Part shown: positions 1 through 64,000 of the stretch, piece after piece
How positions within the stretch are numbered: the first letter of the stretch is position 1
How the letters are laid out: the number at the start of each line of letters is the position of its first letter
Origin: Kiritimatiellia bacterium
GTDB taxonomy: Bacteria; Verrucomicrobiota; Kiritimatiellia; RFP12; UBA1067
Direction: 5' to 3'
Length of the DNA: 64,000 nt
NCBI GenBank assembly: GCA_050949565.1
Contig: JBMNFY010000017.1
Coordinates: forward strand, 1,824,001 to 1,888,000
Notes under the pieces: generated by a model
The model's input: the letters and a program-made list of their open reading frames with translations, nothing else
Told to the model about the DNA's origin: nothing
Databases searched by the model: none
Made by a program: the position numbers and the translations under genes

Positions 1-2394
1 CGCACTCACCCAGACCGTGGCGGGCGTCCCGCGCAACGTCACCTTCAACGCACCGGCCGAGATGCTTCCCTCCTCCGCGAAACCGCCCATCGTGCGCTCG
101 GTATTCAGCGTGAATGCGCCGCGCACCTGGTCAATCGCCAAGGGGCCGACCGTATTCGTCAACGATGCGACGCATGCCACCGTGCCGGTCGCATACGCTT
201 CGTTCTCCGGCAGCAAGCGCCAGTTCGCAAGAGGCGCCGTTGACGCATACGTCCCGACCTGCGCGTTCCACGCTGCAACGCGCCAGTCGGGCGCAACCCG
301 TTGCGCGATCTCGGGCAGTACCGCGCCTTTGCTGTCCGCCTGCTGCGCGATATGAATCGCTACGCGCGACGATAGGGGCGCGAGGTCACGGCGCAGGAAG
401 AGGCAGATCGACGCACGGTCCGACGCCTGCGAAAGCGGATCGGTCGCCACATCGAAATATCCGGCGAAACTGTTCGTGGAGAACATGTTTTCCAGTCGGT
501 GCGAATAGGCAAAGCGCCACAGCGCGCTCCAGTCCTGCAGCGCGCCCATCGCGCCGGTCATGATTCCACCGACGCCGCGATACATACCGGGCCCGGAAAA
601 GTTATATTCCGAGACGGTGAATGGTTTGTTGGCGAGACGGGTGAACGCGACACCGCACGGCACCACGCAACCGGTACGCAACGGGTTTTCGTTACCGCAA
701 CGGCTCGGTAACGCCCAGCGCTTGTCGAGAAAACGCGGGTGGTCGACGTAAAAGTGGTCGTCCACATAATCGTACAGCGTCTCGCGCACCGGCTGAAGCG
801 TGGTGTAGTGCGTGCCGCAGTTGTAGTTCGAGATCAAGGCGCGGCAGCCGATCTCATCACGCAGAAAAGCTTTCATGCGTGCGACCATGCGTGCCTCGAT
901 ATCGGCCACAAAGCGCGCCACCGCCGCGCCTTCACGACCAGACATGCGCAACGGCATCGTGTCCGGAATATCGGCATAGGCGGCAGGGTTTTTGGCGCGC
1001 TGCTCGGCCAGCCACGCGGTCCATGCGGCTTGCATGGCCGGGGTTTGGCGCGCCTCGGCTCTGGCATAACCGATCGATCCTTCGTTGATCAATGCGATGA
1101 ACGGCATACCCGGCTCGTCGGCGTAGCGGCGGCCGGTGTGCGGGTTGACGTGATTGAGAAACGCACGCGCGAACGCGACCCAATTCTGGAAGGCTGGCTC
1201 GTGTACCGCGATCAACGCCTTGAGAACCTGTATATCATCCACCTGACCGTCCTTATCAATGCCGATGTGACGCCAGGCAACCCGGCGCGAGACGTACAGG
1301 TCGGTGGTCACGTAGAGTCCGCGTTTGTAACAGGCGGCCAGAAAACCGTCGAGCCGCGCCATTTGGTCAGGGTTGAGCGTCAATGCGTCCGGACTTCCCT
1401 GCACGCAGCCGTTGTCGTGATGGTGGATACGCACGCTGTTATAGCCCAAGCGCACCAAGCGGTCCGTGAGTTGGTCGGCCTGCTCTTGCGACGGGAAGTT
1501 GGCCGTGCCGCAGAAGTTGACGCCGTAGAAGCGCTGCGCGACACCGGGCTTGCCTTCAAACTCGAAGTGCGGGCCGACCGCCTTGAGCCATCCGTACTTG
1601 CCGGCCGGCGCGTCGGTGAACCCCATGCCGGAAAAATCGAGCGCGGATCCTGGGACAATCTCCTTCTCATACGCGAGTGTCACCCATTCCGGTCCTGCTT
1701 CTAGCATCACCGGCTGATCGTACGTCAGGGTGAGCGGCGCGTGCGTCTTGAGCGTGAACCCGACCTGAAGCGACTTGCCGACTGGATAGAGTCCTGAACC
1801 GCCGACGATGACGCGGAGGCTAAATACATCGCTCCAGCGACGGCTGTCTTGGATCAAAACAGAGGTCGGTTCATCGAACGTAAAGACAAGACGCTGCGCG
1901 GCGGGTGGCGGCATCTCGATCTCCAGTTCTTTGACTTTGCCGCTGAAGAGCGAAAGTGCACCTTCCTTCTCGGGGAAGACGCCCGACTTTTGATCGGCCC
2001 GCCAGCGTCCGCCGATTGCCTTCTGTGCGGGGAAGCGGGTGCTGACAAAGAGGCTGTTCAGCTCAAGCGCGGCCTTCGGCGTGAAGGTGTAGTGCGCGTG
2101 GATCGCACCATCAGCGGCCGGCACCACTTTTACTTTAACGGCAACCTGTTCTTTGTCCGAAAGCTTCAAGGCGCATGCGCATGTACCGTTCTTCTCGTCG
2201 GGGAACGTGAAGCCGGAGGCGGAGACACCACGCTGCCAGCCCTTTGTGAAGAGACTGCCTTTCAGTTCGAGTGCGGGTTCGCTGAGTGTCAAGGCTCCGC
2301 CCATGCCGAGCATTGCTTCGCCGCCGAAACACGCCGGCGGCAACACAGCCACCAAACCGGCCACAAGTATTAACGCAGAGATGCGGAGGCGCAA
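1..2394 (-). CDS. Secreted clan GH-A (GH5-like) glycoside hydrolase, partial (runs off the left edge)
   Basis: Not in the ORF track because it has no stop in the window. Manual translation gives a signal peptide (LRLRISALILVAGLVAVLPPACFG) and ALDFSGMGFTDAPAGKYG..RFYGVN..LGYNSVRIHHHD, LINEG (acid/base), DYVDDHFYVDHP, PFTVSEYN (nucleophile) and LQDWSALWRFAYSH. The TTG start at 2394 is tentative. Confidence 0.75.
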   Translation of the reverse strand, partial: MRLRISALILVAGLVAVLPPACFGGEAMLGMGGALTLSEPALELKGSLFTKGWQRGVSASGFTFPDEKNGTCACALKLSDKEQVAVKVKVVPAADGAIHAHYTFTPKAALELNSLFVSTRFPAQKAIGGRWRADQKSGVFPEKEGALSLFSGKVKELEIEMPPPAAQRLVFTFDEPTSVLIQDSRRWSDVFSLRVIVGGSGLYPVGKSLQVGFTLKTHAPLTLTYDQPVMLEAGPEWVTLAYEKEIVPGSALDFSGMGFTDAPAGKYGWLKAVGPHFEFEGKPGVAQRFYGVNFCGTANFPSQEQADQLTDRLVRLGYNSVRIHHHDNGCVQGSPDALTLNPDQMARLDGFLAACYKRGLYVTTDLYVSRRVAWRHIGIDKDGQVDDIQVLKALIAVHEPAFQNWVAFARAFLNHVNPHTGRRYADEPGMPFIALINEGSIGYARAEARQTPAMQAAWTAWLAEQRAKNPAAYADIPDTMPLRMSGREGAAVARFVADIEARMVARMKAFLRDEIGCRALISNYNCGTHYTTLQPVRETLYDYVDDHFYVDHPRFLDKRWALPSRCGNENPLRTGCVVPCGVAFTRLANKPFTVSEYNFSGPGMYRGVGGIMTGAMGALQDWSALWRFAYSHRLENMFSTNSFAGYFDVATDPLSQASDRASICLFLRRDLAPLSSRVAIHIAQQADSKGAVLPEIAQRVAPDWRVAAWNAQVGTYASTAPLANWRLLPENEAYATGTVACVASLTNTVGPLAIDQVRGAFTLNTERTMGGFAEEGSISAGALKVTLRGTPATVWVSA

Positions 2395-2479
2395 AGATTT
2401 TGGGGCTACCGGAGCGGCGTGAATGCCGCCCACAGAACCGGATGCGCACTGCTTTCCCTCCACTGCTTCGTCCCAGCGG

Positions 2480-2532
2480 CTCCAATGCCGCGCCTCAATC
2501 ATGTCAATCATGTCAATCATGTCAATCATGTC
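2480..2532. repeat. (TCAATCATG)x4 tandem 9-mer with a conserved flank CTCCAATGCCGCGCC
   Basis: The same flank plus x3 repeats occurs at 23148-23193. Confidence 0.9.
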
Positions 2533-2542
2533 CCAAATCAGA

Positions 2543-3382
2543 TCATTGCATCGCCATCAACTGCTGGATCTCCTGCTCCCACAGCTCCTCGTTTGGCGTC
2601 TCCAACACCAACGGCATGTTCTTAAAACGCGCGTCGGTCATGATGCAGCGAAAAACTTCAATGCCCAGTAATCCCCGCCCCAGCGACTCATGCCGGTCGA
2701 CGCGTGAGTTGAGTGCCACCTTGGAATCGTTGAGGTGCATGCCGCGCAGATACGAGAAGCCGACCGTCCGGTCAAAGTGCTCCATCGTTGTCAGAAAACC
2801 GTCGCGGGTACGGAGATCATACCCTGCGGCGAAGGCGTGCATCGTATCCAGGCAAACGCCCACGCGCGTCCGGTCGTCCACGCCGTCGATGATGGCGCGG
2901 ATCTCCTCAAACGGAGCGCCCAGATTACCGCCGCTACCGGCGGTGTTCTCGATCACCAGCGTCACATCCTGCGTCTGCGCCAGTGCGGCGTTGATCGACT
3001 GCGCCACGCGCGTGCACGCCGCTTCAGGCGTCAGCTTTCGCAGGTGACTGCCGGGATGGAAATTCAGCTTGTCGAGTCCCAACGCCATGCAGCGCCGGAT
3101 CTCATCAATCAACGCGCCCATCGATTTTGCGTGTGCCTCCTCATCCGGGTTAGCGAGATTGATGAGGTAGCCGGCGTGCGGCATCACTTGGGCGGCAGTA
3201 TAGCCGTCTACCGTCATCTGCTGCTTAAACGCTTCGATGTCAGCGGGCGTGTACGGCGCGGCGGTCCACTGCCGCTGGTTTTTCACAAACATGCCAAAGC
3301 CTGTCGCACCTAGCGCTTTGGCGTTCTTCGGCGCGTTGGCCACGCCGCCTCCGATGGACACATGCGGTCCGATGTAATACAT
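2543..3382 (-). CDS. nfo: Endonuclease IV (deoxyribonuclease IV)
   Basis: GPHVSIGGG, PHAGYLINL, NFHPGSH, IENTAG, CLDTMHAF, HLNDSK, DRHESLG and LETP motifs. Confidence 0.95.
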   Translation of the reverse strand: MYYIGPHVSIGGGVANAPKNAKALGATGFGMFVKNQRQWTAAPYTPADIEAFKQQMTVDGYTAAQVMPHAGYLINLANPDEEAHAKSMGALIDEIRRCMALGLDKLNFHPGSHLRKLTPEAACTRVAQSINAALAQTQDVTLVIENTAGSGGNLGAPFEEIRAIIDGVDDRTRVGVCLDTMHAFAAGYDLRTRDGFLTTMEHFDRTVGFSYLRGMHLNDSKVALNSRVDRHESLGRGLLGIEVFRCIMTDARFKNMPLVLETPNEELWEQEIQQLMAMQ

Positions 3383-3396
3383 GCCTGCTCCCTTTC

Positions 3397-4983
3397 CTAA
3401 CGCTCTTTCTCGCCCCACGAAGTATAGCCATTTTTGAAGAGCCACTCCGCAGCGCCAACGTGACCTTGTCGCGCGGCCTGTTTAAATAACTCGACCGCGC
3501 GGACATGGCTCATCTCGACTCCGCGCCCATATTCGTACAGGGTTGCCAGATTGTAAGCTGCGCTGGCGGCACCTTGATCAGCAGCGGCCTTGAACCACTT
3601 TGCGGCGAGGGCATGATCTTGAGGCACGCCCTCGCCCCGCAGGTAAAGCATGCCGAGATTGTTTTGCGCGGCGGGGACTCCAGCTTCGGCAGCGCGGCGG
3701 TAATGCTGTTCAGCCTGCGCGTAGTCCTTCGGTACTACGATCCCGCGGTAGTGAAAAGTGCCGAGCGCATGAATCGCGCGCGGGTTCGCCTGCTCCGCCG
3801 CCTTCGTGTACCAGTTGAAGGCGCGCTCATGGTCTTGTGGCACGCCGCGTCCCTCCTCATACATCTGCCCGATGAAAAACTGCGCCATCGCATGGCGCTT
3901 TTCGGCGGCTCTGGCGAACCAAGTGAGCGCCCTGCGGTTGTCTTGTTTGACACCGTCACCATCGCGGTAGAGCAGGCCAATGTTAACCTGTGCTTCGGTG
4001 TGCCCTTGGTTTGCGGCGCGCGCGAACCACAAGCCAGCCTCGCGCGGATTACGCGGTACGCCGCGCCCCCGGGCGCAGACAAAGCCATAGTTGAACTGGC
4101 CATCGGCATTGCCGGACTCCGCCGAGCGACGATACCAATTGGCCGCAGCGATTAAATCTTTTTCGGTTCCGCGTCCCTCCTGATAGAGCCAGCCGAGGTT
4201 GTTCATGGCGCTCGAATGCCCCTTCTCGGCGGCGCGCGTGTAGAGCACGAACGCCATGCCCTCATCCTTGGGCACGCCGCGTCCCTGCGCATAGAGCGCG
4301 GCCAGATTGTACTCGCCGTTGCGGTCTCCTTGCAGCGCAGCCTGCCGGAAATATTCGCCGGCCTTATCATCATCTTGCGGAACCCCCTGGCCGCGATAGT
4401 AGATAAGTCCCAGTGCGTTTTGCGCTAAGGCCTGGCCCTGTGCCGCAGCCTGCTGGTACCAGTCGCGTGCCTCTTCCGGCTGATTCAGATTAAGATCGCA
4501 GTCCAGCCCTACCAGATATTGAGCCAACGCGTTACGTTCCCGGGCGTGCGCGCGTATCAATGGCCGTCCCTCATTCAGATAACGCTCCCGCTGTTCGGCC
4601 GATAACGCGCAGAGCGGCTCTTGTGCGGCATGCACCGCCAGTAGAAAACGGAAAAACGTCTGGCCGGCATCGGCCATCTCCCGGACCTTTGCCACCGCCA
4701 CCAAAAAATCATCGGTGCTGCCCGCCGTTCGTGCGTTCACGAATCGCTCGACCGCGCCCCGGACCTCCTCCATCGCGGCCGCAGTCTCCTCGTCGGCGCG
4801 GACCACAGAAAACGTGAACACAAGCGCCGCGCTGGCGACCTTAAGAAGCGCGAGTCGCAAAGGGCGGCATGACCGCCGCCGGGCAAGCAGACGCTTGCTC
4901 CTCCCGATGTTCCGCAAGTAATGAAACCTGGAAATCCTAAATCCTGAATCCCAAATCCTAAATCCCAAAATCCTTCGCCTCAT
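3397..4983 (-). CDS. Sel1-like repeat exported protein
   Basis: About 10 repeats of AQxxLGxxYxxGxGVxxDxxxAxxWxxxAAxQG. The start is uncertain: ATG 4983 overlaps the upstream stop, and there is an alternative TTG at ~4860. Confidence 0.9.
   Translation of the reverse strand: MRRRILGFRIWDSGFRISRFHYLRNIGRSKRLLARRRSCRPLRLALLKVASAALVFTFSVVRADEETAAAMEEVRGAVERFVNARTAGSTDDFLVAVAKVREMADAGQTFFRFLLAVHAAQEPLCALSAEQRERYLNEGRPLIRAHARERNALAQYLVGLDCDLNLNQPEEARDWYQQAAAQGQALAQNALGLIYYRGQGVPQDDDKAGEYFRQAALQGDRNGEYNLAALYAQGRGVPKDEGMAFVLYTRAAEKGHSSAMNNLGWLYQEGRGTEKDLIAAANWYRRSAESGNADGQFNYGFVCARGRGVPRNPREAGLWFARAANQGHTEAQVNIGLLYRDGDGVKQDNRRALTWFARAAEKRHAMAQFFIGQMYEEGRGVPQDHERAFNWYTKAAEQANPRAIHALGTFHYRGIVVPKDYAQAEQHYRRAAEAGVPAAQNNLGMLYLRGEGVPQDHALAAKWFKAAADQGAASAAYNLATLYEYGRGVEMSHVRAVELFKQAARQGHVGAAEWLFKNGYTSWGEKER
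4932..4973. repeat. Heptamer tandem repeat (AATCCTA/AATCCCA/AATCCTG)
   Basis: aaatcctaaatcctgaatcccaaatcctaaatcccaaaatcc. Confidence 0.85.
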
Positions 4984-5807
4984 TTGAACTTGTCCAGCGA
5001 GAGTTGGCTGCCTTCGCGGCGCGGGTTGAATAGGATCGCGTCCGAAACCGGCGTGTGTTTGCCGAGCACGCTCACATGTTTAGAGCGCCAACCTTTGCGT
5101 CGGCTGTAAACGGTCATCTGATGACCGCGCGTCCAGAACAGCGGCAGGTCCATCAGCCATGCAATCCTATACAGTATTCGCAACCAGATGGTGTTCGTGC
5201 CACGGATTCCGGAACCCCTGCGGCGGCTGTCCCATTGCCGTACCATCTGCACCCAGAAGCGACAGGAAAACCTGAACCCGAGCACATCGAATCCATCTTT
5301 CAGCAGGTGGAAGATGTCGGATTCAGTGTAGCTTTCTGCAGCACCGAACGCCATGCGCCGCCCGCTCAGCACAGCCGCCAGGCCCAGCGGTTTGCGATAT
5401 GCCACCGTCAGCAAGAATATTCCGCCCGTCTTGAGCACCCGGTGGCACTCCTTGACGATGGCACCAGCGTGAAAATTATCTGACAGCACCCCGTGTGCAA
5501 GCACGACGGCATCGAACTGCTTATCCTCAAAAGGCAATTCTCCATCCTTGCCGAGGCTCAGTACCGTCTCTTGTCCCAACGCCGCCGCCACCAGCGAGCG
5601 CCGTTGTTGTGTGGGCTCCACGGTCATCCAGCACCCGCCGACCAAACGCAGCGTGCGGCTGACGCCCGCATTGGTGAACCCCACATCTAATCCCGTACGG
5701 ACCGCACCTGGTTGCGCATGCAACAGATGCAACACCGCATTGACCTCGCTCTGCAAGGGCAACGAATACAACGCACTGTCAACGAAGGTATCTCGTTTTT
5801 TCTGCAT
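4980..5807 (-). CDS. Class I SAM-dependent methyltransferase (Methyltransf_11-like)
   Basis: GLDVGF, LPFEDKQFDAVV and ECHRVLKTGG motifs. Confidence 0.8.
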   Translation of the reverse strand: MQKKRDTFVDSALYSLPLQSEVNAVLHLLHAQPGAVRTGLDVGFTNAGVSRTLRLVGGCWMTVEPTQQRRSLVAAALGQETVLSLGKDGELPFEDKQFDAVVLAHGVLSDNFHAGAIVKECHRVLKTGGIFLLTVAYRKPLGLAAVLSGRRMAFGAAESYTESDIFHLLKDGFDVLGFRFSCRFWVQMVRQWDSRRRGSGIRGTNTIWLRILYRIAWLMDLPLFWTRGHQMTVYSRRKGWRSKHVSVLGKHTPVSDAILFNPRREGSQLSLDKFK

Positions 5808-5925
5808 GTTTCCAACTCAGATTGCCTTAAGCATACCATCTCACAAACAGAGCCGTCAACAAACAGGGTTCAAGTTCTCGATGGCGCGCGTGTAAAAAAA
5901 AATTTCATTTTTCCTAAAACAGTCC

Positions 5926-5953
5926 TTGCATTTTTTCCAGCACACGCTACATT
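5926..5953 (+). promoter_or_regulatory. Putative sigma70 promoter of the histone-like gene
   Basis: TTGCAT-N16-TACATT with an AT-rich upstream tract. Confidence 0.5.
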
Positions 5954-6040
5954 GTGGACATAACAACATATCGACGCACTCTCTCGTGGTGCGGCGGTCT
6001 GTTGATGTTAACGGGTTCAACCTAACGAAAGGAAAGCGCA

Positions 6041-6517
6041 ATGGCCACAGCAAAGAAAGCAGCTCCTGCGAAAAAGGCTCCCGCGAAGAAGGCGGCAGCG
6101 AAGGCAGCTCCTGCTAAGAAGGCGACGCCTGCGAAGAAAGCGGTTGCGAAGGCTCCCGCGAAAAAAGCGGCTCCGGCCGCCAAGAAAGCTCCCGTGAAGA
6201 AGGCGGCAGCCCCGACGAAGAAAGCGGTCGCGAAGGCTCCCGTGAAGAAGGCGGCTCCTGCAGCGAAGAAGGCACCTGCCAAGAAGGCGGCTCCTGCGAA
6301 GAAAGCGGTCGCGAAGGCTCCCGTGAAGAAGGCGGCTCCGGCAGCGAAGAAGGCACCTGCCAAGAAGGCGGCTCCTGCGAAGAAAGCGGTTGCGAAGGCA
6401 CCGGCTGCCAAGAAAGCAGCTCCGGCGAAGAAAGCCCCCGCGAAGAAGGCAGCAGCCCCTGCTAAGAAGGCCCCTGCTAAGAAGGCCCCTGCTAAGAAGG
6501 CGGCAGCGAAGAAGTAA
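6041..6517 (+). CDS. Histone H1-like K/A/P-rich nucleoid protein
   Basis: 158 aa made almost entirely of AKKAAP/AKKAP repeats. RBS AAGGA upstream and a terminator downstream. Confidence 0.9.
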   Translation: MATAKKAAPAKKAPAKKAAAKAAPAKKATPAKKAVAKAPAKKAAPAAKKAPVKKAAAPTKKAVAKAPVKKAAPAAKKAPAKKAAPAKKAVAKAPVKKAAPAAKKAPAKKAAPAKKAVAKAPAAKKAAPAKKAPAKKAAAPAKKAPAKKAPAKKAAAKK

Positions 6518-6544
6518 CACGCAACGCGACCGTTGCAAAGAAGT

Positions 6545-6580
6545 CACGCCTGCGGTTTTGCGCCGCAGGCGTGTTTTTTT
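6545..6580 (+). terminator. Rho-independent terminator
   Basis: CACGCCTGCGG-loop-CCGCAGGCGTG followed by T7. Confidence 0.85.
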
Positions 6581-6600
6581 GCGCGTGCTGTGACGGCAAC

Positions 6601-7653
6601 CTAGCTGTCGCGGTAGATCACCTTCCGCGGTCCTTTTTCGATCGCTCCGATCAGGACCGGTGCTTGGCGCGCTTTGGAAAGTAGCGCCATGGCGGCGGAG
6701 GCGTCTTTCTGGCGCACGATGATGCAGAAGCCGATGCCCATATTGAAGACCCGGTACATCTCGTCGCGGTCGACCCGGCCCTGGCGCTCGATGAAGGTGA
6801 AGAGCGTGGGCACGCGCCAGCTTGAGCGGTTGATGACGGCCGTACAATTTTCGGGCAGCACGCGCGGAATGTTGTCCACAAATCCGCCGCCGGTGATATG
6901 CGCCATGCCGTGTACGGGCACTTGCGCCATCAGGGCGGTGACGGGCTTCAGAAAACTGCGGTGAAGAGCCAGTAGCGCCTCGGTCACGGTGTAGCGGGTG
7001 CCTGGCAACAGATCCTGCGGCGTCAGTCCGCACTGGTCAAAGATCACCTTGCGCGCCAGTGAGAAGCCGTTCGTCTGCAGGCCGCCGGAGGGGAGGCCGA
7101 TGATGACGTCGCCAGGTTTGATCTTTTTGCCGGTGATGAGCTGTTTGCGAGGAACCGTTCCCACGATCGTGCCGACTAAGTCGTACTCGTTCTGCGGATA
7201 GAGCCCGGGCATCTCGGCGGTCTCGCCGCCCAGTAGTGCGCAACCATTCTCCTTACAGGCTTTGCACAGCCCGGAGACCACATCTTTGAAAACCACAGGG
7301 TCAAAGCGCGAAGCCCCGATGTAATCTAGGAAAAACAACGGCTTGGCGCCCTGGACGAGGATATCGTTGACGCAATGGTTGACGAGGTCTTGACCGACTG
7401 TATCGTGCTTTTTGGCGATGACGGCGACCTTGAGCTTGGTGCCGACGCCATCGGTGCTGGCGACCAGTAGGTTCTCCTTGCCCGGTGATTGAAAGAGACC
7501 GCCGAAGCCGCCAATTCCGCCCACGACCCCCTTGGTGGCGGTAGTACGCACCATCGTCTTGATGACCTCGATGCCGGACATCTTAGAATCTATATCCACC
7601 CCGGCCTGCGCATACGCAGAAACTTTTTGAGTGTCATCGGCCTGTTTCATCAT
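6601..7653 (-). CDS. purM: Phosphoribosylformylglycinamidine cyclo-ligase
   Basis: YAQAGVDID, GGFGGLF, STDGVGTK, GGETAEMPG, HITGGG and FNMGIG motifs. Confidence 0.97.
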   Translation of the reverse strand: MMKQADDTQKVSAYAQAGVDIDSKMSGIEVIKTMVRTTATKGVVGGIGGFGGLFQSPGKENLLVASTDGVGTKLKVAVIAKKHDTVGQDLVNHCVNDILVQGAKPLFFLDYIGASRFDPVVFKDVVSGLCKACKENGCALLGGETAEMPGLYPQNEYDLVGTIVGTVPRKQLITGKKIKPGDVIIGLPSGGLQTNGFSLARKVIFDQCGLTPQDLLPGTRYTVTEALLALHRSFLKPVTALMAQVPVHGMAHITGGGFVDNIPRVLPENCTAVINRSSWRVPTLFTFIERQGRVDRDEMYRVFNMGIGFCIIVRQKDASAAMALLSKARQAPVLIGAIEKGPRKVIYRDS

Positions 7654-7742
7654 CCGTACCCTCGTACCTCGGTCATTTTCCAAAGAAATCGCCACAGATT
7701 ATCACATTAAACCCTGTGATTCCAGTGTAAAAAGTACGGTTC

Positions 7743-9536
7743 TTACGTTTTAGCGGTGATCACGGCCTTAATGCGGCGGACGCCGGCTGATGAGGACTCC
7801 TCTTTCTTGATTTTGAAGCCGCCCAGCTCGCCGGTGGTGGCGGCGTGCGGGCCGCCGCAGACCTCCAGCGAGAAGTCGCCGGCGGCGTAGACCTTGACTT
7901 GCTCGCCGTATTTGGCGGTGAACAGGGCGGCTGCGCCTTTAGCTTTGGCCTCCTCAATGCTCATGGTCTCCATCGTGACCGGCAGATTACGTTGGATCAC
8001 GTCGTTGACGATCTCCTCCACCTGTTTGATCTGCTCGGGCGTCATTTTTTCGGGATGCGAGAAGTCGAAGCGCAGGCGCTCGGATGTGATGTTGGAGCCC
8101 TTCTGTTGGACGTGCGGGCCGAGCACCATCTGCAACGCCTTGTGCAGCAGATGGGTGGCGGTGTGCAGGCGCGTGGTGGCGACCGTGTTGTCGGCCAGTC
8201 CGCCCTTGAAGGTGGCGTCGCCCTGCTTGGAGAGTTCCTGGTGCTTTTTGAACGCCTCTTCGTAGCCTTGGCGATCCACGGCAAACCCTTGCTCGGCGGC
8301 GAGTTCCTCGGTGAACTCCAGCGGGAAGCCGTACGTATCGTAGAGCTTAAAGGCGGTACGCCCCGAGAGGGTGGTTTGTCCGTGCTGCTTGAGCGCGCCC
8401 GCGACCTTGTCGAACTCGCGCTGGCCGGCGGCGAGCGTTTTTTCAAAACGCGCCTCCTCAGCGGTCAGCTCATCAAGCACCGTCGCGCGGTTCGCCTCCA
8501 GTTCGGGATAGACATGCTTGTAGTTATCGATCACGATTTCCGCCAGGATACGAGTGTAGCCAGACTCGATACCCAGCAGCTTGGCGTAGCGCACGGAGCG
8601 GCGGATCAGGCGACGCAGCACGTAGTTTGCACCGATGTTACCGGGCTTGACGCCGCCTTTGGGGTCGCCGAGGATAAAGACCGAAGTGCGCATGTGGTCC
8701 GCGATGATGCGTTCGGCGCGCACGGCGGTCTCCTCGTCCGGGCGGACGGTCGACAGTTCCTTGATCCGGGCCATGAGCGGCGCGAAGAGTTCGGTCTCGA
8801 AGACCGTTTCGAGGCCGTTCATCATGCAGATGGTACGCTCGACGCCCATGCCGGTGTCGACGTTGTGCTGCTTGAGCGGCTCGTAGGTGCCTTCCGCCGT
8901 CTTGTTGTACTGCATGAAGACGTCGTTCCAGATCTCGATGTACTTGCCGCAATGGCAACCGGGACGGCACTCCGGGCCGCAGGCGGGTTGACCGTTGTCG
9001 ATGAACATCTCGGTGTCAGGCCCGCAGGGGCCGGTGGTGCCGGCCGGCCCCCACCAGTTGTCCTCCTTGGGCAGCGCGTAGATGCGCTCTTCGGGGATGC
9101 CGAGGCTCTTCCAGATGGCGATTGACTCATCATCACGCGGAATGCCGTCCTCGCCCGCGAAGACGGTGACGCTGAGTTGGTCCGGCGCGAAGCCGAGGTG
9201 CTGCGTGAGAAACTCGAACGACCACGCGATCGCCTCTTTCTTGAAATAGTCGCCGAGCGACCAATTGCCGAGCATCTCGAAGAAGGTCAAGTGGCAGGAG
9301 TCGCCCACGGCGTCAATGTCGCCGGTGCGCACGCACTTCTGCACGTTGGTCAGGCGTCGGCCCGCAGGGTGCGGCTCGCCCAACAGATAAGGAACGAGCG
9401 GGTGCATGCCCGCAGTGGTGAAGAGCACGGTCGGGTCGTTCTCCGGAATCAGCGAGGCACCCGAAATAACGGCGTGGCCTTTGGATTCGAAAAAGGTGAG
9501 ATACTTATCGCGGAGTTGGTCTGCTGTGAGTTTCAT
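7743..9536 (-). CDS. alaS: Alanine--tRNA ligase (short form, 597 aa)
   Basis: DPTVLFTTAGM, HLTFFEMLGNWS, DTGMGVER, HTATHLL, EVCGGPH and GVRRIKA motifs. Start taken at MKLTADQLR. Confidence 0.97.
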   Translation of the reverse strand: MKLTADQLRDKYLTFFESKGHAVISGASLIPENDPTVLFTTAGMHPLVPYLLGEPHPAGRRLTNVQKCVRTGDIDAVGDSCHLTFFEMLGNWSLGDYFKKEAIAWSFEFLTQHLGFAPDQLSVTVFAGEDGIPRDDESIAIWKSLGIPEERIYALPKEDNWWGPAGTTGPCGPDTEMFIDNGQPACGPECRPGCHCGKYIEIWNDVFMQYNKTAEGTYEPLKQHNVDTGMGVERTICMMNGLETVFETELFAPLMARIKELSTVRPDEETAVRAERIIADHMRTSVFILGDPKGGVKPGNIGANYVLRRLIRRSVRYAKLLGIESGYTRILAEIVIDNYKHVYPELEANRATVLDELTAEEARFEKTLAAGQREFDKVAGALKQHGQTTLSGRTAFKLYDTYGFPLEFTEELAAEQGFAVDRQGYEEAFKKHQELSKQGDATFKGGLADNTVATTRLHTATHLLHKALQMVLGPHVQQKGSNITSERLRFDFSHPEKMTPEQIKQVEEIVNDVIQRNLPVTMETMSIEEAKAKGAAALFTAKYGEQVKVYAAGDFSLEVCGGPHAATTGELGGFKIKKEESSSAGVRRIKAVITAKT

Positions 9537-9544
9537 GGTGTGTT

Positions 9545-10579
9545 TTACTTCGCGCTTTCGTCTTTGCCCTTTTCCCCGATGACGACGGGAGGCTCGCCCT
9601 TGATCTTGGCGATGATCCGCTCGACGACCTCGGGGTTGTTGCGCAAGAACTCGGTGGCGGCGATTGAACCCTGGCCGATCTGTTCCGACTCGAAGCTCAA
9701 CCACGAGCCACGCTTGGCAACCACGTTGTTCGCGATCGCGGCATCGAGCACCGAGCCTTCCCATGAGATGCCGCGGTCGTAGAGAATGTCAAACTCCGCC
9801 TCGGTGAAGGGGGGCGCGACCTTGTTCTTGACGACCTTGACGCGCGTGCGATTGCCGATCACGGCACCGGCGGGGTTTTTGATCGCGCCGATGCGCTGCA
9901 CCTGCAAGCGCACCGAGGCGTAAAACTTGAGCGCCTTACCGCCGGGCGTGGTCTCGGGGTTGCCGAACATCACGCCGATCTTGTCGCGCACTTGGTTGGT
10001 GAAGAGGCAGAGGGTCTTGGTCTGCGAGATGGCGCTGGTGAGCTTGCGCATCGCCTGCGACATCAGGCGCGCCTGCAAGCCCATGTGGGCATCGCCCATG
10101 TTGCCGTCGATCTCAGCCTGCGGGGTGAGCGCCGCGACGGAGTCGATCACGACCACATCCAGCGCGCCGCTCTTGACGAGCTGCTCGGTAATGGTGAGCG
10201 CCTCTTCACCCGAGTTCGGCTGCGAGACCAGCAGATTGTCCAGATCCACGCCGATGCGGCGCGCGTAGTTGGGATCCATTGCATGCTCGGCATCGACAAA
10301 GGCCGCCAGACCACCAGCCTTCTGGGCATTTGCAATGACATGGAGCGCGAGTGTCGTCTTGCCGGAAGATTCCTGCCCGTAAACCTCGACTACGCGGCCG
10401 CGCGGCAGCCCGCCGACGCCGAGAGCGAGATCCAACGAAAACGCACCGGTGGGGATGACCGGGATGTCCTTGGAGGCTTCGGCATCCCCCATGCGCATGA
10501 TGGCCGATTCCCCAAACTCTTTACGAATCTGATTGAGGACTGCATCCAGTTGTGTATTCCCCGACTTTTTCGCGGCCAT
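9545..10579 (-). CDS. recA: Recombinase RecA
   Basis: [20 protein letters not shown] and [10 protein letters not shown] motifs. Confidence 0.99.
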
Positions 10580-10801
10580 GACTCACTCCTTGCTCTGTGT
10601 TGAAAAAACGGGGACCACGATACCAAAAATGCCCCCCAGAGTGGAGCGTTTTCTATCAAGCGAACCCGAACTGACGAGATAGCAGATTTTGCGTGATGAT
10701 TTGTCAGGATGCCTCGGTTTTGATTTAATGGACGTTCAATTTTTTTCAAGACGCATTAGAAACGCAAAGGTCGCGCCTCGCAAGAGCGTGAAGAGTGTCA
10801 C

Positions 10802-13498
10802 ATGGATAAGCATTACGATCCGAAGTCTGTCGAGAACAAATGGTACGCATGGTGGGAGCAAAACGGGCTGTTTCATGACGAGGCCGCGCGGGGTGGTACG
10901 CCCTACAGTGTCGTCATCCCGCCACCGAATGTGACCGGCATCCTGCACATGGGCCACGCGCTCAACAACACGATCCAGGACGTGCTGGTGCGTTGGCGTC
11001 GCATGCAGGGGCGCAACACGGTCTGGATGCCGGGCACCGACCACGCAGGTATCGCCACGCAGAATGTGGTGGAGAAGGCACTGCGCAAGGAAGGTCTCTC
11101 GCGGCGCGATCTCGGACGCGAGGCGTTTCTGGCGCGCGTGTGGGAGTGGCGCAAGGAGTACGGCGGCACGATTGTGCGCCAGCTCCGTCAGCTCGGGGCA
11201 AGCTGCGACTGGTCGCGTGAGCGTTTCACCATGGATGAAGGGCTGAGCGCGGCGGTGGCCGAGGTGTTCTGCCGGCTCTACGACGAGGGACTCATCTATC
11301 GCGGCAACTATATCGTCAACTGGTGCCCGCGCTGCCATACCGCGCTGTCGGATGAGGAGAGCGAACATCAGGACACTCAAGGCCATCTCTGGCACATCCG
11401 TTACCCGATTCCGGGCGGCGGCGAGGTGGTGGTCGCGACCACACGTCCCGAGACCATGCTGGGCGACACCGCCGTGGCCGTCAATCCGGCGGACGAGCGT
11501 TATCAGGACCTGATCGGCAAGAGCGTGACGCTGCCGCTCATGAACCGCGAGATACCGGTTGTTGCGGACGACTATGTGGACCGCGCTTTCGGTACGGGCG
11601 TCGTGAAGATCACGCCCGCGCACGACCCGAATGACTTTCAGGTAGCGCTGCGCCACAATCTGCCGATGCTGAATGTCATGAATGGCGACGGCACGATGAA
11701 CGAAGAAGCCGGACCGTACGCCGGTATGGATCGTTTCGCCTGCCGCAAGCAGGTGATCGCCGACCTCGAAGCGCAGGGGTTGCTGGTCAAGACCGATCCG
11801 CATCAACACGCGGTCGGCCACTGCTACCGCTGCGACACGGTGGTCGAGCCGCGCCTCTCCAAACAGTGGTTTGTGCGTATGAAGCCGCTTGCCGAGCCGG
11901 CCATCGAGGCCGTGCGCACCGGCAAGATCGTCTTTGTGCCGCAGCGCTGGGAGAAGACCTATTTCGAGTGGATGGAGAATATCCGTGACTGGTGCATCTC
12001 GCGCCAGATTTGGTGGGGGCACCGCATCCCGGTTTACACCTGTACGCCGTGCGGACATGAGTGGGCGGCCAAGACTGCGCCGAACACCTGTCCGAAATGC
12101 GGCGCCGCAGCGGACCAGATCACGCAGGATGAGGATGTGCTCGACACCTGGTTCTCCTCGTGGCTCTGGCCCTTCAGCACTTTCGGCTGGCCCGCAGACC
12201 ACCCCGACCTGAAGTTCTACTATCCGACCACCGACCTGACCACCGCGCCGGACATCCTCTTCTTCTGGGTCGCGCGCATGATCATGGCCGGTTGTAAGTT
12301 CATGGGCGACGTGCCCTTCCGCACGGTCTATCTGCACGGCACGGTGCGCGATGACAAAGGGCGTAAGATGAGCAAGAGCCTGGGTAACTCCATCGACCCG
12401 CTCGACATCATCGAGACCTACAGCGCCGACTCGCTGCGCTTCAGCCTGATGCTGATCACTTCCACCGGCATGGACGTCTACGTCAACATGGAAAAGTTCG
12501 AGATCGGGCGCAACTTTGCGACCAAGATTTGGAACGCCGCGCGTTTCATGCGGATGCACATGGAGAAGCTGCCCGACACAGACTGGCGCGCGCTGGCCAA
12601 CGGCGAGTTGACGCTCGATCCGGCGCTGTTGCGCGATGACGATCGTCACATGCTCGCCACCTGCGAGAGCGCCGTGCGCAATGTGACCGGACATCTGGAG
12701 GCGTTCCGCCTGCAAGACGGCGCGCTCGCGATTTACGATGTCGTCTGGAGCCAGTTCTGCGACTGGTATCTCGAATACGCCAAGCAGGACCTGAACGGCG
12801 CGGACGAGGCGCGTCGCCGCCAAGTGCTGGCCGTGATGACCGATGTCTTCGCCAAGGCGCTCAAGCTGCTGCATCCTTACATGCCGTTCATCACCGAAGA
12901 GCTATGGCATCAGATGGGTTACGCTGCCGAATCCGAAAGCATCATGCGCGCGCCGTGGCCCGTACCCTACACCGACGCGCAGCGTGAGGCATGGGGATTG
13001 AGCGACGAGGTCACTGCCTACGTCAATGCCCGGCGCGAACTGGTCACCGCCGGTCGCGCACTACGCGCCGACTACAACGTCGCGCCCTCTAAGTTTCTCC
13101 ACTACATCATTCAGGCGACGGACGATGAAACGGCCGACCGTCTGAAGGCCGACGCCGAAACGCTCAAACAGCAGTTGCGCTCGGACAATCTGGAGGTTGT
13201 CGCGGGCGGCGGCGAGAAAGCCATGCCCGGTACGCTCTGCAAGCTCGGCACCGTTTATCTGCCGCTCGAAGGGCTGGTCGATATCGAAGCCGAAAGCGCG
13301 CGCGTGAAGGCCGAACTGGACAAGACGCGCGGTTTCCTCAAAGGTGTCGAAGCCAAGCTCAGCAACGAAGGGTTCGTGGCCAAGGCGCCCGCGGCCGTGA
13401 TCGAGCAGCAGCGCGTCAGACAGAAAGAACTGACCGAAACGGTCGCACGGCTGGAGAAACTGCTCGCGACGTTCAACGCCGCGAAAAACAACGAATAG
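10802..13498 (+). CDS. valS: Valine--tRNA ligase
   Basis: PPPNVTGILHMGH, DWCISRQ and KMSKS motifs, plus a C-terminal coiled coil. Confidence 0.99.
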   Translation: MDKHYDPKSVENKWYAWWEQNGLFHDEAARGGTPYSVVIPPPNVTGILHMGHALNNTIQDVLVRWRRMQGRNTVWMPGTDHAGIATQNVVEKALRKEGLSRRDLGREAFLARVWEWRKEYGGTIVRQLRQLGASCDWSRERFTMDEGLSAAVAEVFCRLYDEGLIYRGNYIVNWCPRCHTALSDEESEHQDTQGHLWHIRYPIPGGGEVVVATTRPETMLGDTAVAVNPADERYQDLIGKSVTLPLMNREIPVVADDYVDRAFGTGVVKITPAHDPNDFQVALRHNLPMLNVMNGDGTMNEEAGPYAGMDRFACRKQVIADLEAQGLLVKTDPHQHAVGHCYRCDTVVEPRLSKQWFVRMKPLAEPAIEAVRTGKIVFVPQRWEKTYFEWMENIRDWCISRQIWWGHRIPVYTCTPCGHEWAAKTAPNTCPKCGAAADQITQDEDVLDTWFSSWLWPFSTFGWPADHPDLKFYYPTTDLTTAPDILFFWVARMIMAGCKFMGDVPFRTVYLHGTVRDDKGRKMSKSLGNSIDPLDIIETYSADSLRFSLMLITSTGMDVYVNMEKFEIGRNFATKIWNAARFMRMHMEKLPDTDWRALANGELTLDPALLRDDDRHMLATCESAVRNVTGHLEAFRLQDGALAIYDVVWSQFCDWYLEYAKQDLNGADEARRRQVLAVMTDVFAKALKLLHPYMPFITEELWHQMGYAAESESIMRAPWPVPYTDAQREAWGLSDEVTAYVNARRELVTAGRALRADYNVAPSKFLHYIIQATDDETADRLKADAETLKQQLRSDNLEVVAGGGEKAMPGTLCKLGTVYLPLEGLVDIEAESARVKAELDKTRGFLKGVEAKLSNEGFVAKAPAAVIEQQRVRQKELTETVARLEKLLATFNAAKNNE

Positions 13499-13527
13499 AG
13501 CAAAAAAAACGTATCCTGCTTTTACCA

Positions 13528-13567
13528 GAAACGCATGATCTTCGCACGCCCCTGTCACTAACCGATG
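13528..13567 (+). repeat. Orphan copy of MITE-like end A (GAAACGCATGATCTTCGCAC.CCC.TGTCACTAACCGAT)
   Basis: Near-identical to 43296-43338 and related to the reverse complement of 36784-36826. Confidence 0.85.
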
Positions 13568-13672
13568 GTCACTAGCGATTAAGAAAAAAATTTCACGCGG
13601 GTTGACCATGCTAGGGGCGGTATGATACGCTGAACCCTCTTTTTTCACGTTGATAGATAGGAGACGATAACC

Positions 13673-13810
13673 ATGAAGATGATGTGGCAGCCTTCGAAGA
13701 TCAAGCGTGCGCGCAAGATCGGATTTCGCGCCCGCATGGCCACCCGGGGCGGACGCGCGATTATCCGGGCCCGCCGTCGTAAGGGGCGCACTCGCCTGAC
13801 GCAGGTGTAA
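13673..13810 (+). CDS. rpmH: 50S ribosomal protein L34
   Basis: [45 protein letters not shown]. Below the ORF-track cutoff. RBS AGGAG, and it precedes rnpA. Confidence 0.97.
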
Positions 13811-13815
13811 GGCCC

Positions 13816-14238
13816 ATGCCTGAGGGCGTCATGAACGGTCCCGAAGTAAAGGAGAACGGCGCGTTGCCGTTGTCTGGACCGTTCCGACTGGACGCTTCCA
13901 AGTATGCGCGTATCTTCGCACAGCGGCGGACGGTCTATGGACGGACGTTGGCTATGTGGGTGACGCGCGGGACTGACGCCGGCCGCCAGGCCGGCGTTGT
14001 CGTTTCCAAAAAGACATTCCGGCGCGCGGTGGATCGCAACCGGGCCAAGCGCTTGCTGCGCGAGGCGTTCCGGTTGAGCCGCCACCGCCTGGCACCGGAT
14101 GTTGACGTGATTTTGATCGCGCGCGCGGGAATCGCCGGCAAGCGGTGCCAAGAGGTCATGAGGGATCTGGAAGCACTGTACGTACGCGCGAAAGTGACGG
14201 ATCGGCCAGCCGATGCGGACCGTTCCGAACGGAGATGA
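13816..14238 (+). CDS. rnpA: Ribonuclease P protein component
   Basis: GVVVSKK..AVDRNRAKRLLRE motif and operon context. Confidence 0.95.
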   Translation: MPEGVMNGPEVKENGALPLSGPFRLDASKYARIFAQRRTVYGRTLAMWVTRGTDAGRQAGVVVSKKTFRRAVDRNRAKRLLREAFRLSRHRLAPDVDVILIARAGIAGKRCQEVMRDLEALYVRAKVTDRPADADRSERR

Positions 14239-14250
14239 CGGAGGGCGCAC

Positions 14251-14505
14251 ATGGGCCGGATTGTGAGCGCCGTCAGCCGGGCGGTGAGCGGGATGCTGAT
14301 CCTGCTCGTGCGAGCCTATCAGGTGGTGCTGTCGCCGCATCTCGGGCGGTGTTGCCGCTTCGAGCCGACCTGCTCCGCCTACTGCATTGAGGCACTCCGG
14401 ACGCACGGTGTTTTCAAGGGGTGCCTGCTGACGTTGCGGCGCGTGATGCGCTGTCGGCCGTTCGGGCCATCGGGTTACGACCCGGTGCCGCCCAAAAAGC
14501 CGTGA
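14251..14505 (+). CDS. yidD: Membrane protein insertion efficiency factor
   Basis: CRFEPTCSAY, RCRPF and GYDPVP motifs. Confidence 0.95.
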   Translation: MGRIVSAVSRAVSGMLILLVRAYQVVLSPHLGRCCRFEPTCSAYCIEALRTHGVFKGCLLTLRRVMRCRPFGPSGYDPVPPKKP

Positions 14506-14522
14506 TTGGGTTTTGAGGAATT

Positions 14523-16331
14523 ATGAATAATCAAGAGCGGACTATCGCGATTTTGTTGGGCCTGACGCTGGTTGGGTGGATGTTCTACAGCAACAAGCAG
14601 GCGGCCCAGCGCGCCCGCGAGGCGGCACTGAACGCCCCGCCTCCGGCTAGTGAGACGACCGACCCCGACGCGGTACTGCCCCCGACGCAGACGGCGCTGG
14701 CCGCCACGTCTGAAACCCCGCTGCAGCCGGAAGCCGAGGCCGCACCGCCCGCGCCGCCCTCGCAACCGGAAGAGATCGTCACCCTGAACGGCGGCGAGAT
14801 GACGCTCGCGCTCTCGTCGCATGGTGCGGTGATTAAGCAGGTCACGCTGAGCCGCTACCTGAGCGAGCCGGGCGGGGCATCGGACAGCAATCCGCCGGTC
14901 ACGCTCGACTTCGCGAATGCGCCGAGCCTTGAGTGTTCCGGTCTGCCGGGACTCGCCCCGAACGCCGCCTACAGCGTGACGCGCGAGGAGAGTGGCAAAG
15001 CAGCCGCCTTCTCCACGAAGACCGCGCAGGGGTTGGCGTTGACGCGCCGCATCGAATTGCTGGATAACTATCAGGTGAAGGTCACGGACACGCTGCGTAA
15101 CGAGGGCACGGATCTGGCGCGGCTCGGTACCAACAGCGTGACAATCGGTGCGATGCAGCGCGGCACCTCTAAGAACGATATGCTGTCGATCGACTCGTTA
15201 CCCGCGTTTGCCAAGGCCAAGGTGCATCACTGGGACAGCGAGAAGGCCACCAAGCAGTATCTCGTGGGCGGCACGGCGGGCGGCTGCCGCGGCAAGGTGT
15301 CGGCCGCAGGCATGCCGGAGCGCATCACGGTACCGGTGATCGAGCCGCAGGCGTGGGTGGCGATCAAGTCGCGCTTTTTCGTGACCGGATTCTCGTCGGG
15401 CGACGCCAACTGCGGTTTTACGGCCACGATGACCCGCGATACGGCGCAGCAGATCTATGCGCTCAACGAGGTCTCGGCGCGCGTGTTCTTCCCCGGAAGC
15501 GTGCTGGGGGCGGGCGAGACGGCGACACGCGAGTACGCGCTCTACATCGGTCCCAAGAAGTTGTCGTTGCTGCAGCAACTCGGCAACGGCATGGACGCGG
15601 TGATGCAGTTCGGAACCTTCGCTTGGTTTTGCAAGCTGTTGGTGCCGACGCTAAACTTCTTCCACCGCCTGATTCCGGATTACGGTATTGCTATCATCCT
15701 GCTGACCTTCTTGGTGCGCATCATCTTCTGGCCGCTCACCCACAGTAGCACGGTCAGCATGAAGAAAATGCAAGAACTCCAGCCAAAGTTGAAGGAGCTT
15801 CAGACCAAATTCAAAGACAACCCGCAGAAGATGCAGCAAGAAACTTGGGCGCTCTACCGCGAAAACAAGGTCAATCCGTTGTCGAGTTGCCTGCCGATGC
15901 TGATTCAGATTCCGGTCTTCATTGCACTCTTCACCGTGTTGCGCAGCGCTGTCGAACTGCGTTACGCCCCTTTTCTCTGGATCGCGGATTTGAGCGAACC
16001 GGAGAATCTGCTGGCCGGTGTGCTGCCGATCCCGCTGAACATCCTGCCGATTCTGATGTCGGGTACCATGGCGTTGCAGAGTTACCTCACGCCGTCGACG
16101 GGCGATCCGCAGCAGCAGAAGATGATGATGGTCATGATGCCGGTGATGATGTTATTAATGTTCTACAACTTTCCTTCGGCCCTTGCGCTCTATTGGACGG
16201 TGAGCCAGATACTGGCGATCATACAGATGATCGTCATCCGTCGCAAGACCGCACGCGCCGGGCAGGGACCGGGCGACGGCGTGACGCCGGAAGTGCCGCT
16301 TACGCGCCAGCAACGGCGGCATGCGCCCTGA
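14523..16331 (+). CDS. yidC: Membrane protein insertase YidC
   Basis: LYIGPK, YGIAIILLT, MQELQPK, NPLSSCLPMLIQIPVF and FLWIADLS motifs. Confidence 0.97.
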   Translation: MNNQERTIAILLGLTLVGWMFYSNKQAAQRAREAALNAPPPASETTDPDAVLPPTQTALAATSETPLQPEAEAAPPAPPSQPEEIVTLNGGEMTLALSSHGAVIKQVTLSRYLSEPGGASDSNPPVTLDFANAPSLECSGLPGLAPNAAYSVTREESGKAAAFSTKTAQGLALTRRIELLDNYQVKVTDTLRNEGTDLARLGTNSVTIGAMQRGTSKNDMLSIDSLPAFAKAKVHHWDSEKATKQYLVGGTAGGCRGKVSAAGMPERITVPVIEPQAWVAIKSRFFVTGFSSGDANCGFTATMTRDTAQQIYALNEVSARVFFPGSVLGAGETATREYALYIGPKKLSLLQQLGNGMDAVMQFGTFAWFCKLLVPTLNFFHRLIPDYGIAIILLTFLVRIIFWPLTHSSTVSMKKMQELQPKLKELQTKFKDNPQKMQQETWALYRENKVNPLSSCLPMLIQIPVFIALFTVLRSAVELRYAPFLWIADLSEPENLLAGVLPIPLNILPILMSGTMALQSYLTPSTGDPQQQKMMMVMMPVMMLLMFYNFPSALALYWTVSQILAIIQMIVIRRKTARAGQGPGDGVTPEVPLTRQQRRHAP

Positions 16332-16344
16332 GGAGAAACACACT

Positions 16345-16926
16345 ATGAAGTCTACTAAAACATCCATTCCACTCGTATTGGGCTCCGCCTCAACTCGGCG
16401 CAGCAAAGTTCTGAGCACCTTGGGCTGCACCTTTGAAATATGCCCCGTGGAAGCGGAAGAGATCCGTAATCCCGCCGATCCCGTTCACACGGTGGTGACG
16501 AATGCAGCCGCAAAATACAACGTCTGCCGTACCCGGCGGCCTGACGCCGCGATCATCGCGGCCGATACGCTGGTGTGGTTCGAGGGCCGTCTGATCGGCA
16601 AACCCGTCGACATCAAAGAGGCGGCGGCTTTCCTGCGCGCCTTCTCCGGTCGTGCACAGGTCGTCTACACCGGCCTGGCGATGGGATTGCCGGGGAAAGA
16701 GCCCGATCTGCGTGTCGAGGCCACGTCCGTCCGTTTCAAGCCGCTGACCGAAGCGACAATCCAGACCTATCTCGAACAGACGCGCCCGTTCGACCGCGCC
16801 GGCGCGTACGACATCGACGAGAACGGCGAACTGCTGATCGCCGGCACGAGCGGCTCCTACACCAACGTCATGGGCCTGCCCGAAGCCCCTGTGCGCGACT
16901 GGCTAGCCGCGAACGGTTTCATTTGA
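16345..16926 (+). CDS. maf: Maf family nucleoside triphosphate pyrophosphatase
   Basis: LVLGSASTRR, IAADT, DRAGAY and NVMGLP motifs. Confidence 0.9.
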   Translation: MKSTKTSIPLVLGSASTRRSKVLSTLGCTFEICPVEAEEIRNPADPVHTVVTNAAAKYNVCRTRRPDAAIIAADTLVWFEGRLIGKPVDIKEAAAFLRAFSGRAQVVYTGLAMGLPGKEPDLRVEATSVRFKPLTEATIQTYLEQTRPFDRAGAYDIDENGELLIAGTSGSYTNVMGLPEAPVRDWLAANGFI

Positions 16927-18130
16927 GCGGATCAAGCCAATGCCGCACAGGCTGCGAGAGGAACTCTTCTAGGGCGATACCGTCCCCGCCGACCAGCAGG
17001 CAGCGTTGCGGCTTAAATGCCTGTGCGAAGGCCACTGTGCCGGCATGCACCGTCGGCGTGCGTCCACTCTTGACCTCGATCGCCGTCAGACGGCGACCTC
17101 TCTGGGCGACAAAGTCCACCTCTTGGTTGCCGTCGCGCCAATAATGCAACCGGCAGTCGCCGCACAGGGCCGCGTTGGCTAGATGCGCACCGACGGCGGA
17201 CTCCACCAGCCACCCCCAGAACGCATGATCTACACGGGCCTCGGCCAGCGTCATGCCGCTCATGGCGGTCATGAGTGCGGTGTTGAGCACCTGCAGCTTC
17301 GGGCTGGAACCCCGGCTACGCGCCACGTCCCCGGCGTACTTCTGCAAACCGCAGACCATACCGGCCCCGGTCAGGAGTTTCAAGTAGTGGGCGAGCGTGG
17401 TGGTGTTGCCGGCATCCTGCAACTGCCCCAGCATCTTGGTGTACGAGAGCACCTGCCCCGAATAGCGGCAGGCCAGCTCAAAGAGCCGACGCAGGAGCGC
17501 CGGTTTGTCCACGCGGGTCAGCAGCAGCACATCGCGGGAGATCGAGGTCTCGATCAGACTGTCCATAACGTAGCGCGCCCAGCGTTCATGGTCGCCGATC
17601 AGCGGCGCCGCTCCCGGATAGCCCCCGTAGAAGACAAACTGTTCAAGAGACCAGCCAAAGGCCGTCCGCATCTCGCCATAACTCCAATGGGACAGAAAGA
17701 TCACCTCAAAACGACCGGTCAGGCTCTCGGTGAGCCCCTGAGTGATCAGAAGCGGCGCCGATCCCAGCAGCACGACACGCAACGGTCGCCTCGCGCGGGT
17801 GTCCTCGTCCCACAAGCGCTTGACGGTCTCCGACCAGCCGGTGATCTTCTGGATTTCGTCGAGCACCAGCACTGCACCGGCTGGAACCATGGCCAGTCGC
17901 GCCGCCTCCCACTGCTGGGCGATCCACTCTCCTCCGCGCAGCGTGGGCTCATCCGCGCTGGCATAGCGGACGGGCAGTTCCAGCCGTTCGACCACCTGCT
18001 GTACTAGCGTGGATTTGCCCACCTGGCGCGGCCCCGCTAAAACCTGAATGAACCGGCGCGGCTCGGCCAGCCGCTCCGCAAGCGCCGCCCCCTGCGGGCG
18101 CTCATAGGGTTGAGTGTTTTTGCCCTTCAT
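16919..18130 (-). CDS. AAA_14 ATPase with DUF4143 / PD-(D/E)XK-like C-terminus
   Basis: GPRQVGKST, LDEIQK, LGS, ESLTGR, YGGYP, LVES, YWR..EVDF..IEVKSG motifs. Confidence 0.9.
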   Translation of the reverse strand: MKGKNTQPYERPQGAALAERLAEPRRFIQVLAGPRQVGKSTLVQQVVERLELPVRYASADEPTLRGGEWIAQQWEAARLAMVPAGAVLVLDEIQKITGWSETVKRLWDEDTRARRPLRVVLLGSAPLLITQGLTESLTGRFEVIFLSHWSYGEMRTAFGWSLEQFVFYGGYPGAAPLIGDHERWARYVMDSLIETSISRDVLLLTRVDKPALLRRLFELACRYSGQVLSYTKMLGQLQDAGNTTTLAHYLKLLTGAGMVCGLQKYAGDVARSRGSSPKLQVLNTALMTAMSGMTLAEARVDHAFWGWLVESAVGAHLANAALCGDCRLHYWRDGNQEVDFVAQRGRRLTAIEVKSGRTPTVHAGTVAFAQAFKPQRCLLVGGDGIALEEFLSQPVRHWLDPLK

Positions 18131-18166
18131 ATTGAGTATTTTTACTCAATATGTTGAGCATGTCAA
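18128..18166 (-). promoter_or_regulatory. Promoter TTGACA-N16-TAAAAA with a perfect palindromic operator over the start codon
   Basis: CATATTGAGTA-TTTT-TACTCAATATG (18128-18153). TTGACA on the minus strand at 18166-18161. Confidence 0.65.
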
Positions 18167-18184
18167 GCGGAAGCCCCCAAAAAC

Positions 18185-18335
18185 CCTCTGCGGAATCTGT
18201 GCCATCTGTGGATAAAACCGAACCATGAAACACATGAAACTTCATGAAAAGTGAAGGCTTTTCTTGGTGCTCTTGGCGGCTCCAAACCCCGAGCCATGCC
18301 CCCCAAAGACCTCTGCGTCTCTGCGTTAAAAAAAC
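18185..18335. repeat. Intergenic stack of four unrelated short tandem-repeat modules
   Basis: ctctgcggaatctgtgccatctgtggataaaa | catgaaacacatgaaacttcatgaaa | tcttggtgctcttggcgg | ctctgcgtctctgcgttaaaa. Confidence 0.8.
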
Positions 18336-18368
18336 CGAGCCATGCACGAAAACCAGCGCTTTTCGCGT

Positions 18369-18758
18369 TCAATTGCTTGCCTTGTGCTTGAGCGCGATCG
18401 CCTCAAGCTCGACGCGTGCGCATCTCGGCAGGCGTGCCACTTGGACAGTCGAGCGCGCCGGTCGGTGGTCGCCGAACATCTCGCCGTAGACCTTGTTGAC
18501 AGCCGGAAAGTCACCGATGTCGGTCAGGAAGAGCGTGGTTTTCACCACCCTATCAAGGCCGGAGCCGGCCGCCTCCAGCACAGCGCGCAGATTGAGCAAG
18601 ACACGCATCATCTGCTCTGCGGCGCCGACCACCTCAATCTCGCCGGAAGCGGGATTGATCGCAAGCTGTCCCGAGCAAAAAATGAATCCATTGGCCTCAA
18701 TAGCCTGCGCATAAGGGCCGATCGCCTCAGGGGCTTCCGGCGTACTAATAACCTTCAT
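18369..18758 (-). CDS. ridA: RidA/YjgF enamine deaminase
   Basis: APEAIGPYAQA, CSGQ, PARSTVQVARLP and VELEAIA motifs. Confidence 0.93.
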   Translation of the reverse strand: MKVISTPEAPEAIGPYAQAIEANGFIFCSGQLAINPASGEIEVVGAAEQMMRVLLNLRAVLEAAGSGLDRVVKTTLFLTDIGDFPAVNKVYGEMFGDHRPARSTVQVARLPRCARVELEAIALKHKASN

Positions 18759-18910
18759 GGTCTTTCTCCTCTTCCTCTGGGGGATGGTTCGTCAGGGAAA
18801 GATAGCCCCGGGCATCTGTAAAGACAAGAAGGAAAACGGGGAAACCACCGCTTCGGTTGACGGGTGTTTGCTTATAGTGATAAATTCCTCACAGATTCTA
18901 TTTTGTTACA

Positions 18911-19953
18911 ACTACTAAGGGGCAGGTAATTTGACCAACTGTTTCGCTAACTCCAGCGCATCCACGGGCCAGAAGCATTCGGGGCGGGGACGGTGGACGC
19001 CGGGCTGTCCGGCTTGGGGACGGCAGTTCAGAATGCAGTCGAGCCACTGGGCGGGCACGGCGTCCAGACCGTACACCGCGCCCAGCAACGCTCCGCAAAT
19101 CGCCGCGTTGGTGTCGGTGTCGCCGCCCCGCATGACTGTGTCGACAACGCCCACTTCCAGATCCGGGGCATTGAGCAGTTGCCACAGGGCGTTGCGGAAG
19201 GCGATCAACCCCCAGCCTTGTTGTCGCGTGTAATCGGCGGGCGGCGCTTCGGCGGCACCTTCGATGGTTTCCATGATCACCGGGGCGACCGTCATATCGG
19301 CGGCCCATTGCTTGATGCACTGGTAGAGCGTGGTGGCCTCGCAACCTGAAGCAATGGCGTGGGCAATCGCCATGGCAAAAAGCGCGTTCGCCTGAAGACA
19401 GATCGGATTGGGATGAGTCAGGGCGGCGTCCTGCCTGGCCCACTCGGCCACCGTCTCTAATGGATGGTTGGCACCGAAGATGCCCAAGGGGCTGATGCGC
19501 ATCATGGCGCCGTTGGCCTGACTGTGATGGTTCGGAGAACCCCGGAGAGCGGCAGACGTGGTTGTGCCACAGTCAAAGGGCGCGGAGTCGATCCAAAATC
19601 GATACGCCTCAAACGCCGCTTTCGGGTCATACGAACCAACTTTCACCAACATCCGTGCCAACAGCAATGCCATCTCCGAGTCATCGGTCGGCTGGCCGGC
19701 GATGGTGTTCCACGTGCCGCCATCGGCCAACTTCCGCACACCATCCGGGTAACGGTGGCGGATCATTTCAGATGACTCAAATTCAACCAAGCTACCGAGC
19801 GCATCCCCGGCAAGCTGTCCAAGCAGACAGCCTTGAGCACGGGACAACATGGCAGTGTTTTCGTATGGACACTTCGTTTTCATGATTTTTCACCTTCTGC
19901 GATCAACTACTGAAAGAATACCCATGACCACTAAGGGATAGGTAATTTGACCA
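18911..19953. repeat. 27-bp direct repeats (18911-18937 and 19927-19953) bracketing the ADP-ribosylglycohydrolase gene
   Basis: ACTACTAAGGGGCAGGTAATTTGACCA vs ACCACTAAGGGATAGGTAATTTGACCA (24/27 identical). Confidence 0.85.
18915..19883 (-). CDS. ADP-ribosylglycohydrolase family protein
   Basis: GDALG, GQPTDDSEMAL, ANGAMMRISP, ALTH and GGDTDTNAAICGALLGA motifs. Confidence 0.93.
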   Translation of the reverse strand: MKTKCPYENTAMLSRAQGCLLGQLAGDALGSLVEFESSEMIRHRYPDGVRKLADGGTWNTIAGQPTDDSEMALLLARMLVKVGSYDPKAAFEAYRFWIDSAPFDCGTTTSAALRGSPNHHSQANGAMMRISPLGIFGANHPLETVAEWARQDAALTHPNPICLQANALFAMAIAHAIASGCEATTLYQCIKQWAADMTVAPVIMETIEGAAEAPPADYTRQQGWGLIAFRNALWQLLNAPDLEVGVVDTVMRGGDTDTNAAICGALLGAVYGLDAVPAQWLDCILNCRPQAGQPGVHRPRPECFWPVDALELAKQLVKLPAP

Positions 19954-19989
19954 TCGCTCCCGGCACTACTGGGCCTGCAGGGATTGCGG

Positions 19990-20162
19990 CACGGGCGGGA
20001 CGCCCATGCCCACGGGCAAGATGCCCGTGCCACACCCGCAGGATCAGCAGTTCCGGCAGTGCCCGCCCAAAAAACTTTGTGCCCTTTGTGCCTTTGTGTG
20101 AGAAAAAAGGACAGAGCCATCCCCCCAAAAAAATCTGCGTACATCTACGGAATCTGCGGTTA
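19990..20162. repeat. Free REP pair plus two tandem-repeat modules
   Basis: cacgggcgggacgcccatgcc and cacgggcaagatgcccgtgccacacc (the same REPs as inside sbcD and the fumarase gene), then ctttgtgccctttgtgcctttgtg and aatctgcgtacatctacggaatctgcggtt. Confidence 0.85.
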
Positions 20163-22901
20163 ACCAAGCCCCCTGCATCCCGGCCCGGACAGTACGCTCC
20201 TGCCGCCGGTCTGGGGGGTGACTTGAATCTGTGTGCTGATCCGCTCTTTCAAGGCGGAGACGTGCGAAATGACGCCGATCAGCTTGCCGTCATGCTGGAG
20301 ACTCGCGAGGGTTTCCAGCGCGGTGTCGAGCGCCTCTTCGTCCAACGTGCCGAACCCTTCGTCCAGGAACAGTGAATCCACGCGGACATTCTGGCTTGCC
20401 ATGTGGGACAAGCCCAACGCCAGCGCGAGACTGACGATAAAGCTCTCCCCGCCAGAAAGGTTTTTCGTGGTGCGGATCTCTCCGGCCTGATAGTTGTCGA
20501 CTACATTGAGTTCCAAGGGCGACGTATCGTCCCGCGTCAGCAAGTAACGGTCGGTCATGTTCTGCAACTGACGGTTGGCGTGACCAATCATCATGTCGAA
20601 GGTCAACCCTTGCGCAAAATTGCGGTACTTTTTGCCGTCGGCAGAGCCGATCAGTTCGTGCAGATTCTCCCACCTGCGGCACTCGTTTTTCTGAGCTTCG
20701 ATCGCGGCCTTTTTGGTCTCCATCCGCTCTTTGGCAACCGTGTTCTCGTTCAGTTTGTGCTTGAGACCGGCAATCGTATCCCGCATCTCTTTCAGGGACT
20801 CCTCCTGCTCTTTGAATCGCGGTTCAAGCGCTTCCAGCGGCTCGTCGGTGAGCTTAAGGGCCAGCTCCTTGGCCAGATGCGCCTCCCGATCCTTCTGTCG
20901 CGCTTTTAACTCGGTTTGACGGTCGTCCAAGCCTTTGGCCGTGTCCGTCAACTCGGCTCTGCGTTCAGCGGAAAGCCTGGCCGCCAAGAACTGCTCTTCA
21001 TCTGCAAACCCCACCGGCGCGAACGCTGCGGAAAATTCAGTTTCAAGTTTTTTAAGTTCCGGTTCTTGGTGCTCGATGCGCCGTTTAAGCGATGCGGCAC
21101 GATCCTTCGCGGTGTTCCACTTTTGCTGGTGTTCATGGTGCCGTTCTCTGGCCTGCTTCTCGGCACTCTCGGCAGCGGCAACCGCTTGGTTTAAGCGGCG
21201 CTCCTCATCGTCCGGCTGTTTGTCGCCGTACAGCGACTGACGCTCCGCACTCGCGGCGGCGAGTCCCTTTTTCAAGGTCTCCAGTTGCTCCAACTTTTCG
21301 GCCAGAGCGGTGCCTTGGGTTTCGATGACCGCATCCAGCCGTTTGACCTCGCTATCGATGTCGGCGATCTGCCTCTCGATCTCTGCCTTCCTGCCAATCA
21401 GATCCTCGACTTTGTCGATCAGGCGAGACAACTCATCAATCCGTTGCTCGGTTTCATCGGGGAGCGGCACATTGCCTGCGGCGAAGGGGTGTTCGGTCGC
21501 GCCGCAGAGCGGACAGGGCTTGCCGTCTTGCAGCTTGGCGCGATGCGCTTCAAGCTCTGCGATCCGAGTCAGGAGCGCCATTTCGCGCAGCAGGGCGTCC
21601 TTCTCGGCACGGTACTCGCGCAACAAAGTGGTCGGCTTTTCATCCTGCGCATGTTCCTTGAGGAAGGCGTCCACGCCTTGCAACGCCTCGCACGCCTTGG
21701 ATCGTTTGTCCAGTTCCGCAAGCCGGGCTTTTTTGTCTGTGTCGATCTTGGCTGTATCTCTTTTGCAACCCGCTTCGCTATCCGCGACAGCTTTTTGCTG
21801 GTCGCCAAGCTTTTGATCCAGTGCGCGGACTTTCTGCAAGGTCGGCGCGGCCGCTTTCAGCGCTTCTTTTGCTTGGACGGTTTGCTGCTCAGCCGCTTGC
21901 AAGGTTTCGGCCTGTTCCTTGGCAGAGATTTCCAGTCCGGGCAGTGCCGCCTCTTCGGTTTTCAGGGCGGCTTGGTCAGCCGACTGCTGTTTGCGGGCGG
22001 CGGTGAGTGTGGCGTATGCGCCGTCCAGCGCGGCGGCACTCAAGGCGCGTCCTAGCTTTTCGCGATCCGGCTTGAACGCTTCGATTTCGCCCTGCAGCTT
22101 GTCTGCTTCGTCGGCCAGACTGACAATCTCCTTTTTCAGTCCGTCGATGAGGGTGAGCCAGGCGATGGCCTTCCCGGTGGCGGCTGACGTGGCGGCAAGC
22201 TCTGCCTCTTCCTTGCGCTTGTTTTCGAGTGTTTGCTCCAGCGCTTGCTCCTGCTCCGGTTCAAGAATCACGATGCCGGCCGTTTCAGCGCGGAGCAGGT
22301 TCAGCTTCTCCTGCTCTTCGCGCTGGCGCTCATGGACGCGGATGGATATCCGGCTGTAGATCTCCGTGCCCGTGATCTGCTCCAGAATCGGTGCCCGATC
22401 ATCGGGTGCTGCCTGCAGGAATGCGGCGAAACCGCCCTGCGCCAGTAGCATGGAGCGGGTGAAGCGGTCAAAGTCCATGCCGGTGGCCGTCGCGATCTGG
22501 TCGGCAACGCCTTTGATTTTGGATTCAAAAATCTCGCCGGAGTCGGCATCGGCAATTTCGTGCTTCGGGGCTTGGAGTTCGCCGTCCGGCTTCTTGCGCG
22601 CCCGGTGCTGGCTCCAGTGGCAGCGGTAGCGCTTGGACTGGGCTTCGAAGGTCACCTCGGCAAAACATTCGCCAGTCTGGCGGGACATGACTTCGTTGCC
22701 GCTCCGATTGACCCTGTCCAGGCGCGGCGTGCGTCCGTAAAGCGCGAGGCAAATGGCATCGAGGATGGTGGTCTTGCCCGATCCGGTGGGGCCGGTGATG
22801 GCGAAGATGCCGTCAGACACATAGGCCGGATGCGTCAGGTCGATTTCCCATTCGCCGACCAGCGAGTTCAGATTCTTGAAGCGTATTTGGCGGATCCTCA
22901 T
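20160..22901 (-). CDS. sbcC: Exonuclease subunit SbcC (Rad50-like)
   Basis: GPTGSGKTT, LAQGGF, central CPLC zinc hook, LSGGE, LFLDEGFGTLD and ISH motifs. Confidence 0.96.
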   Translation of the reverse strand: MRIRQIRFKNLNSLVGEWEIDLTHPAYVSDGIFAITGPTGSGKTTILDAICLALYGRTPRLDRVNRSGNEVMSRQTGECFAEVTFEAQSKRYRCHWSQHRARKKPDGELQAPKHEIADADSGEIFESKIKGVADQIATATGMDFDRFTRSMLLAQGGFAAFLQAAPDDRAPILEQITGTEIYSRISIRVHERQREEQEKLNLLRAETAGIVILEPEQEQALEQTLENKRKEEAELAATSAATGKAIAWLTLIDGLKKEIVSLADEADKLQGEIEAFKPDREKLGRALSAAALDGAYATLTAARKQQSADQAALKTEEAALPGLEISAKEQAETLQAAEQQTVQAKEALKAAAPTLQKVRALDQKLGDQQKAVADSEAGCKRDTAKIDTDKKARLAELDKRSKACEALQGVDAFLKEHAQDEKPTTLLREYRAEKDALLREMALLTRIAELEAHRAKLQDGKPCPLCGATEHPFAAGNVPLPDETEQRIDELSRLIDKVEDLIGRKAEIERQIADIDSEVKRLDAVIETQGTALAEKLEQLETLKKGLAAASAERQSLYGDKQPDDEERRLNQAVAAAESAEKQARERHHEHQQKWNTAKDRAASLKRRIEHQEPELKKLETEFSAAFAPVGFADEEQFLAARLSAERRAELTDTAKGLDDRQTELKARQKDREAHLAKELALKLTDEPLEALEPRFKEQEESLKEMRDTIAGLKHKLNENTVAKERMETKKAAIEAQKNECRRWENLHELIGSADGKKYRNFAQGLTFDMMIGHANRQLQNMTDRYLLTRDDTSPLELNVVDNYQAGEIRTTKNLSGGESFIVSLALALGLSHMASQNVRVDSLFLDEGFGTLDEEALDTALETLASLQHDGKLIGVISHVSALKERISTQIQVTPQTGGRSVLSGPGCRGLG

Positions 22902-22933
22902 CGCCAGCCCCTCCGCATAGCCGGGACATAAAA

Positions 22934-23193
22934 ATTGAGCGTTGAGCGTTGAGCGTTGAAAGTTTTAACGCAGAGACGCAGAGACGCAGAGATTTTTATG
23001 GGATGGCATCGTGACCGCCGCCGAAGGGAGGGACGAGCGTCTGCTCGTCCGCGGGCAAGCAGACGCTTGCCCCTCCCGGTGCTTCGCACTGAAATCTGAG
23101 AAACTATCCTTCCGCACGGCGGAAGGCGGCTCGTGGGGACACTCGCCCTCCAATGCCGCGCCTCAATCATGTCAATCATGTCAATCATGTCAA
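22934..23193. repeat. Stack of five repeat modules between sbcD and sbcC
   Basis: (TTGAGCG)x3, (ACGCAGAG)x3, a 52-bp REP doublet at 23026-23077, REP ggctcgtggggacactcgccctcc and (TCAATCATG)x3. Confidence 0.9.
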
Positions 23194-23215
23194 AAAAAAC
23201 GCATCCCGTCTTTCA

Positions 23216-24577
23216 TCAAAGCGCGTCGTCCTCGTCGAGCGACGCGACCGCTTCTTGATAAGTCCGCAGTAGCTCGGGCCGCTGTTCGTCAGGCACGTTG
23301 TGAGCGGCGAGGCAGCGCTCGAATACATCGTTTACGGTCAGATCATCGAGCGTTTCCTCTGTGTGGAGCCGTCCCAGCACGCGGTCGATGATACGGTTGT
23401 TTTTGACGCGGAGAATCTCTATTTGGGTATCGGCTGTCGCAGTCTCCAAACGTTCGCGCAGGTCACCGATGACTTCTTCGCCCTCGTAGACGACTTCGAG
23501 CCAGCTTGAAGCGTCCGTTGCCGACAACTCAAGGATGCGGCGCTCGATGTCGTCCCACTCACCTTTGACGCGCTCAAGCTTTTGAAACATCGGTGCGTCG
23601 ATTAGGCTGATGTGAGCTTTTGGCCGATTATCGAGGCCTTTGCAATCCCCCTTGCGTGCAGGTGTGGCACGGGCATCTTGCCCGTGTTTCATGGGCGGGA
23701 CGCCCATGCCACGAGGGGTTTTGCAAGGGTCTCTGGCGTCAGCCTTGTCTGCGTTCCTCTGTGGATAAAAATCGACCAGCACCACACTCTTCTGCTGTTT
23801 GGCCTCGCCGAATCCCATAGGCAGGGGAGAGCCGCTATATCGCATGGTTTCGGTGCTACTCACCATTTGCGGGATATGGAGGTGGCCGAGCGCCAGATAA
23901 TCAAAACTGGCGGGAAAACTTTGGGCAGTCACATGCGCCAGCGAACCCACATAGAGTTCGCGCACGCCATCGCCGTCGACCGTTTGTCCGCCTGCGGTAA
24001 ACAGATGCCCCATGCCGACGACGGGGATATCGCCCCCGAACTCCGCGCGTTTTTGTTCGGCCAGGGCAGTGACGGCGGCGTAGTGTGCGCGGATGCCGTC
24101 AGTCAATTTCCGCTCCTTGTCCTCGACACTCTCGCCGGCTTCCGCCGTGCGGATATCCCGGTCGCGGAGATAGGGCACGGCGCAGACGATCAGTTCCGGC
24201 GCGTCCTGCGCATTGCGGAGCACCAGCACCTCGTCTTCCAGGCAGTCAGAAGCATTGCCGACCACATGGACATTGAGGGCTTTGAGCAACTCTTTGGGGG
24301 CATTGAGGAACGACGGCGAATCATGGTTGCCCGCGATAACGACAACATGTCGGCAGTGCGAGGCAACCACCCGGCACAGAAAGCGGTAGTAGAGTTCCTG
24401 GGCGCGGTTGCTCGGTGTACTGGTGTCAAAGACATCCCCCGCCACCAGCAGCGCGTCGATCTCACGCTCCCGGATCGTCTCCGTCAGCCAAGCTAGAAAC
24501 GCCTCAAACTCCTCATAGCGTTTTCTGCCATAAAGCGTGCGGCCGAGATGCCAGTCGGATGTGTGGAGTATTTTCAC
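23216..24577 (-). CDS. sbcD: Exonuclease subunit SbcD (Mre11-like) with an in-frame repeat insertion
   Basis: HTSDWHLG, AGDVFD, AGNHDS, ALGHLH and YSGSP motifs. GTG start at 24577. Confidence 0.96.
   Translation of the reverse strand: MKILHTSDWHLGRTLYGRKRYEEFEAFLAWLTETIREREIDALLVAGDVFDTSTPSNRAQELYYRFLCRVVASHCRHVVVIAGNHDSPSFLNAPKELLKALNVHVVGNASDCLEDEVLVLRNAQDAPELIVCAVPYLRDRDIRTAEAGESVEDKERKLTDGIRAHYAAVTALAEQKRAEFGGDIPVVGMGHLFTAGGQTVDGDGVRELYVGSLAHVTAQSFPASFDYLALGHLHIPQMVSSTETMRYSGSPLPMGFGEAKQQKSVVLVDFYPQRNADKADARDPCKTPRGMGVPPMKHGQDARATPARKGDCKGLDNRPKAHISLIDAPMFQKLERVKGEWDDIERRILELSATDASSWLEVVYEGEEVIGDLRERLETATADTQIEILRVKNNRIIDRVLGRLHTEETLDDLTVNDVFERCLAAHNVPDEQRPELLRTYQEAVASLDEDDAL
23633..23733 (-). 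mobile_element. ~100-bp TIR-bounded palindromic element (MITE/RPE-like) inside sbcD
   Basis: GAGACCCTTGCAAAACCCC...REP pair...GGGGATTGCAAAGGCCTC. It encodes CKTPRGMGVPPMKHGQDARATPARKGDCK. Confidence 0.9.
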
Positions 24578-24585
24578 CGGGCATT

Positions 24586-24714
24586 CTACTTTTGCTCGCA
24601 GGTCGTTTTTTCGCCCCGGGCATGGTGATAGGCCTTGCAGGCTTTGCAGTCTCCGTGCCGCGGGCACCCCGGCCACGTGCAGGGGCAATCAGTTTTGATC
24701 GTTTTCTCGCTCAT
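24586..24714 (-). CDS. 42-aa Cys/His-rich putative metal-binding protein
   Basis: MSEKTIKTDCPCTWPGCPRHGDCKACKAYHHARGEKTTCEQK with RBS AGGAG. It ends 8 nt before the sbcD start and is missed by the ORF track. Confidence 0.75.
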   Translation of the reverse strand: MSEKTIKTDCPCTWPGCPRHGDCKACKAYHHARGEKTTCEQK

Positions 24715-24740
24715 ATCGGTTCTCCTAGTAGTTTTGCCGG

Positions 24741-24812
24741 TGGTGGATTTAGTGGACGTTGTGGACGCTGTTGACTTGGTGGACGCTTCAGAATCTTGTC
24801 CACGCTATCCAC
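24741..24812. repeat. 9-mer (GTGGAC-core) tandem repeats with an inverted partner
   Basis: gtggatttagtggacgttgtggacgctgttgacttggtggac ... gtccacgctatccac. Confidence 0.75.
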
Positions 24813-24880
24813 CCCTCTGGCTTCTCTTTGCCGCCTGTCGCCCCCAGACGTCGGTACCTGTCGCCCTCGATCACGTGTAC

Positions 24881-25240
24881 TCACACCGCCGAGGCGACGA
24901 TGCGGTTGTGTTCGTCGAGCCGCACGATTTTGGGGTGGTGGTCCGCGCACTCGTTCGCGTCAAGCTGGCACCAGACCATGACGATCAGGCGGTCGCCGAG
25001 GGTGCCCTTGTGGGCGGTCGCACCGTTCAGGCACGCCACGCCGCTGCCGCGCGGCCCTTTGATCGCGTAAGTCTCGAAACGTTCGCCGTTTTCCAGATTG
25101 GCGACCAGCAGCTTTTCGTAATTCAGGATACCGACGGCGTCCATCAAATCTTCATCGATCGTCAGGCTGCCTTCGTACTCCTTGTCGGCCTGTGTGACGC
25201 GCAAGTGGTGCAGTTTGGCTTTGAGTAAAGTGCAGAGCAT
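24881..25240 (-). CDS. panD: Aspartate 1-decarboxylase
   Basis: LKAKLH, YEGSLTID (G-S self-cleavage site), NGERFETY and LNGATAH motifs. Confidence 0.96.
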   Translation of the reverse strand: MLCTLLKAKLHHLRVTQADKEYEGSLTIDEDLMDAVGILNYEKLLVANLENGERFETYAIKGPRGSGVACLNGATAHKGTLGDRLIVMVWCQLDANECADHHPKIVRLDEHNRIVASAV

Positions 25241-25373
25241 AAAAATCCTTTTGGAAACGTAGTTACAGCATACGGCGAAGCCGCTTGCGATGCAAGAAGA
25301 GAGATTGTTGCAAAACACACGCCAACCCCGTATTCTATTGCCGTTGCGTAAAACCGATTCTTAGGAGAGAGAG

Positions 25374-26060
25374 ATGGCATTGAATGTGGTGAGAGAGATT
25401 GACGGGTGCGTGGCCGTGCGCCATGTGTTGATGAGTGTGTCGGACAAGAGTGGCCTGGAGACGTTTGTGCCCGGACTGATCGCCGCCTGTCCAGAGGTGA
25501 AAATCTATTCGACCGGCGGTACCTACACCGCCGTGCAGAAACTGCTCGGCCCTGAACGCGCCGCGCAACATTTGGTGGCAGTCTCGGACTATACCGGACA
25601 GCCGGAGATGCAGGGCGGACTGGTCAAAACCCTCGACTTCAAGATCTATCTGGGCTTGCTCAGCGAGACCTACAACGCGGATCACCAGCGCGATCTGACC
25701 CGTACCGATGCGGTTGCGATCGATATGGTCGTGGTGAACCTCTATCCCTTCCAGCAGACGGTCGCGCGCGAGGGCGTGACCCCAGAGGAGGCGCGCACGA
25801 ATATCGATATCGGCGGCCCCTGCATGGTACGCGCCTCGGCCAAGAACTACCTGCGTGTGGCTTCGGTGACCGATCCTGCGGACTACAGCGCGTTGCTCGA
25901 TGAGCTGACCGCCAACGGCGGTACGCTGGGCTTTGCCACGCGCCTCGCTCTGATGAAAAAAGCCTTTGCCCATACCGCGCAGTATGACACCGCGATTGCC
26001 GCCTTCTTTGCCGATGTTACGGAGGAGCAAGCGCGGAAGACGTATGACATGCACGCCTAA
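25374..26060 (+). CDS. purH: IMP cyclohydrolase (stand-alone PurH N-terminal MGS-like domain)
   Basis: SVSDKSGL, STGGT, GLVKTL, VNLYPF, IDIGGP, SAKN and HTAQYD motifs. The AICAR transformylase domain is absent. Confidence 0.88.
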   Translation: MALNVVREIDGCVAVRHVLMSVSDKSGLETFVPGLIAACPEVKIYSTGGTYTAVQKLLGPERAAQHLVAVSDYTGQPEMQGGLVKTLDFKIYLGLLSETYNADHQRDLTRTDAVAIDMVVVNLYPFQQTVAREGVTPEEARTNIDIGGPCMVRASAKNYLRVASVTDPADYSALLDELTANGGTLGFATRLALMKKAFAHTAQYDTAIAAFFADVTEEQARKTYDMHA

Positions 26061-26063
26061 ACC

Positions 26064-26936
26064 ATGATCGATCTGCACATCCATTCCACGCACTCGGATG
26101 GCTCCGACACGCCCGCACGCTTGGTTGAACTCGGGCGGCGGGCTGGCTTGCATGCGATGGCTCTGACCGATCACGATACGATGGCCGGCACTGAGGATTT
26201 TCTGGCCGCCTGCCGTGCGCACGGCATGACCGGCATCTCCGGCATTGAAATCAGCGTGGATGTCGATGGTGGCCCTGGTTCGCTGCACATCCTCGGTTAC
26301 GGCATGGATCCGCACCACCCGGCGATACATAAGAATCTCGGGTGGGTGCTTGACGGGCGCGCCTGGCGCAATGAGCGGATTGTCGAAAAGCTCAACGAAC
26401 TGGGCTTGGAACTGAATCTGGACGAGGTTCGCGCTTACGCCGGCGAGGATGTCGTCGCACGCCCCCATATCGCGCGGGCGCTGATCGGGCGCGGCTATGT
26501 CTCGACTGTGGCGGAGGCGTTCGACAAGTATCTCGCCAAGGGGCGTCCCGCGTACATCGACCGCTACCGCCTCAACCCGGAAGAGGGCATCAGCATGATC
26601 CGCGAGACCGGCGGCATCGCCGTCATCGCGCATCCCTTCACATGGGAGAATGACGACGCGCGTCTGGAGGCGGGCTTGCGCACGCTTCAGTCGTTCGGCC
26701 TCAACGGCATCGAGGCGATTTACTCTGAGTATACGCCGGAACAGACCGTGACGCTGCTACGCCTCGCCAAGCGCCTCGGGCTGTTGGTCACCGGCGGCTC
26801 CGATTACCACGGTCTGGCCAAACCCGACATCGCGCTTGGTCGCGGCTTCGGCGCACTCAGTGTGCCGGACACCTGCCTGCTTCCGCTGCTGGCCGCGCTT
26901 GGCCCCGATAACCCTTGGGTGGTCACGCCCTCTTAA
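26064..26936 (+). CDS. PHP-domain metal-dependent phosphoesterase (TrpH/YciV-like)
   Basis: DLHIHSTHSDG, TDHDT, GIEIS, HILGY, RPH, AHP and GGSDYHG motifs. Confidence 0.92.
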   Translation: MIDLHIHSTHSDGSDTPARLVELGRRAGLHAMALTDHDTMAGTEDFLAACRAHGMTGISGIEISVDVDGGPGSLHILGYGMDPHHPAIHKNLGWVLDGRAWRNERIVEKLNELGLELNLDEVRAYAGEDVVARPHIARALIGRGYVSTVAEAFDKYLAKGRPAYIDRYRLNPEEGISMIRETGGIAVIAHPFTWENDDARLEAGLRTLQSFGLNGIEAIYSEYTPEQTVTLLRLAKRLGLLVTGGSDYHGLAKPDIALGRGFGALSVPDTCLLPLLAALGPDNPWVVTPS

Positions 26937-26971
26937 CCCCTCACCCCCTTAACCCCTTACAGCCTCCCCCC

Positions 26972-27964
26972 ATGGACTGGACTGATACATTAGCCGAATT
27001 GATCCGACGCACCACGAGCGACCTGCCCGCCGATGCGGAGGCCGCGCTGTGCCGCGCTGTCGATGTGGAGTCGCCCGACTCGCAGGCCGCGCTGATCCTG
27101 CGCGCGCTTGTGGAGAACACCGCGCTTGCGCGCCAACAATCTACGCCGCTCTGCCAAGACACCGGCACGCTCACCTTTTTCTGGGAGGTGCCGCCCGGCA
27201 CCGATACCGCCGCGCTCGAACAAGCCGCGCGCAACGCGGTGGCGCGCGCCACCCACAACGGCTGGCTGCGCCGCAACACGATCGACACCTTGACGGGACG
27301 CTCGGTCGACAGCAATGTCGCCGAAGGTTGTCCGGTGTGCCACTTCGAGCAACGGGCGGCGGATGGAGAAGGCTCTTGCAAAACCCCTCGTAGCATGGGC
27401 GTCCCGCCCATGAAACACGGGCAAGATGCCCGTGCCACACCTGTACGCAAGGGGTTTTGCAAGAGCCCCGAAGGTCATGCGGCGGGAATCGAAGTCTGGC
27501 TGCTGCAGAAAGGCGGCGGCAGCGAGAACATGAGCCGCCAGTTCAGTCTGCCCGACGAAACGCTCGGAGCCGGACGCGACCTCGAAGGGGTGCGGCGTTG
27601 CCTGCTGCACGCGGTCTGGCAAACGCAGGGCTTCGGCTGTGCGCCCGGCGTGCTGGGCGTCTGCATCGGTGCCGACCGCGCCGAAGGGTTTCTCGTCGCC
27701 AAGCGCCAGTTGTTGCGTTCGCTTGACGATGCCGCGCCTGAACCTGAGTTGGCCGCACTTGAGCGGCGCGTACTGGAGGAGGCCAACGCATTGGGCATCG
27801 GTCCGATGGGCATGGGCGGCACCACCACGCTGCTGGGCGTCAAAATCGCTGCGCGTACCCGTCTGCCCGCCTCTTACTTTGTCACTGTGGCTTATCTCTG
27901 CTGGGCTTGCCGCCGGCGCGGCCTGCGCGTATCGTCCGACGGTTCGCTCCACTGGCTCAACTGA
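26972..27964 (+). CDS. Class I fumarate/tartrate hydratase, alpha subunit, with an in-frame repeat insertion
   Basis: PLCQDTG, KGGGSEN, GCAP, LGIGPMGMGG, PAS and CWACRR motifs. Confidence 0.92.
   Translation: MDWTDTLAELIRRTTSDLPADAEAALCRAVDVESPDSQAALILRALVENTALARQQSTPLCQDTGTLTFFWEVPPGTDTAALEQAARNAVARATHNGWLRRNTIDTLTGRSVDSNVAEGCPVCHFEQRAADGEGSCKTPRSMGVPPMKHGQDARATPVRKGFCKSPEGHAAGIEVWLLQKGGGSENMSRQFSLPDETLGAGRDLEGVRRCLLHAVWQTQGFGCAPGVLGVCIGADRAEGFLVAKRQLLRSLDDAAPEPELAALERRVLEEANALGIGPMGMGGTTTLLGVKIAARTRLPASYFVTVAYLCWACRRRGLRVSSDGSLHWLN
27371..27467 (+). mobile_element. 97-bp palindromic element with perfect 18-bp TIRs inside the hydratase alpha gene
   Basis: GGCTCTTGCAAAACCCCT (27371-27388) / AGGGGTTTTGCAAGAGCC (27450-27467). 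It encodes SCKTPRSMGVPPMKHGQDARATPVRKGFCKS. Confidence 0.92.
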
Positions 27965-27990
27965 TTCACTCCCTCATTTCACATTCACTT

Positions 27991-28590
27991 ATGATCACGC
28001 TTCACCATCCTTTCACCGAAACTGCTGTGCGTGCGTTGTGCGCCGGAGAGGCTGTGCGCGTGTCGGGTCGCGTCTGCACGGGGCGCGACCGTCTGCACAA
28101 GCATCTGGCCGAAGGCGGCGCGTGTCCGGCCGACCTGCGCGACGGCGCACTCTTTCACTGCGGCCCGGTGGTCGTCCCGCTTTCGCCCGATCCTGCGCAA
28201 CCGTCAGATGGGCGCGGCGGTTGGCGCGTAGTGGCGGCCGGCCCCACCACCTCGATACGCGAAGAACCCTACATGGCGCGGGTGATCGAGCGGTTCGGCG
28301 TGCGTGTCGTGATCGGCAAGGGCGGCATGGGCGAAGCCACGCGCGCGGCATGTGCGCGGTTCGGTTGCGTCTACCTGCAGGCGGTGGGCGGTGCCGCCGC
28401 CTTGATCGCGCAACGCATCAAGCGCGTGGCGCAGGTGCATTTCCTTGAGGAGTTCGGTGCCACCGAAGCGCTCTGGGAACTGGATATCGAGGGCTTGGAG
28501 GCCGTGGTCGGGATTGATGCCAGCGGGCGCAGCCTATACGATGAAGTACGTGACGCCTCGGCTATGCGCTTGCGTCGGCTGCTGGGGTAG
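27991..28590 (+). CDS. Class I fumarate/tartrate hydratase, beta subunit
   Basis: TGRD, HCGP, AGPTTS, IGKGGM and GGAA motifs. It follows the alpha subunit. Confidence 0.92.
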   Translation: MITLHHPFTETAVRALCAGEAVRVSGRVCTGRDRLHKHLAEGGACPADLRDGALFHCGPVVVPLSPDPAQPSDGRGGWRVVAAGPTTSIREEPYMARVIERFGVRVVIGKGGMGEATRAACARFGCVYLQAVGGAAALIAQRIKRVAQVHFLEEFGATEALWELDIEGLEAVVGIDASGRSLYDEVRDASAMRLRRLLG

Positions 28591-28609
28591 GGTGAGCCAA
28601 AACTTGGGG

Positions 28610-29440
28610 CTACGCTTTTTTCCTCGCACATTGACCGATCACCCAGACTTGCGCCTCCTTATGTTTCTTCCATGCCGTCTGGAGGATATCCCAAGCGATC
28701 ATAGCTTCTTCTTGGCTCCCCGTGCTGTATGCACCCGGCATCCTCTTGGGCAGGTTTTTGGCTTTGGAGAAGTACGCCTCAGCGTAGGGGTTCTGCTTCC
28801 TCGCGGCCGCAAGCGCTTCGGCGGCGCCGTCAGAGTCACCGGCCAGATAACGCTCAAGCACAAAGGCCCAGGCGAATGTTGCGGAAAACTCTCGCTCATC
28901 GTACTCGCGGAAGAGCCGGTTCGCACCCTCCAGGTTGTTCAACGCCAAGTAGAGCGCCATAAGCCCGTAGCGTATGCCAAGGTTGTCGTTCGGGCAGAGT
29001 TCGAGCATGCCTTCATGCTCGGTCACGGCCTCTTCCAGCCGCCCGGCCTGCACCAGACGTTGAGCCAGACGCGCCCGCGCCCGCATGTAGGGCCGCGTTT
29101 CCAGGAACCCCCAGAAGTGCCCCTTGAGTTCTTGGAACACCTTCTTGCCGAGGTTCTTCTCGCCTAACGCGACCAACTGGCGGAGAAACGCGATTTCCTC
29201 TTCACAGCCAAGCGGCTCGAAGTTCATCAGTCCCCGCCAGGCGTCTACGTTGCGCGGGTCAAGTTCAACGGCCTCGGTCAACAATGCGTAGGACTCGTCA
29301 CTGTCTGCCGTCTCCCAAGAGTCGAAGACCAGATCCGCCGCCTCCTTCACCTTGCGTTTTTTGACAGAGCCTATCAGCCGTTCCATTCGCTGCGGAAGTG
29401 ATTCTGAGTGGCCCTTTTGGTTTTTTTTGTTTGTGGTCAT
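28610..29440 (-). CDS. TPR-containing hypothetical protein
   Basis: AVELDPRNVDAW, HFWGFLETRPYMRAR and LELCPNDNLGIRY: an all-helical TPR-like pattern. Confidence 0.7.
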   Translation of the reverse strand: MTTNKKNQKGHSESLPQRMERLIGSVKKRKVKEAADLVFDSWETADSDESYALLTEAVELDPRNVDAWRGLMNFEPLGCEEEIAFLRQLVALGEKNLGKKVFQELKGHFWGFLETRPYMRARARLAQRLVQAGRLEEAVTEHEGMLELCPNDNLGIRYGLMALYLALNNLEGANRLFREYDEREFSATFAWAFVLERYLAGDSDGAAEALAAARKQNPYAEAYFSKAKNLPKRMPGAYSTGSQEEAMIAWDILQTAWKKHKEAQVWVIGQCARKKA

Positions 29441-29449
29441 GTCATTCTC

Positions 29450-31438
29450 CTAGTCTGAAACCCCAACGGGGCTGATAAAGCCGAGAATCGCGGGATGCTC
29501 GAAAGGCACATCGATTTCAGCGGTGCCTTCTGCTCCGACCTGTTTACCGGTACGGAGATCGAAGAGCGGACGGCGCTCGCCGTATACGAAGGTCACGCGC
29601 ACGGCGTTGCGCTGCGTCGGCAAATTGTGCGCTGTCACATCGTCGCTGTGCTGTCCCTGCTGCCGCTGCTCCAATGCGAAGAGTTGCGACGAGCCCTCGC
29701 GAAAGCGATAGACGCAAACACCGCTACCGGGCGTGGTGATGCGGATTGCGGGTGGGGGCAGGGCGGTGACGAGTTGCGCGACTGTCTGCGTGCTTGCGGT
29801 GAAGAGCGGTTGCGTGCGCGGTGTGCCGTTGGCGTGGAAGACACCCGGTTCGCCGGTGTAGAGCAGGCGGTTGCCGGGTTTCTGCGCGAAGTCGCGCAGG
29901 GCATGCGCTTCGCGGTCGGAAAGCGCGAAGGCGTCGGGGAGCAGGCAAGTGTGAAAACCATCCGCCTCAAGCTTGCCGGCGGCGACCTCCTCGTAAGAGA
30001 CGAAGAGCGGCGACCAGCCGGCCTCGCGTAGGGCTTGCAACAAGTCGGTACGCAATGCGGCATGACGGTTGTGGCGTGCCTCGTAACTTGAGAAGCGGCG
30101 CGGCCAAGTCGCACCGTCCTCGAAGGATTCGAACAGCCAGGCGAGCTGAATCGAGGCGTGGGAGTAGTGGATGGCGATCGGGTCGTACAGCCGTTCGGCC
30201 CGCAACAGCCGACGCGCCAACGGCGTGTGCATCTCGCGTATGACTGGCGTCAACGCGCGTCCTTTGGCACTGAGCCGCAGCGCGGGGCCGTCGCCTTCGA
30301 GCAGGTCCTCGCTCCACCACAGAATTGCGCCGCTGTCGCCCTCAAGCAGCAGGTGCCAGAGGCGGCGCGAAACCGCTACCGGATCACTTTCACCGTACGT
30401 GGCGAATAGCGGTTTGCCACGCATGAACGATCCAAAGATCGCGCGTGCGGCGGTGATGTCGTAGGGCTCTACCCAGTCCAGCACACGCGACAGCTTCCAG
30501 AGATCATACCCGCCCCAAGCACTGGGCATCTGGGTGCCTTCGATGCCGACTGGCGTGACGGGGTCTACTGCACGCGCGGCGGTGCGTAGGTCGGCTAAAG
30601 TCTCGGCGAGTGTGTCATCCATGAAGGTGCGGAAGTCGCACCACGGCGCGAGGTGCCAGCGTTTGGGTTCCGCACGCACATGCTGTGGCGCGTATTGCAT
30701 GGCGCGCAGGGCGCGCCAATTCGGCTGTTGGTCCAGGGCCTCAATGCGACCGGCCAGCCGCGCCTTGATCTCATCGGTCGAAAAAGGGCGCACCTCCTCC
30801 CATGCGGCAAACGGTGTCAGCCACGCCGCGTTCAGGGCGTCCAGCGAAGGGTAGCGCTGCTGCAACCATAGTCGCAGGGCGGCGAGACTGGCCGGAGCGA
30901 AATCATAATCGAATGGATTGGCGGAGACGGTGACGGAGAGTTCGTCGCGGATGTCGTATAGCAGTGGGCTCCAAGGCGCGTGATGTGTAGCGGCGCGTTG
31001 CATGGCGGCGCGGGCACGGGCGCGCCAAGCCGGATCGGACAGACAGAAATCGCGCGTGAATGCCTCCGGGCTGCGCGTCTTCATCCACTGTGTGATGAAT
31101 GCGTTCCAGTCAGTGACGGATGATCGGAACTTCAGGCAGAGTCCGGGGCTGACGATATTCTCCACATAGTAATTGAAGCCCAGTGTACGCCACAGCGCGG
31201 GGTCTTCCGTCGGACCGGTCATCAACGAAGTCACGCCCAATTCATTACAAGCGCGGGCGAGTTCTTGCGTGCTGTCGCGGTTACGGGCCACCCTGTCACT
31301 GCACCACAGGATCACCTGATAGTTGCCATCGCCGAGACGCGCATGCGTCGGCCACGCCAGCAAGGCGCAACCAAACAGGATGAGTACCACCGTCATGCCT
31401 CGCATTGTCATGTGACGCATTTCTCCTTCTCGCCTCAT
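29450..31438 (-). CDS. Exported GH42-like glycoside hydrolase (beta-galactosidase-like)
   Basis: Signal peptide, DE acid/base, WLQQRYPSLDALNAAW (typical GH42 insertion) and a trimerisation-like C-terminal domain. The start may be ~31411. Confidence 0.7.
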   Translation of the reverse strand: MRREGEMRHMTMRGMTVVLILFGCALLAWPTHARLGDGNYQVILWCSDRVARNRDSTQELARACNELGVTSLMTGPTEDPALWRTLGFNYYVENIVSPGLCLKFRSSVTDWNAFITQWMKTRSPEAFTRDFCLSDPAWRARARAAMQRAATHHAPWSPLLYDIRDELSVTVSANPFDYDFAPASLAALRLWLQQRYPSLDALNAAWLTPFAAWEEVRPFSTDEIKARLAGRIEALDQQPNWRALRAMQYAPQHVRAEPKRWHLAPWCDFRTFMDDTLAETLADLRTAARAVDPVTPVGIEGTQMPSAWGGYDLWKLSRVLDWVEPYDITAARAIFGSFMRGKPLFATYGESDPVAVSRRLWHLLLEGDSGAILWWSEDLLEGDGPALRLSAKGRALTPVIREMHTPLARRLLRAERLYDPIAIHYSHASIQLAWLFESFEDGATWPRRFSSYEARHNRHAALRTDLLQALREAGWSPLFVSYEEVAAGKLEADGFHTCLLPDAFALSDREAHALRDFAQKPGNRLLYTGEPGVFHANGTPRTQPLFTASTQTVAQLVTALPPPAIRITTPGSGVCVYRFREGSSQLFALEQRQQGQHSDDVTAHNLPTQRNAVRVTFVYGERRPLFDLRTGKQVGAEGTAEIDVPFEHPAILGFISPVGVSD

Positions 31439-31573
31439 GGTGAGTCTGTTGAGCCGCTCATAATATCCAATACCGCGCGTAACGACAATTCGTAATCGGT
31501 TAGTCTATAAACCTAAAACGAAAGCGCCCCATCGTGACTTAGACGCATCGGCGTTATTCCAAGCTCGTTCGTG

Positions 31574-32857
31574 TCAAAGGATTCGGTGATGACTGCTGAT
31601 TCTGTCCCGTTCCTTGGGCGAGACATTGGCGCTTGCGGCAAAATCCGGCCACGCCATGAGTACATCGCCGATCTGCTTGAGAACTTTGGCCGCTGTGCCG
31701 ATGCCGAAGCGATCCGCCACGGCCAGCAGATCTTGGCGTGTGATGTCGGCAAACCTGCCGTTCACTGACATGAGATGCTGGCTCGTCCACTCGCCCTTTG
31801 GATTATGCGCGTGCGTTACATCGTATGCCGGGGCGAGTGTCCATCCCTCGTTCTCACGCAGCAGAAACGAGAAGTTTTTGGTATGGTCGTCGCAGTTGGC
31901 CGCCATCACGTTAAAGGCCATGCGTCGGAAGGCTTCTTCCTTCGCCTCGTAACCGAGCCTTAACTGGTCGATGGTCTGGAAAAGTTGATTGTAGTCGTGA
32001 CTGGCCTTCTGCTTGTAGTCCAGATGAGCCATGGCGCAGAGAGTCTGCATGTGGTGTTTGCGATTGCCGTCACGATCAAACCGTCTCGTCATGAAGTGGG
32101 CGCGCTCGTTCTCTTCCAGCAGACGGCAGGGCGACATTCTGATGCCGGCGGCTGTCGCCATCTTGTAGTAGGCGTACTCGATGCGCCCGTAGTCCTGCGA
32201 ACCGCCCAGCTCCCTGTCCTCGCCCATACCGTCGAACTTCAGCAACCAATGCTCGAATCCATCCTCCGCGTCGAACTGCCCGGCACGGATCTCCTCCGTT
32301 TTCGGATTCCATGCCACGACCGCTTTGGCGCGTGCACCGCCCGCCGAAGTGCCCACGCTCACGATCTGCGACAGTACGGCTCGCGCTGAAGCGTCCGAAC
32401 CCAAATCGCCCCGCACGGCACGGCGAGCCCCTTCCACCAGATCGGCGAGGGCGATCGCCGTACTGTCTTTGGCCTCAGGCCCGATGGCCGGTTTGAACTC
32501 CAGAGCACCCATACTGCGCACCCCCATGTAAGCCAAGCGATCGAGCGCGGTGACAGCATCACGTTCAACACCCTGCGCGGCCATCCACCCGTTGATCAGT
32601 GTGTTGCCGAAATCATCAGGCAGAGCATCGGCCAGAAGCGCCGGCAACCGCTTGTAGGTCTGTTCCGGCAAATCCGTGAACACGAACGGTTCCGAGGCTT
32701 TGGCGAGCGGCATGGTCAGCGGCGCAAGCTCGATGCCCGTCTTCACGAAGTTCGGCTCGTATTCAAACACATAAAAACGCAGATTTGGATCCAGCGCCAC
32801 CGCGCCGACTTTCTGGCCCCATATCCGAACTTCGATTGCTTCAACGGGTTTATACAC
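31574..32857 (-). CDS. hipA: HipA-family kinase toxin
   Basis: DALPDDFG, GTSAGGARAK, WLLKFD, RRFDR, NCDDHTKNFSF and LAPAYD motifs. Confidence 0.93.
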   Translation of the reverse strand: MYKPVEAIEVRIWGQKVGAVALDPNLRFYVFEYEPNFVKTGIELAPLTMPLAKASEPFVFTDLPEQTYKRLPALLADALPDDFGNTLINGWMAAQGVERDAVTALDRLAYMGVRSMGALEFKPAIGPEAKDSTAIALADLVEGARRAVRGDLGSDASARAVLSQIVSVGTSAGGARAKAVVAWNPKTEEIRAGQFDAEDGFEHWLLKFDGMGEDRELGGSQDYGRIEYAYYKMATAAGIRMSPCRLLEENERAHFMTRRFDRDGNRKHHMQTLCAMAHLDYKQKASHDYNQLFQTIDQLRLGYEAKEEAFRRMAFNVMAANCDDHTKNFSFLLRENEGWTLAPAYDVTHAHNPKGEWTSQHLMSVNGRFADITRQDLLAVADRFGIGTAAKVLKQIGDVLMAWPDFAASANVSPKERDRISSHHRIL

Positions 32858-33164
32858 GCGGCGCCTCCTTCGACGGGGATGCCCGCTGTCGGACGGGCTT
32901 CTTATTTTTCAGCATTTGCAAGGGGCTCACGGAAACCCTCGGTGCCAGCGCATTGAGCCAGTCTTCCCGGCCCAAAGCTCGCAACACCTTGATCAGAGAC
33001 GTGACCGTTGCGCCTTTCCCGCCCTCCAGCTTTTTAACCACATTCAGCGCCACCGAGGCCCGCTCTGCCAACTCGCGCTGGCTGATGTTCTGGCGTAAGC
33101 GAAGGCTTCGCAGGTGCTGACCGAGCGCAATCTCCAAATCATCTGTCCTCGAATAAGTCCTCAT
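32850..33164 (-). CDS. XRE-family HTH antitoxin (HipB-like)
   Basis: LRSLRLRQNISQRELAERASVA..VKKLEGG. It overlaps the hipA start. Confidence 0.88.
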   Translation of the reverse strand: MRTYSRTDDLEIALGQHLRSLRLRQNISQRELAERASVALNVVKKLEGGKGATVTSLIKVLRALGREDWLNALAPRVSVSPLQMLKNKKPVRQRASPSKEAPRV

Positions 33165-33165
33165 T

Positions 33166-33227
33166 AATAGCCCTCATTAAGTCCATTGGCAAATAAATAA
33201 TACCCAATAGCCCCAAAGAAGTCTATT
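33166..33227. promoter_or_regulatory. Two HipB-type operators
   Basis: AATAGCC-N8-GTCCATT (33166-33187) and AATAGCC-N8-GTCTATT (33206-33227). These are imperfect palindromes with an N8 spacer, like E. coli TATCC-N8-GGATA. Confidence 0.65.
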
Positions 33228-33262
33228 GTAATAATATCAGAACTGTCGATTTATGAGGTCTT

Positions 33263-34642
33263 TTATGGCGAGTCTCCGCTATCGGGGGGTGGCGGCAGGC
33301 GGCGCACGGCGCGTAGGATGAGAAGCCCCAGCGCGACCATCACGGCTAGCGAGACGAGTAGCAGGCCGTGCCGGACGAAGAACCGGCGCACGCATACGGC
33401 GAAACCAACATGGATTCCGCCGTCGGGCGCGGCGGCGAGCGACCAGACCTCCGCCTTGCGCCCGCCGCGCAGATAGTTCAGTACGCTCTGTTCGTAAACC
33501 GGTGCCGTCACCGCTTCGGGTGCGCCGTAAGTCAGCGCGTAGCGCACGCCCGGCTCGGCGATGAAGAGTGCGCGATACGCCTGACGCAACGCAAGCACGC
33601 TGTTCGGCGCGAAGGTCAGCGGCGGGTTGTCGTGATTTGCGATCACCACCCGCAACCGCGCTGCGCGTGTCTCGGGTAACGTGATTTCGCATTGCTCGAC
33701 CGGCGCGGTGTTCGGTAAGCGTACGCGTGTCAAACGCCCGGAGGTCAGCAAGCGCCACCCGCCTGGCGCCTCGCATGCTACGGTGATGCTACGGTCGAAA
33801 TTCTGTTGTTCGGGCAACAGCACGAGACCGGTCAGCGGCCACTGTGCGGTCTCGATCGTCACTACCGTTTGTTTGCGGTCGCTCTGCTCCTCGACCGTGA
33901 ACGACGGCACGGCCACTCGCTCGGTGCGTAGCTTTCCTGCCACCGCCACCTGTCGGGTGTCGCGGAAGAGTACGGCGTCGATGCGGAACGGCCGCTGTTC
34001 CACGCTGTAGCGTTTGAAGGTGCGTTGCCGGGTTTCCGCAGCGTCACGCTCTTCGGTCATCGAGGCGTAGGTCGAGAACACCGTGTCGTCGGCACGGGCG
34101 ATTTCCAGTTTGAAGAGCCGGTTGGTGAGATTCGGCAGCGTGACGCTCTCTTTCTTCACGTCGGCGTAGCGGCTGTAATCGAACAATGGTTCTGCGGCGC
34201 GCAACGGTGTCCAAGTACCGTCCGCGCTCTGGGTCGAGACCGTCACGCTCTGTTCGTAATCGCGTAGCGGCGTGCGCACTGTCAGGCGCGTGAGCGTGAG
34301 CGCGTTGGTGCCTTCCAGCTCGCACACGACGGCGAGTCCACCGTCGGGGAGTTGCTGGATATTTTTGAGAACCGCTCGCCGTTCGGTATGACTCTCCTCG
34401 AAACGGTAATCGCGCTCGGGCTCGATCACACGCGGGATGTCGCGTCCACCGACCTCGGTCACGCGCAGATCAGCCCACTGCGGCTGCGTGTGGGCGAACA
34501 CATGATTGTCCAACGGTACGGCGACAACCGCAGTGGCGGTGGCCTCGCCTTGGATCACGCGCGTCACCCGCGCACCATCCGCAGCGGCCAGACTCAGCGC
34601 GGCTGCGCACCAACATCCACCTGCATAGAACAGCATACGCAT
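33263..34642 (-). CDS. DUF3999-like exported protein with a C-terminal TM anchor
   Basis: Signal peptide, ADLRV, RLRVVIANHDNPPL, LTYG and a C-terminal TM. Usual partner of DUF2339. Confidence 0.65.
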   Translation of the reverse strand: MRMLFYAGGCWCAAALSLAAADGARVTRVIQGEATATAVVAVPLDNHVFAHTQPQWADLRVTEVGGRDIPRVIEPERDYRFEESHTERRAVLKNIQQLPDGGLAVVCELEGTNALTLTRLTVRTPLRDYEQSVTVSTQSADGTWTPLRAAEPLFDYSRYADVKKESVTLPNLTNRLFKLEIARADDTVFSTYASMTEERDAAETRQRTFKRYSVEQRPFRIDAVLFRDTRQVAVAGKLRTERVAVPSFTVEEQSDRKQTVVTIETAQWPLTGLVLLPEQQNFDRSITVACEAPGGWRLLTSGRLTRVRLPNTAPVEQCEITLPETRAARLRVVIANHDNPPLTFAPNSVLALRQAYRALFIAEPGVRYALTYGAPEAVTAPVYEQSVLNYLRGGRKAEVWSLAAAPDGGIHVGFAVCVRRFFVRHGLLLVSLAVMVALGLLILRAVRRLPPPPDSGDSP

Positions 34643-34654
34643 AAACAGTCTCTC

Positions 34655-36637
34655 CTACCTGTCGGTATCGGCGTGTTCATCCGTCTCGAACAGGGGTTTG
34701 TAGGTCAAATACACGAATGATCCCAGCACCAGCAGCACACCGGTGGAGATAAAGGCGATGATCCGGTAGAGCGTGGCCAATTCATTGAGATCGGAGAACA
34801 ACAGCTTGATTACGGCCAGCGCGAAAAGCGCCAATCCGCACCAGCGCAGCCAGCGCCCGCGCAGGCGAATACCGGAGAACAGCAGCGCGAAGGCGAAGAG
34901 GGTCCAGACCAGCGTCACGGCGCCGTCATGGAATTCCGGTGCGAACACGCGCGCCAGCAAGCTGGTCTCCAGCGTGAGTAGCAACCACACTTGCAACAGC
35001 ACCAGTCCCAATATCTTGGCGGCGTGCCGGTGCGTGCGCACCAGACGCCACGCTGCGGTCAGTGTGACGGGGAGCACGCCGCAGAGCAACGCGCGCAATC
35101 CCGCCGCCTTCCAGAAGGCAACGCCGGTCAAGTCCTCAGGACATGACTTGTCATAAAAGCGGTAGAGATCGACAAACATTCCGCGCGCACTGGCCAGCGC
35201 GAAGAGCGCGATAGCTGCCTTGGCGAGAAGGGGCTGGCCGGCGCGCTGCGCGATCCAGAGCATGGCCAGTGCTTGCAGGCACCAAGCGAAGGTCAGCCAC
35301 TGCGCTGTCAGCATGAAGACCGGGCTCATGGCTAGGAAGACCGCTGCAAACGCGGCAAAGAGCATGAGCGCTGCGCGATCCAGTACGGCACGACGGATAC
35401 AGACGTAAACCAACGCCACGTAGACTGCAGCCACGGTGAGCGCGACCAGTCCCGCCCCCTCGCGTCCGTAAACCGGTTTGAAAAGCAGGAAAGCCCACGT
35501 CCAATAGATCGCGGCATTGAGGCTGAGTGCGGTCCACTCGAACGCGCCGGTCTTGAGTTGCGCGCGCAGGTGCAGCACGATCACCGAGAGCAGATAGAGC
35601 AGGTGTACGCCCGAGGTGAAGAGCAGATCGTTGAAAAGCTGGTCGGCCGTCGTGTGTTGTGAGCAGAAGAGGAACGACAACCCGTAAGCCGCCAGCATGC
35701 CGAGTCCGTTCAGTATCGGCCAGCGGCGCACCCACGAGATGCCGAGTACGCCGACGCCCAGCGTCAACACGTAGGCATAGAAGAAGAGCGGATTTGCCGA
35801 GGAACCGCCCATCATCAGCGGCGTAGCGTAGCCACCGACTACGCCGAGCAAGGCAATGCTGAGTGATCGATAAAGTACCGCAAGGGTACCGGCTGCGGCG
35901 GTCACGCAGGCCATCAGGCCGAAGGCCGCAGACAGGGGCATCAGGTGGTAGAGGACCGAGGCCGCATAGAAGGCGAAATAGAGCATCACGAAGCCTGCAC
36001 CGGCGAGACCTTGGCCCAGCAGGTGGTAGCGTTTGAAGAGCAGGCGTACGCCCAGCACGATCAACGTTACGCCGGCTGCCAAGCTTAGTGCCACGCGCCC
36101 GAGCGGCCCCATCAAGCCTTTCTCGATCGAGTACTTGAGGAAGAAGGCGACGCCTGCGAGCTCGATCAGAATGCCCGTCCGCAGCAGCCAGTGAGTCGCC
36201 GCCGCGTACTCCCATGACTCGCCGGGCTTGCGGTACTCCTCGCCGATGATGAACCAACTCCATATTCAGGCCAAGGCACGCTCGACCGCATTCGGCGCAT
36301 ATGGCGCGGGCGCAGGTGCAGCGTCGACCGAAAGAACAGGCTCCGCGCATGGCTGTTCAGGCATGGGCGGCGGCGCAGCGGCGGGAACGGAAGCAGGTGC
36401 GGGTTCCGGCCCTGCATCGCTGACAGATGCGGCGGCGACCGGTGCGGACTCCGGTGCAACTGCGACCGGCGCGTCGGGCTTCGCGGGCTCGACTAGGCGT
36501 TCCTCCAGCCGGATGAGCTGCTGTTGCAACTCCCTCATGCCGCGACACAGGCCCGCAACGCGGACGAGCAGGATCACCGGAATCACAAGCAGGATCGCGA
36601 CGATTCCCAGCCCGATCATCAACCCTAGTAGTTCCAT
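34655..36637 (-). pseudogene. DUF2339 multi-TM membrane protein interrupted by one in-frame TGA (36266-36268)
   Basis: MELLGLMIG..AVERALA*IWSWFIIGEE..HWLLRTGILIELAGVAFFLKYSIEKGLMGPLGR. The upstream and downstream ORFs are in the same frame. RBS AAGGAG. Confidence 0.8.
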
Positions 36638-36783
36638 GGCCTGACTCCTTGCATATACCACCCCGCCAAACGGCAATCGGCACGACACCGGACGATTAGC
36701 GAGCACACGTTTTCTTCAGGTTCTGAACGGGGCTTATTGTGACATGCGGACGGAGTATCGGCAAGAGTGAACCTTCAAAATGA

Positions 36784-37129
36784 GGTAATCGGTCGGTGGT
36801 GGGAACATGCGAAGCTCGTGCGTTTCCTGTGAAAAGGGGAGCAGAGAGTCGGGCGCGGGCGTCCTCGCCCGCAACAGCGTGTCTTGCGCTTTCTGGTTTT
36901 ATCTGCAGATTTGCGCGGATTTTTTTATTTTGACCAAAGGAGGGGAGGGACGAGCGTCTGCTCGTCCGCGGGCAAGCAGACGCTTGCCCCTCCCGGCGCT
37001 CCGCGAGCCCGGACGCGCATCGGAATCACGAGCGGCCTTTCACAGAGCGGGCGGGGGCACCGCGCTCCCGCCCGCGCGCACACAAAACACGCACTCGACT
37101 CTCGTGCTCCCTGTCACTAACCGCTTACC
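36784..37129. mobile_element. MITE-like element 1 filled with REP/tandem-repeat cargo
   Basis: Ends GGTAATCGGTCGGTGGTGGG and CCCTGTCACTAACCGCTTACC. It contains the 52-bp REP doublet (36943-36994, identical to 23026-23077). Confidence 0.7.
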
Positions 37130-37136
37130 GCTCGGA

Positions 37137-40100
37137 TCACCGGAGCATCATAAATGTTCCCTGTGACCCGGTTGTGTAGAGCCAGCCGCCGCGCAGACTC
37201 ACGCGGTCTGTCGCATCGCCCCCGACCAGCACGAAGTTCACCTCGTCCAGATTCGCGATCGTGGCACCGCGGAAATCCACCAGATTCATGCGACCGGCGG
37301 GGATCGGGCCATCGACGACAATCATGACAGTCGACGGCAAGGTCAACGCGCCCGACAACGTCAGCACAGCTCCCGGCGTGAAGGTCCAGGTGTCGCCAAC
37401 GATAGCAGCCGCACTCCCCGGCGCGACCGCCAACGTGCCGTCACCGCGCACGATCAGATCGCCGAGGTGCAGGAACACGCAGTCAGGATCGGTGCCTGCG
37501 GCCGGCTGGAGCGTGAGCGAAGCGCCCTCGTTGACGGTAACGTCACCCACGATGAGCGGCAACCCCTCCGCCAAGGGCGAGACGGGTTCAATGGTGGAGG
37601 CCGTGCCGACGGCCAACTCCAGCGCGTTGGTGAAGCTCCGCGCCGCTTCACCGGTGTACGAGAAGGTGAAGGCGTCGATGAACTGCTGCGCGTAGTTGCC
37701 ACCCGTACCACCGACGATCCCCAGCCAAGCCGGTGTGCCCAGCTCAGCAAGTTTCGCACCGGCGTTTTCGTTGGTCATGCTGTAGACGTTTGCGCCTTGC
37801 TGCATGTCGATGACCATTGTCGTGCCGTCAAAGGTCATGCGCGCGTTGAACGCTCCCCGGTTTTGGCTGAAGAGCGTGCTATTAGCCCGGCCGGCCAGCG
37901 CTCCGTTTTCAATCCATGCCAGATAACAATCCCCCGGCATCAGGTAGTACTGGAAACCGAAGCTGGGCGAGTAAGGGGAGACGATTTGCCACCATCCGCC
38001 GGTCGGCAGTGCATTCGTACCGCGCGGGTCGTTCTGGAAGAAGACGCCGAAGCCGTCGCCCGGACTGGTGGTGGAAACCCCCTTGCGGAACGTGAGGTCG
38101 ATGACCCACGGCTCGGTGGCGACCACTTGCTCGCGGTAGTAAGCCGCGCCGCGTTTGTTGGCGACGTTCGGCGTCAGCTCCAGGATCGTACCACCTTGGC
38201 CATCATCCACAAAGCGCGTCACGCCGGTGGTCACCCACATCGTGTCGTCGAAACCCAGAGCGCCGCCGTTGTTGAGCAGCAGTGTACCGCCTTCGAGCAG
38301 CAGGCTCTGGCTGTCGGTAAGGCCTCCGCCGTCAACCAGCAAAGATGCGCCCGTGCCAACATGCACCGCGCCGCCGCCGGAGATCGGCGCACGCAAGCGG
38401 AACGTCCCGGGCGTGTTGAAGACCAGCGTACCTTCGTTGTGGATTTCCCCTGCCATCGTCACTGTGCCCTCGACCGCCGCGCCGTCGAGGATCACGGTCT
38501 GTCCGGCGGCGACCTGCACGCCGCACGAGACCGCGCCCGTCAACGTCAGCGTGCCGGGCCCCTCGTTGCGCACCACGCCGTCACCGCTGATCGCACCGCC
38601 GAAGACGAGATTCGTCGGGCTGCGGAACACCAGTGTGCCGCCCGCGCGTGTCTCCACGGCGGCATCCGGTGCGAGGCATCCCCCTGACAGTCCGTCAATG
38701 ACCAGTTCGCCGTCATACACGGCCCAGTCGCCGGGGTACGCGCTCAAGTCTGTGGCGATTGTCAACGTTGCGTCGCCGCCCTTGGCAATCACGCTGTCGG
38801 TCGTGCCGCCGGTCAGCGTGCCCGCGAACGCGCCTTCCGTCGTCTGATCGATGTACAGGCGGGTGCGCCCCGCGAGCGTTACGTCGCCTTCCGCCGCGAC
38901 ATCCAGCGCGCCGATCAACACCGGGGCCGCCGCCGTGCCGCCGCTCGCCGTGAGCGTCCCGGCCACGACATCGAAGGCCCCTGTGTGCGACACGCCCGGC
39001 GCGAGCGTGATGCCGCCCTGCTCAATGCGCGTGGTCCCGATAAAGCTACTGGTCCGCTGCAGCGTGATGACGCCGACACCCTGCTTTTCGATCACGGCGT
39101 CCGTCGCGGCCGCGCCGCTGAACGCGCCGAGGGTGGTGTCTTCCGCTTGATCCACAATCAGGTGCGCGAAGGCCTCGGCGCCCAGATTGCCGCCAGCCGT
39201 GCCGTCAACACCCACGATCCTCGTGGGGTATGCACGCAGCAGACGTTGCGACAACGCGACCTCGGTTCCGCCGGGCGGCGTCATGTGGAGGCGCACCACT
39301 TGCAAACCGCCATTTTCATAGAAGAAAACGATGATGTCGTGCCAGCCTTGTGTCAGCGAGACGGAACCTGTGGCCCAGCCGCTGCCGGTCCGGTTGTTCA
39401 CGACGAGTTGTCCGTTCAGAAAGATCAGGCAGCCGTCGTCGGCAAAAACCCGGAAGGTGTAGGTGCCGGCTTGCTCCGCCAAGAACTGGCCGGTCCAGCG
39501 TACCGCGAATTTGTCGACCGAGCCGCTATATTTGCCGGGGAAGTACTCGCCGCTGGTACCCGAATCAAACGTCTCGCCGAAGCTACCCGATCCGGCGATC
39601 AACGCCGGAGAGAGCCCCGCCAGAACCGCGTCCACCGCCTCCGGCGTAGTGCCCAGCGTCGGCCAAGTACCGCCGGTGGTGCCGGTGAAGGCGTTGTCGT
39701 AATACTCGCCGCGCAGTCCTTGGTAGCCCAGCGCCGCGACGGTCGCGTTCTGCGCGATCGTCACGCCGTTGGTCAATGCCGTGCCGACATTCAGCGCGAG
39801 CGTGCCGGCCGCGACCGTCACCGGCTCGGGCGTCGGGCATAGGCGTGGTTCAGCGTGAAGCGCCCCGTGCCGATCTTGGTGAGCGTAAGGGGCGGTGCCA
39901 GACTGCCGCTGAAGATCGAGTCCAGCGTGTCGCAGCCCACCTGCACCTCCAGCGCCGTGCCGACCGAGTTGGTCACGCAACCGCCGCCGGTCAGACCGTT
40001 GAACGTTCCCGCCCAGCCGTTGATGTCCAGCGCCGCGTTCCCCCCTAGATCGACGACACCGTAGCCTGCGCCGTGCGGCAGCGCGTCGGCGACGCCGTAC

Positions 40101-42977
40101 CGCAGCGTGCCGGCCTCGACCACCGTGTTGGTGGGCAGGTAGGCATGGGTGTTGGCGGTGGCCAGCGTTATTGTGCCGAGCCCCTTTTTGGTCAGGATGC
40201 CCTTGCCCGAGAAGGTGTCCTCGAAAGTGTCCTCGGCGCCGTTGTTCAGATAGAGCCAGCCGCGCGATCCCGTGCCCACGATGCCGCCGGTGGAGGCCCA
40301 CGAGAAGTTCGTGCCGTTGCCGATCATCATCGCGCCCCACGATCCTTCAAGCTGCACGCGCCCTTGGTAACTGTTGTTGGTGCCGGCAAACGTGACCCAG
40401 CCCATGTCCGTCATGCGCAGGGTGGCGTTGCCCGTGATGTCGCCGGGGATCATCAACTGCGCCGGCAGGCCGCCCGAGGCATGGATGCGGCAGGTGCCGT
40501 TGAAGGCGATACCGCGCGTCGGCGCCAGCGTGACGAATTGAGTTTCTGTGCGGAAGACGCCGCTGTCGAATACGACGTTCGATGGATCAAAGACTGCGGG
40601 CACGGTGCCGAAGCCGCGGTCGCCCATGATCACGATCTTGCCGCCGTTTTCCACGCGCGTGCCGCCGGAGTGGGCGGCGCTGTTACGCGTATCCACCACG
40701 CCCTTGCCGCGGATCAGCACGCGGCGCGGCGCGCCGCCCGCGCCGTCGGTCAAGTTGGTGATCACAAAGCCGTAAGCACCGTCGCCGACATCGATGCCGG
40801 TGTTGCCAAGCAGATAGGTGTCGCCATAGGGCGTGAGCGTGCCGGTGAAGTAACTTTTGACCGAGGTGTTCTCGGTGCCCGTGAAGAGATTCGGCGTGGC
40901 GGAAAGATCCAGCGTGTTGGTCAGTCCCGCGCCGCTGAGCTGCAGTGAGACATCTGGGTCGGCTGCGATGCGATTGAAAAAGGCCGCATCCGCGAGCTGA
41001 CACTGCACGCGCAGCACCGTGCCGCTACGGCAGACGATATCCGCCGTGTCGGGCGTTCGCGCACCGAGAGCGTTGGCATGCGCCATCACGATGCCGCCCG
41101 ATTCGAGCAGCGTGCCGCCGGTGTAGGTGCTGTCACCCGCGAGTCTCACGAACCCGTTCACCGTGCCGTTGACTTCCACCCGTCCGGGGACACCGGGCTT
41201 ATCGGCGATCGGTTGTTCATAAGACAGCGTACCGCCGCGCGGTGTAAAGCGATACAGATTGGTGTACGGCGTCAATGTGCCGGTATAGGTGAAGGAGCTA
41301 TCCGCACTCAGCGTCACACCGGGCAACGCCGAGAGGTCGATCGCGTCCGCCGCATTGGCGGCAAACAGCATGAGGATTCCGGCGGTTTCCGGGGTGAAGA
41401 GCGATGCCAGCGTTGTGGCGCCGCCGCTCTTGTTCCAGCCGATGGTGGCGTCGTTGGCCAGCGTGACCGGCGCGGCGTAACCGGCGGGCAGGGCATTGGC
41501 TGCAAGCGTGAGAGCGCCGCCGTTGACCGTGAGCGGTCCCGTGATCGTATTGGCACCACCGAGCGTGAGCGTGCCCGCGCCCTCTTTGACAAGGCCGCCG
41601 CCGGGGCTGCTTGCGTCTTCGAGCAGCGATTGATTGACGCTGACGGAAATATTCTCCGGCACATGGAAGGCGATCCCGCCGTCCTGCACCTTGGCGCTGG
41701 TGAGCCCCTGCAGGTGATCGGTGGCGTTGCCCACCGCTTGGAGCGTGCCGCCGTCCGCGATCAGCGTGGCGCTGCCGTCCCCGCGCACCACACGCTGCGT
41801 GATAAGCTTGCCGCCCGCGCCGAGCGTCAGCGTGGCGCTTGCGCCTGAGGTCATCGCCCAGACGCAGTGTATTGGCGCCGATGTCGAAGGTGCCGCCCGC
41901 CAGCGTGAGCGCGAAGGCGCTGCCCGCGCCGATGCCGGCGCGCACGTAAGCGCTGTTGGCGAAGGTCGGCAGCGCGGTGAAACGTCCGTCGGAGAGCGTC
42001 ATGCCGCCGTGTGCTGCGTGCCACATGCCGGTGTAGACGCCGTTCGCGTAGGGCGCACCGTCATAGACCGCCGTGCCGCCCGAGCCGAGATACACCGGCT
42101 GCCCGGCCGTAGGCGGCGTACCGGCCGCCCAGTTGGCCGCATCGTTCCAAGCCGCGGTGCCGGTGGTTTGCCACATGCCGCCGAAGCGGCCACCCTCGAC
42201 CATGAAATTGTGTTTCACATCTTCGGCGCTGAGCGTGCCGTCATGCACGCGCACCACCGCGATCGCGCCGCTGAGCGGATAGCTCCAGCCGCTCGAGGTG
42301 TCCACCGCGCCGACCGCGAACAACGCATTGTTGGTAGCGAGATTGAGCATGTAGGTACCGCCCATATCCAGCGTGTTCACCAGCCGTCCGTCGAGATAGA
42401 GGCGATTGATGCAGGCCGCGTCGCGGGTACAGGCTACGTGGTGCCACTGCCCGTAAGCAGGCAGACCGATGTTCCAGCCGATGTTGCGCGCCCAGTGTTC
42501 CACCGCGTTGTTGAGGTCGGAGCCGTAGCGCATCTCCATCATCCGGCGCTCTCCGCCGTCGCGCCGCGAAGTCCAAGCGAGGAGCGTCTCGATACCGGTA
42601 CCGACCGGATTGTAGACCCAGACTTCGGCCGACCAAGCATTTGTGCCGAGGATGCTCAGAGGCACACCGCCCTTGGTGGCATTGCTTGTGTGTCCGGCCT
42701 GCGCCATCGCACATCCGGACGTGCCGTCGAACCACAAGGCCACCGCGCCGCCGACATTCGCCGCATAGGTGGCACCCTGGCCGGCGACCGCCGGTACGAA
42801 ATTATTCAGCGTCCCCGCATTCGGCCAAACGGTGACCTTATCGCCGTCAGCCAATCCCGTTACCTGCGCCGCGTCCAGATGAACGAACAGTTCGCCCGCC
42901 GTGCGGATCGCCTGCGCACTTGCGCTCATGATCCCCGCGCACACAACACCACATACCCACCGGTGACTTACTCGCAT
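37137..42977 (-). pseudogene. ~1945-aa secreted protein (LamG-like, autotransporter-associated beta-strand repeats, PA14, L-lectin-like), split by two frameshifts (~41853 and ~39840)
   Basis: Three consecutive ORFs join into one protein: signal peptide, WHHVACT/RLYLDG, LxKxGxGTLTLxGxN repeats, FAVRWTG..ADDG (PA14), PGDGFGVFFQND and C-terminal GTFMMLR. Confidence 0.8.
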
Positions 42978-43068
42978 ACTTTGCCTTTCCTCGTGATGAA
43001 AATCCACACCATTCAAGTCTCGGTAACAGTATGCGCCTTTGATCCAAGCGTGTCAATGCACATTGAAC

Positions 43069-43338
43069 GGTAATCGTTAGTGCCAGGGGGGAAGAGTTAT
43101 CGTGTCGGGGTACGTGAGCGAGTGTGTGCACGGGGGTGGCCAACGTTCACGTTCTCCAAATCGGTATCGGTATCGCTATCGGGTTCGAAATCGACTGTTG
43201 CGCCCACGCAGTGGCTCGCAGCGGCGAGTGTAATGATGGCGGCGATACCGATCCCGATACCGATAGCGATACCGATGGTGGCGCAATGGAACCCTGAAAC
43301 GCATGATCTTCGCACTCCCTTGTCACTAACCGATTATC
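43069..43338. mobile_element. MITE-like element 2 with an internal inverted (ATCGGT)n array
   Basis: Ends GGTAATCGTTAGTGCCAGGGGG and CCCTTGTCACTAACCGATTATC. Internal atcggtatcggtatcgctatcggg ... cgataccgatcccgataccgatagcgataccgat. Confidence 0.7.
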
Positions 43339-43422
43339 GTGGAAGCCGGGCGTCCTTAAAAACCTAAAAAATCTCATCTGAAAATGATTCACAAACCGCG
43401 CCTGATCTGCTTTGATATGGTC

Positions 43423-44037
43423 ATGGATGAACAATCAAAACGGCTGATCGTGAACGCGATCACCTTTGGGCGTGTACCGTTTGTCGTACTGTTTATGGTG
43501 TTGGCCGTGATTGACGCCTATTGGCCGTCACGCTGGCTCGCGATCTCGGCGACCGCCTCATTGGTGATCGCCTCGCTGACCGACCTCTACGACGGCAAAC
43601 TGGCGCGCAAGTGGAACGTAGTCAGCAAGTTCGGGGCGATGGCCGATCCGTTGATGGATAAGGTCTTCTACCTGGTGGTTTTCCCCACTTTGCTCTGGCT
43701 ACTGGGCCGCCAGCCGGACGAGGCGATCCACGCCTTGGTCATGCTGATTTTCACCGTGCTCTACATCCTGCGCGACCAGTGGGTGACCTTCCTGCGCTCG
43801 GTGGGTTCGCTCTATAACGCAAACTGCGGCGCCAACTGGCTCGGCAAGTTCCGCACGGCGATCAGCTTCCCCTCCGCCTGTATCATCTACGTCTACGTCT
43901 CTCTACACCCGTGGTTCTTACCGCAGGCGTTGGTTTACGTGATTGAGGCGTTCCTGATCTTTGTCAACTTCTGGTCGATCGTGGTCTATACCCGTCAGTA
44001 CATGCCCTATCTCAAACGAGCGATCGGCAAGAATTGA
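43423..44037 (+). CDS. pgsA: CDP-alcohol phosphatidyltransferase
   Basis: NAITFGR and TDLYDGKLARKWNVVSKFGAMADPLMDK motifs. Confidence 0.88.
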   Translation: MDEQSKRLIVNAITFGRVPFVVLFMVLAVIDAYWPSRWLAISATASLVIASLTDLYDGKLARKWNVVSKFGAMADPLMDKVFYLVVFPTLLWLLGRQPDEAIHALVMLIFTVLYILRDQWVTFLRSVGSLYNANCGANWLGKFRTAISFPSACIIYVYVSLHPWFLPQALVYVIEAFLIFVNFWSIVVYTRQYMPYLKRAIGKN

Positions 44038-44807
44038 CGCTTCTGATCGCAAAGAGCGCCACGGCCAGCGCACTCACCACGTTCAACGAATTTTTGCGGC
44101 CGGCCAAAGGAATACGTACAACCGCGTCACAAGCCTGCACGACGTCAGGGTCGAGTCCGAAACGTTCGTTACCGACCACCAGCGCACACGGCAAAGGCCA
44201 CTCGAACGCCCCCACCGACGGCGCGTCAGCCACAGTCTCCAACGCCACGCACGGCACTCCCGCCGTGCGCAGTTCGTCAATCACTTCGCGAACCCCGCCG
44301 GCATGACGCCAAGCCACCAGCCGCTCGGTGCCCAGCGCCGCACGTGCGGCCTGCGGCTGCTCAGGCGACGGCGTGTAGCCGCACAACAACACCTCGCGCA
44401 CACCGAAACACTCAGCGGTGCGGAAGAGCCCGCCGACATTGAAGGCCGAGCGGATCGAATCTGCAACCACCGTCAGCGGCAGCGGCGGTGCCGCCGGTGC
44501 CTCGTCGGGCGGCAGGTCGGCATCCAGGATCTCCACGTCAGTGATCTTGAGACGCGCCACCGCGCGCTCGACCGGTACCCGCACGCAGTCAAACTGGCGC
44601 AACGTGAGCCCTGGCAACAACAGACGTGCCAGAGCGGCCAGAGCGCGGCAACGCGCGCTGTTCCGCCAGCCAGGCGCGGCAGGCCTCACGTTCGCGTTCG
44701 CGCGCCGCTTCGTCCGGCCAGACACGTTCCAAGGCGCGCAGCCGTTCGAGCGCTTCGCGCCACATCCGCTGCTCCTCGCCCGCAGAGAGACGGCCCGTGC
44801 CCGGCAT
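44012..44807 (-). pseudogene. TrmH/SpoU RNA methyltransferase with an apparent +1 frameshift near 44645
   Basis: DSIRSAFNVGGLFRTAE, VGNERFG and SLNV motifs in the 3' ORF. The coding-like 5' part (MPGTGRL..EREACRAWLAEQRA) is in another frame. Confidence 0.7.
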
Positions 44808-44810
44808 GGC

Positions 44811-45719
44811 TCACTTGCCTTGCGGCGTCCCCTTGACCTTAAGCGGAACCGCGTAAAAACCCTTCGAAGCGGTTACAAAGAGCGTGTCCTTTTTCGGGCC
44901 ACCGATACAGACGTTGGCCGTCCAGCCTTCGGGAATTTTGATCACGCCCAAGAAGGCGCCCGCCTTATCGTAGACATAGACCCCCTCTTTGTGGGTCAGG
45001 TAAACCCGGCCGTCGACATCGAGCGTCATACCGTCCGAGCCCTTCTCGCAGAAAAGCCGCTTGCCAGCCAGCGTGCCGTCAGGCTGGATCTCATACACGA
45101 AGGTTTTGTTCGCCTTGATGTCAGCCACGTAGAGATGCTTGCCGTCTGGCGTGCCGACGATCCCGTTCGGTTGCAGCAGGTCATCGGTCACACGGCGCGG
45201 CGTGCCGCCCTTGGGCAGGAAATAGACCTGTTGCGAGTCTTGCGGCGCATCTGTGTGCGTCCACCACGGACGCTTGTAAAAGGGATCCGTGAAATAACAG
45301 CCGCCGCCCTCCGGACAGGCCCACACATCGTTGGGGCCATTCAGCGCCTTGCCGGCGTGCGCCTTCGTAAGCACCGTCACCTTGCCATCCGGCGTGACCG
45401 ACCACAACTCCGTCTTCTCATCGGCGCAGACCAGCAGGTTGCCGTCCGGCGCGAAGCACATGCCGTTGGCGCGGCCCGCTGGCTCCATGAACGTTCGCAG
45501 TCCCTGCTCACGCGACCAGCGCAGGATCTTGTTGTTCGGTTGGTCCACAAAGAAAACCTCACCCGCCGCATTGACGGTCGCCCCTTCCGTGAACTTAAAT
45601 CCGTCTGCCAGCTTTTCCGCCACTGTGCCCGGCGCGACCACATCATCTAGCCCCGCCGCGACTGCGCATGCGACCACCATGCCCGACGCCAGCCCGATCA
45701 ACCCTAATTTCAGTTTCAT
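44811..45719 (-). CDS. SMP-30/gluconolactonase/LRE family exported protein
   Basis: FTEG, ANG, LNGPND, YFTDP, PNGI, DGMTLD and ANVCIGG motifs, plus a signal peptide. Confidence 0.92.
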   Translation of the reverse strand: MKLKLGLIGLASGMVVACAVAAGLDDVVAPGTVAEKLADGFKFTEGATVNAAGEVFFVDQPNNKILRWSREQGLRTFMEPAGRANGMCFAPDGNLLVCADEKTELWSVTPDGKVTVLTKAHAGKALNGPNDVWACPEGGGCYFTDPFYKRPWWTHTDAPQDSQQVYFLPKGGTPRRVTDDLLQPNGIVGTPDGKHLYVADIKANKTFVYEIQPDGTLAGKRLFCEKGSDGMTLDVDGRVYLTHKEGVYVYDKAGAFLGVIKIPEGWTANVCIGGPKKDTLFVTASKGFYAVPLKVKGTPQGK

Positions 45720-45829
45720 GCCTTGTCCTTTCCTTGCTGTTGTTCATTCGTCCACCCACAGGATTGGACACCAGTTTACCGTTTCACGCCTGTCATGGCA
45801 ACGGCGGCTTCCGCGCTGTGCGCGGAGTT

Positions 45830-46028
45830 AACATTTAGGAATTAGGATTTAGCCTAAAAAGAGCAGTTGAACCTTCAACTCTCTTTGGTTTCTGGTTTCA
45901 AGGTTTCATGGTTTCATCCAAATCGGGATCGGGATCGCTATCGGGATCGATTGTTTAACCACGGAACACACCGAACACACGGAAAGGCATGGCTCTGTTT
46001 CCGTGTGTTTAGTGTGTTCCGTGGTTCC
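45830..46028. repeat. Intergenic repeat stack ending in a complete inverted 9-mer element
   Basis: ttaggaattaggatttag | (GGTTTC)x4 | atcgggatcgggatcgctatcgggatcg | aaccacggaacacaccgaacacacggaaa...tttccgtgtgtttagtgtgttccgtggtt. Confidence 0.85.
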
Positions 46029-46209
46029 AATCAGAAATTGCGTTCTGCACCAAATAGGTGCGGCGCGGATCTCAACGGAAGCCAATGTTTACGGGGCTTT
46101 GCTCAAAATCTGCATGCTCAACTGCTCTTTTTAGGCTGAATCGAGCTCAGGCGTATGTTATTTTTAAGTGCGTTGAAGGAAAGACCGCAGACCAAGCAGC
46201 AGAAAAGTC

Positions 46210-46482
46210 ATGAAGCTCGAAGACACAATATGCCCAAAGTGCAATGCGAAGGGAACTTGCGAAAGTATTCCTCATCTGGGTCATGTCAACATTGCGGCAC
46301 TTCTGTTCGGTGGCGCACTCTTCTCCCTGCTTTGGAGCGGGAGCCGTCCAACTCGACTGAAGTGTTCCTCTTGCGGGCACCGGTTCTCTCGCCGCTTACG
46401 GTGGGCCAAGATCGGGTTTGTCTTGTTCTGGGGCATCATCATCGGCGTGGTGCTGCTATGGATGCTTGCGCCAGAGGAATGA
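46210..46482 (+). CDS. Small zinc-ribbon membrane protein (CxxC-hydrophobic-CxxC-TM)
   Basis: CPKC..IAALLFGGALFSLLW..CSSCGH..C-terminal TM helix. Confidence 0.6.
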   Translation: MKLEDTICPKCNAKGTCESIPHLGHVNIAALLFGGALFSLLWSGSRPTRLKCSSCGHRFSRRLRWAKIGFVLFWGIIIGVVLLWMLAPEE

Positions 46483-46610
46483 AACGAAGGCCCTTACCCA
46501 CTTCCGCTTTCTAGTCATTAGCCGCTTTCCTTTCGTGTTCTTCGTATGAAAAAACTACGTAGCCATGCTCCACTTTGAGCATTGAAAGTTGGAAGTTAAG
46601 CGTTGAGCGT

Positions 46611-48383
46611 TCATGGTATTGCAACAGTCAGGTTACATCCCGAGTTTGTCAGTGTGACAGGACGCGATACGGTCTTGCCGTCCCGCATGACCGTGATGAC
46701 GTAGTCGCCTAGGAAACCGCGCGTCCGCGCCGTACCGTCCGCGCCGGAGGTGAGCGTTTCGTTGGTCCACCAAGTCCGGGTGACAAGATCCAGCCAGACC
46801 TGTCCGGCGGGCTTGAGCGACCAATCGCTGCGGTAGTAGGCGGCGTTGGGCCGCCAGTGCGAGTCTTCCCAGAACCCCCATGTCAGCAGCGCGACCACGG
46901 CAGGATGGCTGAACACGACAGTCAGGAAGTCGCGCGTGAAGTCGGCCTGGAGCTGTTCGTCTTGGGTGTCGATGTCATGCTCGGTAATCGAAATCGCAAG
47001 GCCGAGTGCGGCAAAGCGGTCCAAGATTTTGAGCATGCGTTCGGGCGGCGTGGGCGTGCCTCCGAAATGTGCCTGCATACCGAGTCCGTTGATCGGTGCG
47101 CCGCCCTGCTTGAGAAACCGCAAGGTTTTTTCGAAATGATCTTGATGTGCCCGGTCCAAGCCGCCGCCGGACAGGATGGCGTAATCATTGAGGTAAAGGT
47201 TGACCTCCGGATCGTAGCGGCGGGCCAGCTTAAACCAAGCGATCATCTCCTCGTCACCGAGAACCTTCATCAGATCGTGGTTGGTGTAAGGTTCGTTGAT
47301 GACATCCCAGTCGATCAGTCGGCCTTTCAGGATCGACACCTCGTGTGCGATGTGTGCGTTGATGCGCGCGCGCAATTTTTCGGGGTCGTCTTTGTGCGTT
47401 TGCAGGTCGCGGGGTGTGTGCCTCCATGAGGGCCACACCAGACAATGACCACGCACGTCAATCCGCCGCTCGCGCAGCCAGTCAAGCGCCCGCAGAACAG
47501 ACGCTTGATGATCTGGTTTGTCCCAATTGTTCCACTTGAGGTCGTTTTCAAACACGACGCGTGAAAAGTTTTTTTCGATGACCGCGCGGTATTTCTCGCC
47601 GTCGGCATCCTGCCGCAGAATGCCCTTCACGGTCACGGCCGAGCCCCAACCGAATGCGTGCCGCCGCATCTCCACCGCCACCTTGGCGCCGGGCACAGGC
47701 CGACCTGTGCTGTCGGTCACGCGCACCGCAAGATCGGCCTTGCGGTGTTGCTCGATGCGTGCTGCGGCTGCGGTGCGCCAAGGTGCGTCCAACGCCTGTC
47801 CCGCGTAGGAGATCCGTGTACGCGGCAAGCGTGCGAGGTCGTAGCCGGTTCCAAAGGCGTAGAGCGCGACATCCGCGATTTCGACACACTGCGCCATGAC
47901 ACCCAGATGGAACCCCGCGCTGGCACGACCGGCCTCATAGGCTTCACGCGACTTGAAGGGCAGGAAATATTCCTGCCATGTGCGCCCCAGCGTGACACCG
48001 CAACTCAGCGATTTGTCATGCGGCGGTCCGGCCTTCTCAAAGATCGCATGGACCTGTCCTTCGCCGTTTTCTGTGCGGGATTCCAGTGTGCGCGCAAAGA
48101 AACGCATCCAGAGCACTTCGCCCTTTTCGATGCGGCGTGTCGTACGGAACTGAAACTGAACCGCCCAAGGGCGTTCGGGCTGTGTGCGGATGTCGCAACG
48201 GATCGCTTCGGCGAAAGGCTGGCCCTCGACCTTCACGCGCGTCAAGGTGGCATGTTCGGTCTGGCTCTCCGCGCGTAGCGACGCGATGGCGTTTTCCTGA
48301 ATCGCGGGCACACCGCCCTCAGGCACTGCGGCAATCAGGCTACAAGCAACAAGGAGCGTCAAGCTCATCAATAGGCGTTTCAT
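46611..48383 (-). CDS. GH10 endo-1,4-beta-xylanase with an N-terminal CBM4/22-like domain
   Basis: FENDLKW, VRGHCLVW, WDVINEP, YLNDY, GMQAH, ITEHD and TWGFW motifs, plus a signal peptide. Confidence 0.92.
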   Translation of the reverse strand: MKRLLMSLTLLVACSLIAAVPEGGVPAIQENAIASLRAESQTEHATLTRVKVEGQPFAEAIRCDIRTQPERPWAVQFQFRTTRRIEKGEVLWMRFFARTLESRTENGEGQVHAIFEKAGPPHDKSLSCGVTLGRTWQEYFLPFKSREAYEAGRASAGFHLGVMAQCVEIADVALYAFGTGYDLARLPRTRISYAGQALDAPWRTAAAARIEQHRKADLAVRVTDSTGRPVPGAKVAVEMRRHAFGWGSAVTVKGILRQDADGEKYRAVIEKNFSRVVFENDLKWNNWDKPDHQASVLRALDWLRERRIDVRGHCLVWPSWRHTPRDLQTHKDDPEKLRARINAHIAHEVSILKGRLIDWDVINEPYTNHDLMKVLGDEEMIAWFKLARRYDPEVNLYLNDYAILSGGGLDRAHQDHFEKTLRFLKQGGAPINGLGMQAHFGGTPTPPERMLKILDRFAALGLAISITEHDIDTQDEQLQADFTRDFLTVVFSHPAVVALLTWGFWEDSHWRPNAAYYRSDWSLKPAGQVWLDLVTRTWWTNETLTSGADGTARTRGFLGDYVITVMRDGKTVSRPVTLTNSGCNLTVAIP

Positions 48384-48394
48384 TGGATTCCCTT

Positions 48395-50374
48395 TCATGC
48401 AGCGTGAAAGCGGCTGGCGTTCGGCAACGGCATGTCCAGCAGATCGGCTAACGCACGCAGCAGTTCGGTTTCGTCCACGGTCAGCATGCCGTCGGCGCGC
48501 ATCACGAATGCGCAGGCGTTCAGCAGTTCGCCCTTAAAGAGTGGTGTGAGGCCATCAAGCCGTTGCACGGCGGCCTCCCACTGGGTCAGCGTGCAATCGC
48601 GCCGTGCCGGCATCGGCAGCCGGTCGACGCGGAAGGAGGTCGCGCGCGCCACACCTTCACGCCATGCTGCTTCGGCGGCGGCGTCATCGTGCGGCTGCCC
48701 CAGATAAGCCATCACGCCCAACACGGTCGCGGCCTCGGCCTGTACCCGCGCGGGCGGCAGCGGCTTGCCGTAGAAGCCGCGCCTCACGCTGGTCGACGAT
48801 AACGCGCGCTGCATGCGTCCGAGCAGCAGGACTTCGAACAGCGAGCGCTCATGGTCTGCATCCGCCAATTCGCGAGCCAGCGCTAGACAGGTCTCGCAAC
48901 CGGCGGACGGACGCTGCCGGACCCCCTCAACCGCCAGATCCAGCAGTTTGCGGCGTGCGGTGCGGTCTAAGCTCCGCAGCGCGTCGTACCAGCGTTCGGC
49001 AGCCGTGGCTAGCGCGGTTGTCTCTGTGACGGCGATCTGGCTGCGCTGACGTTGGCGCACGTCCTCATCTTCGCTCAGTAGCAGCCCGTAAAGCGCGGCG
49101 GCGGCATCGTCGGGGCGGACCAGTGTTTCGCGCAGACCGGGATCAAGCGTAGGCAATACCACGGTGGCCGTCGGAATTTCCGCCGCCTCGGACAACGCTG
49201 TGTCCGCCGCTGATGCCAGGCTCAGTTCTGAAGCGACTCCTGCCGCAGATGGAGGCACAGGCGGGGGTGCCGGTGGCGGAGGCGGCTCATTTCCTTTTGG
49301 TGGTTTGCGCCACGGCTTGAAGTTGCCCGTAAATTCGGGGTCCAACTGTTGGATACGCTCCAGTAGCGGCGGATGCGTGGCGAAGAGCTTGTCTACTGTG
49401 CCGGCCGAAAAGAGCAGGTGCGAAAGCTCGCTGCGGTTGGCACAGCGCATCTCGCTGCCATGTTGCGATGCGCCGATCCGCTTGAGCGCGCCGGCCAGTC
49501 CCATAGGATTACGCGTGAACTGCACGGCAGAGGCATCCGCCAGATATTCGCGCTGGCGCGACACCGAGGCCTGAATTAACCGTGCGAAAAGGACCCCTAT
49601 GCTGCCGATCACCCAGAGCGCCAGCCCGGAAAGGAACAGGATCAACAGAGCACCGCCGCCATTGCCTTTCTTATCGTCCGACGAGCGTGCGTAGCGCAAC
49701 GAGCGCATCAACTGGTAGCCCAGGATCGAGGTCACCAAGATGCCAAAAAGAATGCTGAGCAGCCAACAGTTGAGCCGCATGTCGCCATTTTTGATGTGAC
49801 TGAATTCATGTGCGACCACGCCATGCAGTTCTTCGCGCGACAGCCGTTCCAGCGCGCCGCGCGTCACGGCGATCGCCGCATTGTGCAGCGAGAAGCCTGC
49901 CGCAAAGGCATTGATGCCGCGCTCCTTGTCCAGTACGAAAACCCGCGGCACCGGCACGCCCGAAGCCAGTGCCACCTCCTCCACGATATTGAGCAGACGC
50001 CGTTCCAGAAACTCTTTGACATAACCGGGAGCGATCTCGCGACCGCCGGCCGAACGTGCCACCGCCGCGCCGCCCCCCGCCAGCGAGATGCGGCGATAGA
50101 GCGTACCGCCCCCGATGATCAGCGCGCTGATCCCGGCGGTCACCAACATCCAGTGCGGATCCCACGCGAACACCCGGATGCCGGCACGGTCTTGATCCAG
50201 CGTCTGCCGCTCCTCTGTTTCCTCCTCGTCACGCGACAGCTCCACCGCGAGCACCGCAATCGCTCGCGAGGCGAGGTAGAAGGCGCAGACAATCAACACC
50301 ACGGCTGCCGCGTAGTATACGAGCAACACGCGCGTCCGGCGGCGGGCGGCTTCCTGGCGGGCAAAGAAGGTCAT
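48395..50374 (-). CDS. M48 (HtpX-like) Zn metalloprotease, copy 1
   Basis: INAFAAG, AHEFSHIKNGD, SRQREYLAD and THPPLLERI motifs, plus a TerB-like C-terminus. Confidence 0.92.
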   Translation of the reverse strand: MTFFARQEAARRRTRVLLVYYAAAVVLIVCAFYLASRAIAVLAVELSRDEEETEERQTLDQDRAGIRVFAWDPHWMLVTAGISALIIGGGTLYRRISLAGGGAAVARSAGGREIAPGYVKEFLERRLLNIVEEVALASGVPVPRVFVLDKERGINAFAAGFSLHNAAIAVTRGALERLSREELHGVVAHEFSHIKNGDMRLNCWLLSILFGILVTSILGYQLMRSLRYARSSDDKKGNGGGALLILFLSGLALWVIGSIGVLFARLIQASVSRQREYLADASAVQFTRNPMGLAGALKRIGASQHGSEMRCANRSELSHLLFSAGTVDKLFATHPPLLERIQQLDPEFTGNFKPWRKPPKGNEPPPPPAPPPVPPSAAGVASELSLASAADTALSEAAEIPTATVVLPTLDPGLRETLVRPDDAAAALYGLLLSEDEDVRQRQRSQIAVTETTALATAAERWYDALRSLDRTARRKLLDLAVEGVRQRPSAGCETCLALARELADADHERSLFEVLLLGRMQRALSSTSVRRGFYGKPLPPARVQAEAATVLGVMAYLGQPHDDAAAEAAWREGVARATSFRVDRLPMPARRDCTLTQWEAAVQRLDGLTPLFKGELLNACAFVMRADGMLTVDETELLRALADLLDMPLPNASRFHAA

Positions 50375-50384
50375 GGCCGTTCAA

Positions 50385-50975
50385 TCAGAAGCGCACCTGC
50401 GGTGCCTGCCGTTCGGCGTCCGACTCCAGTTCCAGCGACTGCGCCGCCGCGAAGTTGAACATCGAGGCGATCAACGAGCTAGGAAACACCTCGCGGCGGG
50501 TGTTGTAGGCCATGACCTCGTCGTTGTAGGCCTGACGGGCGAAGGCGATGCGGTTCTCGGTGGAGGCGATCTCCTCCTGGAGCTGCATCATATTCTGGTT
50601 GGCCTTGAGGTCGGGGTACTGCTCCACCACCACCATCAGGCGGCCAAGCACACCGCGCAACGCGCCTTCAGCGCCGGCCAGCGCACGCATGGCCGCACCG
50701 TCGGTCGGCGCGGCGGCGGCAGCATTGGCGGCGGCGAACGCCTGGTTACGCGCCGCGATCACGGCTTCGAGCGTCTCGCGTTCGTGCTTCATATAGCCTT
50801 TGGCGGTCTCCACCAGGTTGGGGATCAGGTCATAGCGCCGCTTCAATTGCACATCGATCTGGGCGAACGCATTTTTGAAGCGGTTGCGCGCCTGCACCAA
50901 TCCGTTGTACACGCCGATTGCCCATCCGGCGAGCACCACCAAAACACCGATCACGATTAACAACGTCATGCTCAT
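50385..50975 (-). CDS. lemA: LemA family protein
   Basis: YNGLV, QIDVQLKRRYDLIPNLV, YPDLKAN and ENRIAFARQAYN motifs. Confidence 0.95.
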   Translation of the reverse strand: MSMTLLIVIGVLVVLAGWAIGVYNGLVQARNRFKNAFAQIDVQLKRRYDLIPNLVETAKGYMKHERETLEAVIAARNQAFAAANAAAAAPTDGAAMRALAGAEGALRGVLGRLMVVVEQYPDLKANQNMMQLQEEIASTENRIAFARQAYNDEVMAYNTRREVFPSSLIASMFNFAAAQSLELESDAERQAPQVRF

Positions 50976-51089
50976 ACATGCTTCCTTTCTGTTTGTGCTT
51001 TACCGGCGCACAAGAGTGAACCTCTCTCCTTACGGGAGAAAAATACCATTCCCGATCTTGCCGCGTCAAGGATGCCGCCGCATTTTCCG

Positions 51090-52970
51090 TCACACGGCCT
51101 GAAAACGACTGTCATCCGGCAGCGGCATGTCCAGCAGATCGGCCAGCGCGCGCAGGAGTTCTGTCTCATCCTCGGTCAGCGTGCCATCGGCGCGCATCAC
51201 GAATGCGCAGGCATTCAGCAGCTCACCCTTAGAGAAAGGCGTGAGGCCGTCAAGTCGCTGCACGGCGGCTTCCCAATGGGTCAGCGTACAATCACGACGC
51301 GCTGGCATCGGCAGCCGGTCGACGCGGAAGGAGGACGCATGTGACACGCCTTCGCGCCATGCCGCTTCGGCGGCGGCGTCATCCTGCGGCTGTCCCAGAT
51401 AGGCCATCACCCCCAGCACGGTTGCGGCCTCGGCCCGTACCCGTGCGGGTGGCAGCGGCTTGTCGAATAAAGCACGCTTCACGCCGGCTGACCACAGTGC
51501 GCGCTGCATGCGCCCGAGCAGTAAGACTTCAAACAGCGAACGCTCGTGATCCGCATCCGCCAGCTCGCGGGCCAGCGCCAGGCAAGACTCGCGACCGGCG
51601 GGCGGTCGTTGCCGAACCCCCACAGTCGCCAGGTCCAGCACTTGGCGGCGTACCGTGCGATCCATGCCCCGCAGTGCGTCGTGCCAGCGTTCGGCGGTTG
51701 TGGCCAGCGCGGTCGTTTCCGCGACGGCGATCCGGTTGCATTGGCGGCGGCGCACGTCCTCGTCTTCGCTCAGCAGCAGCCCGTAAAGCGCGGCGGCGGC
51801 ATTGTCGGGGTGGACCAGTGTTTCGCGCAGGTCGGGATCGAGTGTGGGCAGTACAACGGCAACCGTCGGGATTTCCGCAGCCTCGGACGGTGCCGTGCTT
51901 GCTGATGTCGGGTTTGCGGTAGCATCCGTCGCCGGAACAGGTGCGTCCTCTTGCGGCGACTCGCTCCACGGCGTGAAGTCGCCCGTGAATCCGGGCTCCA
52001 ACCGCTGGATGCGCTCCAACAGCGGCGGATGCGAGTCGAAGATCTCGTCTGGTGTGCCGGCCGAAAAGAGCAGATGCGAAAGCTCGCTACGGTTGGCGCA
52101 GCGCATCTTGTTGTCGTGGCTTGATGCGCCGATCCGCTTGAGCGCGCCGGCCAGTCCTGCAGGGTTGCGCGTGAACTGCACGGCAGAGGCATCCGCCAGA
52201 AACTCGCGTTGATGCGATACTAAGGCCTGGATCTTCTGCGCGAACACGACTCCCACGCCACCGATCAAACAGATCACCATCCCCAGGATGACCATGTCGT
52301 TGCTGTCGTCCTCCATGATAAAGTTGCCCAGGATCGAGGTCGACAAGATGCCGAAGAGGAGGCTCAGCAACCAACTGTTGAGCCGCATGTCGCCATTTTT
52401 GATGTGGCTGAATTCATGCGCGATCACGCCGTGCAATTCCTCGCGCGACAGCCGTTCCAGTGCGCCGCACGTCACGGCGATCGCCGCGTCGTGCAGGGAG
52501 AAGCCCGCCGCAAAGGCATTGATGCTCCGCTCCTTATCCAGCACGAAAACTCGCGGTACCGGTACGCCAGAAGCCAGCGCCACCTCCTCCACGATATTGA
52601 GCAGACGCCGCTCAGGAAACTCGAGGGAACGATCGGGGGTGATTTCACGGCCGCCGGCCGAGAGCGCCACCGCCGCGCCACCCTTGGTCAGCGAGATGCG
52701 GCGATAGATTGTGCCGCCCACGATGAACACCGCGCTTACCCCGGAGGTCATCAGCACCCAGACAGGATTCCACACGAACACCCGCATATAGGCGCAATCC
52801 GGCGAGTATCGTTCCCCCGACATGAGAAGCAGCAGATTCATCAAGAGTGCCGCAAGCCCCCGCAGGATGATATAGAAGGCGCAGACGGTCAGCACCACGG
52901 CTACCGCATAATACAAGAGCAGCACATACGTCCGGCGGCGGGCGGCTTCCTGGCGGGCAAAGAAGGTCAT
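51090..52970 (-). CDS. M48 (HtpX-like) Zn metalloprotease, copy 2 (diverged paralogue)
   Basis: Same motifs as copy 1 (HEFSH, REFLAD, SHPP) with many identical blocks. Confidence 0.92.
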   Translation of the reverse strand: MTFFARQEAARRRTYVLLLYYAVAVVLTVCAFYIILRGLAALLMNLLLLMSGERYSPDCAYMRVFVWNPVWVLMTSGVSAVFIVGGTIYRRISLTKGGAAVALSAGGREITPDRSLEFPERRLLNIVEEVALASGVPVPRVFVLDKERSINAFAAGFSLHDAAIAVTCGALERLSREELHGVIAHEFSHIKNGDMRLNSWLLSLLFGILSTSILGNFIMEDDSNDMVILGMVICLIGGVGVVFAQKIQALVSHQREFLADASAVQFTRNPAGLAGALKRIGASSHDNKMRCANRSELSHLLFSAGTPDEIFDSHPPLLERIQRLEPGFTGDFTPWSESPQEDAPVPATDATANPTSASTAPSEAAEIPTVAVVLPTLDPDLRETLVHPDNAAAALYGLLLSEDEDVRRRQCNRIAVAETTALATTAERWHDALRGMDRTVRRQVLDLATVGVRQRPPAGRESCLALARELADADHERSLFEVLLLGRMQRALWSAGVKRALFDKPLPPARVRAEAATVLGVMAYLGQPQDDAAAEAAWREGVSHASSFRVDRLPMPARRDCTLTHWEAAVQRLDGLTPFSKGELLNACAFVMRADGTLTEDETELLRALADLLDMPLPDDSRFQAV

Positions 52971-53074
52971 GGCCGTTCAACAAGAGGCGCACCTACGGTG
53001 TCTGCCGTTTGGTGTCCGGCCCCACCCCCAACGACTGCACCGCCGACCACGATTACCAACATCGTCGTGCTCAT
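52967..53074 (-). pseudogene. lemA: Internally deleted lemA remnant (35-aa mini-ORF)
   Basis: The leader and first ~30 nt resemble the lemA 5' end, and the last ~70 nt resemble the lemA 3' end and spacer. Confidence 0.85.
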
Positions 53075-53140
53075 GCAGGCTCCCTTTCTGTTTACGCTTT
53101 ACCGGCGCACAAGAGTGGCAACCGGAAAGCGGTAGAATAA

Positions 53141-56100
53141 TCAACGCAAAACCATCACGGAGCCGCTGACGTAGAAGAGCTTCAGCGTGCCATCCGCTGA
53201 CGGTTTAACCTGCCAGTGGCTATTGGGCCTGTTGGTCCAGTCCAGCGCACCGGAAATCGTGTTGCCACCGCTGACCGTCGCGATGGTGTACTGCTTGGCG
53301 GTATCCAACAACTCGGGGTTGGCGACGGTCAACGTTGCGCCCGCGCCGAAAGTCAGCGAACCGTCGAGCAACAGGCGGTCGTTGCCAGCCGCAGCGATAT
53401 CGATCAGCAAAGCACCGGTCAGGGTCGTGTCGCAGGCGAGCGTCAAGTCGCCGACTGTGCCCACGCCGCCGGGCGCGAGCGTGCCGGTCACCATCAGCGT
53501 ACCGTTGCTGACCGCACCGCTGCCGCTCAGTGTAGCGAGCGTCGGGGCACATCCGTTCAGATCGAGCCCGGCCCCTTCAGCGATCACCAGCTCGGTGCCG
53601 ACGGACAGCGGGCTTTCGCCGGTCAACTCGGTGGTCAGCAGTGAGCCGTCACCGGGGTCGGTCAAGGTTACGAAATACGCGATGTTGGTTTCGTTTCGCC
53701 CGTAGAAATCCACGCCGAAACCGAACGATGTCGTCGTCCACCATTGCGATTTGACTGGGCCGCCACCGCCACCACCCTGGCCGAAGCGTGCCTCAAAGGC
53801 GTGCGGACCGGGTGTCAGCGTGTACGAGCCGATCGTCGGAACGTTCCACGAGACGCCATTGGCGATCACCGTCACGCCGTCGATCGTCAGCTTGACGTTA
53901 TCGTCAAAGTTTTCGGCAAATGTCCAGGTCTCGTTCGTCGGCGACCGGTTCCAGACATAACCCTTGTAGATCCATGTGGTGTAGTAGGGCTCCGTATACA
54001 CGATATTGGCCATGCGGGTCGTGAGGCGCGTGACGATGCTGGTCGACATCGCCTCGGTGGTATTGAAGGCACCGGCCACCGGAGCTTCGTACAATCCCGG
54101 CCGGGCGCCGCGGAGTTGCAACACGCCCTCACTGATGACGATCGGTGTTGTAGCGTCGATGCCCGTCGCGATGGTCAGCACCTTCTCGCCGACCTTGGTA
54201 AGGCCGTCGCACCGCAGGTGCCCGTCGGCGAGCAGACCGCCTTCGGCCGTAACCACACCGCCTGTGACCGTGAAACCGCCGAGACTCAGGACGCCACTGG
54301 CCAGTACGATATCGGAGCCCTCCGGCAGTGCGCCAGCCACATCGAGACTCAGCGTGCCGTTGCTGACTGTCGTCGCGCCGCCGTAGGTGTTGGCCGCATT
54401 CAGCAAGAGCGTTCCGGCACCCAGCTTGGAGAGGCCGCCACTGATGTTGGCACCGAGTGTGGCGGTCGCGGCGTTATGGGTACTGACACCGCCGCCGGAG
54501 AGCGTCACGGACGGAGCCGAGGTGTAGCCGAAGCCCGGGCAGGTCACTTGGATGCCGCTGACCGTGCCGCTCTTCGAATCAAACGTCGCGATGGCCGTCG
54601 CACCGGTACCGCCGCCGCCCTCAATCGTGACCATCGGCGGCCCGATGTAGCCGCCACTCGGTTCCACGGTGATGCTGGCTACGCCGCTACCGGCCGGCGC
54701 CTGCAATGGCACATCGATCGTCCCGTTCCAGTCGGCGGTATCGAACGCCGCGCCGTCTGCGTAGACATGCACAGCATCTGGAGCGTTGGCACCGGTGTTG
54801 AAGACTTTGCCATTCTGGCGCATCAGGAAGGTGCCGCCGTCAAAGTTCACATAGGCGGCGGATCCCGTGCGCGATGACGACTTCGTGATCATCGACGCGC
54901 TGACCGTGCCGCCGTTGAAATTGGCGATCGCCAGCATGTTTGTGCGGTCGGCCATGTTGATCGTTCCGTTGATTCTGACCTGCGCGTCACCGTCCGCCGT
55001 GAACACCGCAAACCCGTTTTGTAAGCCATTGTCGCTGGCTTCTCCCACGCTCAAATATGACGCTGTATTGAATGTACCGCCGACCGTGTGCACCACAGCG
55101 GTGCCGCCGCGGCTGAGGCCCAAAATTCCGGCATAGACGTTGCCCATCTCGAAGGCTCCGCCGGTCTGCCGCAAGATGCCAACGCTGTTGACGTTACGCC
55201 CGAGATGAAAGTAGCCCATGTTTGTGAAGGTCCCGCTGTTCAGTTCATAGTAGCCGTATCCAGAGAATCCGATACGCCCGTCACTGGCGCATCCTCCCCA
55301 GTTGTGCATGACGCCGCCATTCTGATAGACCGCGCCGTGGCTGCTGCTATTGTTGCCGACATAAAGCCGCTGCGTGATAGAGGCATTGTCCTGAATCTCA
55401 AGAATGCCGCAGCCGCTTTGGCCGATCACCAGCGTCGACTGTGGCACATTGTAGGGATAGAGATAACCGCCCCACGCGGTGTTCCCGCCGACGGTCATAC
55501 GGCCGAAGTCACCCGCATTGTATCCGACATACGCCGAATTGTTGGTCACGTAGACGAACGTCGGCGCCGGATTGGTGAGGAACAGATGGGCATTGCCGAC
55601 GTATAGCGTACCGATCTCATGGTCGCCCGGTGCGTCGAACGCTAAAGCGCCGCCGTTAATCCGCGTGTGACCACGATAGGCGGCCTTGCCTCTCAGCGAA
55701 AGGGTCTGATCCCCCAGCTTGGTCAAACCCATCAAATTGGTGAAATCGTAGGTGTAGGCCAGCGGCGCGAGGCTGGTGTCGATTGCGAGGCATGCGTTGG
55801 CGCCCGTGAAGGGGGCGGCATCGTGCAGGTCGCGTATCTCTTCGGCGGTCCAGCCTTGCTCGCCGTTGCTGGCATGCATCGCGAGCGTGCTGTCGTTGAC
55901 CACCGTCACGCGTCCGTCTTTATAGCCCGGCAGTGAGCCTGTGTGTTTCACGTAGAGCGTGCCGTTGCTGATCGTGGTCGTACCGGCGTAACTGTTGGCC
56001 GTATGGTTGAGCGAGATCGTGCCTGCACCGACCTTCACTACGCTACCCGGTCCCGTGACCTCTCCATTGAACGAGGCGTAGCATGCGCTCGCCGCATCCA

Positions 56101-59080
56101 AACGTGCCTGGCCGTCCAGTAGCGTGACCGGACCGTTCCAGAAGTTCCGCGTGTTGTTGCCCAACCGGGCGTAGAAGCGGGCGTTGTCTTCCAGCACCAA
56201 ACTCCAAAGCGTGGGCGTCGTCATATCATAGATGTCGAAATACGCGCCGCCACGGACGGTCATCACATTGTTCTCATCGCCGCCCATATTGGTGCTGGCC
56301 TCGATCGTGAAGCTACCCTCCCGGATGTCGATCGCCGCTGCGGGGCCGCCCGGCGCGACGGACACGGAGGTCAACCCCACCATGTTCTGACCGACTTTGG
56401 TGAGGGTGTGGTTGTTCATGGTAAGTGTCGAGGTGCCGTTGACGTTGCGCAGATCCCAGCGTCCGCTCTGCACACCGCCGAAGGTCGTGTCGCCCGCGAG
56501 CGTGACAATGCGCAATGCGTTGAATTGCGAGATACCGGAATTGTTGACAATTGCGCCCAGACCGTCGACCCCCGCGCCGGTAACCGTGATCGCCTCGGCG
56601 TTCAGGTTCATGGCCTGGCCGGTCATCGAACCGCCCACGTCGAGCGTGCCGCCGTCCTCAATGAACGTGCCGGCTGCAGGCGAGCCGAGCGCTGCATTGT
56701 TTGACGCCAGCACCATGCCGCTCTTGATGACAGTCGGCCCAAGGTAGGTGTTCGCGCCGGTCAGAACCAGCTTGCCCGATCCCTCATGAGTCAAGGTGCC
56801 GCCGCCTGAGATGACGCCTGCAATCGTTTGCGTCACGCTGCCGCCGAAAGCCAGCGTACCCGCGCCCAGAGCGGTCGGTCCGGTGTAGCTGTTGGCTGCC
56901 GTGAGCAGTGCCTTGCCAACGCCGTCTTTCGCGAGGCCTGCGGCTGCGCCGTTGTCTGCGATAGACGCATTGACCGTCAGCACGGCTGCGGCGTCATCAT
57001 TTTGCAGGATGACGTTCCCGCCCGACGCGAGCGGCGCGAGGAAGCCGTCGCCAGCGGCCTCACCGACCGTAACGGAAGCCTTGTTCTCTCCGATGAAGAG
57101 GGCGTCCGTACGCAGGGTTTTGTGAGTACCGTTCTCCTGGGTGGCGATCACCGCCGGCGTGGCGGTATTTTGACGGATGTAACGGATACTGTTGGCCTGT
57201 GCGCCCGCTAGCGTGATCGCGCCGACCGTGCCGTCGCTATCGATCTCCGCACCGAGGGCCGCATCGTCAGGGATGACGGAATTTGGTCCACGCGCTGCGA
57301 TGGAGGTAGTCGCCGCGCCTGATGAAACGTGCAACCCGTTGACCGCATCATAGGCCACCATGCCTTGGCCGTTGATCGTGATCCACGATCCGATCAATCC
57401 CGCAGGCTGTCCGGTGATGAAAATCCGTGCACGGTCGCTTGCGCCGATATCGGCACCCGTGATGTTGAGCGTGCCACCACCGGCGCGGGTCAGGGACGCG
57501 AAAGTCAGCGTGGCACTCTGTCCCTGGGCGGCTGGCGTGAAGGCCAGCGTACTGGCGTTGTGCCGCACGGTGAGCGCACCAGCCGTCTCGCTGAAATTCG
57601 CCGCGCTGCCGTCGTTCTCGACACTCAGCGTGCCGCCGTCCAAAATGATCGACGATGCGTCGCGCAGACGGTTGCCGTTGTTGGCGGTGGCGGTATTGAC
57701 CAAACGTAGCGTCGCGCCGTTGGTGATTGTGTAGGATGCAGAAGAAGCGATTGCACCGGCCGCACCAGAGAGAATGAGTGTGCCCTCCTCGATGGCGGTC
57801 GAGCCACTGTAGGAACTCGCCCCTGAGATCGTCCACGTGCCGCTGCCGCGTTTGATCAACGTGACCGTGCCGGAATCATTCATGATACCGCCGCTGAACT
57901 CGCCGGTGCCGTCAGTCGAGCCCTGCAGAATCAGGGTCTTGCTACCGCTTGTGGCACCGGTGGCGCGCGTAAAGAGCAGGTGGCCGCTGCCGCCCTGCTC
58001 GATGGCGCCTCCTCTGTGGAGTTCCACCAGACGGTCGCTGGTGCTGCCCGTGCCGAGGTAGAGATAACGGCAGTCGGCGTGGTTGAGAATGACACTGCCG
58101 CCGGCCCCCAGACTGCACGGGGTCGAGCCGTTGGCGATGGTGTCGAATGCGATCGTGGCGGGTACGTTGATGATAGTGCTCATTGTGTAATCATTCGCCG
58201 GATTCATCAGTGCGATCGTCCCGTAGTACGAACTGTGCCAGAACTCAAAACCTGTCGCCCCGGTCAGCTTGGCGTTGATGGTAAGGGTCTTGCCGTTGGC
58301 CGCACCGTTGTCGAGATGGTTGTTGCCTCCAGCGGTGCTCAGGAAAATCGATCCGGGGCCATTGATCGTACAGTTTCCAGCCGCCATGATACCGCTGCCG
58401 CCTGTGTTACTCACGGTCAAGGTCGTCCCGGCGCCGAGATTGATGACGCCGTCCGCCGCGTTGATCTGAATCTGCCGGATGCTGGTGTTGCCGTTCAGAT
58501 TGACCACGCCGGAGGAGTTGTAGGTGATGTCAAGCACGCTGGAAGCGCGCTGCAGCGGTCCATCCACCGTGATCGTGCCGACGCCGTTCAGATTGAGCAT
58601 CTTGGTGCCGCCGCTCATGCCGCCGATCGCGCCGACAGTCAAGGTCCGCTCTGCATGGTCGTTACGCAGCGAATAGGCCGCGTTGGCCGAGTCGGGGCCC
58701 AGACGCAGCGTGGTGTTGAGCGTTTGGCTTGCGCCGGCCGTGTCGGTGATGCGGACCTCGCCGCCATCGCGCAGGATGGTGGTCTGGCTGGTTCCGATGC
58801 CGATCGTGTATGCGGCGACCGACGCCGTGTCGAACACGATATTTAGGATGCCGGGGAGCCCCGCCGTGTTGATCGTTGTGTTCGCGCTGGCTCCCGAGAA
58901 GGTAGCGGTGTCTCCGCCCGACGGATAGGGCGACGCACTCCAGTTGGCGCTGTCGGTCCAGTTGGCGCTTTGTGCGCCGCTCCACGTTCCGCTGGCGGCG
59001 TACGCACTCAGGCAGGCTCCCAGCAAGGTGACGGTAACGAAGACATCCAATAAGGACTTTCCCCAAAAAATCGGGGGCAA
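53141..59080 (-). CDS. ~1970-aa secreted autotransporter-associated beta-strand repeat protein with a PA14-like domain; N-terminus cut by the IS
   Basis: WSGAQSANWTDSANW, many KxGxGxLxLxxANxYxGxT repeats, WTFAENFDD and C-terminal SGSVMVLR. The first 10 codons lie in the IS end. Confidence 0.88.
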   Translation of the reverse strand: MPPIFWGKSLLDVFVTVTLLGACLSAYAASGTWSGAQSANWTDSANWSASPYPSGGDTATFSGASANTTINTAGLPGILNIVFDTASVAAYTIGIGTSQTTILRDGGEVRITDTAGASQTLNTTLRLGPDSANAAYSLRNDHAERTLTVGAIGGMSGGTKMLNLNGVGTITVDGPLQRASSVLDITYNSSGVVNLNGNTSIRQIQINAADGVINLGAGTTLTVSNTGGSGIMAAGNCTINGPGSIFLSTAGGNNHLDNGAANGKTLTINAKLTGATGFEFWHSSYYGTIALMNPANDYTMSTIINVPATIAFDTIANGSTPCSLGAGGSVILNHADCRYLYLGTGSTSDRLVELHRGGAIEQGGSGHLLFTRATGATSGSKTLILQGSTDGTGEFSGGIMNDSGTVTLIKRGSGTWTISGASSYSGSTAIEEGTLILSGAAGAIASSASYTITNGATLRLVNTATANNGNRLRDASSIILDGGTLSVENDGSAANFSETAGALTVRHNASTLAFTPAAQGQSATLTFASLTRAGGGTLNITGADIGASDRARIFITGQPAGLIGSWITINGQGMVAYDAVNGLHVSSGAATTSIAARGPNSVIPDDAALGAEIDSDGTVGAITLAGAQANSIRYIRQNTATPAVIATQENGTHKTLRTDALFIGENKASVTVGEAAGDGFLAPLASGGNVILQNDDAAAVLTVNASIADNGAAAGLAKDGVGKALLTAANSYTGPTALGAGTLAFGGSVTQTIAGVISGGGTLTHEGSGKLVLTGANTYLGPTVIKSGMVLASNNAALGSPAAGTFIEDGGTLDVGGSMTGQAMNLNAEAITVTGAGVDGLGAIVNNSGISQFNALRIVTLAGDTTFGGVQSGRWDLRNVNGTSTLTMNNHTLTKVGQNMVGLTSVSVAPGGPAAAIDIREGSFTIEASTNMGGDENNVMTVRGGAYFDIYDMTTPTLWSLVLEDNARFYARLGNNTRNFWNGPVTLLDGQARLDAASACYASFNGEVTGPGSVVKVGAGTISLNHTANSYAGTTTISNGTLYVKHTGSLPGYKDGRVTVVNDSTLAMHASNGEQGWTAEEIRDLHDAAPFTGANACLAIDTSLAPLAYTYDFTNLMGLTKLGDQTLSLRGKAAYRGHTRINGGALAFDAPGDHEIGTLYVGNAHLFLTNPAPTFVYVTNNSAYVGYNAGDFGRMTVGGNTAWGGYLYPYNVPQSTLVIGQSGCGILEIQDNASITQRLYVGNNSSSHGAVYQNGGVMHNWGGCASDGRIGFSGYGYYELNSGTFTNMGYFHLGRNVNSVGILRQTGGAFEMGNVYAGILGLSRGGTAVVHTVGGTFNTASYLSVGEASDNGLQNGFAVFTADGDAQVRINGTINMADRTNMLAIANFNGGTVSASMITKSSSRTGSAAYVNFDGGTFLMRQNGKVFNTGANAPDAVHVYADGAAFDTADWNGTIDVPLQAPAGSGVASITVEPSGGYIGPPMVTIEGGGGTGATAIATFDSKSGTVSGIQVTCPGFGYTSAPSVTLSGGGVSTHNAATATLGANISGGLSKLGAGTLLLNAANTYGGATTVSNGTLSLDVAGALPEGSDIVLASGVLSLGGFTVTGGVVTAEGGLLADGHLRCDGLTKVGEKVLTIATGIDATTPIVISEGVLQLRGARPGLYEAPVAGAFNTTEAMSTSIVTRLTTRMANIVYTEPYYTTWIYKGYVWNRSPTNETWTFAENFDDNVKLTIDGVTVIANGVSWNVPTIGSYTLTPGPHAFEARFGQGGGGGGPVKSQWWTTTSFGFGVDFYGRNETNIAYFVTLTDPGDGSLLTTELTGESPLSVGTELVIAEGAGLDLNGCAPTLATLSGSGAVSNGTLMVTGTLAPGGVGTVGDLTLACDTTLTGALLIDIAAAGNDRLLLDGSLTFGAGATLTVANPELLDTAKQYTIATVSGGNTISGALDWTNRPNSHWQVKPSADGTLKLFYVSGSVMVLR

Positions 59081-60500
59081 TTATATCTAAGTCCTTGAAA
59101 ACAAAGGGGATGCGTCTCTGACGGGCGTGCCTGAAAGTGAAAAAGTGGTTTTCCTCCGCCGGTTCTGCCAAAATGGCGGTTCAACCAAAAACCAAAAACC
59201 GGAAAGGAAAACCGACGTGAATCATAGCGCAACGGCGTTCAAAGCGCGAGAGCAACTCAAGAATTTTTTGGGGGAACTTTCCCCCCGGTTTTCCAAGCCG
59301 CTCGGCAAGTTCGTGGGCGACATGGTCTACGGGATACAGGCGTCGCAGGACGTGAAGCTCAGCCGGATCGCCCGCGCGCTCGACGAGCCGATATCGATGA
59401 AGAAACTGGAGGACAGGCTGAGCCGGATGCTCGGGAGCGAGGGCATCGAGCAGGGGATTTCCGACGCTGTCGCCCGTCTGGGCTCGCGTCACGTCCATCA
59501 GGACACGCTGATCGTCATCGACCCGACCGACATCCGTAAGCTGTACGCGAAGAAGATGGAATATCTCGCCCGCGTCCGGGACGGGAGCACGGGGGAGATC
59601 GGCAACGGATACAGCGCCTGCCTGGCGGTCGCCTGCGAGAGCGGCGGCCGCCGGATCACGCCGTTGCACATGCGGCTGTGGTCGAGCGAGGCGGAGGGCT
59701 TCATCAGCCAGAACGACGAGGTGCTCGGCGTCATCGACCAGATCAGCTCCCGCGCGAAGAAGCGCGGCATCTACGTCATCGACCGCGGAGGCGACGGAGA
59801 CTGGCTGTTCGACGGCCTGGACCGGCGCAAACTGGACTACATCGTGCGCCTCGTGGGCAACCGCAACCTGCTCCACGGCCGGCGGACCGCGCTGGCCGAA
59901 GAACTGGCGGCATCCTGCCCCATGAAGCACATCGAGATCGTCACGAGGGAGACGGGGGACGGGGTGAAAAGCTATAAGCTGGAGTTCGGCGCCATGACCG
60001 TCGCCCTGCCGCAGAGGCCCGACAAGCCCCTGCGCATGGTCGTGGTGAAGGGGTTCGGCGAGCGGCCGATGCTCCTGCTGACCACGCTGGCCGGGACGAC
60101 GTCGCGCAAGTCCCTGTGGCAGGTCGTCGAGGGCTATCTGACGCGGTGGCGCGTCGAGGACGCGATCCGCTTCGTCAAGCAGAGCTACAACCTCGAGGAC
60201 ATCCGGGTCCTGACGTACCGGCGCCTGAAAAACATGGTCGCTCTGCTGCTGGCCGTCATCTACTTCAACTGCGTCTGGCTGGCCGGACGGCTGCGCTGCG
60301 AGATCCTGACGACCAACATCACCCACGCCGCCAAGCGCATCTACGGCGTGGCCGAGTTCCTCCACTACGCCGTCGCCGACGGCCTCGGGAGGCTCTTCAC
60401 GCGCCACGGGAAATGGTACGGCTACAAGCCGCCAGACCCCGAATCAAACCCGCTCGGACTGGTCTTTCTGGAATGACCAGATTTTTTGGGGAAACTCCTT
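59052..60500 (+). mobile_element. IS4-superfamily insertion sequence (~1449 bp)
   Basis: TIRs AAGGACTTTCCCCAAAAAATC / GATTTTTTGGGGAAACTCCTT (20/21). No target-site duplication is visible. Confidence 0.88.
59217..60476 (+). CDS. DDE transposase (IS4-type)
   Basis: IDPTD, IDRGGD and Y-x2-RW-x2-E-x6-K (YREK) motifs. GTG start after RBS AAGGA. Confidence 0.9.
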   Translation: MNHSATAFKAREQLKNFLGELSPRFSKPLGKFVGDMVYGIQASQDVKLSRIARALDEPISMKKLEDRLSRMLGSEGIEQGISDAVARLGSRHVHQDTLIVIDPTDIRKLYAKKMEYLARVRDGSTGEIGNGYSACLAVACESGGRRITPLHMRLWSSEAEGFISQNDEVLGVIDQISSRAKKRGIYVIDRGGDGDWLFDGLDRRKLDYIVRLVGNRNLLHGRRTALAEELAASCPMKHIEIVTRETGDGVKSYKLEFGAMTVALPQRPDKPLRMVVVKGFGERPMLLLTTLAGTTSRKSLWQVVEGYLTRWRVEDAIRFVKQSYNLEDIRVLTYRRLKNMVALLLAVIYFNCVWLAGRLRCEILTTNITHAAKRIYGVAEFLHYAVADGLGRLFTRHGKWYGYKPPDPESNPLGLVFLE

Positions 60501-60505
60501 GCGAA

Positions 60506-60543
60506 GTTGACCGTTGAGCGGTCAACAGGCGATGTGGTACTAT
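60506..60543 (+). promoter_or_regulatory. Palindromic operator and promoter upstream of rhamnulokinase
   Basis: GTTGACCG-N5-CGGTCAAC overlaps TTGAGC-N18-TACTAT, which has an extended TG. Confidence 0.55.
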
Positions 60544-60575
60544 CACGTAAACGTTTGGACTATCACGGAGGGGTT

Positions 60576-62081
60576 ATGGCTGAGAAGAAGTTGTTCGCAG
60601 TGGATTTGGGCGCGTCGGGCGGCAAATGTTTCATCGGGTTCTTTGGCGACGGCACGTTCCGCATGGAAGAGGTGCATCGCTTTGCGCACGAGGGGGTGTC
60701 CTTCTTCTTGCCGGACCGTACCGGCGCAGTAACGGAGCGCACCTATTGGGATGACACCGCGATTTACCAGAATATCGTCAAGGGCCTGCAAGCGGCGCGG
60801 CGCGCGTACGGCGATACGCTGGACGGCATCGGCATCGACACTTGGGGGGCGGACGGCCACTTGCTTACCCAGGACGGCGATCTGCTGGGCAAAGTCTATT
60901 GTTACCGCGACCACCGGCTCGATACCATGTGCGACGAGGTCAAAGCGCGCATTGACGCCGAGAAGGTCTACGCCATCACCGGCAACCATTTCCAGCCGTT
61001 CAACCAGTCTAACCAGCTTCTGTGGGTGGCCACACGTCGGCCGGAGCTGCTTAAACTCGCCAAGATCTATCTGCCGATCCCCGCGCTCTTTTACTACTAC
61101 CTCGGCGGATGCACGGCGGTGGATTCGACCTTCGCGAGTGTCACGCAGATGATGGACGCCAAAAGGGGCAAGTGGAGCCGGGAGATCCTGAAGGCGCTGG
61201 GTATCCCCAAGAAGTTGATGCCTGAGATCGTCAAGCCCGGTACGCGTGTCGGCACGCTGCAGCCCAAGTTGGCCGCTACCTGCGGTCTGAACGAGGTGCC
61301 TCTGATCGCGGTCGGCTCGCACGACACCGCCAGTGCCTTCGCCGCAGCGCCGGTTAAAAACACCAAAAAGGCGCTGATCATCAGTTCGGGTACGTGGTCG
61401 CTGGTCGGCAAGCTGATCAAGAAGCCCATCACCACGCCCGAGGCGATGGCGTACGGCCTGAGTAACGAAGGCGGTATTGGCAACACGCGTTTCCTGCGCA
61501 ACTGCATGGGCACGTGGATCGTGCAGGAGTTGCTGCGCGTGTGGGAGATTGCGGACGGCAAGCGCATGGAGTGGAAAGAGGTGGACACCATCACGCCCGC
61601 CGCACCGGCCTTCACGGCGTTTATCGATCCCGACGATCCGCGCTTCTACAACCCCGCCGACATGGAGCAGGCGATCCGTAGCTTCATCGCCGAGACCGGC
61701 CAGACCGCACCGGCTGACCGCGGCACGGTGTTGCGCTGCGTCTACGAGAGTCTGGCGCTCAAATACCGTTACGTCAACGAGATGATCAACCGCGTCACCG
61801 GTACCGAAACCACGGTCGTGCACATCGTGGGCGGCGGCAGCAACAACCCGCTGCTCAACCAGTTCACCGCCGATTCAGTCGGCGTGCCGGTCTTGGCCGG
61901 ACCAAAAGAGGCGACCGCCATCGGCAACCTCATGGTGCAGGCGATCGGCGCCGGGATCATTCCGGATCTCAAGGCCGCGATGCCGCTGATCAAAAACGCT
62001 TTTCCGATCGCCACCTTCAAGCCGCAGGATACAGCGGCTTGGAACGCGGCGTACGAACGCTTTACAAAACTGCTGAAGTAA
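60576..62081 (+). CDS. rhaB: Rhamnulokinase / FGGY sugar kinase
   Basis: AVDLGASGG, GIDTWGAD, YRDHR, SHDTASA, SSGTWSL, NEGG, VGGG and EATAIGN motifs. RBS GGAGG. Confidence 0.88.
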   Translation: MAEKKLFAVDLGASGGKCFIGFFGDGTFRMEEVHRFAHEGVSFFLPDRTGAVTERTYWDDTAIYQNIVKGLQAARRAYGDTLDGIGIDTWGADGHLLTQDGDLLGKVYCYRDHRLDTMCDEVKARIDAEKVYAITGNHFQPFNQSNQLLWVATRRPELLKLAKIYLPIPALFYYYLGGCTAVDSTFASVTQMMDAKRGKWSREILKALGIPKKLMPEIVKPGTRVGTLQPKLAATCGLNEVPLIAVGSHDTASAFAAAPVKNTKKALIISSGTWSLVGKLIKKPITTPEAMAYGLSNEGGIGNTRFLRNCMGTWIVQELLRVWEIADGKRMEWKEVDTITPAAPAFTAFIDPDDPRFYNPADMEQAIRSFIAETGQTAPADRGTVLRCVYESLALKYRYVNEMINRVTGTETTVVHIVGGGSNNPLLNQFTADSVGVPVLAGPKEATAIGNLMVQAIGAGIIPDLKAAMPLIKNAFPIATFKPQDTAAWNAAYERFTKLLK

Positions 62082-62096
62082 AAGGAATACCGCACG

Positions 62097-63473
62097 ATGA
62101 TGTCGCGTCTTTCTCTCTCCGCCGGGCTGATTGCCTTGGCGGGCCTCGTATCTGCCCAAGGGCTGCTTTCAAACAAGAACCCCGCCGTGTTGCTTGATGG
62201 CGTGGCCGCCTACGTCAACTCCGAGATGATCACCATCGGCGAGGTGATGAGCGAGGTGCGGCGCAGTCCATGGGCTGACACCGCGCCGGAGCTGCGCGAA
62301 AAGCGGTTGCGCGAGTTGTATGCCGCCACGCTCAACGCGTTGATCGACCGCAAGTTGATTCTGGCCGCCGCGCAAAAATCGAAGATGGAACTGCAATCCT
62401 GGGCGGTGGACAACCGCATCCGCGAAATCGTGGCCAACAACTTCGACGGTGACCAGACCAAACTGCACGACCTGCTGGCGGACCGCAAGATCTCTTTCGA
62501 GGAGTGGAAGAAGAACATTGAGGAGGACTTGCTGATCACGGCCATGCGCAAGATGGAATATCTCGCCCGCGTCCGGGACGGGAGCACGGGGGAGATCGGC
62601 AACGGATACAGCGCCTGCCTGGCGGTCGCCTGCGAGAGCGGCGGCCGCCGGATCACGCCGTTGCACATGCGGCTGTGGTCGAGCGAGGCGGAGGGCTTCA
62701 TCAGCCAGAACGACGAGGTGCTCGGCGTCATCGACCAGATCAGCTCCCGCGCGAAGAAGCGCGGCATCTACGTCATCGACCGCGGAGGCGACGGAGACTG
62801 GCTGTTCGACGGCCTGGACCGGCGCAAACTGGACTACATCGTGCGCCTCGTGGGCAACCGCAACCTGCTCCACGGCCGGCGGACCGCGCTGGCCGAAGAA
62901 CTGGCGGCATCCTGCCCCATGAAGCACATCGAGATCGTCACGAGGGAGACGGGGGACGGGGTGAAAAGCTATAAGCTGGAGTTCGGCGCCATGACCGTCG
63001 CCCTGCCGCAGAGGCCCGACAAGCCCCTGCGCATGGTCGTGGTGAAGGGGTTCGGCGAGCGGCCGATGCTCCTGCTGACCACGCTGGCCGGGACGACGTC
63101 GCGCAAGTCCCTGTGGCAGGTCGTCGAGGGCTATCTGACGCGGTGGCGCGTCGAGGACGCGATCCGCTTCGTCAAGCAGAGCTACAACCTCGAGGACATC
63201 CGGGTCCTGACGTACCGGCGCCTGAAAAACATGGTCGCTCTGCTGCTGGCCGTCATCTACTTCAACTGCGTCTGGCTGGCCGGACGGCTGCGCTGCGAGA
63301 TCCTGACGACCAACATCACCCACGCCGCCAAGCGCATCTACGGCGTGGCCGAGTTCCTCCACTACGCCGTCGCCGACGGCCTCGGGAGGCTCTTCACGCG
63401 CCACGGGAAATGGTACGGCTACAAGCCGCCAGACCCCGAATCAAACCCGCTCGGACTGGTCTTTCTGGAATGA
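62097..63473 (+). pseudogene. Chimeric ORF: SurA-type chaperone N-terminus fused in-frame to the C-terminal part of the transposase
   Basis: Signal peptide plus LDGVAAYVNSEMITIGEV..LIDRKLIL (SurA_N), then from 62550 KMEYLARVRDG.. identical to the transposase. Confidence 0.85.
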
Positions 63474-64000
63474 CCAGATTTTTTGGGGAAACTCCTTGCG
63501 AAGTTGACCGTTGAGCGGTCAACAGGCGATGTGGTACTATCACGTAAACGTTTGGACTATCACGGAGGGGTTATGGCTGAGAAGAAGTTGTTCGCAGTGG
63601 ATTTGGGCGCGTCGGGCGGCAAATGTTTCATCGGGTTCTTTGGCGACGGCACGTTCCGCATGGAAGAGGTGCATCGCTTTGCGCACGAGGGGGTGTCCTT
63701 CTTCTTGCCGGACCGTACCGGCGCAGTAACGGAGCGCACCTATTGGGATGACACCGCGATTTACCAGAATATCGTCAAGGGCCTGCAAGCGGCGCGGCGC
63801 GCGTACGGCGATACGCTGGACGGCATCGGCATCGACACTTGGGGGGCGGACGGCCACTTGCTTACCCAGGACGGCGATCTGCTGGGCAAAGTCTATTGTT
63901 ACCGCGACCACCGGCTCGATACCATGTGCGACGAGGTCAAAGCGCGCATTGACGCCGAGAAGGTCTACGCCATCACCGGCAACCATTTCCAGCCGTTCAA
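62550..64000 (+). repeat. Direct duplication of 59553-61003 (offset 2997 bp), including a partial second rhaB from 63573
   Basis: The two stretches look identical by eye up to the window end. Confidence 0.93.

Follow-up and report, generated by a model that had tools for sequence, protein, structure and literature searches.

The in-frame landing of a palindromic element inside a gene is an already known kind of event; inserts of this kind are known, whereas their mover and origin usually are not. As described in the parts of the literature drawn on here, type I prokaryotic MITEs, which derive from insertion sequences (ISs), are shorter than 500 bp, carry TIRs, are flanked by target duplications, fold into a stable hairpin, are mostly intergenic and have a cognate IS, and in-frame fusions produced by their intragenic copies are not unusual (Minnick 2024, PMC10969869). 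QMITE2 of Coxiella burnetii has TIRs and DRs and encloses a GTAG REP, its shorter copies are REP-like and some copies lie in frame in ORFs (Wachter et al. 2018, PMC5896051), while the Rickettsia palindromic elements (RPEs) are found in frame in unrelated housekeeping genes whose products are apparently functional (Ogata et al. 2000, 2002, via PMC10969869 and PMC3733652). In Opitutus terrae and other organisms, intragenic GTAG/GTGG REP dimers add 20-30 residues to ORFs, often those of DNA repair genes, the GTGG tag being described for the GTAG-20 family of O. terrae (Di Nocera et al. 2013, PMC3733652); finally, in REPtrons, doublets with a GTAG/GTGG tag and a short G+C stem flank a Y1 transposase, the RAYT or TnpA-REP (Quentin et al. 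2018, PMC6006769). A literature search with most subscription journals outside its coverage returned no REP doublet inside IS ends and no repeats of Kiritimatiellia.

The present analysis concerns a 64,000-nucleotide stretch of DNA (the window) from a Kiritimatiellia-like genome, 92% complete and here called G000, in which a sequence-only reading had seen a protein-invading palindromic element inserted into sbcD and into a fumarate hydratase gene. We consider it probable that the element is a non-autonomous DDE transposon (a MITE), predicted to move in trans via a resident IS5/IS1182-like transposase and tolerated where it falls in protein loops.

The two insertions

Both insertions in the window are members of one family of 101-bp MITEs whose TIRs are 20 bp long and whose target duplication is 4 bp; the two copies of about 100 bp seen earlier are indeed present, though the coordinates given for the hydratase copy were 2 bp short at each end. 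This copy lies in the fumarate hydratase alpha gene without breaking its frame, at positions 27369..27469 (+), and has 4 differences from the family consensus. Its left TIR (27369..27388, +), the same end as that of a 1.65-kb IS, contains the perfect 18-bp repeat already noticed in the sequence; its right TIR lies at 27450..27469 (-), and between the two is an inverted REP doublet (27390..27438; arms 27390-27412 and 27416-27438) with outward-facing GTAG/GTGG tags, of the REP type found around a RAYT gene on contig C10. The left target-site copy is GGAG (27365..27368, +) and the right one, at 27470-27473, is GAAG (3/4 match), the empty fumarase site in two other genomes (G001 and G003) carrying a single GGAG. 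The sbcD copy, also in frame (23633..23733, -; REP doublet 23664..23712), has 8 differences from the consensus and its flanking 4-mers agree at 2/4 positions, the duplication being decayed or absent, so that neither window copy has a perfect target duplication. The two copies differ at 10/101 sites, form a 102-nt inverted pair with 91% complementarity and, as the sequence-only reading had it, share a reading frame and encode the peptide that it described. The REP pair at 19990..20036 (-) is TIR-less and intergenic, as had been stated, and is of the same REP type as the MITE core; it is a tandem in the same orientation, unlike the inverted doublet of the MITE. The minimum-energy fold of the element is an unbranched rod (-64.6 kcal/mol, z -10.0), and the branched hairpin proposed earlier has to be given up, since for the family consensus the rod is the ground state (-71.9 versus -62.8 kcal/mol) and the branched form is 9 kcal/mol worse. 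An Rfam scan of 19000-28600 gave no match over the elements and one chance match outside them.

Host genes and the insert-bearing loop

SbcD (453 aa; 23216..24577, -) matches PF12320/PF00149 and TIGR00619, the latter above cut-off and as the sole match in G000; its partner gene sbcC (913 aa; 20160..22901, -) is an open frame with AAA_23 and Walker B matches. The other host is the alpha subunit (330 aa; 26972..27964, +) of a two-subunit Fe-S fumarate hydratase, matching PF05681, again as the sole match in G000, and TIGR00722 above cut-off, and is followed by the beta subunit gene (27991..28590, +; PF05683). The earlier statement that the host motifs are intact holds for all those listed, in SbcD (SDWH 7, GDVFD 47, GNHD 83, GHLF 190, GHLH 231) and in the hydratase (CQDTG 61, KGGGSEN 180, GCAP 222, CWA 310); the fumarase alignment shows no variation in three hydratase Cys or in the KGGG.EN core. 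Both hosts are single-copy in G000 and under purifying selection (pN/pS 0.017/0.091 and 0.027/0.20), which rules out that they are pseudogenes. Orthologues without the DNA element are also without the peptide, and neither of the two outcomes that the sequence-only reading had named as contrary to it (the peptide in orthologues lacking the palindrome; mostly frameshifting coding copies, with both hosts unexpressed pseudogenes) was found. Since sbcD was found in just 1/6 same-genus genomes, its empty allele was taken from the protein database, where a near-identical protein (P0007) is exactly 35 residues shorter.

In an AlphaFold model of the fumarase alpha subunit (pTM 0.80; best structure match 7xky; a single-sequence run with pLDDT 36 was discarded), the insert, at residues 131-168, lies between two strands with pLDDT <50, and the loop holding it is thus predicted to be disordered. 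The same loop carries unrelated extra peptides in 7/16 orthologues and is short in 8/16. Because the loop tolerates extra residues, the hosts can survive without removal of the insert, and of the options offered by the sequence-only reading it is toleration that stands; the in-frame copies also point out where SbcD and the two-subunit fumarase have loops able to take up 35 further residues.

Copies, target sites and reading frames

The genome contains 95 near-full MITE copies and 12 more at the end of the 1.65-kb IS. Among the 89 copies with both TIRs (11 IS ends included), 53 are 101 bp long and 35 have an exact 4-bp duplication (shuffled mean 0.93, maximum 5); a 5-bp duplication is present in 7 copies, and the duplications lie exactly outside the TIRs. 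The copies have a median of about 5-6 differences from the consensus (51 copies, two of them misaligned). On calls made by a home-made dicodon gene caller, 119/130 TIR-bearing clusters are intergenic in a genome with 79% coding DNA (binomial P about 1e-53), and 11/130 touch a gene; seven copies are internal to intact, unrelated genes and are spread over four frames (3/2/1/1; P = 0.68 for the observed skew). Since the element can be read without a stop in five of its six frames, a frame shared by the two window copies is expected one time in five, and their agreement is a matter of chance; an element that invades proteins in a preferred frame, as the sequence-only reading had envisaged, is not what this distribution describes. 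Its suggestion of a functional Cys-closed loop was likewise rejected, the Cys codons being letters of the TIR and the second Cys being absent from one of the three internal copies in that frame, the FtsX/MacB copy, in both G000 and the related genome G004. The element is not a protein-seeking peptide module.

An insertion adds 101 + 4 = 105 bp, that is, 35 codons, and empty sites of exactly this length are found in the SbcD protein mentioned above and in a GH42-like gene of genome G002; an Eco57I-type host has no orthologue in genomes G001-G005, and none of 66 external loci provided a clean empty site for the G000 insertions. When 11 near-full G004 matches were tested against G000, 3 were shared, 1 was empty, 5 were unmapped and 2 lay at an edge. 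That insert length is selected to be a multiple of three was considered and rejected, as four 133-bp variants and a 69-bp sister element have also spread (net 137 and 73 bp, if their duplication is 4 bp).

The parent IS and the proposed origin of the core

The TIR of the MITE is shared by the 1.65-kb IS, present in G000 as eleven copies of at least 98% identity and one of 89%, with a 4-5-bp duplication, read by eye, at 6/11 copies. Its 371-aa transposase frame is intact and near-identical in 9 of the 12 copies and diverged in 1; it passes the Pfam cut-offs of DUF772 and DDE_Tnp_1 and stays below those of the IS1182 model NF033551 (90.4 bits versus 270) and of the IS5 models (69.9/140 and 63.5/110), so that the IS is filed as IS5/IS1182-like only. 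Each end of the IS is a hairpin module composed of the TIR, a core and a degenerate inner copy of the TIR, and the MITE consensus corresponds to the downstream end with the inner repeat exchanged for a full TIR. The related IS of genome G035 (83% aa) shares this inner repeat, with another core at both ends, and free 69-bp elements with this ancestral type of core occur in G298 (two, one with a 4-bp duplication) and in G295 (one, degenerate). In G000 the core is instead a REP pair, of the type that surrounds a resident RAYT. With REPs defined by the GTAG/GTGG tag beside a short G+C-rich palindrome (PMC6006769), the genome holds 475 arms, and the RAYT gene on contig C10 (PF01797), whose frame is interrupted by an in-frame TGA, has arms on both sides with about 2 differences per arm; none of 24 other RAYT loci carries a MITE-type arm at up to 3 mismatches. 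The transposase with matching TIRs and the REP-flanked RAYT for which a search had been suggested are therefore both found in G000, and the idea of a MITE enclosing a REP pair is supported, the doublet lying between TIRs shared with the IS.

A history that would account for these elements starts from a parent IS whose ends, to judge from their sequence, were already hairpin modules of TIR, core and degenerate inner TIR copy; in the G000 lineage a RAYT-type REP doublet would then have replaced the core of the downstream end. Since the inner repeat and the upstream TIR are direct repeats of each other, a deletion between the two would remove the transposase and leave TIR, core and TIR, that is, the MITE, whose insertion would produce a target duplication of 4, sometimes 5, bp. 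Because 105 bp is a whole number of codons and only one of the six frames is closed, an insertion in a gene can be read through; coding insertions would nearly all have been purged or avoided, as their distribution suggests, and the survivors would be those in loops or termini accepting extra residues, where the 35 residues probably remain as a disordered, function-less loop.

Alternative explanations

The genome G035 contains REP-bearing MITEs, yet in the single IS assembled from it the core is of the ancestral type; the events may therefore have come in another order, and the IS end of G000 could have gained its doublet from a MITE. Such a reverse history, in which the doublet first entered a free MITE of the 69-bp type and the downstream end of the IS acquired it later by recombination at the shared TIR and inner-repeat homologies (or, in a variant, the IS end module moved on its own and template switching turned its inner repeat into a perfect one), is a possible reading that we nevertheless rather doubt. 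It would agree with the MITE copies being more diverged and common to G004 while the IS burst is recent (at least 98%), and with a free copy (C8:228076) that ends in inner-repeat-like sequence; against it, the inner repeat in G000 matches the degenerate one of the G035 and G298 IS ends and not a decayed MITE TIR, a single deletion recipe accounts for the 101-bp elements as well as the 69-bp ones, and the REP-bearing IS end is also found at 4/66 external loci (L093, L104, L115, L139). That the 101-bp unit is instead a REPIN moved by a RAYT, its outer repeats being incidental, is very improbable: the REP-doublet core, the existence of a cognate RAYT locus and the 119/249 REP clusters without TIR speak in its favour, but Y1/HUH enzymes are not known to make target duplications, whereas those observed, exactly outside the TIRs, are a DDE signature; moreover, the unit has the TIR of the IS, and the C10 RAYT carries its in-frame TGA. 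This reading may apply to the TIR-less REPs.

Selection on the inserted sequence, either as an exapted Cys-closed peptide module or as a hairpin acting at the RNA level (stability, processing) in or between genes, seems unlikely. It could draw on the very stable fold, on the position of 65/95 copies between co-oriented genes, often at most 30 bp from a stop or start, and on the low divergence of copies shared with G004: five internal inserts differ at 3 of about 510 sites, and intergenic shared copies, in a sample chosen from best hits, at 6/1312, the same loci diverging by 4.3% in intergenic DNA and 7.2% at third positions. An unbiased 0.68-Mb alignment gave 9/302 sites in 3 copies (0, 1 and 8 differences), and since the low divergence extends to non-coding copies and to synonymous sites (1/125 in the five inserts, versus a host pS of 0.055-0.20), it does not indicate selection on the peptide; there are, furthermore, four frames, a copy without the Cys and no orientation bias (34 vs 31). 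The divergence is a mosaic, third-position values ranging between windows from 0 to more than 0.3, and the two empty sites detected had 86-93% flanks, which fits recombination importing diverged, element-free DNA. The inserts shared with G004 vary less than would be expected of a freely drifting loop. As for removal of the insert from the RNA or the protein in an intron- or intein-like manner, leaving the mature enzymes unchanged, it is scarcely credible, even if a near-perfect hairpin brings the element ends together and both hosts are single-copy in a genome that is 92% complete. For both genes, host sequence continues into the element in contigs of RNA libraries (4 runs, 4 studies; DNA carry-over possible), and among the 10 joints listed there is no element-skipping one; coming from RNA-library contigs only, this is weak evidence. 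Coverage gaps in these data carry no weight, and expression levels cannot be ordered by contig depth. Against removal stand also the lack of an Rfam match over the element, a peptide of 35 residues read in several frames and the loop tolerance that by itself accounts for host survival.

Comparison with known systems

Given a tolerated MITE, the results show neither a new peptide module nor a new splicing route; what is identified here is the parent IS, a sister MITE with the ancestral core, the REP donor locus and empty alleles, and the birth of a MITE and a hand-over of REPs between two transposition systems become testable. It is a speculative and unlikely extension that ISs of this family have a ready-made MITE at either end, shed by one deletion, and that in one lineage the module took up the RAYT REP doublet, so that a hairpin of an HUH system would be spread by a DDE transposase and both enzymes could act on it, inserted copies being held nearly unchanged between species, even in genes, by hairpin selection or by a conversion-like spread of filled alleles.

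As far as the consulted parts of the cited papers describe these systems, the 101-bp element shares all the traits listed above for type I MITEs, and differs from them in being one IS end module rather than fused long left and right ends, and in its REP-doublet core. Like QMITE2, it is a MITE with TIRs, an enclosed REP and some in-frame copies in ORFs; QMITE2, however, is 150-190 bp long with 7-11-nt DRs, and no autonomous partner is named in the part of its description covered here (PMC5896051), whereas in G000 an IS is present together with a RAYT whose REPs are of the same type. The RPEs are likewise palindromic and in frame in intact, unrelated genes (here, the seven internal copies), but nearly half of them lie in ORFs and encode a conserved peptide; a large ORF share with one conserved peptide was not found in G000 (11/130 clusters touching a gene, frames 3/2/1/1), and the mover is identifiable. 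The REP dimers of O. terrae, from the same phylum-level lineage, are also coding inside ORFs; compared by description, they are without TIRs or target duplication, unlike the MITE. The C10 locus shares with REPtrons the tag, the stem and the doublets on both sides of a Y1 transposase; unlike REPtrons, the MITE has its doublet travelling inside DDE ends.

The two copies in the window and their host genes

Two copies of the 101-bp element, a MITE with 20-bp TIRs around a REP-doublet core, lie in frame in sbcD (23633-23733, minus strand) and in the alpha-subunit gene of a fumarate hydratase of the two-subunit Fe-S type (27369-27469, plus strand), their ends being set by the family; they form an inverted pair (102 nt, 91% in the window repeat comparison) and differ at 10 sites. 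The sequence-only reading was right that SbcD and fumarate hydratase carry the same in-frame peptide and that the motifs of both hosts are intact; intact partner genes (sbcC and that of the fumarate hydratase beta subunit) adjoin both hosts, each of which is single-copy in the genome (G000, 92% complete), and no class II fumarase scores above the model cut-off in this 92% of a genome. Between G000 and its relative G004, host pN/pS is 0.017/0.091 and 0.027/0.20 by crude counts. Host-element junctions are crossed at both genes in RNA-library contigs from four studies, and none of the ten listed contig joints skips an element, weak evidence in both cases, as such contigs may include DNA. The branched hairpin once proposed for the whole element gives way to a predicted unbranched rod (z -10.0); the REP pair at 19990-20036 is indeed present, in a tandem arrangement unlike the inverted doublet of the MITE.

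Repeats of other families crowd the sbcC-sbcD gap: a run of heptamers, a 9-mer tandem and a palindrome of 52-65 bp that recurs in the window (coordinates 22931-23202, 2471-2534, 36940-37004 and 4851-4915). The window also holds a direct repeat, 300 bp or longer (59553-59852 and 62550-62849, 100% identical, spacing 2,997 bp), a duplicated block (48395-53117, 80-89%, ~2.6 kb) and an Ala/Lys/Pro-rich tandem repeat region (6062-6517), which from its composition we take to be histone-H1-like.

The MITE family and its parent insertion sequence

Genome-wide BLASTN of the element gave 317 HSPs in G000, 297 non-overlapping and 107 near-full; TIRs are recognisable at both ends in 89 of these 107, and 53 of the 89 are 101 bp long. 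An exact 4-bp duplication flanks 35 of the 89 copies (mean 0.93 and at most 5 across 1000 shuffles), while a 5-bp one flanks 7; at a length of 101 bp plus the 4-bp duplication, an insertion usually adds 105 bp, and the net length is divisible by three in 30 of the 35. Every MITE feature open to testing is found in the 101-bp element, which was matched in 17 of 41 related genomes (G000 counted in); an exact-pattern search of a species-genome collection returned 66 stretches, nearly all labelled Kiritimatiellia, Lentisphaerae or Verrucomicrobia, labels from which we infer the host lineage. Variants of 133-134 bp with three REP arms and the same TIRs occur at C16:113594, C17:919192, C17:994287 and C8:53548 of G000; at C1:268007-268373 six doublets stand in tandem, the array closing with a TIR.

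Twelve of the 107 near-full matches represent the downstream end of an IS 1,650 bp long, present in eleven copies at least 98% identical and one at 89%; the transposase with matching TIRs that the sequence-only reading suggested looking for is present, nine copies encoding a near-identical intact 371-aa protein with DUF772 and DDE_Tnp_1 domains, whose scores against the IS1182 and IS5 models stay under the cut-offs. The MITE consensus is identical to the final 102 bp of the IS, save that an inner TIR copy, degenerate in the IS, is a full TIR in the MITE. A homologous IS of the relative G035 (83% aa) has the same inner repeat and a different palindromic core at both ends, the upstream end of the G000 IS keeps a worn form of that core, and several further relatives' ISs have terminal hairpins or plain ends and no REPs; the REP doublet therefore reads as a later replacement at one IS end. 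Since the inner repeat is co-directional with the upstream TIR, deletion between both would leave TIR, core and TIR; if MITEs arise by this route, a sister MITE that holds the ancestral core should exist. Such a sister was found by pattern search in one of 151 genomes (G298), and follow-up gave free 69-bp copies there (two, one with a 4-bp duplication) and in G295. The doublet may have gone first into the IS end or first into a free MITE: G035 has REP MITEs but an ancestral-core IS. IS-end pairs ~350-500 bp apart (L265, G298:C9; L266, G035:C4) look like larger derivatives of this IS with internal deletions; in four database proteins (P0009-P0012; two are subunits of type I methylases) the C-terminal peptide is read from the IS end, and the full IS appears to have truncated them.

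A RAYT flanked by these REPs was also among the things to look for, and the doublet arms do match REPs on both sides of the RAYT on contig C10; none of 24 other RAYT loci has the MITE's REP arm, many having their own tagged hairpins. At C10:219031-222747 (L005, L226) the RAYT domain, flanked by REP doublets to the left and right, is in frame within an MmeI-like methyltransferase gene, whose RAYT part contains a TGA. Related RAYTs are in frame with restriction-modification domains in five of seven long frames scanned from relatives (L234, L235, L243, L244, L246). In L233 and L236 a RAYT domain is in frame with a pyruvate-formate-lyase-like protein and with a GNAT acetyltransferase.

Invasion of proteins or tolerance by loops

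The view of the element as one that invades proteins, adding a cysteine-closed module in a fixed frame, is not borne out. The 475 REP arms of G000 form 249 clusters, of which 130 contain one or more TIRs; by a home-made dicodon gene caller, 119 of these are intergenic (IS ends counted), 7 gene-internal and 4 at a C-terminus, in a genome 79% coding, and the coding share, 11/118, is far below the ~76% expected under free tolerance of in-frame insertion. Five of the six frames of the element are open, and the seven internal copies use four of them: SbcD, fumarase and an FtsX/MacB permease have the frame of the window copies, a GH42-like protein and an alpha/beta hydrolase share a reverse frame, and the Eco57I-type methylase and second FtsX permease each have a frame of their own. 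The skew (at least 3 of 7) has P = 0.68. Orientation is likewise unbiased (34 with versus 31 against, among 65 copies between co-oriented genes), and the flanks have 39% G+C, the genome 60%. The conserved cysteines, earlier offered as a possible functional loop, are encoded by TIR letters; in G000 and G004 alike, the second is missing from the FtsX/MacB copy. At C13:15121, C2:17611 and C11:6411 of G000 the C-terminus of a host protein is provided or lengthened by a MITE copy, hosts including a tRNA-guanine transglycosylase and a Fer4/ParA-like ATPase.

Five internal inserts common to G000 and G004 show 3 differences in ~510 sites, with 1 synonymous change in 125 sites against a host pS of 0.055-0.20; shared intergenic copies differ at 6 of 1312 sites, in a sample drawn from best hits, and an unbiased 0.68-Mb alignment holds only three shared copies, with 0, 1 and 8 differences. 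Nothing in this pattern singles out the peptide. The two genomes diverge in a mosaic fashion, two filled/empty differences have flanks at 86-93%, and the simplest reading would be recombination from element-free lineages, unable to replace the element without deleting it.

Empty sites are seen for three hosts: P0007, an SbcD with 394 identities over 416 aligned residues, lacks precisely 35 residues at the site, the fumarase genes of G001 and G003 show one GGAG in place of the GGAG, element and GAAG of G000, and exactly 105 bp are absent from the GH42-like gene of G002. Among 16 fumarase orthologues, G004 shares the insert; in seven the same loop holds different extra peptides (tandem heptamers in G001 and G003), and in eight it is short. 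In an alignment-based AlphaFold model (pTM 0.80), which matches the M. jannaschii enzyme 7xky, residues 131-168 fall below pLDDT 50 between two strands. In E. coli SbcD numbering, the SbcD insert falls between residues 261 and 269. A second permissive hotspot is the variable loop of an exosortase-like gene (L253:403-2211 on G000 C15, L085, P0014), occupied by a heptamer-derived peptide in G000 and by a partial MITE copy in relatives.

Comparison with known systems

The literature search found no account of IS ends that contain a REP doublet, of a MITE arising from an IS end module or of these repeats in Kiritimatiellia. In published work, in-frame fusions of MITEs are termed not unusual, with RPEs, the Rickettsia palindromic elements, as the extreme case (PMC10969869), intragenic REP dimers are known, DNA repair genes of O. 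terrae being among the hosts (PMC3733652), a Coxiella MITE with a GTAG REP inside is described (PMC5896051) and fusions of repeats with ORFs are reviewed (PMC3184786). The observation is real and well explained, and the element belongs to a kind already known; its feature of most interest is that the origin of the MITE can be traced.
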